The position numbers and the translations under genes are program-made. The notes under the pieces were generated by a model. It made no database searches. It was given only the letters and a program-made list of their open reading frames with translations, and was not told where the DNA came from. Positions 1 to 40,847 of a DNA stretch of 40,847 nt are shown piece by piece (position 1 is the stretch's first letter; every line of letters starts with the position of its first letter). The stretch comes from Caldilineae bacterium (GTDB taxonomy: Bacteria > Chloroflexota > Anaerolineae > DTLA01). The DNA lies in NCBI GenBank assembly GCA_037446815.1, contig JBBIHX010000010.1, forward strand, positions 1 through 40,847, written 5' to 3'.

Positions 1-12
1 CTCTCCTCGTGT

Positions 13-102
13 GTCATTGCGAGCGAAGCGAATCAATCCCACGCCCCGGAGATTGCTTCGGGCACTGCGTGCCCTCGCAATGACGGGTACCAACAGACTT
101 TG
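13..102. repeat. CGTC-type REP-like palindromic element with conserved flank
   Basis: Perfect 11-bp inverted repeat GTCATTGCGAG (13-23) / CTCGCAATGAC (74-84) with inner GAAGCGAATCAATC..GAGATTGCTTCG. Flank 90-102 is the reverse complement of 19574-19586. Confidence 0.8.
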
Positions 103-202
103 AACCGAGTCGGGAACGCACGGGGTCGGCGCCGCGTCTATACATTGGCCGGCTTGCCACACTGCATGCCACGTCCGGCCACTGACTCGGACGGAGCAAC
201 CG

Positions 203-3200
203 ATGAAGGATTTGGACACAATCCGCAGGGCGGTGCTGATAGGACTGGCCCTCGCTGTGCTTGCCGGATGCACAACGCCGACGCCGTTGCCCTCGCCTGT
301 GGGAACGCCGACGGCCACGCCACCTCCGCTGCCTTCGCCCTCTGCCACTGCCACACCGCGCCCGGCGTCGGTGGACTTGGGCGTGCCCGCGGGCGACACG
401 TACAACGTCCTTGCGAGCGCGCTGGATTCTGCCCGCGGGTTGGTGTACGCGGTCGGCAACGAGGGGGATGCCCGCACGGACGCGGGTGTGGTGGCGGTCG
501 TTGACCTGGAAGCGGGCCGCGTGCAAGCATCGGCCTCGCTGCCGGTAACCGTGGACTGGACGTCCGCGGTGGCCCTGTCTGCCGATGGGGCGCGCTTGTA
601 TGTGGCCGGTCGCGATCGCGACGCGCGCGATGTCGCCGTCGTCGTTGCCACGGGGGTGGATGGACGCCCTCTCGGCGAGGTGCTGGGCACCGTCTCGGAC
701 GTGCGCGCGCTGGCGCTGGATGCGACAGGCGGGCACCTGTACGTGGCGAATGACAAGCGCCTGCGCCGTTTGAACGCGCTGTCTCTGGAGCAAGAGGCCG
801 CGACGGATGCCCCCGATGCGTTGTCGCCCATGGTGCTCCTGACCGTTAGCCCGCGCGCGGGGCGGGTATATCTGTGCGACTTCGCCGGGAATGGCATTTT
901 CGCCTATAGAGCAGACGATTTGACATTCGTCGGGATGCTGGAACCTGGAGCGCAGGTGTACGCGCTCACGGCCAGCCCGGCGGGGCCAGAGGTCTATGCC
1001 ACGGTGCAGGCGTTCACCCGCCAGCAGTCCGTTGCTCGCGTGGTGGTCATCCGAGGGGATGCTATCGTCGCCCAATGGGATATGGGCGAACCGTACTACT
1101 CGGCGCGGGTTGCCGCGTCGCCAGACGGTCGGGTGCTCGTGCTGCAAGATGGCTCCAGCGGCGACGGCATGTGGTCGCGGGTGCAAATCCGAGATGCGGA
1201 AACGGGCGCCGTGCTGAAGGCGTTTTCGCTGCCCTACGCGAACCTCACGTACTCGGCTGGGGTCGTCTATAGGGACAGGCTTGTGCGGGTGGGCGACGTC
1301 CTGTTCACCGCGGACTTGGATACGGGCGAGGTAGGCACGCCGCTGCACCTGGGCGTGGGCGTGGTGCAGATGGCGCTGGATGCGGATGCCGATTCCCTGC
1401 ACGTCCTGGATTCCACAGGCGTGTTGCACGCCATAGATTTGGCGACGATGGCTCGGGTGCGTTCGCGGCCCATCGTGGACACGGGGTTGGAGTCCCTGTC
1501 CGATGGCCCGATGACGGCGCATGGAGGTCGCCTGTACGTCGCGGACGTTCGGGGGAATCGCACGTTGGTCTTGGACGCGGCCACGGGCGAGAAGGTGGGA
1601 GAGATTCCGAAAGCGGGCCAGGTGAGCGTGGACGAGGCACGCAAGCGGCTGTTTGTAACGCGTCAGGGGGTCTTCATTGCCGACGCGGCGAGTTATCAGA
1701 TTGTCGGCTCGGTGGAAGGCACCGTGCGCGAGGAGCAGCAACTCTACTCGCCAGGCGCAGTGGAGGCGACATACGACCCGACGACGGACCGCCTGTATGT
1801 GATTATGACCAACAACGCCGCCGGCTCGGGGGCGCGCACGTGGCTGGACATCTACGACGCGAAGACGCTGGCGCGGTTGGAGACGCCCATTCAGAGCGAC
1901 CAGCGATTCGTGGATGGACTGGCGTTGGACGGGGGCGCGGGGAGCGTGTGGGTTGCGGCCAACTATCCGCGGGCGGTGCTTTCCGCGTGGTCGCCCGACG
2001 GCCGATTGCTGGTGCGACTCGCGGGCTTGGGCGGGAGGCTGTTTCTGGACGCGGGGCGCGGGCGGCTGTACGCGCGTGCGTGGGGCGGGCTGGCCGCTGT
2101 GGACACGGCGACCGGCGACGTGGTGGGATTCCGCCCGCTCTCGGTGCGGTTTCCGGATGTCGCGGTGTTTGACGAGGGCAGGGGGTGCTTCTACGTCGCG
2201 GAACGCAACAGCGCGACGGTGCAGGTGGTGCCGCCGGGGCCGTCGCCTGTGGCCGCGCAGTCCCCGACGGCGCTGCCGCCTCGGCCCGTGCGCGACTTGG
2301 CCGTCGGCGGCGGGGCTGCTATGTTGGCGGCTATCGGCGAAGCGGAGGCCGCGGCGGTGTACCGAAGGGAGGATGGCGGTTGGGTTCCGGTGCGGGGGTA
2401 CTTTGCGGATGGGACGCCGGCCCGCGTGATGGCTGCGCCTGGGACGCGGCCCGTCTTCTTCGCTTTCTCCGCCGAGGGCAGTTACAGCCCCTCGGCTCTG
2501 TTGCGCTCCACCGACGGCGGGCGGAGTTGGCAGGTGTCCTCGCGCGGCCTCACCGACTTCTACATCCGCGACGCGGCCTTCTCGCCCGATTTTGCCACGG
2601 ACGGCACTGCGGTTGTCCTGGCGGGAGAGAGCGGTCTGTTCCGGACGACGGACGGCGGGGAAACCTGGGCGCATGCTGCCGACATTGCCGGCGTGCGCGT
2701 CGCCGCATCGGCGGGGCCGTGTTTTGTGGTGCTGTCGGCCAATGCGCAGTACAGCAGCACGGACGTGTACGTTGCTTGCGGGCGGGACGGCGCGCTACAG
2801 GCGGTGGGCGCGATTCCCGTACCGCCCTACTTCGTGAAGGCGTTGGCCCTGTCGCCCGAATTCTCCACGGATGGGGTAGCACTGGCGGCAGCAGAGAACG
2901 GTGGCATGTTCCGATCGCAAGATGGCGGGCGAACGTGGGAGTCGGTGGGGCCGCCCCTGGCGTCGCTCGTATCCGGCTTCACATTTGTCTTCGCGCCAGA
3001 TTTCTCGGCGAATCGCACCGTGTACGCCCTGGCGTCCGAGATGTTCTACGGCGGGCAGCGGGAGCAGCGTTTGCTGCGCTCCACGGACGGAGGGGCGAAT
3101 TGGGAACAGGCGGACGGGGGGAGGAGCCTGTCGGCCCTTGCGTTGGGGCCGGATGGGCGCATCTGGGCGGGCACAGTGGACGGCCGGGTGGAGCCCTTGG

Positions 3201-3793
3201 CGAAGGAGCGGCTCTTGTGGGCGGAGGCGCCTGCTCCCACGCCGACGTTCACGCCGCCGCCCCCGCCCACGCCGGCGCCGACACCGACGCCGTTGGTTCC
3301 GCTGATGCCGCCCACCGGCCTGCACTGGCCGGATGGCATCTTCTCGGCGCTGTGGCGTTCCGACGAGGCGGTGCGGCAAGCGCTGGGGTGGGCGAGTGAG
3401 GAGTCCGCGCACGACACCGCCGCGGCGCTGGAGGCATTTGAGAGAGGCATCATGCTTTGGCGGCAGGATGTCGGCGAGGTGTATGTCCTGTTCCCGGAGG
3501 GGGACTGGTACGCCATCACGGACACGTGGACGGCGGAGCAGCCCGAAAGCGATCCGGCCATCGCGCCCCCGGAAGGGCGGTTCCAGCCCGTTCGCGGCTT
3601 CGGCAAGGTGTGGCGCGAGAATCAGTGGCTGCGCGAGCGGCTGGGGTGGGCGGTGGAGCCCGAGCGCGGCGTTACCGCGCAGGCGCAGCGGTTTGAGCAC
3701 GGCTGGCTTCTCCGCGCCGAAGGGAGCATCTACGCGCTGGTGAACGCGGACATCGGCCCGGCGTTCTGGCAGCGGCACGATGTCGGGCCGTAG
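203..3793 (+). CDS. Large surface lipoprotein: Pro/Thr linker, YVTN-like beta-propellers, BNR/Asp-box propeller, C-terminal repeat domain
   Basis: RBS GGAG before the ATG; signal peptide with lipobox LAGC; TPT/P-rich linkers; four Asp-boxes (RSTDGGRSW, RTTDGGETW, RSQDGGRTW, RSTDGGANW); C-terminal QPVRGFGKVWREN..LGWA motif. Confidence 0.85.
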   Translation: MKDLDTIRRAVLIGLALAVLAGCTTPTPLPSPVGTPTATPPPLPSPSATATPRPASVDLGVPAGDTYNVLASALDSARGLVYAVGNEGDARTDAGVVAVVDLEAGRVQASASLPVTVDWTSAVALSADGARLYVAGRDRDARDVAVVVATGVDGRPLGEVLGTVSDVRALALDATGGHLYVANDKRLRRLNALSLEQEAATDAPDALSPMVLLTVSPRAGRVYLCDFAGNGIFAYRADDLTFVGMLEPGAQVYALTASPAGPEVYATVQAFTRQQSVARVVVIRGDAIVAQWDMGEPYYSARVAASPDGRVLVLQDGSSGDGMWSRVQIRDAETGAVLKAFSLPYANLTYSAGVVYRDRLVRVGDVLFTADLDTGEVGTPLHLGVGVVQMALDADADSLHVLDSTGVLHAIDLATMARVRSRPIVDTGLESLSDGPMTAHGGRLYVADVRGNRTLVLDAATGEKVGEIPKAGQVSVDEARKRLFVTRQGVFIADAASYQIVGSVEGTVREEQQLYSPGAVEATYDPTTDRLYVIMTNNAAGSGARTWLDIYDAKTLARLETPIQSDQRFVDGLALDGGAGSVWVAANYPRAVLSAWSPDGRLLVRLAGLGGRLFLDAGRGRLYARAWGGLAAVDTATGDVVGFRPLSVRFPDVAVFDEGRGCFYVAERNSATVQVVPPGPSPVAAQSPTALPPRPVRDLAVGGGAAMLAAIGEAEAAAVYRREDGGWVPVRGYFADGTPARVMAAPGTRPVFFAFSAEGSYSPSALLRSTDGGRSWQVSSRGLTDFYIRDAAFSPDFATDGTAVVLAGESGLFRTTDGGETWAHAADIAGVRVAASAGPCFVVLSANAQYSSTDVYVACGRDGALQAVGAIPVPPYFVKALALSPEFSTDGVALAAAENGGMFRSQDGGRTWESVGPPLASLVSGFTFVFAPDFSANRTVYALASEMFYGGQREQRLLRSTDGGANWEQADGGRSLSALALGPDGRIWAGTVDGRVEPLAKERLLWAEAPAPTPTFTPPPPPTPAPTPTPLVPLMPPTGLHWPDGIFSALWRSDEAVRQALGWASEESAHDTAAALEAFERGIMLWRQDVGEVYVLFPEGDWYAITDTWTAEQPESDPAIAPPEGRFQPVRGFGKVWRENQWLRERLGWAVEPERGVTAQAQRFEHGWLLRAEGSIYALVNADIGPAFWQRHDVGP

Positions 3794-3921
3794 GGCGCTG
3801 TGGGAGCGCATCCGCGAAAAGCGCGAATCCACGCGAATGGGATGCGGGAGGGATTCTTGACCCCTGGGCTGCGCGGGTGGTGTTGTTCAGTGATACGGGC
3901 TTTCACGCCGACCGACCCATG

Positions 3922-3950
3922 TTGCCTAATTCGCCAGGTTATGGTATAAT
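3922..3950 (+). promoter_or_regulatory. Sigma70-type promoter for the fchA-folD-fhs unit
   Basis: TTGCCT (3922-3927), 17-bp spacer, extended -10 TGgTATAAT (TATAAT at 3945-3950). Confidence 0.75.
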
Positions 3951-4237
3951 AGTGAAAGTGGGAACAGATACCCACGTCCATCACTCCGAGAGCGGGGGAT
4001 CATGACCCGGCTGCCACAGTCAACGGATGCATTTTGGAACCTGGCCACTTTCCGTTCCGCTCCCGCGTGCGTTTGCGGCTGCGCGCGGGTGGGTGAGGAC
4101 ACGGCTTTCCCTTCTGCCCCTGGCGTCCATGCGCTGGACCCACACGGCCCCTTTGAGGATAGAATCAGCACTCGCGCAGGCGTCTTGCCCTGCGTTGAAC
4201 GATGTAGACTGCCAACGTTGGAGTGCAGTTGGCGGAC

Positions 4238-4252
4238 TTGACAAGTTGTCAA
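4238..4252. promoter_or_regulatory. Palindrome TTGACAA-G-TTGTCAA in the fchA leader (candidate operator or RNA element)
   Basis: Perfect 7-1-7 AT-rich palindrome in a GC-rich background. Confidence 0.4.
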
Positions 4253-4376
4253 CGGCGACACATGGAGCGTAGAGGCTACCGTGCAGCCCCGGCGAAGAGG
4301 GCCGCCTGCCGACGGAAGTCGGCGAGGGTTGCGTTGCCCTGCACGTTGTTGGCGGCTTGGCCGCGCTGTGCTTCTT

Positions 4377-4399
4377 GCTCGCCACCCAGCGAGTTTTTT
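4377..4399 (+). terminator. Intrinsic terminator/attenuator just upstream of the fchA RBS
   Basis: GCTCGC-cacca-loop-GCGAG stem followed by TTTTTT, about 20 nt before AAGGAGG. Confidence 0.6.
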
Positions 4400-4431
4400 G
4401 TTGCACGAACGTATCCGAAGGAGGCAAGGAC

Positions 4432-5064
4432 ATGCCCGAAGCGTTCAGCCACAAGACCGTTGCCGAGTTTCTGGACGAACTTGCGTCCCAAGCGCCCGTG
4501 CCGGGCGGGGGCAGTGGCGCGGCCCTCGCAGGAGCCTTGGGTGCGGCGCTGGCGAGCATGGTGTGCAACCTGACCGTGGGCAAGCCCAAGTATGCCGACG
4601 TGCAGGATGAGATTCAGGCGCTTCTGGCGCAGACCGAGGCGCTGCGTGCTCGCTTGACCGCGCTGATTGATGAGGACGTTGCCGTGTACCACAGGCTCTC
4701 CTCGGCCTACAAGATGCCCAAGGACACCGACGAGCAGAAGGCGGCCCGCACCGCTGCCATTCAGGATATCCTCCGCGACGCCACGAAAGTCCCCATGCAG
4801 ATTGCCGAAGCGTGCGTTGAGGTGCTCCGCCTGTGCAAGCCCATCGCCGAGAAGGGGAACGTGGGCGCGGTGTCCGACGCGGGCGTGGCGGCGCTGCTGG
4901 CCGAAGCGGCCCTGCGATCGGCGGCGCTCAACGTGCTCATCAACCTCGCTGCCATCAAGGATGCGGAATTCGTGGCCCGCGAACGAGCCGCGCTAGACGG
5001 TCTCCTTTCCAGCAAGGCCCAGTTGAAGGAAGAAATCTACGATTTGGTGGTCTCAAAACTGTAG
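4432..5064 (+). CDS. fchA: Methenyl-THF cyclohydrolase / formiminotransferase-cyclodeaminase family
   Basis: FLDELAS.APVPGGGSGAAL.GA.GAAL.SMV.NLT.GK motif, SDAGVAA, NVLINL. Start set at ATG 4432 after AAGGAGG. Confidence 0.9.
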   Translation: MPEAFSHKTVAEFLDELASQAPVPGGGSGAALAGALGAALASMVCNLTVGKPKYADVQDEIQALLAQTEALRARLTALIDEDVAVYHRLSSAYKMPKDTDEQKAARTAAIQDILRDATKVPMQIAEACVEVLRLCKPIAEKGNVGAVSDAGVAALLAEAALRSAALNVLINLAAIKDAEFVARERAALDGLLSSKAQLKEEIYDLVVSKL

Positions 5065-5075
5065 GAGAAGAGGAA

Positions 5076-5951
5076 ATGTCCGCGCTGATCTTGGACGGAA
5101 GAGAACTCGCCAAGACCCTGAAAGAAGAAGTGGTTGCAGCCGTGGCCGAATTCAAGTCCGCGCACGGGTACGCGCCGTCGGTCGCCGTTGTGCGGGCAGG
5201 TGAGGACCCCGCATCGGTGTCGTACGCCAACGCCATCCGCAAGACGTTTGAGGGGGCGGGGATGGGGTTTGCGCTCCACGCGCTGCCCGAGTCGGCATCG
5301 CAGGACGAGATCGTGCGCGTGGTGGCGAGCCTGTCGGCGGACCCCAACGTGCACGGCATCATGGTGCAGGAGCCGCTGCCGAAGGGGATTGACGAGGCGG
5401 TGGTGAAGGAGGCCATCGCCCCGCAGAAGGATGTGGACGGTGTGCATCCGGTCAACACGGGGCGACTGGCGCAGGTTGCGCCCGCCGGACGGCCGGCGGG
5501 TGTGCTGGATTTCTTTGTTCCGGCCACGCCTGCGGGCGGGATGGAGATTCTGAAGCGGTACAAGATTGAGATCGCCGGCAAGCATGCTGTGGTCGTGGGC
5601 CGCTCCAACATCGTGGGCAAGCCGATGGCGCTCCTGCTCCTGCGGGAGAACGCCACGGTTACGTTGGCCCACTCGCGCACGGCCGACTTGGCCGGCGTCT
5701 GTCGGCAGGCCGACATTCTGTGCGCGGCGGTCGGCAAAGCCGGTCTCATCACGGGCAACTGGATCAAGCCGGGCGCCGTCGTCATTGATTTCGGCGTGAA
5801 CTTCGTGGACGGCAAGATGGTGGGCGACGTGGATTTTGCGTCGGCGGTGGAGGTGGCGGGCGCCATCACGCCCGTGCCCGGCGGCACCGGCCCCATGACC
5901 AACATGATGCTGATGCTGAACGTGCTCCAGGCGGCGCGTCTGCTGCGCTAG
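5076..5951 (+). CDS. folD: Methylene-THF dehydrogenase / methenyl-THF cyclohydrolase
   Basis: ILDGRELA, GIMVQEPLP, KDVDG.HP.N.G, GRSNIVGKP, ITPVPGGTGPMT. Start at ATG 5076 after AGGAGAAGAGG. Confidence 0.95.
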   Translation: MSALILDGRELAKTLKEEVVAAVAEFKSAHGYAPSVAVVRAGEDPASVSYANAIRKTFEGAGMGFALHALPESASQDEIVRVVASLSADPNVHGIMVQEPLPKGIDEAVVKEAIAPQKDVDGVHPVNTGRLAQVAPAGRPAGVLDFFVPATPAGGMEILKRYKIEIAGKHAVVVGRSNIVGKPMALLLLRENATVTLAHSRTADLAGVCRQADILCAAVGKAGLITGNWIKPGAVVIDFGVNFVDGKMVGDVDFASAVEVAGAITPVPGGTGPMTNMMLMLNVLQAARLLR

Positions 5952-6023
5952 ACCGCGCAACTGTGGCGGGAAGCGCGAGATTATAGAATCATAGCAAATC
6001 CAACGAGGAGGCAGAAGGAACCT

Positions 6024-7898
6024 ATGGGAAAGCAACTCAATGTGGAACGCAGGAATCCGGTACCCAGCGATATTGAAATCGCGCAAGAGGCGAAACTCCG
6101 CCCTATCACCGAGATCATGGAGGAAATCGGGTTGCAGCCCGATGAGGTTGACCTGTATGGGAAGTACAAGGCGAAGGTCCACCTCAGCGTTCTGGAGCGG
6201 CTGAAAGATCGGCCGAACGGCAAGTACATTGACGTTACGGCCATCACCCCCACGCCGCTGGGCGAGGGCAAGACGGTAACCACCATCGGCGTGAGCCAGG
6301 GCCTGGCCTACCTGGGGAAGAAGGTGTTCACCTGCATCCGCCAGCCGTCGCAAGGCCCGACCTTCGGCATCAAGGGCGGCGCGGCAGGCGGCGGCTACAG
6401 CCAGATCGTCCCCATGGAGGACTTCAACCTGCACCTGACGGGCGACATCCACGCGGTGGGCGCGGCGCACAACCTGCTGGCGGCGGCCATTGACAACCGC
6501 ATCCAGAAGGAATCGCGCTGGAGCACCAACTTCATGGCCAAGGCGTTGTGCCCCGATGACCAGTACACGCCCTCCATGCGCAAGCGCCTGGCGAAACTCG
6601 GGATCCAGTCCGAGCGGCCTTCGGACCTGAGCGACGCAGATCGCGAGCGCATGTTCCGCCTGGACATTGACCCGTACTCCATCCAGTGGCGCCGTGTCGT
6701 GGACATCAGCGACGCGCAGTTGCGGAACATCATCATCGGTTTGGGGACGGTGAACGACGGGCCGCCGCGGGCGACCGGCTACGACATCACCGTGGCGTCG
6801 GAGATTATGGCGGCGCTGGCGCTATGCAGCGGCTTGCAGGACTTGCGCGAGCGGATGGGGCGCATCGTCATCGGCACCAGCAAGAAGGGCGAGCCCATCA
6901 CTGCAGAGGACCTGAACGTGGCCGGGGCCATGACGGTCCTGCTCAAGGACGCCATCATGCCCAACCTGATGCAGACGCTGCAGGGCAGCCCGGCGTTTGT
7001 GCACTGCGGCCCCTTCGCCAACATCGCCCAGGGCAACAGTTCCATCCTGGCCGACCGCATTGCGCTCAAACTGGCCGACTATGTGGTAACGGAGAGCGGC
7101 TTCGGCGCCGACTGCGGCATGGAGAAGTTCATGGACATCAAGTGCCGCGTGTCGGGCCTGGTGCCGAACTGCGTCGTGATGGTGGCCAGCGTCCGCGCGC
7201 TGAAGATGCACGGCGGCGGCCCGTCGGTTGTCCCCGGGAAGCCGCTGGACAAGGCCTACAAGGAAGAGAATTTGCGACTGCTGGAAGCGGGCTTGCCCAA
7301 CCTCATCCAGCACATTGAGAATGCCCGCAAGTTCGGCGTGCCGGTTGTCGTCGCCATCAACCGCTTCGTAACCGACACCGAGGCCGAAATCGCGCTCATC
7401 AAGCAAGCCGCGGTGCAGGCTGGCGCGGAAGGCGCTTTCGTGAGCGAAGTGTGGGCCAAAGGCGGTGAAGGCGGCGCGGAACTTGCCGAGGCCGTCATCG
7501 CGGCGTGCGAGAAGCCGTCTCAGTTCCGCTTCTTGTATCCGGACAATATGTCCATCAAGGAGAAGATTGAGACCATCGCCCGCGAGATCTATCGGGCCGA
7601 CGGGGTTACCTACACGCCCGAGGCCAACGAGAAGATTGAACTGTTCACCAGGTTGGGCTACAGCCATCTGCCCATCTGCATGGCGAAGACGCACTTGTCG
7701 TTCACGCACGATCCTACGGTGAAGGGCGCGCCGCGCGGATGGACGCTCCCTGTGGTGGACGTGCGGGCCAGCGTGGGCGCGGGGTTCCTGTATCCGCTGT
7801 GCGGCACCATGCGCACGATGCCCGGCCTGCCGAGCCGTCCTGCGTTCACCGACGTGGACCTGGACCTGGAGACCGGCCGCGTCGTGGGTCTCTTCTAG
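6024..7898 (+). CDS. fhs: Formate--tetrahydrofolate ligase (long form)
   Basis: ITPTPLGEGKT, RQPSQGPTFGIKGGAAGGGYSQ, GPFANIA.G, TESGFGAD.GMEKF, ICMAKTHLS, MPGLP. Confidence 0.97.
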   Translation: MGKQLNVERRNPVPSDIEIAQEAKLRPITEIMEEIGLQPDEVDLYGKYKAKVHLSVLERLKDRPNGKYIDVTAITPTPLGEGKTVTTIGVSQGLAYLGKKVFTCIRQPSQGPTFGIKGGAAGGGYSQIVPMEDFNLHLTGDIHAVGAAHNLLAAAIDNRIQKESRWSTNFMAKALCPDDQYTPSMRKRLAKLGIQSERPSDLSDADRERMFRLDIDPYSIQWRRVVDISDAQLRNIIIGLGTVNDGPPRATGYDITVASEIMAALALCSGLQDLRERMGRIVIGTSKKGEPITAEDLNVAGAMTVLLKDAIMPNLMQTLQGSPAFVHCGPFANIAQGNSSILADRIALKLADYVVTESGFGADCGMEKFMDIKCRVSGLVPNCVVMVASVRALKMHGGGPSVVPGKPLDKAYKEENLRLLEAGLPNLIQHIENARKFGVPVVVAINRFVTDTEAEIALIKQAAVQAGAEGAFVSEVWAKGGEGGAELAEAVIAACEKPSQFRFLYPDNMSIKEKIETIAREIYRADGVTYTPEANEKIELFTRLGYSHLPICMAKTHLSFTHDPTVKGAPRGWTLPVVDVRASVGAGFLYPLCGTMRTMPGLPSRPAFTDVDLDLETGRVVGLF

Positions 7899-7909
7899 CC
7901 TGGCTTCTT

Positions 7910-7945
7910 GCCTGCTGGGCGGGCGAGCGTGCCTGCCCAGCAGGC
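7910..7945 (+). terminator. Strong hairpin after fhs (no U-tract)
   Basis: GCCTGCTGGGCGGGC / GCCTGCCCAGCAGGC, 15-bp stem with one G-U pair and a 6-nt loop. Confidence 0.55.
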
Positions 7946-7954
7946 CGCGCGTGA

Positions 7955-8046
7955 TGCCAACGTGAGTTGGCAGAAAACCCAACACAAGGTTTGGCTAGAT
8001 AAGCCCACACAATCAATTTGTGGCCAGACGCCGAAACGGTTATAAT
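7955..8046 (+). promoter_or_regulatory. Promoter of the CODH/ACS operon with upstream palindrome
   Basis: TATAAT at 8041-8046 with TTGTGG 17 bp upstream; palindrome TGCCAAC-gtga-GTTGGCA at 7955-7972. Confidence 0.6.
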
Positions 8047-8118
8047 GGGGCCGAGCCCGCGGAAGGGCGCATGTCGGCGGATAACCTGCACCATCCACAA
8101 CCGAGCGAGGAAGAGATT

Positions 8119-8451
8119 ATGGAACACGTTGAGTACAGTGTCCCGCGAATGTGGGCAGACCACCACGTGCCCATCGTCCGAAAGGCGCTTCTGGGCATCC
8201 CCGGCGTGGAAGATGTCTACGCCAGTTCAGCATGGAAAACCGTCCGCATCACCTACGATCCGACCCGCGTAACCCCCGAGAATCTTGAGAAGGCCCTGGC
8301 CGATGCCGGCTATCCCGTTGGTGTGGAGTTGGAACTGCCGACGTATCCGGAGCAGACCAAGGACAACGCCATGTGGTACACCGTGGCCGGGCGCATGACC
8401 CAGACCAACTTGGTCGACCTCAAGATGTCGGGCGATCACCGCAAGTACTAG
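8119..8451 (+). CDS. HMA/CopZ-fold protein with MWADHH in place of MxCxxC (candidate Ni chaperone)
   Basis: Y.VP.M....V..VRKALLGIPGVEDV......V.ITYDP..VT.E.L.KAL.DAGY follows the HMA pattern. RBS GAGGAAG before ATG 8119; alternative ATG at 8071. Confidence 0.8.
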   Translation: MEHVEYSVPRMWADHHVPIVRKALLGIPGVEDVYASSAWKTVRITYDPTRVTPENLEKALADAGYPVGVELELPTYPEQTKDNAMWYTVAGRMTQTNLVDLKMSGDHRKY

Positions 8452-8479
8452 CGGGCAGGATTCCAGGAGGAAAGACCCC

Positions 8480-10423
8480 ATGACAGAGTTCAAGACCATA
8501 GATCCCGCAGCGATTGAGATGCTGAAGATCGCCGCGGAAGAGAACATCTCCACCGCATTCAGCCGCGCCGAGGAAGTGAAGCCGTGTCCCATCGGCGAGA
8601 CGGGCGCGTGCTGCAAGATTTGCTTCATGGGCCCCTGCCGCCTCGTGGGCAAGACGACGCGGGGCGTGTGCGGGGCCGACGTGCATACCGTGGCCGCCCG
8701 CAACTTTGCGCGCATGGTGGCCGGCGGCGCTTCGGCCCACTCGGATCACGGCCGGGACCTGGCGATGACCCTGCTGCACGTTGCGAAGGGCGAAGGGCAA
8801 GGGTACCGCATCCGCGACGTTGCCAAACTCCATGCCGTGGCCCGGTATATGGGCATCCCGACGGACGGGCGCAGCACAGAGGAGATCGCCCTGGACGTGG
8901 CTACCGAGGCGCTGGCCAACTTCGGGCGACAGACGGGACAGGTTACCTACGTAACTCGCGCCACAAAGAAGCGGCAGGAGACGTGGAAGAAACTGGGCAT
9001 TGTGCCGCGCGGCGTGGATCGCGAGGTCGTGGAGACGCTGCACCGCACCCATGAGGGCGTGGACCTGGACCCGGAGAACATCCTGCGCCATGCGCTGCGC
9101 ACGTCGCTGGCCGATGGGTGGGGCGGGTCCATGCTGGCCACGGACATCAGCGATATCCTGTTCGGCACGCCTGCGCCCATCAGCACCGAGATCAACCTGG
9201 GCGTGCTGAAAGACGACCAGGTCAACATCATTGTGCACGGCCATGAGCCGACCCTGTCGGAGATGATCGTGGCGGCGGCCCAGGATCCGGAACTGATTGC
9301 CTACGCAAAGACGAAGGGCGCGAAAGGCATCAACCTGGCGGGCATCTGCTGCACCGGTAATGAGATTCTCATGCGCCACGGCATCTCGCCGGCGGGCAAC
9401 TTCCTGCACCAGGAACTGGCCATCATCACCGGCGCGGTAGAGGCCATGATCGTGGACGTGCAGTGCATCATGCAGGCGCTGGCGTCGCTGGCCGAGAACT
9501 ACCACACGAAACTCATCACGACCTCGCCCAAGGCGAAGATTCCAGGCGCCACCCATATTGAGTTTGACGAGCGCCGCGCGCTGGATTCGGCGAAGGCCAT
9601 CGTCCGCACGGCCATTGACAACTACCCGAATCGCGGCAAGACGCGCATTCCGCCCATCAAGAACCGACTGGTGGCGGGATTCTCCCACGAGTATCTCAAC
9701 TACATGCAGGGCGGCGTGTACCGCGGCTCGTTCCGCCCGCTGAACGACGCTATCGTGCAGGGACGAATCCGCGGCGCGGCGGGCGTGGTGGGGTGCAACA
9801 ATGCGCGCGTCCCGCAGGATGAGGGCATCTACAACCTCGTGAAGGAGTTTGTCGCCAACGATGTGCTGGTGGTGGTAACGGGGTGCGCGGCGACGGGTTC
9901 GGCGAAGTACGGGCTGCTGTCTCCCGAAATCTGGGCGGCCACCGGCAAGGGGCTGCGCGAGGTGTGCGAGGCGGTGGGTGTGCCGCCGGTGCTGCACCTC
10001 GGGTCGTGCGTGGACAACTCGCGCATCCTGACGGTGCTCACCCAGATGGCCACCGAGGGCGGCTTGGGCGAGGACATTGACGACTTGCCGGCGGTGGGTA
10101 TCTGCCCCGAGTACATGTGCGAAAAGGCCATCGCCATTGGGACCTACTTCGTGGCGTCGGGGGCCTACGTGCTGTTCGGCGTGCATTCGCCCGTCTCCGC
10201 CAGCGATGTAGTTACTCGCCTGATGACCGAGGGCTGGGAGTCGCAGGTGGGCGGCAAACTGGAGTTTGAGCCCGACTGGCGCAAGATTCTGGAGAAGTCG
10301 CTGGCCCACATTGACAAGAAGCGCGAGAAGCTGGGCCTTGTCCCGTGGGATCCGAATCGGTTCGGCAAGAGCGGTGATGCGGTCATGATGGAGTACATCA
10401 AGACCGTGGCCGCTTCCAAGTAG
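8480..10423 (+). CDS. cooS: Anaerobic Ni,Fe-CO dehydrogenase catalytic subunit (AcsA)
   Basis: D/B-cluster CPIGETGACCKICFMGPC..GVCG; C-cluster ligands in HGHEP, GICCTGNE, DVQCI, GCNN, TGC, GSCVD; CEKA lysine. Confidence 0.97.
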   Translation: MTEFKTIDPAAIEMLKIAAEENISTAFSRAEEVKPCPIGETGACCKICFMGPCRLVGKTTRGVCGADVHTVAARNFARMVAGGASAHSDHGRDLAMTLLHVAKGEGQGYRIRDVAKLHAVARYMGIPTDGRSTEEIALDVATEALANFGRQTGQVTYVTRATKKRQETWKKLGIVPRGVDREVVETLHRTHEGVDLDPENILRHALRTSLADGWGGSMLATDISDILFGTPAPISTEINLGVLKDDQVNIIVHGHEPTLSEMIVAAAQDPELIAYAKTKGAKGINLAGICCTGNEILMRHGISPAGNFLHQELAIITGAVEAMIVDVQCIMQALASLAENYHTKLITTSPKAKIPGATHIEFDERRALDSAKAIVRTAIDNYPNRGKTRIPPIKNRLVAGFSHEYLNYMQGGVYRGSFRPLNDAIVQGRIRGAAGVVGCNNARVPQDEGIYNLVKEFVANDVLVVVTGCAATGSAKYGLLSPEIWAATGKGLREVCEAVGVPPVLHLGSCVDNSRILTVLTQMATEGGLGEDIDDLPAVGICPEYMCEKAIAIGTYFVASGAYVLFGVHSPVSASDVVTRLMTEGWESQVGGKLEFEPDWRKILEKSLAHIDKKREKLGLVPWDPNRFGKSGDAVMMEYIKTVAASK

Positions 10424-10456
10424 CAACCGACACCTGCACCTTCAAGGAGGGAACGC

Positions 10457-12742
10457 ATGTCCAGATACATAGCCACACGAGCCATCCGCGGGGCCACGGC
10501 GCTGGTCTATGAAGCGGAGCAGATGCTCAACAAGGCCCTCAAGGAACTCGGGCCGGATACGCCGGTGCAGTTCACGAATACGGCCTACTACCTGCCCGTG
10601 ATTCTGGGCCTCACCGGCATTGAGGTTGCCAAACTTGGGGATATGCCCAAGGTCCTGGAGCGGGCCAAGGCGCTGCTGCATCCCATCCCGAAGGACCAGG
10701 TCTGGCTGCCCTACCTGGGCGAGACGCTGGACTCCGGCATCGCTACGTTGTTCGCCGCCGAACTGATAGAGGGGATTCGCTTTGCCTATGGCGAGCAGCC
10801 CGAGAAGATCACGTGGGGCGGCAAGATCGGCAAAGGCGGCAGTTTCACGTCGCCGGAGTTTGAGGGCGAGGGGAACGGCGGGACGCTCAACGGCCCCATT
10901 GACGACATCCAACTGCGGGCGTGGGGCATCCAGTTGGTGGACGGCCGCATGCCTGGCTTCGCGGCCATCGTAGGCTGCGCGAAGTCCAACGAGGTGGCGG
11001 TGGAAATCGTCCGCCAGTTGCAGCAGCGCAACATCCTCGTGTTCCTCAGCGGCAACGTGAACGGGCGCAGCATCATCCATCAGTTGATGGAAGAGGGCGT
11101 GGAACTGGGCTACGACACGTACACCGTGCCTTTTGGCACCGACACCATTTCGGCCATCTACGCGCTGGGGTTTGCGGCCCGCTCGGCGCTCACCTTCGGC
11201 GGCATGAAGGGCGGAATGGCGCGGGATATCCTGCTGTACAACAAGTACCGCGTGTTCGCCTTCGTGCTGGCGCTGGGCGAGGTGGACGATTTGAAGTACG
11301 CGGCGGCGGCGGGAGCCATCAACTACGGCTTCCCCGTTATCGCCGATACGGTTATCCCGCAGATTCTGCCCACGGGCATCACGTCCTACGAGCATGTCAT
11401 TTCCATGCCGTTTGACGACATCCCAGGCGAGAACGACCTGGAGCGCGCCAAGCGCCTGGTGCAGCGGTGCATTGAAGTCCGCGGCGTGAAGATCAAGGTT
11501 ACCGAGGTGCCCATTCCGGTGCCCTACGGGTCGGCCTTTGAGGGCGAGCGCGTCCGCCGCGAAGACATGCGCATTGAGTTTGGCGGCAAGAAGACCCGCT
11601 GCTTTGAGTACCTGCGCATGGCGGACTTTGACGCGGTGGAGGATGGCAAGGTAACCATCGTCGGGCCGGGCTTTGAGGATGTGCCCGTTGGCGGCGCGAT
11701 GGATATGGGCATCGTGGTGGAAGTGGCGGGCCGCAAGATGCAGGAGGACTTTGAGCCGGTGCTGGAGCGGCAGATTCACTACTTCATCAACGGCGCGTCG
11801 GGCATCCAGCACATCGGCCAGCGCGACATCGCGTGGATTCGCATCAGCAAAGCGGCCGCCGACAAGGGGTTCAACCTGGAGCACTTTGGCAAGATTCTCA
11901 TCGCCCGCTTCCACGCCGACTTCGGCGCCATCGTTGACAAGATTCAGGTTACCATCTACACCGACCCGAAGAAGATGGAGGAATGGCTGGCGAAGGCGCG
12001 CGAGGCGTACAACTACCGCAACCAGCGCCTGGCCGACATGACCGACGAGTCGGTGGAGGAGTTCTACTCCTGCACTCTGTGCCAGAGTTTCGCGCCGAAC
12101 CACGTGTGCGTGGTCTCGCCCGAACGCCTGGGGCTGTGCGGGGCGTACAACTGGCTGGACTGCAAGGCGTCGTACCAGATCAACCCCACCGGCCCCAACC
12201 AGCCGATTCCCAAGGGCAAGTGCTTGGATCCGGTCAAGGGCTACTTTGACAAGGTGAACGAGTTCGTCCAGGGGGCTTCCCACGGCACCGTCCAGGAGGT
12301 CTCCATGTACTCCATCATGGAGAACCCCATGACGGCGTGCGGGTGCTTTGAGGCCATCATGATGGTGATTCCCGAAGCGAACGGGTTCATGGTGGTGTCG
12401 CGCGAGGATCCAAGCATGACGCCGGCGGGCATGACCTTCTCCACGCTGGCGGGCGTCGCGGGCGGTGGCCTGCAGACGCCGGGCGTCATGGGCGTAGGCA
12501 AGTACTTCCTGGTTAGCCGCAAGTTCATCGCGGCCGACGGCGGGCTGAAGCGCATTGTCTGGATGTCCTCCATCCTGAAGGAGACCATGGCGGAGGAACT
12601 GAAGGCGGCCGCAGCGCGTGAGGGCGATCCCGACTTGCTGGAAAAGATCGCCGACGAGCGCGTCGCTACGACCGTGGACGAATTGCTGCCGTACCTTGAG
12701 GAGAAGGGGCACCCGGCGCTGACCATGCCGCCGTTGTTCTAG
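10457..12742 (+). CDS. acsB: Acetyl-CoA synthase, bacterial type with N-terminal domain
   Basis: NTAYYLP, YSCTLCQSFAPNHVC..PERLGLCG, PMTACGCFE, TFSTLAG..GGG.QTPG. Confidence 0.97.
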   Translation: MSRYIATRAIRGATALVYEAEQMLNKALKELGPDTPVQFTNTAYYLPVILGLTGIEVAKLGDMPKVLERAKALLHPIPKDQVWLPYLGETLDSGIATLFAAELIEGIRFAYGEQPEKITWGGKIGKGGSFTSPEFEGEGNGGTLNGPIDDIQLRAWGIQLVDGRMPGFAAIVGCAKSNEVAVEIVRQLQQRNILVFLSGNVNGRSIIHQLMEEGVELGYDTYTVPFGTDTISAIYALGFAARSALTFGGMKGGMARDILLYNKYRVFAFVLALGEVDDLKYAAAAGAINYGFPVIADTVIPQILPTGITSYEHVISMPFDDIPGENDLERAKRLVQRCIEVRGVKIKVTEVPIPVPYGSAFEGERVRREDMRIEFGGKKTRCFEYLRMADFDAVEDGKVTIVGPGFEDVPVGGAMDMGIVVEVAGRKMQEDFEPVLERQIHYFINGASGIQHIGQRDIAWIRISKAAADKGFNLEHFGKILIARFHADFGAIVDKIQVTIYTDPKKMEEWLAKAREAYNYRNQRLADMTDESVEEFYSCTLCQSFAPNHVCVVSPERLGLCGAYNWLDCKASYQINPTGPNQPIPKGKCLDPVKGYFDKVNEFVQGASHGTVQEVSMYSIMENPMTACGCFEAIMMVIPEANGFMVVSREDPSMTPAGMTFSTLAGVAGGGLQTPGVMGVGKYFLVSRKFIAADGGLKRIVWMSSILKETMAEELKAAAAREGDPDLLEKIADERVATTVDELLPYLEEKGHPALTMPPLF

Positions 12743-12749
12743 CAACAGA

Positions 12750-12805
12750 AGCGGTCAGCCATCGGCGATTGGCGAACAGTGTAGCGTCGCTGATGGCTGA
12801 CCGCT
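12750..12805. repeat. 20-bp intercistronic hairpin after acsB
   Basis: AGCGGTCAGCCATC (12750-12763) / GATGGCTGACCGCT (12792-12805) is perfect and extends by 6 bp with G-U pairs. Confidence 0.7.
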
Positions 12806-12928
12806 CCAATCGGCGTGTCGCGGAAGACCGCCTCGCGCCAGGCCTGGGTTGCGTCGCGCTTGACGGACGGCGTGTCCCAGGCTATCCTTATGCAGCCCGA
12901 AGACAATCTGCCACGGAGGAGGCGGAAG

Positions 12929-13342
12929 TTGCCCGATGTGCGTTACGTTCGCGATGTGATGCGCCGGGGTGTTACCACGTGCGCCCCGGATACGCCGCTG
13001 ACGGCGGTCGCAGCCCTGATGACCCGCGACCGGGCCAGCGCGGTCGCCGTCGTCAACCCCGATGGCGAACTCATCGGCATCATCTCGCGCACAGACCTGG
13101 TTCGGGCATACCTCAAGCCCTTTGAGAATCTGCGCGCCGAAGATGTGATGACCACTCGGGTCGCTACCATCATCCCGGACATTCCGGTCCGGGCCGCCGT
13201 GCAGATTATGCTGGATCGCGGCGTGCACCAGTTGATTATTCTCCACGCCCGGCCTGCCCCTCAGCGCCCCGTGGGGATTCTCACCATGGATGACATTGTC
13301 AAGGATATGGCCAATCTGCCAGACTCAGAGAAAGGAGAGTAG
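12929..13342 (+). CDS. Stand-alone CBS-pair (Bateman) protein
   Basis: VRDVM..GV.T..PDT.L..V..LM....AVAVV..GELIGIISRTDL and AEDVMT..V.TI.PD..V..A...ML...VHQL..VGILT.DDI. TTG start after GGAGGAGG; an upstream ATG is possible. Confidence 0.85.
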   Translation: MPDVRYVRDVMRRGVTTCAPDTPLTAVAALMTRDRASAVAVVNPDGELIGIISRTDLVRAYLKPFENLRAEDVMTTRVATIIPDIPVRAAVQIMLDRGVHQLIILHARPAPQRPVGILTMDDIVKDMANLPDSEKGE

Positions 13343-13347
13343 AATCC

Positions 13348-14316
13348 ATGCCAGTTAGCGTAGAGATTCCGTTGGAGAAATGGACCGGCAAGGTCCGAGA
13401 GGTAACCCTCGGAGCCACACGCGAACAGAAAGGAACCCGTTCCAAGACCGTAACGGTGGGGGGCGAGACCACTCTCCCCTTCCTCCATTTTGAGGGGAGT
13501 ATTCCCCACCCGCCGGCCATTGCCATTGAGATTCAGGACTCTTATCCCGGCGATTGGTCTCCCGTTCTGCTGAACGCCTGGGGCGATGTGCTCAAGGATC
13601 CGGCGGAGTGGGCCAAGAAGGCGGAGGCTTTGGGCGCAGACCTCATCATGCTCCGGTTGCGCGGAGTCAGCGGCGACGGGAGCGAGACCACGGGTGCGCA
13701 GGCGGCTGCCGTGGCGAAGGCTGTGCTCCAGGCGACCGGGCTGCCGCTGATTGTGCGCGGACCGGGCCAGGCGGAGAAGGACAACGAACTGCTGGTGGCC
13801 GTGGCCGAGGCGGCGTCGGGCGAGCGGCTTGCTCTGGGCCTGTGCGAGGACAAGAACTACCGCACCATCGTGGCGGCGGCGCTGGCTCATGGGCATCTTG
13901 TGATTGCCTCCACTCCCATTGATGTCAACCTGGCCAAGCAGTTGAATATCCTGATTAGCGACATGCAGATGGAACCCGACCGCATTCTGATGGACCCCAC
14001 GACCGGTGCGCTGGGCTACGGTCTGGAATACACGTACTCGGTCATGGAGCGCCTGCGCATCGCGGCCCTCACCGGCGATAGCATGACGCAGATGCCAATG
14101 ATTTGCTTCGCGGGCGAGGAATCCTGGCGGCAGAAGGAGTCCAAGGTGGGCGAAGGCGTTCCCGCGGCCTGGGGCGACTGGACGCGGCGCGGCGTTCTGT
14201 GGGAAGCGGTAACGGCGACTGCGTTGCTGGAAGCTGGCGCCGATATCGTCTCTCTGCGCCATCCCGATACGGTTCCTATCGTGCGCAAGGCCATTGAGCA
14301 ATTGATGGCTCACTAG
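13348..14316 (+). CDS. acsD: Corrinoid Fe-S protein small subunit
   Basis: VTVGGETTLPF..FEG, DVNLAKQLN, MDPTTGALGYGLEYTYSVMERLR.AAL.GD, WE..TA..LL.AGADI..LRHP. Confidence 0.95.
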   Translation: MPVSVEIPLEKWTGKVREVTLGATREQKGTRSKTVTVGGETTLPFLHFEGSIPHPPAIAIEIQDSYPGDWSPVLLNAWGDVLKDPAEWAKKAEALGADLIMLRLRGVSGDGSETTGAQAAAVAKAVLQATGLPLIVRGPGQAEKDNELLVAVAEAASGERLALGLCEDKNYRTIVAAALAHGHLVIASTPIDVNLAKQLNILISDMQMEPDRILMDPTTGALGYGLEYTYSVMERLRIAALTGDSMTQMPMICFAGEESWRQKESKVGEGVPAAWGDWTRRGVLWEAVTATALLEAGADIVSLRHPDTVPIVRKAIEQLMAH

Positions 14317-14333
14317 ATGCAGCGAGGTTAGGC

Positions 14334-14549
14334 ATGTTTGGGCAGGTGCAGTGGCCTACGGCAGTGGTGGGGCTGATTCTGCTGGTCATCAGCGTCCTCA
14401 GCGCGTTCCGCCCGAATCTTGTGTGGGGCGATCCGACGCCGCTGCGTCTGCCGCCGGAGAGACTCTACCGCCTGTACCGTCGCCGGCAGATTGGGACCGT
14501 GGTTTTCTTCATCGCCGGCGCGGCCTTGCTGATTCTCAGCGCCAAGTAG
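14334..14549 (+). CDS. 71-aa two-TM membrane protein of unknown function
   Basis: GAGG RBS; fills the acsD-acsC gap; two hydrophobic helices separated by an Arg-rich loop. Confidence 0.7.
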   Translation: MFGQVQWPTAVVGLILLVISVLSAFRPNLVWGDPTPLRLPPERLYRLYRRRQIGTVVFFIAGAALLILSAK

Positions 14550-14579
14550 TCATGAACGTTCATATACGAGGAGGACAAG

Positions 14580-15929
14580 ATGCCACTGAGCGGACTTGAA
14601 ATCTACAAACTGCTCCCGAAAACCAACTGCAAGGAATGCGGGTTCCCGACCTGCCTCGCTTTTGGGATGAAACTCGCGGCCAAACAAGCCGAGTTGTCGG
14701 CCTGCCCTTACGTGTCGGAGGAGGCCAAGCAGGCCCTGGAGGCCGCCTCGGCTCCGCCCATCCGACTGGTAACGGTGGGCGGCTCGGACCATAAGGTGGA
14801 AGTGGGCAACGAAACCGTTCTCTTCCGCCACGAGAAGACGTTCTTCCACCAGCCGGGCGTGTTCGTGCGCGTGCCGGACAACCTGCCCGCCGCCGAACTG
14901 GAGGCCAAGGTGGCCGAAATCGTGGCGTTCAAGACCGAGCGCGTGGGCATGGACCTGTTCGTGGACGGCATCGCGGTGCAGAACGTGTCGGGCAACGCGG
15001 AGACGTTTGCCCAGGCAGTGGCCACAGTCCGCGGCAAGACCAAACGGCCCATGATTCTGCTGTCCGATAACCCTGCGGCCATCGCTGCGGGCCTGGCGAA
15101 GGAAGGCGGGCTGTCGCCTCTGGTAGGCCCGGCCACGGCGGGGAACTGGCAGGAGATGGCCAAGGCCGCCAAGGCTGCCAACGCCTCCATCCTCGTGCGA
15201 GCAGATGGAGACCTGGGCGCGCTGGCCGAGTTGGCCGAGAACGTGAAGGGCGCCGGCGTGGAGAACATCGTGCTGGATCCCGGGGCGAGGACGCTGGGCG
15301 GCAACCTGGCGCTGTTCACCCAGTTGCGCCGCCTCGCGCTGAAGAAGAACTTCCGGCCCCTGGGCTATCCCCTGGCGGCGTTCCCGGGGGACGGCGCCGG
15401 TTCGTTTGAGGAGGAGGTTGTGGCGGCAGCGCAGGCGATCGCCAAGTACGGCGGCATCGTCGTTCTGGACCACTTTGACCCCGCCGCCATGTATATTCTG
15501 CTGACGCTGCGCCTGAACATCTTCACCGACCCGCAGAAGCCCATCCAGGTGAGCCCGGGCGTGTACGAGTTCAACGCGCCGAAGCCGGAATCGCCGCTGC
15601 TGGTTACCACGAACTTCTCGCTGACGTACTTCAGCGTGGCGGGCGAGGTGGAGGCCAGCGGGCTGCCGGCGTGGGTGCTCATCACCGATGCCGAGGGGAT
15701 GTCGGTCCTGACGGCATGGGCGGCGGGCAAGTTTGACGCCGAGCGCATCGCGAAAGCCGTGAAGGCCTTCGGCGTGCCCGACAAGATCAACCACAAGAAG
15801 ATTGTCATCCCCGGCCTGGTGGCCACCATTTCGGGCGAGTTGGAAGAAGAACTGCCCGGGTGGGATGTGCGCGTGGGGCCGCGTGAAGCCGTGGACATCC
15901 CGTCCTACCTGAAGAACGTGTGGAAGTAG
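14580..15929 (+). CDS. acsC: Corrinoid Fe-S protein large subunit
   Basis: IYKLLPKTNCKECGFPTCLAF..CP, GNETVLFRHEKTF, NIFTDPQKP, TTNFSLTYF, SVLTAWAAGKF, VGPREA. Confidence 0.97.
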   Translation: MPLSGLEIYKLLPKTNCKECGFPTCLAFGMKLAAKQAELSACPYVSEEAKQALEAASAPPIRLVTVGGSDHKVEVGNETVLFRHEKTFFHQPGVFVRVPDNLPAAELEAKVAEIVAFKTERVGMDLFVDGIAVQNVSGNAETFAQAVATVRGKTKRPMILLSDNPAAIAAGLAKEGGLSPLVGPATAGNWQEMAKAAKAANASILVRADGDLGALAELAENVKGAGVENIVLDPGARTLGGNLALFTQLRRLALKKNFRPLGYPLAAFPGDGAGSFEEEVVAAAQAIAKYGGIVVLDHFDPAAMYILLTLRLNIFTDPQKPIQVSPGVYEFNAPKPESPLLVTTNFSLTYFSVAGEVEASGLPAWVLITDAEGMSVLTAWAAGKFDAERIAKAVKAFGVPDKINHKKIVIPGLVATISGELEEELPGWDVRVGPREAVDIPSYLKNVWK

Positions 15930-15936
15930 CAACCTT

Positions 15937-15978
15937 GCAGGGGCGGACTCGCGCCGGTAGTGTCGGGTTCGCCCCTGC
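15937..15978. repeat. GTAG-type REP-like hairpin between acsC and acsV
   Basis: GCAGGGGCGGACTCG / CGGGTTCGCCCCTGC, 15-bp stem with G-U pairs. Confidence 0.6.
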
Positions 15979-15993
15979 CTGTGGGAATCCGCC

Positions 15994-17949
15994 ATGTCCG
16001 AGACCACGTATACCATAACTTTCCAACCGTCGGGCATCGTCGCCACGGCGCGCCCGGGCGAGATCTTGTCGGATGTTGCCATCGGTGCGGGCGTCCCCAT
16101 CAGCCTGCCCTGCGGGGGACAGGGCCGCTGCGGGCGGTGCAAGGTCGTGATTACGCAGGGGCAGGTGGAACGCAAGGCGACGGGGCGGCTGTCGGCCACG
16201 GAACTGGAGCAGGGCTACGCGCTGGCCTGCCAGACGCGGGTCATGGGCGATCTGCAGGTGTTCGTCCCGCCGATTGAGGAGATCATCGTTCACAGGCTTC
16301 CCACAGAGCGGGGGGCCGAGCGGGCATACGAACTGCCGGCTGCGTGCGATTGGGCCGCCAAGCCGACGGTTCGCAAGGTGCATCTGCAGATTGAGCCGCC
16401 AAGCCTGCTGGACAACACGACGGATTTTGAGCGCGTGTCCCGCGAGTTGGCGCGCCAGCACAACATCCGCAACCTGACCGTGGCGCTGCCCACGCTGCGC
16501 AAACTGGCGCGGGCGCTGCGCTCGGCGAACTGGGACGTTACGCTGACGCTGGAGATGGGCACGTGGACGAATCCCGACGGCCCACCGCGGCTGTTGGACG
16601 TGGCCCCCGGCGACCAGACGCAGACCCTGTACGGCATCGCCGTGGACATCGGCACTACGTCCAATGTGGTGTACCTGGTGGACATGGTGGCGGGGCGGGT
16701 GGTGGACACTGCCTCGGCCTACAACCTGCAAATCTCCTGCGGCGAGGACGTCATCTCGCGCATCATCTACGCCAAGAAGCCCGGCGGCTTGGAACATCTG
16801 CAGCGGCTTGTGGTGCAGACGATCAACGGCCTGATTGAGGAACTGTGCACGCGGAACAACATCGCCGCCACGGAAATCCACAAGATGACGGTGGCCGGCA
16901 ACACCACAATGACCCACCTGTTCCTGGGGCTGGACCCCGAGGCGATTCGCCTGGAACCCTACATCCCCACCATTACCCACCCGTCCCCCGTGCGGGCGCA
17001 CGAATTGGGCATCCACATCAACCCGGATGCTACCGTGGACTGCCTGCCCGGGGTGGGGGCCTACGTGGGGGGCGACATCACGGCGGGCGTGCTGAGTTCC
17101 AAACTGTACACCACCGACAAACTCAGCCTGTTCATAGATGTAGGCACGAATGGCGAGATCGTGCTGGGCAATTCGGACTGGCTGATTTCGTGCGCGTGCT
17201 CGGCGGGGCCAGCGTTTGAGGGGGCTGGGGTGCAATCGGGCATGCGGGCAACCGTCGGCGCGATAGAAGAGGTGTGGATTAGCGCCAAGACGTATGAGCC
17301 GACCTATCGCACCATCGGCGATGCGCCGCCCGAAGGCATCTGCGGCTCGGGCATGATTTCGCTGCTGGCCGAGATGTTCATCTCGGGCGTGATGGACAAG
17401 GCGGGCAAGTTGAACCAGACGCTGGACACGCCGCGCATCCGTGTGGGCGAGCACGGGCCGGAGTACGTGGTGGCCTGGGCGAAGGAGACGCGCACGAAGA
17501 AGAACGACATCGTGATTACCGAGGTGGACATCGCCAACCTCATCCGCGCCAAGGCCGCCATCTACGCGGGGTTCTCGGTGCTGACGCGCAGCGTGGGCAT
17601 TGAACTGGCCGACGTGGAGCAGGTGCTCATCGGCGGGGCTTTTGGCAAGTACATTGACGTAGAGAAGGCGATTCAAATCGGGCTTCTGCCGGATATGCCG
17701 TGGGATCGGTTCCACTACCTGGGCAATACCTCGGCCCTCGGCGCGTATGCGGCGCTGTTGTGCGCCGACATGCGCCAGGCGGTCGTGGAAATTGCCAACA
17801 AGATGACCTACCTGGAATTGAGCGCGGACAACACTTTCATGGATCAGTTCACGTCGGCCCTGTTCCTGCCGCACACGGATACGGCCGCTTTTCCTTCGGT
17901 GATGCGCCTGCTGCAAAGTGTGGGCCAGCGGACGAAGGAGGGCGCCTGA
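15994..17949 (+). CDS. acsV: Reductive activator of corrinoid protein (RACo; [2Fe-2S] plus ASKHA ATPase)
   Basis: CGGQGRCGRC..LACQ, AVDIGTT, GEDVISRI, AGNTTM, DVGTNGE, CSAGPAFEG, GICGSG, LFLPHTD. Confidence 0.95.
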   Translation: MSETTYTITFQPSGIVATARPGEILSDVAIGAGVPISLPCGGQGRCGRCKVVITQGQVERKATGRLSATELEQGYALACQTRVMGDLQVFVPPIEEIIVHRLPTERGAERAYELPAACDWAAKPTVRKVHLQIEPPSLLDNTTDFERVSRELARQHNIRNLTVALPTLRKLARALRSANWDVTLTLEMGTWTNPDGPPRLLDVAPGDQTQTLYGIAVDIGTTSNVVYLVDMVAGRVVDTASAYNLQISCGEDVISRIIYAKKPGGLEHLQRLVVQTINGLIEELCTRNNIAATEIHKMTVAGNTTMTHLFLGLDPEAIRLEPYIPTITHPSPVRAHELGIHINPDATVDCLPGVGAYVGGDITAGVLSSKLYTTDKLSLFIDVGTNGEIVLGNSDWLISCACSAGPAFEGAGVQSGMRATVGAIEEVWISAKTYEPTYRTIGDAPPEGICGSGMISLLAEMFISGVMDKAGKLNQTLDTPRIRVGEHGPEYVVAWAKETRTKKNDIVITEVDIANLIRAKAAIYAGFSVLTRSVGIELADVEQVLIGGAFGKYIDVEKAIQIGLLPDMPWDRFHYLGNTSALGAYAALLCADMRQAVVEIANKMTYLELSADNTFMDQFTSALFLPHTDTAAFPSVMRLLQSVGQRTKEGA

Positions 17950-18050
17950 ACCGCGCCTGCACACGGACGGGCTGACTGGCACGAGTCTCGGTTGCCGACG
18001 GTTTTCTCACAATCGCGCGGACGCGCACAAGAATACGAGGAGGTGCACAG

Positions 18051-18971
18051 ATGTTGATCATCGGCGAGAACATCCACATTATCGCGCCAAAGATCAAAGA
18101 GGCGGTTGCGAATCGCGACACGGCTTACATCCAGAAGGTGGCCCTGGCGCAGTGGAACGCCGGCGCCCAGGTGATTGACCTGAACATCGGCCCGCAGAAG
18201 AAGGCCGGCGTGGAGATCATGGAATGGATTGTGGACGCCGTCCAGGAGGCCATTCCCGACGTAGTCCTGTCGCTGGATACGACCAATGCCGCCGCCATTG
18301 AGGCTGGCCTGAAGAAGTGCAAGAACAAGCCGTTCATCAACTCCACCTCTGCCGAGGAGGAACGCTTGGCGGCGATGGCCCCGCTGGCCGCCAAGTATGG
18401 GGCCAACATCATCGCGTTGACGATGACGAAGTCCGGCATCCCTGTGAGCGCCGAGGATCGCTTCAATATCGCTATGGAGATTCTCCTGCCGGCGCTCACG
18501 GAGGCAGGCGTGCCGGTGGAGAACATCTACTTTGACCCGCTGGTGCTGACGGTAGCCGGTTCGCAGGAGTACGTTCCGAATGCGGTAGAGGCTGTGCGGC
18601 TGATGAAATTGTGGGATCCGCCGCTCAACACCGTGGTGGGTCTTTCCAACGTGTCCAACCAGGTCTCCCACGAGAATCGCAGCCTCATCAACCGCACGTA
18701 TCTGGTCATGCTCATGGCCGCGGGCCTGGATGCCGCCATCGCCGACCCGCTGGATCGGGAACTGATGCGCTTCATGCGTATCGTGGAGAGCCGCGACGAC
18801 TCCACGCCCGTCGGCCGGCTGCTGCTCCACCTGTACGATACCACGCAGAATATGGAGCCTTTTGATCCGTCTCTGGTGGACATGAACGACCCGGAGCAGG
18901 TAGCCATCTACAAGACCGTGCGCATCTTGAAGAACGAGATCATCTTCGCCGACTCGTATCTGAAGATGTAG
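18051..18971 (+). CDS. acsE: Methyl-THF:corrinoid Fe-S protein methyltransferase
   Basis: MLIIGENI, IDLNIG, LSLDT.N..AIEAGL, INST, YFDPL, GLSNVS, INRTYL, GLDAAIADP (pterin-binding TIM barrel) at the end of the acs operon. Confidence 0.93.
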   Translation: MLIIGENIHIIAPKIKEAVANRDTAYIQKVALAQWNAGAQVIDLNIGPQKKAGVEIMEWIVDAVQEAIPDVVLSLDTTNAAAIEAGLKKCKNKPFINSTSAEEERLAAMAPLAAKYGANIIALTMTKSGIPVSAEDRFNIAMEILLPALTEAGVPVENIYFDPLVLTVAGSQEYVPNAVEAVRLMKLWDPPLNTVVGLSNVSNQVSHENRSLINRTYLVMLMAAGLDAAIADPLDRELMRFMRIVESRDDSTPVGRLLLHLYDTTQNMEPFDPSLVDMNDPEQVAIYKTVRILKNEIIFADSYLKM

Positions 18972-18998
18972 CGTCGGTTTGACCCCATTATCCCCTGG

Positions 18999-19030
18999 CC
19001 CCCTCTTCCCCGCTGGTAGGGAAGAGGGGG
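18999..19030 (+). terminator. Perfect 12-bp hairpin after acsE (REP-like or terminator)
   Basis: CCCCCTCTTCCC-cgctggta-GGGAAGAGGGGG. Confidence 0.6.
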
Positions 19031-19128
19031 AGCGTTGGGTGCGAGAGCGGGTGGGGCGGGTACGAGGGTCGTTGACGCGCCGCGCCGCTTCTGCTAGCCT
19101 TGCCTCAAACAGACCCGGAGGGAATGCG

Positions 19129-19344
19129 ATGCGAATGCGAGTGTCGCTGGCGGTTCTGTTCGTGGTCTTGGCTCTCGGCTGCTGCGCCCCCGCGCGAACC
19201 GCCACGCCGCCGCCCACTTCCACCGCCACACCCCTGCCCACGCCGACGGACACGGCCACGCTGTCGCCTACCCCCACCGCCACCCCCACTGCCACGCCGA
19301 CGCCCATCCCCACCCTGCCGCCGGTAGGGCAGGGGAGGCCCTGA
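19129..19344 (+). CDS. 71-aa Pro/Thr-rich mini-lipoprotein or truncated lipoprotein gene
   Basis: GGAGG RBS, signal peptide with lipobox LALGC, then only TPT repeats up to the stop. Confidence 0.6.
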   Translation: MRMRVSLAVLFVVLALGCCAPARTATPPPTSTATPLPTPTDTATLSPTPTATPTATPTPIPTLPPVGQGRP

Positions 19345-19376
19345 CCCTTGCGGATGCGTGTAGCCCCTTCGCGGCC

Positions 19377-19430
19377 TTGACATACGGCGCAGTGCATGTA
19401 TAATGGATTCGCGGCTATCGATAATCGATA
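19377..19430 (+). promoter_or_regulatory. Consensus sigma70 promoter plus palindromic operator
   Basis: TTGACA (19377-19382), 16 bp, TATAAT (19399-19404); TATCGAT-A-ATCGATA at 19416-19430. Confidence 0.75.
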
Positions 19431-19573
19431 ATCACCGCGTCTAGGCTCTTGCGTTTTGGGCGATCTTGCACTCCTGCAGTGTGTTCCTGCTGCATGAAAC
19501 GACAGACTGCAAGGGTGTGGTAGATAGTACCCGCGGGGCCGCGAATTGCTCCAATCGGCATGGGAGTCAGTTC

Positions 19574-19665
19574 CAAAGTCTGTTGGCATCTACCGTCATT
19601 GTGAGCTGCGAAATCCGCGAAGAATGTCGCTGACCGAGATGCTTCGCCTTCGGCTCAGCATGACA
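19574..19665. repeat. Second CGTC-type REP-like element
   Basis: CGTCATTGTGAGC ... GAGATGCTTCG ... GCTCAGCATGACA; shares flank CAAAGTCTGTTGG with the element at 13-102. Confidence 0.75.
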
Positions 19666-19752
19666 GAGCGGGGAGGCGGCGTGCGGGGCAGACCAACACA
19701 AGATGAAACCGAGTTCGACACGGAAAGAACGTGTGCCGTTGGCGCGAATCTG

Positions 19753-19761
19753 TGGTATAAT
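19753..19761 (+). promoter_or_regulatory. Extended -10 promoter upstream of the dehydrogenase/BKACE genes
   Basis: TGgTATAAT about 70 nt before the ATG at 19830; poor -35. Confidence 0.6.
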
Positions 19762-19829
19762 AGGGGTAAGGTAAACGTTGTAATCGGCATGCCCAGGCTT
19801 ACGCATTCTGTGCGCTCAAGGAGGATCGC

Positions 19830-20789
19830 ATGAGGCTGGAGGACATTCGCAAGGTGGCCATGATCGGCGCGGGCACGATGGGCTCCGGTATCAGCATGTG
19901 CTTTGCCCAGGCGGGGTATGAGGTTGCCCTCTATAGCCGTAGCGCCGAGGGGATTCAGCGGGCGTTGAACCGCGTGCGCCACAGTCAGCAGGTCTTCGTG
20001 CAGGAGGGGCTGATTTCCGAGGCGGAAGCCGAAGCGGCCCGCTCGCGCATCCGCGGCACGGATTCATTGCCGGACGCACTGCGCGATGTGCAGTACGTGC
20101 TGGAGTCGGTCCCCGAGAACCTCGCCCTCAAACAGGCGCTGTTCCGCGAGATGGAGTCGCTCTGCCCCGCCGACACGATTCTCGCGACGAACACGTCTGG
20201 CCTCAGCATCACCGCCATCGCCTCGGTGTGCCGTTACCCTCAGCGCGTCGGGGGAATGCACTGGGCCAACCCGCCGGAAATCGTGCCCCTTGTGGAAGTC
20301 ATTCGCGGCGAGCAGACCTCCGATGAGACGATGGACATCATCTACGGGTTGTCTCAACGGTTGGGCAAGGTCCCGGTGCGCGTTCAGAAGGACATCCCCG
20401 GCTTTGCGAGCAACCGCCTGCAATATGCCTTGCTGCGCGAGGCGCTGTATCTCGTGCAGGAAGGGGTTGTCAGCGCAGAGGATGTGGACCGCACGCTGAA
20501 GAACGGCGTGGGCTTCCGATATCCGTGGCTGGGGCCGCTGGAGACGGCGGACCTGGGCGGCCTGGATGTGTTCCACACCATTTGCCAGTACCTGTTCAAG
20601 GAACTGAGCACCATGACAAAGACCCCCGCCTTCTTTGATGAGATCGTCCAGGGCGGGAACTACGGCATCAAGACGGGGCGAGGGTTCTACGACTACACCG
20701 GCAAGTCGCGCGAGCAGATTCTGCGAAAGCGCGACTTGTACTTCCTGCGGCAGTTGAAACTCCTGCGCGAGATTCAGGAGATGGAGTGA
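19830..20789 (+). CDS. 3-hydroxyacyl-CoA dehydrogenase family NAD+ oxidoreductase (gulonate/carnitine dehydrogenase-like subgroup)
   Basis: GAGTMGSGI, ESVPE, ATNTSGL, MHWANPP..PLVEV, GF..NRLQYA, G.GFRYPWLGPLET.DL. Confidence 0.9.
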   Translation: MRLEDIRKVAMIGAGTMGSGISMCFAQAGYEVALYSRSAEGIQRALNRVRHSQQVFVQEGLISEAEAEAARSRIRGTDSLPDALRDVQYVLESVPENLALKQALFREMESLCPADTILATNTSGLSITAIASVCRYPQRVGGMHWANPPEIVPLVEVIRGEQTSDETMDIIYGLSQRLGKVPVRVQKDIPGFASNRLQYALLREALYLVQEGVVSAEDVDRTLKNGVGFRYPWLGPLETADLGGLDVFHTICQYLFKELSTMTKTPAFFDEIVQGGNYGIKTGRGFYDYTGKSREQILRKRDLYFLRQLKLLREIQEME

Positions 20790-20800
20790 GGCGAGGATAG

Positions 20801-21679
20801 ATGGCAGACAAAGTCATCATCACGGCGGCGCTGGCCGGGAGCGTTACCCTGAAGGAGCACAACCCGAATGTGCCCTACACGCCGGAGGAGTTCGCCCGCG
20901 AAGCCAAGCGTGCCGAGGAGGCGGGCGCGGCTATCGTGCACGTGCACTTCCGCGATCCCGTTACGGGGAAGCCGACGACCGACCCCGCGATCATGGCCGA
21001 GGTGGTACAGGCGATTCGGGAGAATAGCCGCGTTCTGTTGAACTTGAGCACCGGCGTCAGCCTGGATTCCACGCTGGAGGAGCGCAAGCGGCCCATCGTG
21101 TACCACACGCCCGAACTGGCGTCGCTGAACCCGGGCACCATGAACTTCTGCACCGTGAACTATCGCGACGGCTCCATCATCGCCGACAAGACATACTACA
21201 ACCCGCTCCATGCGACCATTGAGTTCGGCACACTCATGAAGGAGAAGGGCATCAAGCCGGAGATAGAGTGCTTTGACCTGGGCCACGTGCACAACGTGCT
21301 GTTTTTCACCGAGCACTATGATTTTCTGGTGCCGCCGCTTCATTTCTCGTTCGTGTTCGGGGTCATGGGCGGCACGCGGTTCAATTTCGACATCCTGAAC
21401 AGTTACATCCATGCTGTTCCGCCCGGGTCTACGTGGCAGGGTGTCGGGGTGGGGCCGCTGTGCTTCCCGGTGGCGATGGCGGGGGCGATTTTTGGCGGGC
21501 ACATCCGCGTGGGGCTTGAAGACAATATCTATATTGACATAACGACGAAGACGAAATCGCGGGGGAATTGGGATCAGGTGGAGAAGGCCGTGCAAATCGC
21601 GCGGATGGCGGGCCGCGAACCGGCATCGCCCGATGAGGCGCGGGAGATTCTCCATCTGCCTCCGCAGTCCGGCGGGTAG
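20801..21679 (+). CDS. Beta-keto acid cleavage enzyme (BKACE / Kce / DUF849 family)
   Basis: KVIITAALAG, PNVPYTPEE, IVHVHFRD, ASLNPGTMNF, PEIECFD, GGHIRVGLEDN, GREPASPDEAREIL. Confidence 0.93.
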   Translation: MADKVIITAALAGSVTLKEHNPNVPYTPEEFAREAKRAEEAGAAIVHVHFRDPVTGKPTTDPAIMAEVVQAIRENSRVLLNLSTGVSLDSTLEERKRPIVYHTPELASLNPGTMNFCTVNYRDGSIIADKTYYNPLHATIEFGTLMKEKGIKPEIECFDLGHVHNVLFFTEHYDFLVPPLHFSFVFGVMGGTRFNFDILNSYIHAVPPGSTWQGVGVGPLCFPVAMAGAIFGGHIRVGLEDNIYIDITTKTKSRGNWDQVEKAVQIARMAGREPASPDEAREILHLPPQSGG

Positions 21680-21694
21680 CGGGCTGTCGCCAAC

Positions 21695-22053
21695 TGTCAT
21701 CGCGAGGGGCGGAGCGGATGGCCGCGCGGGGGTGAACCCCCCGCGCTGGTGCGAGCCCCGCGGGGCCTTGTGCGCTCAGTCCGATGCTTTTGCGTGGGGC
21801 GGGTGTGGGCGTGCATACCTCACCCCCTCGGGGAAGCGGAAGGCCAGGGGTGAGGTCGGATGGCCGCGCGGGGGTGAACCCCCGCGCTGAGTAGTGCGAA
21901 GGCGCATGAGGGCTGTGTGCGCTCGGTCCGATGCTATCGCGTGGGGCGGGTGTAGGCGTGCGCACCTCACCCCTCGGGGGGAAGATGAAGGCCGGGGGTG
22001 AGGTCGGATGGCCGCCTGGGGGGTGAACCCCCGCGCTGAGTGGAGCGATGACA
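21695..22053. repeat. Composite tandem array (~142-148-bp units, ~2.3 copies) of two palindromes, bounded by 9-bp terminal inverted repeats
   Basis: Units start at CGGATGGCCGC 21715, 21857 and 22005; palindromes GCGCGGGGGTGAACCCCCGCGC and ACCTCACCCC..GGGGTGAGGT; ends TGTCATCGC (21695) / GCGATGACA (22045). Confidence 0.85.
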
Positions 22054-22107
22054 CGAAGGAATGGGCGGGCGGCGTTGCGGCTGCCTTACGCCACGAAGGA
22101 GGTGCCG

Positions 22108-23769
22108 ATGCGAAGCGATGCGATGAAGAAGGGCCTGAAGCGGGCCCAGCACCGAGCCTTGTTGTACGCGATGGGTTACACGCGCCGAGAGATTGACGCG
22201 CCCATCGTAGGGGTTGTCAACGCGTTCAACGAAATCGTCCCCGGGCACTTCCATCTGAACGCCGTTACCGAAGCCGTGGTGCGAGGAGTGGCTTCGGCGG
22301 GCGGCACTCCGGTTGTCTTTCCCTCCATCGGCATCTGCGATGGGCTGGCCATGGGGCATGAGGGGATGAAGTACGTGTTGGCCAGCCGGGAACTCATCGC
22401 CGACTCGGTGGAAGTGATGGCGATGGCTCACCCCTTTGACGCCTTGGTCCTCGTAACCAACTGCGACAAGATTACCCCTGGGATGCTGATGGCGGCGCTG
22501 CGATTGAATATCCCGGCAGTTGTCGTCAGCGGCGGGCCCATGCTGGCCGGTCTGTGGCGCGGGCGCGAGACCGACCTGACGACGGTGTGGGAGGGCGTGG
22601 GGCAGGTGTCCGCCGGCAGCATGACGGAAGAGGAACTGGCCGACCTGGAGGAGGTCTGCTGCCCGGGCTGCGGCTCCTGCGCCGGCATGTTCACCGCGAA
22701 CTCCATGAACTGCCTGACCGAGGCGCTGGGCCTGGGATTGCCGGGCAACGGGACGATTCCGGCGGTGAGCGGGGCGCGCCTTCGGCTGGCCAAGAGAGCG
22801 GGCGTCCAGGTGATGGAACTGCTCCGCCAAGGCATCCGACCGCGAGACATTGCCACCGCCGAGGCGTTTCTGAACGCGATTGCCGTGGATATGGCTCTGG
22901 GCTGCTCCACGAATACCGTGCTGCACGTGCCGGCGATTGCCCACGAGGCGCATCTGACCATTCCGCTGGACCTGTTCCAGGAGGTGGCGGAGCGCGTTCC
23001 GCACATCTGCAACATGAGCCCGGCGGGGCCCCACCACCTGGATGATTTGGACCGCGCGGGGGGCGTTCAGGGGGTCCTGAAGCGCCTGGCCGAGAAGGGG
23101 CTGGTGGACCTCTCGGTGATGACGGTTACGGGGCGCACCCTGGGGGAGAACCTGCGGAGCGCCGAAATCCGCGATGCGGAGATCATCCGCCCGCTGGACC
23201 GTCCGGTGCATCCGGAGGGCGGGCTGGCGATCCTCAAGGGCAACCTGGCGCCGGAGGGTGCGGTGGTCAAGCAGGCGGCGGTGGCTCCCGCGATGCGGCA
23301 GCGGCGCGGGCGGGCGCGGGTGTTTGACTGCGAGGAAGACGCTGTGGACGCGATTCTGGGCGGGCGCATCGTGCCGGGGGACGTGGTCGTCGTGCGGTAC
23401 GAGGGGCCGAAGGGCGGGCCCGGGATGCGCGAGATGCTAGCGCCGACTTCGGCCATTGTGGGCATGGGGCTGGGCGAGTCGGTGGCGCTCATCACCGACG
23501 GGCGGTTCAGCGGCGTAACCCGCGGCGCGGCCATTGGGCACATCTCGCCGGAGGCGGCAGAAGGCGGCCCGATTGCGCTGGTCAAGGAAGGCGATTCTAT
23601 TCTGATTGATATTCCCAACCGCACGCTTACGCTTGAGGTATCCGCAGAGGAACTGTCCGAACGGCGGGCCCGCTGGGTTCCGCCTGAGCCAAAGGTGAAG
23701 GAGGGGTATCTGTACCGATATGCCAAGATGGTAACTTCGGCCAGCACAGGCGCAATTCTGAGAACGTGA
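22108..23769 (+). CDS. ilvD: Dihydroxy-acid dehydratase
   Basis: [80 protein letters not shown]. Start ATG after AAGGAGG. Confidence 0.92.
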
Positions 23770-23822
23770 GTGGTCTGGAGACCCGCATGGATTCAAACCA
23801 ATTTCACGAAAGGAGTAGAACC

Positions 23823-24902
23823 ATGAGCGACGAGAGTGTTGTGAAGTACGACGAAATGGGTGTCATGGATGGGGCGACGATTGGCTTGCCTCGCAAGATG
23901 ACGCGCGACATCTGGTTGCAGGAAGTGTTCCCGGAGTGGGGCACGTACCTGAACTACGAGATTGAGCACTTTGAGGTCAAGCCTGGGACGGGCGTCCTGT
24001 GGTACTTCGGTGGGCCGTCGTGGGCGCTGAAGTCGCAGGCGGGCGCGGTGTTTCTGGTGGACCTGTACGCCGGCCCCAGCCTGTTCACCGACTACTCGTA
24101 CTGCGGCGTGTGCCGCACCAGTGGCGCCGACAAACTGTGGTGGATGCGTCTCAACCCGCACGTCATAGACCCGTGGAAGTTCAGCCGACTGGACGCGGTG
24201 TGCATCACGCATCACCACCAGGACCACATGGATTTCTACACCATCAGCGCGGCGCTGCAGACGACCAACTGCAAGTTCATCGCGCCGCCCGAAGCCGCCC
24301 GCCGCATGAAGAAGAACATGGGCGTGCCCGACGATCGCCTCATCGTGGCCGAGGTGGGCAAGAGCGTGCAAATCGCGGACATGAAGATTGACTTCGCGCC
24401 CAACTTTGACGTTATTGCCACAAAGACGGGGTTTGACACGCCCCGGCCGTTTGAGGAAGTCGCGGTGAGTTTCATCTTCAACACCGAGGGCGGGAACATG
24501 GCTTTCCTGGGCGACACCCTGTACCACAACGGGTATCGCATGGTGGGCGAGACCTACAAGATTGACATGGTAACGATGGACATGGGGAACAACGCCCCTG
24601 GGTACACCGACAAGATGTCGCCGTGGGATGTGTGGCGGGTGGCCGAGGCCATGAACGCCAAGGTCGTGATTCCGGCGCACCACGACAACTGGGCCAACTG
24701 CTACGAGGATCCGTCGTATCTGGAGTACATCGTGAGCCGCAAGGCGAAGGAGAAACGGCTGGACATGCGCACGGTGGTGTTGCTGCCAGGCGCGCGGTAC
24801 GAGCACCCGACCGACATGAACATCGGGCGGTATGTGTACCCCGACTGGCGCGAGCGCACCAACTGGCGCAAGAGCGTGGAGTACGGGCCGGACCGCTGGT
24901 AG
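23823..24902 (+). CDS. ulaG: UlaG-like metallo-beta-lactamase-fold lactonase (L-ascorbate-6-P lactonase homolog)
   Basis: TR..W...FPEWG.YLN.EIE, IDP, THHHQDHMD, GDT.Y.N, TDKM, NAKVVIP.HHD.W.N recall E. coli UlaG. The substrate is not established. Confidence 0.75.
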   Translation: MSDESVVKYDEMGVMDGATIGLPRKMTRDIWLQEVFPEWGTYLNYEIEHFEVKPGTGVLWYFGGPSWALKSQAGAVFLVDLYAGPSLFTDYSYCGVCRTSGADKLWWMRLNPHVIDPWKFSRLDAVCITHHHQDHMDFYTISAALQTTNCKFIAPPEAARRMKKNMGVPDDRLIVAEVGKSVQIADMKIDFAPNFDVIATKTGFDTPRPFEEVAVSFIFNTEGGNMAFLGDTLYHNGYRMVGETYKIDMVTMDMGNNAPGYTDKMSPWDVWRVAEAMNAKVVIPAHHDNWANCYEDPSYLEYIVSRKAKEKRLDMRTVVLLPGARYEHPTDMNIGRYVYPDWRERTNWRKSVEYGPDRW

Positions 24903-24919
24903 TGGGGCTTCTGAGAACA

Positions 24920-24954
24920 CGGTGGCCGGCGGGCGCGATGTTCGCCGGCCACCG
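24920..24954 (+). terminator. Hairpin after the ulaG-like gene
   Basis: CGGTGGCCGGCGGGC / GTTCGCCGGCCACCG, 15-bp stem, no U-tract. Confidence 0.5.
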
Positions 24955-24993
24955 GCGCGCGGGTTGTCTGTTGGGGGAAGGTGGCGGAAGCGC

Positions 24994-27264
24994 ATGGAGC
25001 GGATGAAGCCGGGCGTTCTGGCGGACCTCTCCGAGTCGGGAGAGGCGCGGTACCGCATCCTGTTTGAAGCGGCTGCCGAAGCGATCTTGCTGCAGAGTCG
25101 GGATGGTGTCATCCTGGACTGCAACGCGTCGGCGTGCGAGATTTTCGCCTGTTCGCGAGACGAACTCATCGGGGCGAACGTGTGCGATCTCGTTGCCCCG
25201 GAGGTTGCGCAGCCCGCCCGCCGCCTGGTGCGCGATGCGCTGCAATCGGGGGCGGCCTCGCTCACGTTTGTCTGCAGGCGGCGGTCGGGTGTGGCGTTCC
25301 CAGCCGAGGTAACGCTGCGGCGCGTGCTTTTGGAGGGAGAGCCGCACCTGGTGGCGTGCGTTCGGGATGCCACGGAGCGCAAGTGGGCCGAGGATAAGAT
25401 TCGCCGCGACGAGCGCTTTCTCAAGGCGGTGTTTGACGGGATTCAGGACGGCATCAGTGTGCTGGACAAGGACCTGAACATCGTGCGGGTGAACCAGGCG
25501 ATGGAGAGATGGTACGCGCACATGACGCCGCTGACGGGCAAGAAGTGTTTCCACGCGTACCATGGCCGTTCGGCGCCGTGCGTGGTCTGCCCGACGATTC
25601 GCGCAATGGAGACGGCTTCGCCCCAGATGAACGAGGTGCCGCTGACCGGCGCGAATGGCGTATGGGGCTGGCTGGAGGTGTACGCGTTCCCCATGATGGG
25701 GGACGACGGCACGCCCATCGGCGCCATTGAGTACGTGCGCGACATCACCGAGCGCAAGCGCGCCGAAGATAAAATCCGGCACGATGAGTGGTTCCTGCAA
25801 GCGGTGTTTGACGGAATCCAGGATGGCATTAGCGTTCTGGATACAAACATGCGCATCGTGCGCGTGAACAACGCGATGGAGCAATGGTACGCCCATGCCA
25901 TGCCGGTTGTGGGCAAGAAGTGCTTTGAGGCCTATCATCTGCGGAGCGAGCCGTGCATCATCTGTCCGACGCGGCGCGCCATGGAGAAAGGCACGCCGCA
26001 GATGGATGAGATTCCTCTGACCGGGCCGAGGGGCGTTGAGGGGTGGCTGGAACTCTACGCCTTCCCGATGTACGATGACAACGGCGCGTGCATCGGCGTG
26101 ATTGAGTACGTCCGCAACGTTACGAAGCGGCGCGAAGCCGAGGAGGCGCTCCGCAAGTCCCGCCAGTTGCTGGAAAAGACCTTCGCGAGCCTGCGCGACG
26201 CGGCATTCATCCTGGACCTGGACATGCGGATTCTGGACTGCAACCCGGCGGCCACGGAGATTTTCGGGTACGCGCGCGAGGAGATGCTGACCCGTGAGAT
26301 TGGCTTGCTGCATGTGGACCGGGCGGCGATGGAGGAGTTCAACAGCCATCTGCGCGACTCGGTGGCCCAGAGGGGGTTTCTGTTCCTGCCGGAATTCCAA
26401 ATGCGGCACAAGAACGGGCGGATCTTCGTAACCGAGCATAATGTGATGCCACTGGAAGACGAGCAGCACCAGCGCATTGGCTGGGTGGCCCTTATCCGCG
26501 ACATCACGGAGCGCAAGCGCATGGAGCAGTACATGCTGCGCACGGAACGGCTGGCGGCGATGGGGCGGCTCGCCGCGGCCCTGGCTCACGAGATCAACAA
26601 CCCGCTCCAGGGCATCGGCAACAGCCTAGAACTGGTGCTGGATTTCCCGCTGGGGCCCGAGGAGCGGCAGGAGTACCTGCTCGCGGTGCGGCGGGAGATA
26701 GAGCGGCTCATGGCGCTGACGGACCGCGTGCTGGACTTTGCGCGACCCCCGCAGATTGAGCGGCGGCCCACGCTCGTTCAATCCATCGTTCGCCATGCGC
26801 TGGATTTGGCGGCGAATCAGTTGCAGCAGCAGCGCATCGCGGTTACCCTGGACCTTCCCGCCGACCTGCCGCCGGTGATGGCGTCCGAGGATCATCTGTC
26901 GCAGGTGTTCCTGAACCTGATTATCAATGCCATTGAAGCCATGCCCGGAGGCGGTTCGCTGGACATTGCGGCGCGCGTGTGCGAGGGGCAGATGGAGTTG
27001 GCCTTCTCGGACACGGGCTTAGGGCTGGCTCCTGAGGCGATGTCCATGATCTTTGAGCCGTTCTACACGACCAAGGAGGATGGCACCGGCCTCGGCTTGG
27101 CGATCAGCCACAGCATCATCCAACAACATGGCGGTTCTATCACTGCACGGAACGCGCCCGGCGGAGGGGCCACATTTGTCGTGTCGCTTCCGCTGGCTTC
27201 CGGAGTTCGCGAAGAGTCGCAGGAGGTGGACATTGCCGGACCCTGCCTATCCGCCGATTCCTGA
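24994..27264 (+). CDS. Cytoplasmic sensor histidine kinase with four PAS domains
   Basis: Repeated PAS/PAC ends (RD.TERK); H-box LAHEINNPL; N-box QVFLNLIINA; DTGLG; FEPFYTTK; GTGLGL; no TM segment. Start approximate. Confidence 0.92.
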   Translation: MERMKPGVLADLSESGEARYRILFEAAAEAILLQSRDGVILDCNASACEIFACSRDELIGANVCDLVAPEVAQPARRLVRDALQSGAASLTFVCRRRSGVAFPAEVTLRRVLLEGEPHLVACVRDATERKWAEDKIRRDERFLKAVFDGIQDGISVLDKDLNIVRVNQAMERWYAHMTPLTGKKCFHAYHGRSAPCVVCPTIRAMETASPQMNEVPLTGANGVWGWLEVYAFPMMGDDGTPIGAIEYVRDITERKRAEDKIRHDEWFLQAVFDGIQDGISVLDTNMRIVRVNNAMEQWYAHAMPVVGKKCFEAYHLRSEPCIICPTRRAMEKGTPQMDEIPLTGPRGVEGWLELYAFPMYDDNGACIGVIEYVRNVTKRREAEEALRKSRQLLEKTFASLRDAAFILDLDMRILDCNPAATEIFGYAREEMLTREIGLLHVDRAAMEEFNSHLRDSVAQRGFLFLPEFQMRHKNGRIFVTEHNVMPLEDEQHQRIGWVALIRDITERKRMEQYMLRTERLAAMGRLAAALAHEINNPLQGIGNSLELVLDFPLGPEERQEYLLAVRREIERLMALTDRVLDFARPPQIERRPTLVQSIVRHALDLAANQLQQQRIAVTLDLPADLPPVMASEDHLSQVFLNLIINAIEAMPGGGSLDIAARVCEGQMELAFSDTGLGLAPEAMSMIFEPFYTTKEDGTGLGLAISHSIIQQHGGSITARNAPGGGATFVVSLPLASGVREESQEVDIAGPCLSADS

Positions 27265-28057
27265 GGCCCGCGTCCTGGTGGTGGACGATGAGGCCACGCC
27301 CCGCATGGCGATCACGCGGGCGCTGAACCTCATGGGCTACAAGGCTGATGCCGCGGCGTCGGGCACGCAGGCCCTGGAGCGGCTCGCGGCGACCCCCTAT
27401 GACCTGGTGCTGCTGGACCTGCGCATGCCTGGGCTGGATGGCGTGGAAGTCATGAAGCGCGTGCGCGAGAATTATCCGAACACGCTGATTATTATCCTCA
27501 CCGCCCACGCGACGCTGGAAAGCGCGGTGGTTGCCGTCAAGGCGGGCGCGACCGACTATTTGCTGAAGCCGTGCAGCATCCGCGAGATCGGCGAAGCGGT
27601 GGCCCGCGCCTTGCGGCAGCGCCACGAACAGTTGCGGCGCCAACACCTGATTCGGGTGATGGCCGACGCGCTGTCTGCGCTGCAAGAGGAGGAGAAGACC
27701 GCCAGTCAGCCGCCCGATGTCGGCGTGGAACGGTTCATCCGGGCCGGCAACCTGACGTTGGACCAGACCAAGGGGCTGCTGCTGGTGGGCGCGACGGATA
27801 GCAGGGAGGCCCGCACTGTCCCGCTCACGGGCAACGAGATGGCCCTCATGCTGCAGTTGATGCGCAACCCGGACACGGTGTTCTCTTGCCAGCGACTGGC
27901 GAAAACGGCCCTGGGCTACGATGTGTCGGAGCAGGAGGCGGCCGAGATTATCCGGCCGCACATTTCGCGCCTTCGGCGCAAGGTGGAGCCGAACCCGGCG
28001 AAGCCTCGTCTGATTCGCACCATTCGCGGCAAGGGCTATCTGTACTCGCCATCGTAG
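27233..28057 (+). CDS. OmpR-family response regulator (REC plus winged helix)
   Basis: VLVVDDE, LLDLRMPGLDG, ILTA, DYLLKP; C-terminal HISRLRRKVE.NP..P.LIRTIRGKGY; TTG start after AGGAGG overlapping the kinase end. Confidence 0.9.
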   Translation: MPDPAYPPIPEARVLVVDDEATPRMAITRALNLMGYKADAAASGTQALERLAATPYDLVLLDLRMPGLDGVEVMKRVRENYPNTLIIILTAHATLESAVVAVKAGATDYLLKPCSIREIGEAVARALRQRHEQLRRQHLIRVMADALSALQEEEKTASQPPDVGVERFIRAGNLTLDQTKGLLLVGATDSREARTVPLTGNEMALMLQLMRNPDTVFSCQRLAKTALGYDVSEQEAAEIIRPHISRLRRKVEPNPAKPRLIRTIRGKGYLYSPS

Positions 28058-28170
28058 GGCCGCTTGGGGATGCGCCTTTGCGGCGCAGGGTTGGGCGTTC
28101 GCAGTTCGGCCGGCGGCTTGCCCGATGGGCAATTCGTGGCGCAACGACGCGCCGGCGAGGACATCGCACC

Positions 28171-28245
28171 CCGCAACTCTGTTGCAACGCAACCACAAGG
28201 TTCCCTCTCGCGATTCCATGATATGATATTCTAAACAGACTGTTT
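28171..28245 (+). promoter_or_regulatory. Promoter region of the AOR operon with 11-bp-phased direct repeats
   Basis: CCGCAAC / TTGCAAC / CCACAAG at 28171, 28182, 28193; extended -10 TGaTATGAT (28219-28227); palindrome AAACAG-A-CTGTTT at 28233-28245. Confidence 0.5.
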
Positions 28246-28292
28246 CCACCTGCGTTCCTCTCTGCTGCCAAATCCAATTGGGAGAGAATCTC

Positions 28293-28847
28293 ATGGCGAA
28301 GAAGAAGCGGATTGTCTACACCAACCACCCGTGGGAGGCGACGGGGATTTGCAGCGGATGCCACCTGTGCGAGTTGTACTGCTCCCTGCAGCACACCGGC
28401 GCGTTCAATCCCTACCGCGCGCGCATTCGCGTTGCCGAGTTGTCTACCGGGGTGGATGTGCCGGTTACCTGCCAGCAGTGCCAGGATCCGGCGTGTCAGT
28501 CGGCGTGCAAGTTTGACGCGATCGTGCTGAATAAGAAACTGCAAATCGTCGTCGTGGACGAGGAGAAGTGCACCTCCTGTGGGGCGTGCGTGGGGGCATG
28601 TCCCTACGGCATCATCACCCTGGATCCGGTAACGCGCAAGGCGATCAAGTGCGACTTGTGCGGCGGCGAGTCCCCGGCTTGTGTAGACATCTGTCCGTCG
28701 CATGTGCTGGGCGCGCTGGACGATGAAGAGGTTTCGGAACACAACCGCCTGCGCTTTGCGGCGTTGCTGGCTGCCAGCGATGAGTTGCGCCGCGTTACCC
28801 CCACCGGCGAGGGGCCCGTTCTGAAGAGACTGGAGAAGAGGGGTTAG
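28293..28847 (+). CDS. 4x[4Fe-4S] electron-transfer subunit (HydN/CooF/AorA-like)
   Basis: CSGCHLCELYC, CQQCQDPAC..AC, CTSCGACVGACP, KCDLC...PACV..CP. Confidence 0.92.
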   Translation: MAKKKRIVYTNHPWEATGICSGCHLCELYCSLQHTGAFNPYRARIRVAELSTGVDVPVTCQQCQDPACQSACKFDAIVLNKKLQIVVVDEEKCTSCGACVGACPYGIITLDPVTRKAIKCDLCGGESPACVDICPSHVLGALDDEEVSEHNRLRFAALLAASDELRRVTPTGEGPVLKRLEKRG

Positions 28848-28852
28848 GCATC

Positions 28853-30808
28853 ATGGCGAAGAAGAACTCGTATGCAGGCAAGATACTGCGCGTGGACTTG
28901 AGCACGGGCGCCATCACGACCGAGGAACTGGGCTCCGAGTACACGGATCGGTTTCTCGGCGGCCGCGGCATCGCCTCCAAGATCCTGTACGAGGAGGTCC
29001 CGCCGGAGGTGGAGCCTTTTGACCCCGGCAATCGGCTCATCTTCTCGCCAGGCGCGCTCATCGGTACGGGCGTACCGGCGGCAAGCCGCACGACGGTGGC
29101 GGCGCGGTCGCCCCTGACCAACATGCACGGCGATGGGCATTCTGGCGCGTCGTGGGGGGCGGAACTGAAACGCGCCGGCTACGATGTGCTGATTTTCCAG
29201 GGCAGGGCCGAGAAGCCGGTATACTTGTACATTGACAACGACACGGTTGAGATTCGGGACGCGGCCTTCATGCGCGGCTGGTTCACGTCGGGCGTACACA
29301 GTTGGGCGCGCAAGACCTTCGGCCCAGACGTGTGCACCGTGTGCATCGGCCCGGCGGGTGAGAACCTGGTGCGGCTGGCGGGCGTGTACCACAACGGCGC
29401 GGATAAGGGTGTGAGCGCCCGGTGTGGCCTGGGCGCCGTGATGGGCTCCAAGAACCTGAAGGCGATTGTAACGCGGGGCACGGGCGACATCGGCGTGGCC
29501 GACATCGCCGCGCTCAAGGCGGCGTACAAGGATTACCTGGACACCATCGCCGCGGATCCCTATGTCGCGCCGGCAACCAAGTACGGCACGTGCCGCTTCA
29601 TGGGCCACCGCGTGAAGTTTGGCATCCACGGCGCGGAGAACTGGCGGTACGGCGCGTATCATTGGGAGACCCTGGACCCCGAGATTTTCCGCACGGATTA
29701 TCAGGTGAAGGCGGGGGCGTGCCTGGCGTGCCCGGTGCGCTGCCGCCGAGACTACCGGGTGCGCACGGGCCCCTACGCAGGGGTTACAGCCAAACTGGAG
29801 TGGGAGACCATCGCGCGCTCCATGACCTGCGGTGTTACCAACCCCGAAGCGGTCATCGCCTGGTCCAATCAGTGCAACCAGTATGGCTTGGATACCGAGG
29901 GCGCCGGCGATACGATTGCCTTCGCCATGGAATGCTTTGAGAACGGCATTCTCACCACGAAGGAGACGGAGGGCCTGCGGCTGGAGTTTGGAAACGAGGC
30001 GGCCTGGCTGGAGATGACTCGGCGCATCGCCCTGCGCCAAGGCGAACTGGCCGACATCCTCGCCGAGGGCACCAAGCGGGCTTCGGCCAAGATCGGGCGA
30101 GGCAGCGAGCGGTTCGCTATGCATGTGAAGGGCGGCGAGATGACGGCAGGCGACCCGCGAGGGATGCCCGTTCGCGCGGTCTCCTATGCCACATCTACAC
30201 GCGGGAGCGATCACCTGCGCTCCAACCCGTACATTGAGGAGATCATGCGGCCGGAGGAGGCGCTCCAGTGGTTCGGCACGGAGGAAGCCGCAGACATCAA
30301 GCACGGCGTGCGCGGCAAGGGCAAAATGCTGAAGTTCAGCGAGGATTTGGTTACCATCGGCGACATCCTTGGCCTGTGCAAGTTCGCCTACTACCGCTCG
30401 GCGACGTTCCCGTACCTGTATCGCAAGGGCGTGCACCTGGCCACGCGGTTCTACAATGCCTGCACGGGGCGCAACCTGAGCGAAGAGGATATGCTCATGG
30501 CAGGGGAGCGCACGTTCAACGTGGAGAAGGGGTACAACACACGGTGCGGCGCTACCCGTGCCGACGATGTTATCCCACGCCGCTTCTTTGAGGAGCCGCT
30601 GCTGGGCGGCGGGCCGAGCGGCGGCGCCGTCGTGGACCTGGAAAAGTTTGACGCGATTCTGGACGAGTACTACGAGGACCGGCGGTGGGATCCGGACACG
30701 GGGCTGCCGACGCGGGCGGGGCTGGAGCGCCTGGGCCTGCACGACATCGCCGACGACCTGGAAGCCCGCGGGAAGTTGCCGGTATCCGATTGTGGCAAGG
30801 TTGAGTGA
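28853..30808 (+). CDS. aor: Aldehyde:ferredoxin oxidoreductase family (W/Mo-bis-pterin)
   Basis: GKILRVDLS, LGGRG, SPLT, IGPAGEN, GLGAVMGSKNLKAI, CLACPVRC, EWET, GLDT, DPR, RGSDH, GLCKF, YYE.R.WD..GLPT. Confidence 0.92.
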   Translation: MAKKNSYAGKILRVDLSTGAITTEELGSEYTDRFLGGRGIASKILYEEVPPEVEPFDPGNRLIFSPGALIGTGVPAASRTTVAARSPLTNMHGDGHSGASWGAELKRAGYDVLIFQGRAEKPVYLYIDNDTVEIRDAAFMRGWFTSGVHSWARKTFGPDVCTVCIGPAGENLVRLAGVYHNGADKGVSARCGLGAVMGSKNLKAIVTRGTGDIGVADIAALKAAYKDYLDTIAADPYVAPATKYGTCRFMGHRVKFGIHGAENWRYGAYHWETLDPEIFRTDYQVKAGACLACPVRCRRDYRVRTGPYAGVTAKLEWETIARSMTCGVTNPEAVIAWSNQCNQYGLDTEGAGDTIAFAMECFENGILTTKETEGLRLEFGNEAAWLEMTRRIALRQGELADILAEGTKRASAKIGRGSERFAMHVKGGEMTAGDPRGMPVRAVSYATSTRGSDHLRSNPYIEEIMRPEEALQWFGTEEAADIKHGVRGKGKMLKFSEDLVTIGDILGLCKFAYYRSATFPYLYRKGVHLATRFYNACTGRNLSEEDMLMAGERTFNVEKGYNTRCGATRADDVIPRRFFEEPLLGGGPSGGAVVDLEKFDAILDEYYEDRRWDPDTGLPTRAGLERLGLHDIADDLEARGKLPVSDCGKVE

Positions 30809-30821
30809 GCGACGGGTAGCC

Positions 30822-31112
30822 GTGAACGTGTGGGTTCATCTGTATCCGCCGCTGAACAATGTGGCGGGCTGCGATCGGGTGCAGATTGCGCTGGAAGCGC
30901 CGGCCACGGTGGGTGACGTGCTGGATGCCCTGGTGGCGCAGTACGGTGCGGATATGCGGCGCTACCTGCGCGATGAGAGCGGGCGCGTGGTGCCGGCGTG
31001 GACGGCCTTTGTGAACGACACGCCGGTGCAGTTGAACCGCGACGAGGCGCTGGGCATCCCGGTGGATGATGGGGATGAAATCGCGCTGATTCTCAACCTG
31101 GCCGGAGGATAG
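30822..31112 (+). CDS. MoaD/ThiS-family sulfur carrier
   Basis: TV.D.L.AL...Y, FVN, DGDEIAL..LAGG with C-terminal Gly-Gly; typical AOR neighbour; GTG start. Confidence 0.85.
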   Translation: MNVWVHLYPPLNNVAGCDRVQIALEAPATVGDVLDALVAQYGADMRRYLRDESGRVVPAWTAFVNDTPVQLNRDEALGIPVDDGDEIALILNLAGG

Positions 31113-31171
31113 CAGATTCACAACATTGCCAAAGCGCGCCGCGGACGGTGCGCGATGAAAGGAGACGGACA

Positions 31172-32464
31172 ATGGCGGTCATCCATGTTCCTTATGGCGT
31201 GAAGGGTATTCTGGACCTGGAAGTTCCGGACAAGAACCTTGTTCTGAACACCGACGTGCCATTCCCCGGCGAGATGCCGAACCTCAACGATGCCATTCTG
31301 GCCGCGCTGGAGAACCCGGTGGCAGGCCCGCCGTTCTCCGAGCGACTCCGCAAGGCGAAGCGGGTCGTTATCCTGGTGGACAACTTCGCCCGTCTGACCC
31401 CCGCGCACAAACTCTTGCCGCCGATTCTGGAGAAGATCCAGCAGGCGGGCAAGTATGTAGAAATCCTCATCGCCAGTGGCGCGCTCCGCGAAATGAGCGA
31501 GACCGAACTGGAGCGCAAACTGGGCAAGGAAATCCTCAACTCCGGGATTCCGATTGTCGTCAGCAAGGCCCGCGAGACATGGGACTTTGAGTTCGTGGGC
31601 GTTACCAGTTACGGGTCGCCCATCAGCGTGCACAAGCGATTCCTGGCGGCGGACTTCCGGCTGGCGGTAACGATGACGCAGGCCACCCTGTGGGGGTACG
31701 GCGGCGGGGGGAGCATGATCCTGCCGGGCGTGAGTTCCTTTGAGACGATTGAGTGGCATCACCGGCTGATGACCTCACCCACGATGAAGGTGGGCTACGA
31801 GCCGCCGCTGAACCGCTTCCGCGAGGACATTGAGGAGGCTATGGCACTGGCGCGGCTGGACATGTCGCTGCTGGCCATCTTCAACCCCAAGATGGAACTG
31901 ATAGACCTGACGGCGGGCGATACCCTGGCCGCGCACCGTGCCTCGGTGAAGAAGTACAACGCCCGCTACGCCTTTGACCCGGGCAAGATTCCCGGCGGCG
32001 CGCTGGACGTGGGTATCAGCGGGTCGTTCCCGGGGGACCGCTTCTTCGCCCACGCGTGCTGGCCCATCGCCAACCTGGACCCGTTCGTGCGCGATGGCGG
32101 CACCATCATCGTGGCGACGCCGGTGCCGGGCGGGCTGGCGCATTATGCCTACGCCAAGGACTACATGCCGCCGACGAAGGAAGCCATGCGCCGCCTGTAC
32201 GACGATGTTTTCTACGGCAAGCAGGCCCTCTGGCATGCCTGCCTGTGGCTGCCGGTCATTGAGGTCATGGCGCGCAAGGAGGTCATCGTCGTAACGGAGC
32301 CGGAACGCCTGCCCGACTTTGAAATCGTGAAGATACCGGCGGTTACATCGCTGCAAGAGGCTTTTGAGCGCGTCAAGGATAAGTACGGGCCGAACATGAA
32401 GGTTGGCCACTTCCCCTACGGCAAGTGGATTGTTACCGGCAGGGGCGCGGATGGGAAACTCTAG
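31172..32464 (+). CDS. Divergent LarA (lactate racemase / DUF2088) family protein
   Basis: PYG, AL.NP...P, VILVD...R.TP, G.T.YG.P..V, GY.GG..MILPG.S..ETI..H, N..REDI.E, GG.II. Several catalytic residues are substituted (see findings). Confidence 0.8.
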   Translation: MAVIHVPYGVKGILDLEVPDKNLVLNTDVPFPGEMPNLNDAILAALENPVAGPPFSERLRKAKRVVILVDNFARLTPAHKLLPPILEKIQQAGKYVEILIASGALREMSETELERKLGKEILNSGIPIVVSKARETWDFEFVGVTSYGSPISVHKRFLAADFRLAVTMTQATLWGYGGGGSMILPGVSSFETIEWHHRLMTSPTMKVGYEPPLNRFREDIEEAMALARLDMSLLAIFNPKMELIDLTAGDTLAAHRASVKKYNARYAFDPGKIPGGALDVGISGSFPGDRFFAHACWPIANLDPFVRDGGTIIVATPVPGGLAHYAYAKDYMPPTKEAMRRLYDDVFYGKQALWHACLWLPVIEVMARKEVIVVTEPERLPDFEIVKIPAVTSLQEAFERVKDKYGPNMKVGHFPYGKWIVTGRGADGKL

Positions 32465-32509
32465 CGGGGCCGCGATACCGCGCGGTTCCGCGCTCGGTGA
32501 GGGAGTGTG

Positions 32510-33400
32510 ATGAGACTTCGGTTTGATGCCAAAGTCATGGGGCTGCTGGAAGGGGCCATAGACTTGCATATTCATTCGGCCCCTGACGTGTACCCCCGCA
32601 TCTTGAACGATGTGGAATTGGCCCTGCAGGCCAAGGAAATGGGCATGCGGGCTATCCTCGTCAAGAACCATTTCGTGGAGACGGCGAGCAGGGCGCAGGT
32701 GGCGTCGGAAGTTGCGGACTTCGCCGTGTTCGGGGGCATCGCGCTGAACCTGACGGTGGGGGGACTCAATGCCCATGCGGTGGACGTGGCGCTGAAACTG
32801 GGCGCGAAGGTGGTGTGGATGCCCACGCTCCACGCGCAGGCGTTCCTTGCGAACAAGAGCCACGTGGCAAACCTGGCGGCCCAGTTGGGGGAGGATATTC
32901 AGGGTATCTATATCCTGAAGCCGAACGGCGAACTGAAGGACGAGGTCTATCCGATTCTGGACTTGATCGCCAAGTGGGATGTGATGCTGGCGACGGGGCA
33001 CATCACCATCCAGGAGGCCATGGCGCTCGTGCGGGCGGCGGCAGAGCGGGGTGTGCGCAAGATCGTTGTAACGCACCCATGCGCCAGTTTCGTGAACTAC
33101 AGCGTGGACGACATGAAGGCGATTCTGGACGCGGGGGCCACATACTTGGAGCACGTGTACAACGACACGACGCGCCAGGTGGCTCATCCCATCAAGGTGA
33201 CCGACCTGTATAACGCCATCAGGGCTATCGGGCCGGAGCACTGCATCATGTCCACCGACTCGGGGCAGTGGCTCAATCCGATTCCGGCGCAGCAGATGGG
33301 GATTTACATAACGGATATGCTGAAACTCGGCCTATCGGAGCGGGAGATTCGCACCATGGTGGCCGATAACCCGGCGCGGGCGCTGGGCATCTACATCTAG
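32510..33400 (+). CDS. Amidohydrolase-fold metalloprotein (DUF6282-like)
   Basis: GAIDLHIHSAPD..PR, GMRAILVKNH, GG.ALN..VGGLN, VWMPT, LATGH, THP, STDSGQ, NPARAL. Confidence 0.8.
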   Translation: MRLRFDAKVMGLLEGAIDLHIHSAPDVYPRILNDVELALQAKEMGMRAILVKNHFVETASRAQVASEVADFAVFGGIALNLTVGGLNAHAVDVALKLGAKVVWMPTLHAQAFLANKSHVANLAAQLGEDIQGIYILKPNGELKDEVYPILDLIAKWDVMLATGHITIQEAMALVRAAAERGVRKIVVTHPCASFVNYSVDDMKAILDAGATYLEHVYNDTTRQVAHPIKVTDLYNAIRAIGPEHCIMSTDSGQWLNPIPAQQMGIYITDMLKLGLSEREIRTMVADNPARALGIYI

Positions 33401-33430
33401 CCGGGGAGATTTCCAAAACGAGGGAAGGAT

Positions 33431-34324
33431 ATGGCAAAGGTTGGATTCATCGGTTTGGGACAGATGGGCAAGTGGATGGCCCTGAACGTCCTCAAGGCAG
33501 GATTTGACCTGACCGTGTACGACATCAGCGAGGCGGCTGTGCGGGCGCTGACGGAGGCCGGGGCGAAGGCGGCGCCATCGCCCAAGGACGTGGCCGCCCA
33601 GGTGGATTGGGTGTTCCTCAGCCTGCCCAATACCCAGGTGGTGGAAAGCGTGCTCTTCGGCCCGAACGGGATTGCCGAAGGGGCGAAGCCTGGGTTGATA
33701 GTTGTGGATTTGAGCACCATCGGCTATATGGCGACGTTGGGCTTCGCCGAGCGTCTCGCGGGGCAGGGCGTGGTGTTCGTGGATGCGCCGGTGTCGGGCA
33801 TGGAGGCGCGGGCGAAGGACGGCACGCTGACCGTGATGTTCGGCGGTGATGAGGCGGTTTTTCAGACGGTGTATCCGGTGTTCCAGGCCATTGGGAATAC
33901 CATCATTCACATGGGCAAGATCGGCAGTGGCCAGTTGACCAAACTCATCAACCAGTTGCTGTTCAACACGGCGTGCGCGGCCATGGCCGAGATCCTGCCC
34001 ATGGCGGTGAAATTGGGCCTGGATCCGGAGAAGATCGCGCAGGTCATCGTAACGGGGACGGGCCGCAGTTTCGCCGTGGAGTTTTTCACGCCGCGCATCC
34101 TGGAGAACAAGTTTGACGAGGGGTACCCGCTGAAGCACGCCTACAAGGATATGGTCAGCGCGGCGGAAATCAGCGCGCACCAGAAGATTCCGCTCCCCAT
34201 GGTGCAGGCTGCAACCACCACCTACCAGATGGCGCTCGCGCAGGGACTTGGGGATGAGGACAAGGGCGCCATGATCAAGGTCTTTGAGCGCATCTTGGGC
34301 GTGGAATTCCGGAAGAAGGGGTAG
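33431..34324 (+). CDS. NAD-dependent beta-hydroxyacid dehydrogenase (GarR/HIBADH/Hgd family)
   Basis: [38 protein letters not shown] (catalytic Lys), KD. Confidence 0.9.
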
Positions 34325-34328
34325 CGCC

Positions 34329-35981
34329 ATGTCGGAACATCGGGGCCGACCGGAAGAGATCACAGAGGCCTACTACCGCGGGCTGATGCACGCGGTGGGC
34401 TACCGCAAGCAGGACCTGGACAAGCCGCAGATCGCGGTGGTGAACTCGTGGACGGATGTCAACCCGGGCCACGTGCCGCTCAAGGACCTCGCCCAGCGAG
34501 TGAAAGAGGGCATCTGGGCGGCGGGCGGCTCGCCCGGGGAGTTCAACGTGCCCGCGCCGTGCGACGGGATGGCGCAGGGGCCGGGGCAGCATTTCATCCT
34601 GCCGCAGCGCGACCTCATCGCAGGTTCCATTGAGGCGATGGTGCGCGCCCACGGGTTCCAGGGCATGGTGATGCTGGCGTCGTGCGACAAGATTATCCCC
34701 GGCATGGTGATGGCCGCCATCCGCCTGAATATCCCGACGCTGTTCCTAACGGCGGGGGCCATGATGCCGTACCGCATGGGCAATCGCACGGTCGTTACGT
34801 CTGACCTGAAGGAGGCTATCGGCAAGCGGCGAACGGGCGAGATAGACGACGCCACCTTTGAGGATTGGCAAGAGCATTTCTGCGCGTCGTGCGGCACTTG
34901 CTCCATGATGGGCACCGCCAACACCATGGGGTGTTTCCTCGAGGCGACGGGCCTCGCGCCGTTCGGTTCGGCGACCATGCTGACGTTTGACGCGGCGAAG
35001 TGGCGTCAGGCGCGAGATGTGGGCGAGCGCATCGTGGCCCTGGTGCGCGAGCGCCGACCCTTCGGGGAGTTCTTCAACCGCGCCAGTCTGGAGAACGGCA
35101 TCAAGTATATCTCGGCGTCGGGCGGGTCCACCAATGCGATTCTGCACACGCTGGCGTTCGCGTCGCTGATGGGCGCTGACCTGGACTTGGCGGCCTTTGA
35201 CCGCTTGCAAGCCTCGGTGCCGCTGGTGGCGAAGTTCAAGCCGTCGGCGCAGTACAACATGGACGACTACCACGCGGCAGGCGGGGTGCGCGCTCTGCTG
35301 GGCGTCATCCGCGACTGGCTGGATCTGAGCGTGCCGATGGCGATGGGCGGGACGCTGGGCGAGTCGCTGCGGGCTGCGCCGGGGCCCGATGGCGTGGTGA
35401 TTCGGTCGGCGTCGGAGCCGCTGGCGCCCGATGGCTGCTTCGGGATCCTGCGGGGGAATCTGGCCCCGCTGGGGTCTGTGGTCAAGAAGAGCGGGGTGGA
35501 GCCCAGCATGCTGGTGCACCGAGGCCCCGCGGTGGTCTTTGACTCCGAGGAAGATGTGCGCGAGTTCATGCTGACGAAAGAGGTGCGCCCTGGGTCGGTG
35601 CTCGTGGTGCGGTACGAGGGGCCGAAGGGCGGCCCGGGGATGCGGGAACTGTCCATCCCGGCGGCCATGCTCGTGGGGATGGGGTTGCACACGTCGGTGG
35701 CGATGATTACCGATGGCCGCTTCTCGGGCGCGACGCGGGGCCCGTGCGTGGGGCACATCTGCCCGGAGGCGTGGGACGGCGGGCCTCTGGGGTATGTGCG
35801 CGATGGCGACATGATAGAAATCAACGTGCCCGAAAGCCGGCTGAACCTGATGATTCCGGATGAGGAATTGCGCGACCGGCAGAAGTTGCCGCCGGCAAAG
35901 CCGAATCATCCGGCTCCGGGTGTGCTGGCTGCGTACCGCGAGCGGGTGCGCGGCGCGGAAGTGGGCGCGGTGTGGTTGTAG
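34329..35981 (+). CDS. IlvD/Edd-family dihydroxy-acid or sugar-acid dehydratase (second paralog)
   Basis: [59 protein letters not shown]. Confidence 0.9.
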
Positions 35982-36100
35982 CGTGCGGCAGTGCGGTTGG
36001 GAGTTCATGATGAGGAGGGAGGTGATAGGATTTCACGTAGTGTCAGGCTGAATCGGCAACTTGGACAAGGATTATTCAAGCGAAAGGAAGGTGACAAGGT

Positions 36101-36997
36101 ATGTCTGGAGGCGAGTTCTATCGCGCAAGCAGTGTGCAAGAAGCCCTAGACCTGCTCGCCAAGTTCGGGGCCAAGGCCCACGTGCTGGCCGGCGGCACCG
36201 ACATTATGGTGAAAGTCAACCGCCGTCAACTTGCACCAGAGGTCCTCGTGTACATTGGCGAGTGTGGTCTGAACTACATCAAGGACATGGGGGACAAAGT
36301 GGTTATCGGAGGCGCGACCCCCTTCGCGGAGATTCTCCGGTCTCCCGTTGTGAAGCAGAAACTGCCGCTGCTGGCGGAGGCCGTCGCGCACATTGGAACC
36401 CCCGCGATTCGGAATGTGGGCACCATCGGCGGCAACCTGGTAACGGCATCGCCCGCGGCAGACTCCTCGGTGCCTCTCCTGGCGCTGGGCGCGTCGGTGA
36501 AACTGGCGTCCAAGTCCGGCGAGCGCGTCGTGCCGCTGGAGTCCTTCTTCAAGGGTCCAGGCGAGACCGTTCGCAAGCCCGATGAGTTGCTGGTGGAGGT
36601 CATCATCCCCGTGCCCGACAAGGACGTGAAGTTTGCTTACCACAAGATCGGGCGGAGGAAGGCGGGCACGCTGTCGGTGGTAGCGGGCGCTGTGGTGTTC
36701 AAGGCCGAGGGTGCAGCGCCGCGCGGGACGGCTATTGCGCGCGACCAGGCTTGCTACTTTGAGAAGTGCACCCAGGCGCGCATCGTGCTGAACGCTGTCG
36801 CCCCAACGCCCCTTCTCGCGAAGAAGGCATCGGCTCTGCTGGAAGGGAGCGCCTTGGATGCCGAACTGATCGCCAAAATCGCCAAAACCGCTGCCGAGGA
36901 GACCTCGCCCATTGACGACGTGCGCGCCTCTGCGTGGTACCGGCGCCAGGCCAGCGAGGGGCTTGTCAAGAGCCTCCTTGAGCGGATTGTAGCGTAG
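36101..36997 (+). CDS. Mo-hydroxylase FAD-binding subunit (NdhF/CoxM-like)
   Basis: LAGGTD, IRNVGTIGGNL.TASPAADS, PIDDVRASAWYR. Confidence 0.92.
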   Translation: MSGGEFYRASSVQEALDLLAKFGAKAHVLAGGTDIMVKVNRRQLAPEVLVYIGECGLNYIKDMGDKVVIGGATPFAEILRSPVVKQKLPLLAEAVAHIGTPAIRNVGTIGGNLVTASPAADSSVPLLALGASVKLASKSGERVVPLESFFKGPGETVRKPDELLVEVIIPVPDKDVKFAYHKIGRRKAGTLSVVAGAVVFKAEGAAPRGTAIARDQACYFEKCTQARIVLNAVAPTPLLAKKASALLEGSALDAELIAKIAKTAAEETSPIDDVRASAWYRRQASEGLVKSLLERIVA

Positions 36998-37012
36998 AAA
37001 GGGGTGGCTTCC

Positions 37013-37477
37013 ATGTACACACTGGAACTGAAAGTGAACGGTCGGGCATACAAGGTAGAGGTGAAGGCCACGACGACTCTGCTGCAGGTGCTGCGGGAGA
37101 AGTTGGGCATCACCGGCCCGAAGGTCGGCTGCGAGACGGGCGATTGCGGCGCGTGCTCGGTCTTGGTGAACGGCAAGTTGGTCAAGGCCTGCATCACCAA
37201 CGCGCTCACCGTGCACGGCAAAGAGGTGCTGACGGTTGAAGGGCTTGGGCGACCTGGGGCGTTCCATCCGTTGCAGTTGGCATTCCATGAGCATTACGCA
37301 GCCCAGTGCGGTTTCTGCACGCCGGGGATGCTGATGGCAGCCAAGGCGCTCCTGGACGAGAATCCGAAGCCGACCCGCGATGAGGTGAGAGAGGCCCTGT
37401 CCGGTAACCTCTGCCGCTGCACGGGCTACGTCAAGATCGTGGATGCCATCATGGCCGCAGCGGGCGAGAAGGCCTAG
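37013..37477 (+). CDS. Mo-hydroxylase 2x[2Fe-2S] subunit (NdhS/CoxS-like)
   Basis: GCETGDCGACSV..AC, QCGFCTPG, GNLCRCTGY. Confidence 0.93.
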   Translation: MYTLELKVNGRAYKVEVKATTTLLQVLREKLGITGPKVGCETGDCGACSVLVNGKLVKACITNALTVHGKEVLTVEGLGRPGAFHPLQLAFHEHYAAQCGFCTPGMLMAAKALLDENPKPTRDEVREALSGNLCRCTGYVKIVDAIMAAAGEKA

Positions 37478-37492
37478 AAAGGAGAGGATCCA

Positions 37493-38797
37493 ATGGCGCT
37501 GAATGTAGTTGGACAAAGAGTGAAGCGGTACGACGGCCTGGCTCACGTAGCGGGCGAGACGCGCTTCGTGGATGATGTCATCGTACCGGGTACGCTGGTT
37601 GTCAAGGGCCTCCGCAGCCCGGTGCCAAAGGGCAAAATCAAGGGGCTGGACGTTAGCGCGGCGGAGAAGGTCCCGGGCGTGGTGGCCGTCATGACCCACA
37701 AGGATGTCCCCAATAACCGCTACGGGTGGGGCGGCGACCAGTACGTGCTTGCCGAAGACCACGTGCGGTACAAAGGCGAGTTGATCGCCGTTGTGGCGGC
37801 AGAGGATGAGGATGCGGCCCTGGAAGCCGTGGACAAGATGAAGTTGACCATTGAGGAAGAGGAGCCGGTGTTTGATCCGCTGGAGGCGATGAAACCCGGC
37901 GCGCCGAAGGTACGGCCCGAGGGCAACATCTTCATGTACGGCGATAGCCCGTGCCGCAAGATCATCTTCGGCGACATCAACGAGGGGTTCAAGAAGGCCG
38001 ACATCATCGTGGAGGGCAAGTACCACCACCAAGGCCTGAAGCACGCGCAGATGGAGCCCCACGTATCGTTGGCGGTGCCCGAGGCCACGGGCCGGCTGAC
38101 GATCTACACCGTCAGCCAGGCGATGTACTTCCACCTGACCTGGGTATGCAACATCGTTGGGCTTCCCATGAGCAAGGTGCGGATGATCGGCGGCACCGTT
38201 GGCGGCGGGTTTGGCTCCAAGAACGACGTGCACGCCGACCACATTACGGCGCTCCTGGCGCTGAAGACCGGCCGGCCGGTGAAGTGGCGGTGGACGCGCG
38301 AGGAGGACCTGTTGTTCTCCACCTTCCGCGGCTCCTGGGATATGGAGTTCAAGGACGGCGTAACCCGGGATGGACGACTCGTTGCCCGCCGGGTGAAGAG
38401 CATCCGCGACTCCGGCGCGTACACCTCGCTGAACGCCTACGTGGTGGACAAGCACTGCTTCCTCGTGGCGGGGCCTTACTTCATCCCCAACGTCTACGTG
38501 GAAGGGTACTGCGTGTACACGAACAAGCCGCCCGCCAGTTCCATGCGCGGGTTCGGCATCACGCCGGCCACCTACGCGGGCGAGATGCAGATGAACAAGA
38601 TCGCCGAGGCGCTGGGCATGGATCCGTGGGAACTGCGTTTCAAGAACGCGTTCCGCGAGGGCGAGATGACGGCGACGCAGCGTGTGCTGGATTCGGTTGC
38701 GCTGATTGAGACGATGCAGGCGCTGGCCGGACTGGTGGGCAAGGCCCTGCCGCCTCACTTGAAGGCGATGACCTCAACGCAGAAGAGGGAGGGGTAG
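37493..38797 (+). CDS. Mo-hydroxylase molybdopterin subunit, N-terminal half (NdhL-like)
   Basis: HAQMEP, SQ, VGGGFGSK, GRPVK...TREE, GAY, GPY, SMRGFG, ALGMDP.ELR..N; ends at 434 aa. Confidence 0.9.
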   Translation: MALNVVGQRVKRYDGLAHVAGETRFVDDVIVPGTLVVKGLRSPVPKGKIKGLDVSAAEKVPGVVAVMTHKDVPNNRYGWGGDQYVLAEDHVRYKGELIAVVAAEDEDAALEAVDKMKLTIEEEEPVFDPLEAMKPGAPKVRPEGNIFMYGDSPCRKIIFGDINEGFKKADIIVEGKYHHQGLKHAQMEPHVSLAVPEATGRLTIYTVSQAMYFHLTWVCNIVGLPMSKVRMIGGTVGGGFGSKNDVHADHITALLALKTGRPVKWRWTREEDLLFSTFRGSWDMEFKDGVTRDGRLVARRVKSIRDSGAYTSLNAYVVDKHCFLVAGPYFIPNVYVEGYCVYTNKPPASSMRGFGITPATYAGEMQMNKIAEALGMDPWELRFKNAFREGEMTATQRVLDSVALIETMQALAGLVGKALPPHLKAMTSTQKREG

Positions 38798-38799
38798 AG

Positions 38800-39792
38800 A
38801 TGAAGAAGAGAGGAGTTGGACTGGCTGTTGGGCTCTATCCTACCGGCATGAGCGGCGGCGGCGACTCCAGCCAGGCAGTGGTGAAGGTGAAACCCGATGG
38901 CAGCGTGGACCTCATCCTGACCTCGGTGGACATCGGCCAGGGCTGCAAGACGGTGCTGGCGCAGATTGCCGCGGAGGAACTCGGCGTGCCCTACGACCGA
39001 GTGGATGTGGTGAACGATGACACGGACACCGGCCCGCTGTGCTTCGGCACTTTTGCCAGCCGCGTTACCTTCGTAGCCGGCAACGCCACGAAAGAGGCGG
39101 CCCGAGAGGCGAAGCAGATTCTGTTCAGCGTGGCTGCGGACAAACTGGAAGCGTCGCCGGATGACCTGGAAGCGGCGAATGGCAAGATTTACGTGAAGGG
39201 CGCGCCCGAGCGTTCGGTGGACATCGGAGCGATTGCCGGCGAAGCCACGTTTGGCCTGCGCAAGGTCATCGTGGGCCGCGGGCACTACATGCGCACGCCT
39301 TCGGCTCCCGACCCGGCCACCGGCAAGACGGACCCGTTCGCCACGCTGGCGTGGGCAGCCGTGCAGGCCGAGGTGGAGGTTGACACGGATACCGGCGAGG
39401 TTACGGTGCTTCGCCTGGACTGCGCCTACGACGTGGGCCGGGCAGTGAACCCACTGCTGCTGGAGGGGCAGATTGAAGGCGGCGCGGGCATGGGCGTGGG
39501 GGCGGCTCTGATGGAGCAACTGTACCCCTACAAGTCGCCCGTCAAGTTCCCGGCCGAGACCTTCGGCGACTACGTGATCCCCACTGCGGTGGACGTTCCG
39601 GATATCCGCACGGTCATCTACGAATGCCCGTCCACCAATGGGCCTTTCGGCGCGAAGGGCATCGGCGAGATGACGGCGAACGCGCCGAGCCCGGCGATCG
39701 TGGCTGCGATCCACGATGCTATCGGCGTCTGGATTGACGAACTGCCGATAACGCCGGAGAAGGTGCTGCGCGCCCTGCAGGCGAAGGGCTAG
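38800..39792 (+). CDS. Mo-hydroxylase molybdopterin subunit, C-terminal half (NdhM-like)
   Basis: MKKRG.G start, DIGQG..T..AQIAAEELG, GTFASR, DVGRAVNP..EGQIEGG, GPFGAKGIGE (catalytic Glu), LPITPEKV. Confidence 0.9.
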   Translation: MKKRGVGLAVGLYPTGMSGGGDSSQAVVKVKPDGSVDLILTSVDIGQGCKTVLAQIAAEELGVPYDRVDVVNDDTDTGPLCFGTFASRVTFVAGNATKEAAREAKQILFSVAADKLEASPDDLEAANGKIYVKGAPERSVDIGAIAGEATFGLRKVIVGRGHYMRTPSAPDPATGKTDPFATLAWAAVQAEVEVDTDTGEVTVLRLDCAYDVGRAVNPLLLEGQIEGGAGMGVGAALMEQLYPYKSPVKFPAETFGDYVIPTAVDVPDIRTVIYECPSTNGPFGAKGIGEMTANAPSPAIVAAIHDAIGVWIDELPITPEKVLRALQAKG

Positions 39793-39803
39793 ACCACGAC
39801 AGG

Positions 39804-39839
39804 CCATCGGGGGTCTGACGCGTGTTGGGCCCCCGATGG
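39804..39839 (+). terminator. Hairpin after the Mo-hydroxylase genes
   Basis: CCATCGGGGGTCTGAC / GTTGGGCCCCCGATGG, 16-bp stem with G-U pairs. Confidence 0.5.
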
Positions 39840-40077
39840 GACAAAGCCCGGAAGTTGCTTCAACCAAGGGCGGCGTATAACGGGCAACTTTTCCAACGTT
39901 AGAAACTTTTCCATCGGTTCGGTGTTACGGAGAGTAGACAGAAACCACAGGGTTCGGGTGCGCGGTGGCCAAAGGGAGAGGCGGCTGTGCAGGCGGTGAA
40001 AGCCACGGGGCCAAGTCGCTCGGGTGATCCAAATCGTTCGGTATCCGACTGATTGAAACTGTGAGGAGGGAAAACAG

Positions 40078-40593
40078 ATGGGTCCGATTATCCTGCTTCT
40101 GGCGGCGTTCATTTTCATAGTGGACGCGGCGTTCCTGTTCGGTAAGGCTGACCCGAAGGGCACCGGCGTTGCGAACGTGGCTGTAGGCGTCATCATGAAC
40201 GCCTGCGGGCTTCAACTCGGGTTCACGGCCGGTGGCAACTCGTTCCTCATGATCCTGTGCGGCCTGACCATGGCCTTCAGCCTGTTCTACATCATCCTGG
40301 GGTGGTGCTTGCTGGCTGGCTACGATCTGAAGGCGCTGGGATGGGCCTGCCTGGGCGCGGCGCTGTTCACGCTCCTGTCGGCGGTCTTCTTCTTCGGCCT
40401 GGGCACCACGGGGAACACGATTCTGGGTGTCTTCGCGTTGACCTGGGCCACGCTGTTCGCGACGGCTTGGCTGAACCTGTCGTTCGGGACCAAGTGGGCG
40501 GGCGTGCTGGTCAAGTGGATTCTGGTGGTGGACTCGCTGATTACGCTCATGATCCCCGCCTACCTTCTCATCACGGGTGGCTGGCCCGCCTAG
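40078..40593 (+). CDS. AmiS/UreI-family amide/urea channel
   Basis: 171 aa with about six TM helices; N-terminal LL......D...L.GK.DPK...V.N..VG, F.L.Y, DLKALGW.C, W..L..W pattern; strong RBS GAGGAGGG. Confidence 0.75.
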   Translation: MGPIILLLAAFIFIVDAAFLFGKADPKGTGVANVAVGVIMNACGLQLGFTAGGNSFLMILCGLTMAFSLFYIILGWCLLAGYDLKALGWACLGAALFTLLSAVFFFGLGTTGNTILGVFALTWATLFATAWLNLSFGTKWAGVLVKWILVVDSLITLMIPAYLLITGGWPA

Positions 40594-40774
40594 TTGTAGG
40601 GCGCTTTGCAGGAGCACGAAGCGGCCTCTCCCGGGTTGTTGTGAGTGCTCGGCACCCAATTGCAGCGGGGCTTGTCGGATGGTAACGGCAAGCCCCGCTG
40701 GACCTGGTTGCACCGCGTGCTGGTGAACTGCACCTACACTCTCATCGTGCGTCGTTGTGGGCGCAGCGAAGCAA

Positions 40775-40847
40775 GGTCGCCCGACCTCGTCCCTACAGTG
40801 CCCCGCTCCGCTCGCGGAGGAGGGGGATGCTGAAGACCAGGGGTGAG
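40775..40847. repeat. REP-like sequences at the window end, including a partial copy of the 21.7-22.0 kb unit
   Basis: GGGGGATGCTGAAGACCAGGGGTGAG resembles GGGGAAGCGGAAGGCCAGGGGTGAGG (~21830-21855); CCTCGTCCCTAC is a GTAG-type REP end on the minus strand. Confidence 0.5.

Follow-up and report, generated by a model that had tools for sequence, protein, structure and literature searches.

A conserved eleven-gene operon of uncultured anaerobes joining a tungsten-type oxidoreductase to a split molybdenum hydroxylase, with a possible role in organic-acid catabolism

Pfam and NCBIfam searches of the window (the whole stretch of DNA analysed, 40,847 nucleotides) found on the + strand all 12 genes reported by the first-pass annotation, each with the domains given there. 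Its description of eleven close-set, co-directional genes, with an AmiS/UreI gene downstream and a two-component system adjoining, also held: the eleven genes (28293-39792) are spaced 2-119 bp apart, with gaps in gene order of 5, 13, 59, 45, 30, 4, 119, 15, 15 and 2 bp, and a further 285 bp precede the AmiS/UreI gene. The features are as follows.

24832-27264, + strand: PAS histidine kinase (Pfam), directly 5' of the operon
ending at 28057, + strand: OmpR-type response regulator (Pfam), directly 5' of the operon (the pair spans 24832..28057)
28293..28847, + strand: AorA/YdhY-like electron-transfer subunit (Fer4), 184 aa; Pfam Fer4_11 and related families
28853..30808, + strand: tungsten-type aldehyde:ferredoxin oxidoreductase (AOR) family enzyme, 651 aa; AFOR_N 235 bits, AFOR_C 359 bits
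30822..31112, + strand: MoaD/ThiS-like small protein, about 96 aa from an inferred GTG start; ThiS family match
31172..32464, + strand: atypical LarA homolog, 430 aa from ATG (438 aa from GTG at 31148); Lar_N only (Pfam)
32510..33400, + strand: DUF6282 metal-dependent hydrolase, amidohydrolase superfamily, 296 aa; PF19799 227 bits
33431..34324, + strand: NAD-type beta-hydroxyacid dehydrogenase (HIBADH family), 297 aa; NAD_binding_2, NAD_binding_11
34329..35981, + strand: IlvD/EDD-family Fe-S dehydratase paralog (IlvD2), 550 aa; ILVD_EDD_N, ILVD_EDD_C
36101..36997, + strand: Mo-hydroxylase FAD subunit, 298 aa; FAD_binding_5, CO_deh_flav_C
37013..37477, + strand: two-[2Fe-2S] subunit, 154 aa; Fer2, Fer2_2
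37493..38797, + strand: Mo-L, large part of the split molybdopterin subunit, 434 aa; Ald_Xan_dh_C, MoCoBD_1
38800..39792, + strand: Mo-M, medium part of the split molybdopterin subunit, 330 aa; MoCoBD_2
39804..39839, + strand: GC-rich 16-bp hairpin directly 3' of the Mo-M stop codon; predicted RNA folding energy -39 kcal/mol (z = -3.76 relative to shuffled sequences)
40078..40593, + strand: AmiS/UreI channel; PF02293

A site scan of the operon found no promoter-like or terminator-like sites between the eleven genes. The hairpin, which is likely to mark the operon end, was absent from the terminator scan listing because it has no T-tail. AmiS/UreI is set off from Mo-M by this strong hairpin and the last gap. 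Of 25 assessable loci outside the window's genus just 1 has kept it, and it is probably a neighbour forming a separate unit, rather than a conserved member of the operon; in L013, AmiS is followed after about 1 kb and one unassigned ORF by a gene for an acetamidase/formamidase. The kinase and OmpR-type regulator are candidate local regulators, kept only in same-genus loci (L007-L009), and of 14 loci in other lineages 8 have a GntR/FCD regulator in this upstream place instead.

Synteny was assessed in 80 loci retrieved with a DUF6282 profile (L001 is the window itself). The whole set from Fer4 to Mo-M was found in the same order in 8 of the 80 loci, 6 of these outside the genus; three further loci (L034, L036 and L040) reach a contig end, and L011, L014 and L052 have each had one cluster member lost or degraded. 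The same gene order occurs in Desulfobacterales, Desulfarculales, Syntrophobacteraceae and other Chloroflexota MAGs at protein identities of 51-81% (42-58% for the MoaD-like protein; 65-77% for Fer4 syntenic orthologs and 69-78% for AOR orthologs in other phyla), an arrangement far beyond chance. As the gene set is conserved in other genomes, the first-pass proposal of an undescribed catabolic gene set stands against the doubt, raised with it, that the genes might not co-occur elsewhere; no mention of DUF6282 was found in the literature searched. The further suggestion that products feed an adjacent Wood-Ljungdahl locus fared poorly, with such genes adjoining the cluster in 0 of the 77 loci outside the genus.

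Fer4 carries four [4Fe-4S]-type cysteine motifs in its translation (pattern CxxC-(2 to 7 residues)-CxxxC), and the MoaD-like protein, which matched the NCBIfam SAMP1 and archaeal MoaD models below cut-off, ends in Gly-Gly (LAGG). Against solved structures the AOR scored 328 bits with P. furiosus AOR (1AOR), 272 bits with AorB (8C0Z) and 214 bits with BamB (4Z3W), and being closer to the P. furiosus enzyme it gives no support to the dearomatising role earlier proposed by analogy with BamB. The module resembles the AorAB(C)-type tungsten AORs (Aromatoleum aromaticum; E. coli YdhV/YdhY) in placing Fer4, catalytic subunit and MoaD-like genes in one operon, but it has no adjoining FAD subunit (AorC) in the window and is embedded in a larger catabolic operon.

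The LarA homolog belongs to a superfamily of NPN-dependent 2-hydroxyacid racemases and epimerases, in which its nearest relative is the malate/tartrate racemase Mar2. In a profile alignment to L. plantarum LarA it keeps, besides the Lar_N domain, the nickel-binding histidine (His200, here His205) and Arg75 (here Arg82), but unlike the superfamily it has Leu113, Thr180 and Ser189 for His108, His174 and Lys184 and so has neither of the catalytic histidines nor the NPN-linking lysine; its C-terminal domain is not recognised by Pfam. The same substitutions were seen in 27 of 27 syntenic orthologs and in the database homologs examined, and LarC and LarE are present in the genome. With both acid/base histidines lost and the nickel-histidine kept, no conventional racemase function is possible, and the protein, judged by these residues, probably uses its cofactor for some other reaction on a 2-hydroxy-dicarboxylate-like intermediate. 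In the literature examined, published atypical LarA groups have His174 alone lacking or replaced, or are set aside as non-conserved.

The AlphaFold model of DUF6282 (pLDDT 93.8) is a (beta/alpha)8 barrel matching many amidohydrolases at Z 17-20, a range covering lactonases and cyclic amidases alike and thus not separating them; enamidase (2VUN, Z 17.0) tied with about 40 others, and the sequence had no match to solved chains, enamidase included, at E<=1. The HxH, His, His and Asp residues are retained, and 32 family members all share D19, H21, H23, H165, H190, E215 and D251. The best NCBIfam model for the HIBADH enzyme was tartronate-semialdehyde reductase (275 bits, below the 397 cut-off), and of the 39 locus rows outside L001, 38 keep its catalytic-Lys motif GSGQLTK and its unusual SGM motif, the single exception being a degraded copy in L052. 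Earlier called an Hgd-family gene, it is indeed a HIBADH-family dehydrogenase, but the match to Hgd is marginal, at 227.5 bits where other beta-hydroxyacid dehydrogenases score 214-220, and the two differ at the SGG motif. IlvD2 fell below both DHAD models (579 bits, cut-off 644; 565 bits, cut-off 618) and is 40% identical to IlvD1, relative to which the PCDG, CDK, GTC..TANT and TDGRFSG motifs are retained, with its Cys, CDK and Ser motifs intact; to our knowledge, all characterised IlvD/EDD enzymes act on 2,3-dihydroxy-acids.

These last three genes (the trio of DUF6282, HIBADH and IlvD2) also occur apart from the rest of the cluster. At assessable loci outside the genus DUF6282 is neighboured by HIBADH in 33 of 43 and by IlvD2 in 29 of 40, with lower adjacency for LarA (20/37), AOR (14/31) and Mo-L (16/33). 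The trio alone adjoins TctABC (TTT) or TRAP carboxylate transporters in five loci (L023, L024, L026, L045 and L049), and trio-only loci also have as neighbours genes for a cupin, a BKACE and a FAH-family protein and, in L049, for a GntR/FCD regulator. Orthologs of Mo-L (best 44% identity) and of the LarA homolog (best 34%) were absent from five trio-only genomes, which is weak evidence because the completeness of these MAGs is unstated. A second AOR clade (41-43% identity) adjoins DUF6282 or the trio in L021, L023, L028 and L060, flanked by two Fer4 genes in three of them, and L037-L039 and L041 have no AOR and a second FeS-L-M Mo enzyme. Among the 14 full-cluster loci, Liv-type ABC transporter genes lie upstream in four. 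Downstream, L011, L014 and L044 encode a 2-oxoacid:ferredoxin oxidoreductase of three subunits, and L011, L014 and L031 a FAH-family protein (those of L011 and L031, the two scored against NCBIfam, being DmpE/MhpD-like). L011 also carries a NadC-like gene.

For the Mo hydroxylase the translations reproduced the split subunit, F-S-L-M order and sizes (298/154/434/330 aa) first reported, and its likeness to E. barkeri nicotinate dehydrogenase (NDH) was confirmed among solved structures, Mo-L scoring 253 bits with 3HRD_A (next entry 179) and Mo-M 225 bits with 3HRD_B (next entry 173). Mo-M retains the catalytic Glu of its GIGE motif. In Mo-L, Asn244 and Lys320 occupy the positions of bovine Glu802 and Arg880; Asn replaces the xanthine-binding Glu in all orthologs, which argues against a purine substrate, and Lys320, where NDH has an Arg, preserves the positive charge. 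The top-scoring NCBIfam models for Mo-L were PucD and a selenium-dependent XDH model, both far below cut-off, and YqeB and SelD, markers of selenium-dependent Mo hydroxylases, are present in the genome.

Several readings of the operon were weighed. One, following the first-pass annotation, is nicotinate-like breakdown of a pyridine or another N-heteroaromatic carboxylate, in which the NDH-like enzyme would hydroxylate beside the nitrogen, the ring would be reduced, perhaps by AOR/Fer4, DUF6282 would open it as an enamidase analogue with release of ammonia, HIBADH would reduce the formyl-acid as Hgd does and IlvD2 would replace the Fe-S dehydratase Hmd. Like the E. barkeri genes (NdhFSLM, Hnr, Ena, Hgd, Hmd), the window encodes a four-subunit hydroxylase with the same rare split and order together with a hydrolase of amidohydrolase fold, a dehydrogenase of the HIBADH family and an Fe-S dehydratase, the last three being of the chemistry types of Ena-Hgd-Hmd in the same order. 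The NDH scores, Lys320, the missing xanthine-binding Glu, YqeB and SelD and the NadC-like gene of L011 are also consistent with it, as are sub-threshold likenesses to vitamin-B6 degradation (FHMPC dehydrogenase 273 bits, cut-off 500; 4-pyridoxolactonase 81 bits, cut-off 325; class II aldolase). Unlike the E. barkeri set, however, the hydrolase and dehydratase are of other families (DUF6282, IlvD/EDD), a W-AOR and a LarA homolog are added, and, as already reported, no Hnr-, Ena-, Mgm- or Mii-type gene lies in the window; nor has the PrpF/Mii family a match in the 93.6%-complete genome. There is no ring reductase, the AOR is not BamB-like, the likenesses to Hgd and enamidase are marginal or shared with many enzymes, AmiS is not conserved, and the trio occurs with its own carboxylate transporters in genomes lacking a Mo-L ortholog. 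The conserved gene set and NDH-like split enzyme of that proposal survive, but no evidence was found identifying a pyridine substrate; a nicotinate-like one is not the best-supported reading and appears rather doubtful.

It is unlikely that there are three independent units (AOR module plus LarA, trio, Mo hydroxylase) that share no pathway and lie together by common regulation or chance: the units do occur separately, in loci with the trio by itself, with the trio and another AOR, or with the trio and Mo enzyme but no AOR, and the 119-bp gap before the FAD subunit is where some loci have a cupin gene inserted, but order and orientation are kept across phyla in at least 8 loci and the genes run with gaps of mostly few bases and no intervening terminator-like site. 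Purine or urate breakdown (XDH, ring amidohydrolase, tartronate-semialdehyde reductase, glycerate dehydrated to pyruvate, urea leaving by UreI) would fit the best models of Mo-L and HIBADH and the adjoining AmiS/UreI gene, yet is very improbable given the Asn in Mo-L, the separateness of AmiS and the lack of any glyoxylate carboligase or ureidoglycolate enzyme in the window or the 14 full-cluster loci.

A hydroxy-, sugar- or aldaric-type acid or its lactone is favoured over pyridine as the substrate. Non-phosphorylative sugar-acid routes (Weimberg, Dahms, L-rhamnonate/L-fuconate-type; archaeal glyceraldehyde oxidoreductases) include lactonases of amidohydrolase fold and FAH enzymes. They have in common with the operon and its relatives a lactonase (here putative) of the amidohydrolase superfamily, a dehydratase of the IlvD/EDD family, an enzyme of the FAH family, the oxidation of aldehydes by Mo or AOR-family enzymes, and TRAP/TTT uptake together with GntR/FCD regulators. 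Against this, the window has no aldolase and no sugar 1-dehydrogenase of known type (none is known in the HIBADH family), the HIBADH and NDH-like FAD-containing enzymes have no assigned role in such routes, every member falls below curated equivalog cut-offs, YqeB and SelD are present, and the nearest solved relative of the Mo enzyme is a pyridine hydroxylase, not an aldehyde oxidoreductase. UPF0261 kinases, whose sole known activity is on phenolic aromatics (PMC12624787), flank some clusters and hint at aromatic substrates.

The eleven-gene set is a real operon, common to unrelated uncultured anaerobes almost without change. From gene content, synteny, modularity and active-site residues we infer an order of steps, electron acceptors and a substrate class, and consider it, with a probability of about 0.4, a catabolic operon that strict anaerobes share horizontally and that acts on an organic (carboxylic) acid, built of two modules. 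The W-AOR and its 4x[4Fe-4S] partner would oxidise an aldehyde to an acid with oxygen from water, passing electrons to ferredoxin, and the F-S-L-M enzyme would likewise oxidise an aldehyde, or a C-H beside a heteroatom, with electrons running from 2Fe-2S through FAD to NAD(P)+. DUF6282 would then open a ring or an ester/amide bond, most simply as a lactonase, HIBADH would interconvert a 3-hydroxy-acid and an aldehyde-acid with NAD, and IlvD2 would dehydrate a 2,3-dihydroxy- or 3-hydroxy-acid to a 2-oxo-acid, which in other genomes the neighbouring 2-oxoacid:ferredoxin oxidoreductase and MhpD-like hydratase may take to acyl-CoA. The lower module (DUF6282, HIBADH, IlvD2) would be self-sufficient, and the upper module, with its two water-dependent oxidoreductases, would be an accessory that funnels precursors into it.

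The genes between 28293 and 39792 of the window fit, from their content and order, the picture of a catabolic operon that is modular and acts on a carboxylic acid. The window is the whole of contig C10 (40,847 bp) in a genome bin (G000; 3.19 Mb, 265 contigs, 93.6% complete) whose closest public relatives carry labels of Anaerolineae or Chloroflexota MAGs; its G+C content is about 64% and all the genes taken as real lie on the + strand.

Genes of the operon (starts inferred) and the gene following it, assigned with Pfam/NCBIfam, or with Pfam domains for the Mo hydroxylase
28293-28847, +, Fer4 protein with four Cys motifs
28853-30808, +, aldehyde oxidoreductase family enzyme (AOR)
30822-31112, +, MoaD-like protein with C-terminal Gly-Gly
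31172-32464, +, LarA homolog
32510-33400, +, DUF6282 protein
33431-34324, +, HIBADH family dehydrogenase
34329-35981, +, IlvD paralog (IlvD2)
36101-39792, +, Mo hydroxylase subunits F, S, L and M (298, 154, 434 and 330 aa)
40078-40593, +, AmiS/UreI

Every gene named in the first-pass annotation was verified by Pfam and NCBIfam, and the order and sizes it gave for the F-S-L-M subunits agree with the Pfam domains. Intergenic gaps from Fer4 through Mo-M are, in order, 5, 13, 59, 45, 30, 4, 119, 15, 15 and 2 bp. DUF6282, HIBADH and IlvD2 are referred to below as the trio, or lower module, and the AOR with its Fer4 partner plus the Mo hydroxylase as the upper module.

A DUF6282-relative profile was searched against one genome per prokaryote species, yielding 240 confirmed relatives, of which the best 80 were kept as loci (L-numbers) with at most 10 kb on each side and searched by tblastn with all window proteins. 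Among these best 80 of 240, DUF6282 was present at 60% identity or more in 49 loci, and the co-occurrence check proposed in the first-pass annotation, when run across the fetched loci, found the full series from Fer4 to Mo-M with order and orientation kept in 8, six of them outside the genus of the window (labelled Desulfobacterales, Chloroflexota, Thermodesulfobacteriota, Desulfobacteraceae (two) and Desulfarculales). The series is interrupted by a contig end in three further loci (L034, L036 and L040), and one member is missing or degraded in L011, L014 and L052. Protein identity across these lineages (tblastn) is 51-81%, the minimum being the FAD subunit, with the MoaD-like protein at 42-58%. 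The locus L013, from a different Chloroflexota lineage, is no more similar to the window than the Desulfobacterales are, which means that the set has moved from phylum to phylum. Wherever an organism was named among the 120 best DUF6282 and 120 best LarA-homolog database homologs it was a metagenome or MAG, with no cultured organism named, and the literature searched held no mention of DUF6282.

The company kept by DUF6282 outside the genus differs from gene to gene.

Neighbours of DUF6282 in assessable loci outside the genus
HIBADH, 33/43
IlvD2, 29/40
LarA homolog, 20/37
AOR, 14/31
Mo-L, 16/33

Eleven loci without upper-module genes of the window type were examined, with 64 of 104 candidate ORFs run against Pfam. 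In L023, L024, L026, L045 and L049 the trio, whole or in part, has genes for Tct and/or TRAP transporters beside it. A cupin, a FAH-family protein and, in L049, a GntR/FCD regulator were also seen among the eleven loci; BKACE lies downstream of the trio in L045. Five trio-only MAGs had no ortholog of Mo-L (best 44%, compared to at least 57% for syntenic orthologs) or of the LarA homolog (best 34%), absence in MAGs being weak evidence. A second AOR clade (41-43% identity) adjoins DUF6282 or the trio in L021, L023, L028 and L060, flanked by two Fer4 genes in three of the four; L037-L039 and L041 lack the AOR and carry a second Mo enzyme of FeS-L-M type. This modularity suggests that the trio works alone on an imported carboxylate, and that an aldehyde-oxidising enzyme has been recruited beside it more than once.

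For the flanks of the full cluster, 14 loci were covered and 73 of 125 candidate ORFs were run against Pfam. Liv-type ABC transporter genes flank the cluster in 4/14, and a three-subunit 2-oxoacid:ferredoxin oxidoreductase lies downstream of Mo-M in L011, L014 and L044 (alpha subunit 540 bits, cut-off 411). A FAH-family protein occurs in L011, L014 and L031, the two scored by NCBIfam (L011 and L031) being nearest to DmpE/MhpD hydratases, and a small cupin sits between IlvD2 and the FAD subunit in L016, L034 and, weakly, L052. UPF0261 kinases, a class II aldolase and lactonase-like genes of the MBL fold are found in some of the flanks; according to PMC12624787, UPF0261 has one known activity, the phosphorylation of phenolic aromatics. 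At one locus only (L011:18856-19671) a divergent NadC/QPRTase-like gene (101 bits, cut-off 198) separates the 2-oxoacid oxidoreductase from the MhpD-like hydratase.

The operon appears to end at Mo-M. A 16-bp GC-rich hairpin (-39 kcal/mol, z = -3.8 against shuffles) starts 12 bases past the Mo-M stop codon, amiS starts 285 bp past it, and AmiS is present in 3/27 assessable loci, or 1/25 outside the genus. Because of this gap, the hairpin and the scarcity of AmiS outside the genus, we treat AmiS/UreI as a neighbour and not, as earlier proposed, as part of the operon. At the sole outside locus with AmiS, L013, an acetamidase/formamidase lies approximately 1 kb downstream with one unassigned ORF between. 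A consensus promoter scan found no promoter-like site and its sole terminator-like site fell inside amiS, so that the scan says little. Directly upstream of the operon are a PAS histidine kinase and an OmpR-type regulator, retained within the genus only (L007-L009); a GntR/FCD regulator replaces them in 8/14 loci of other lineages.

Upstream of this two-component system, at 19830-24902, lie a 3-hydroxyacyl dehydrogenase, BKACE, the true ilvD (IlvD1) and a UlaG-like MBL lactonase, which may be functionally linked to the operon. The top NCBIfam model of the dehydrogenase is FHMPC dehydrogenase (273 bits, cut-off 500) and a 69% copy lies downstream of the cluster in L040; the UlaG-like gene has a counterpart of 83% identity adjoining the cluster in L033. 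Before these genes comes a complete-looking Wood-Ljungdahl block at 4833-18971 (FolD, FTHFS, CODH, ACS, a CBS protein, two CdhD-type subunits, RACo and a methyltransferase). The loci compared give no support to the proposed link between this block and the operon: none of the 77 outside the genus had a hit to a Wood-Ljungdahl gene. A RACo-like gene was found in two loci. Elsewhere in the window, 203-3793 encodes a 1196-aa protein with only sub-threshold-stretch BNR/Asp-box and sortilin-like matches, and a 121-aa ORF downstream of the methyltransferase (18979-19344) matches no family and is possibly not a real gene.

The model of the DUF6282 protein (pLDDT 93.8) is a (beta/alpha)8 amidohydrolase-type barrel, with matches at Z 17-20 over 230-260 residues. 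Its invariant residues H21, H23, H165, H190 and D251 follow a HxH, His/His/Asp pattern and we infer that they are metal ligands. These fold matches are tied, and among them are phosphotriesterase-like lactonases, renal dipeptidases, TatD, dihydroorotases, hydantoinases, LigI and enamidase, so the fold cannot separate a lactonase from a cyclic amidase; enamidase 2VUN (Z 17.0) ranks 41, level with many amidohydrolases. Foldseek and VIA-align gave tied amidohydrolases only, and ESM Atlas gave DUF6282 clusters only. DUF6282 was not recovered as an enamidase ortholog, since it matched no solved chain by sequence at E<=1; it may still have an analogous role.

More distant DUF6282 members (40-47% identity) were seen in other carboxylate contexts. 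The neighbours in L054 (Moorella mulderi) are a RraA-like aldolase, TctABC, Ldh_2, an M24 peptidase and a HIBADH-like gene; in L070 and L083 (Brevibacillus and Paenibacillus), MBL, an MFS transporter, GntR and GlcD/GlcF-like oxidases; in L059 and L065, a cyclase, BKACE, 3-hydroxyacyl dehydrogenase and crotonase (with a PanE-like reductase in L059); and in L057, a cyclase, crotonase and a TPP enzyme. The 3-hydroxyacyl dehydrogenase and BKACE near such genes brought a phloroglucinol route under consideration, which was rejected as the ring opener there is a "cyclase"-family protein (PMC10470551).

The other two members of the trio retain their catalytic motifs. The HIBADH protein, called Hgd-like in the first-pass annotation, has as its best solved match E. 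barkeri 2-(hydroxymethyl)glutarate dehydrogenase (Hgd; 3CKY, 227.5 bits), but the preference for Hgd is marginal and does not discriminate, because three other family members score 214-220 bits (among them 3W6U at 219.7 and 1VPD at 214). Of the locus rows outside the window, 38/39 keep the motif with the catalytic Lys as well as an SGM motif that is unusual (SGG or TGG in the relatives shown), the exception being the degraded L052 copy. IlvD2 is 40% identical to IlvD1 and, aligned with it, retains the cysteines of the Fe-S cluster, CDK and, with the catalytic serine, TDGRFSG, which are functional motifs of IlvD/EDD dehydratases; it fails the DHAD cut-offs (579 against 644 and 565 against 618 bits) that IlvD1 passes (830 and 798).

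Within the upper module, the AOR belongs to the W aldehyde:ferredoxin oxidoreductase family, with full-length AFOR_N and AFOR_C domains and a poly-ferredoxin partner, and scores 328 bits with P. furiosus 1AOR, 321-323 with other AORs and 272 with Aromatoleum AorB 8C0Z. A dearomatising role like that of the benzoyl-CoA reductase BamB had been suggested, but BamB 4Z3W reached only 214 bits with partial coverage, placing the operon enzyme farther from BamB than from the AORs. Judged by sequence, the AOR, its four-cluster partner and the MoaD-like gene look like an operon-type module of a bacterial aldehyde oxidoreductase.

The LarA homolog was compared with L. plantarum LarA through a profile of 15 clade members, numbering from a GTG at 31148. 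The catalytic histidines His108 and His174 are replaced by Leu113 and Thr180; of the NPN-binding residues, Lys184 is replaced by Ser189, while the nickel ligand (His200, here His205) and Arg75 (Arg82) are kept. This pattern recurs in 27/27 syntenic orthologs; the distant L066 has a canonical LarA with both histidines and the lysine. In the best 120 database homologs the motif around position 113 was found in 111 and that around 180 in 117; of the 12 missing either motif, 11 were read by eye and had no histidine at the aligned position, and P0229 was without the anchor motif. The genome encodes LarC and LarE. The Desguin 2020 gene-context table was searched for five COG numbers, which we take to be those of the AOR, HIBADH and Mo-hydroxylase subunits. 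It places none of the five beside a LarA group and COG0129 (dihydroxyacid dehydratase) beside one (30%). In the accepted mechanism, His108 and His174 serve as the acid/base pair (PMC12611868). The atypical LarA groups described in PMC12611868 and PMC7583248 either have only His174 absent or replaced, or were set aside as non-conserved. The present homolog is predicted to be one that cannot use the known racemase mechanism.

The best solved relatives of Mo-L and Mo-M are 3HRD_A (253 bits; next entry 179) and 3HRD_B (225 bits; next entry 173), the large and medium subunits of E. barkeri nicotinate dehydrogenase (NDH), which bears out the proposed likeness to an NDH with a split Mo subunit; the four-subunit composition, the split L/M and the F-S-L-M order are also those of the E. 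barkeri nicotinate cluster. The catalytic Glu, common to NDH, is retained in Mo-M. At two aligned positions NDH has Leu and Arg where the window has Asn244, at the purine-binding Glu site of xanthine dehydrogenases (bovine Glu802), and Lys320, at the bovine XDH Arg880 site (Arg in NDH too). Both residues are retained in 18/18 syntenic orthologs, and none of the subunits reached a NCBIfam equivalog cut-off. The genome encodes SelD (C13:14206-15138, with one in-frame TGA, likely selenocysteine) and YqeB (C117:8383-9147), which are both markers of selenium-dependent Mo hydroxylases, YqeB being a maturation factor of these enzymes. Ahead of the Lys-Asn-Asp triplet, 9/18 syntenic Mo-L orthologs (L010, L014, L022, L034, L038, L039, L041, L044 and L052) have degenerate forms (e.g. 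NAGFSAK, RTGSSAK, KTGSSGK) of the GGGFG motif, which is normally invariant, with other pocket residues kept. The same genome has 10 AOR-family places, 5 XDH-family sets and 5 LarA homologs; contig C164 carries a second split F-S-L-M enzyme (L 57% identity) beside a "cyclase"-family hydrolase and Fe-ADH, and C68 a canonical LarA, an AOR, a cyclase, two UPF0261 genes and a class II aldolase.

For the substrate we favour, at a probability of roughly 0.4, a hydroxy-, sugar- or aldaric-type acid or a lactone, because the trio can stand alone, what is known of IlvD/EDD, FAH and LarA family chemistry agrees, the regulators and transporters are of carboxylate type and several lactonase-like genes lie nearby. 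The lower module would lead from a hydrolase through a beta-hydroxyacid dehydrogenase and an Fe-S dehydratase to a 2-oxo-acid, and the upper module would supply two enzymes inserting water-derived oxygen plus the atypical LarA. That the genes are a mere juxtaposition of independent units is unlikely in view of the synteny. A purine route is also unlikely, and the purine-binding Glu/Arg pair of xanthine dehydrogenases is absent from the window Mo-L and from 18/18 syntenic orthologs.

The nicotinate-like route of the first-pass annotation draws genuine support from the likeness of the Mo enzyme to NDH, from the parallel of the trio with Ena-Hgd-Hmd (the E. barkeri pathway used for comparison comprising NDH, Hnr, Ena, Hgd and Hmd) and from the selenium markers in the genome, but it has no recognised ring reductase, Pfam showing no reductase-like gene in 28293-39792 beyond those listed, and it leaves the trio-only genomes unexplained; we consider it less likely than the favoured reading. 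Set against the E. barkeri cluster, DUF6282 is no recognisable enamidase ortholog, and PF04303 (PrpF), the family of 3-methylitaconate isomerase (Mii), was unmatched across the 93.6% complete genome, in line with the earlier remark that no Mii was recognisable. The literature searched held nothing relevant on 6-hydroxynicotinate reductase or on nicotinate use with sulfate; for nicotinate dehydrogenase together with enamidase in an anaerobic setting it held one paper, on Aspergillus. We think it improbable that the operon is a novel anaerobic route for a heteroaromatic carboxylate or aldehyde (a nicotinate analogue, or of pyridoxal/pyridoxate or furoate type), in which a selenium-dependent NDH-like hydroxylase and the W-AOR would supply water oxygen, DUF6282 would be the ring-opening hydrolase, the IlvD paralog a catabolic dehydratase and the histidine-less LarA homolog the catalyst of a new non-racemase reaction with the nickel-pincer cofactor.

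The operon combines four poorly understood catalysts (DUF6282, the atypical LarA homolog, a catabolic IlvD paralog and a NDH-like split Mo enzyme) in a gene set which is common in metagenome-assembled uncultured sulfate reducers, syntrophs and Anaerolineae and which crosses phyla almost intact. Its substrate, once found, would give DUF6282 a first function, would test nickel-pincer cofactor chemistry beyond racemisation and would extend models of anoxic habitats by a further route of carbon degradation.
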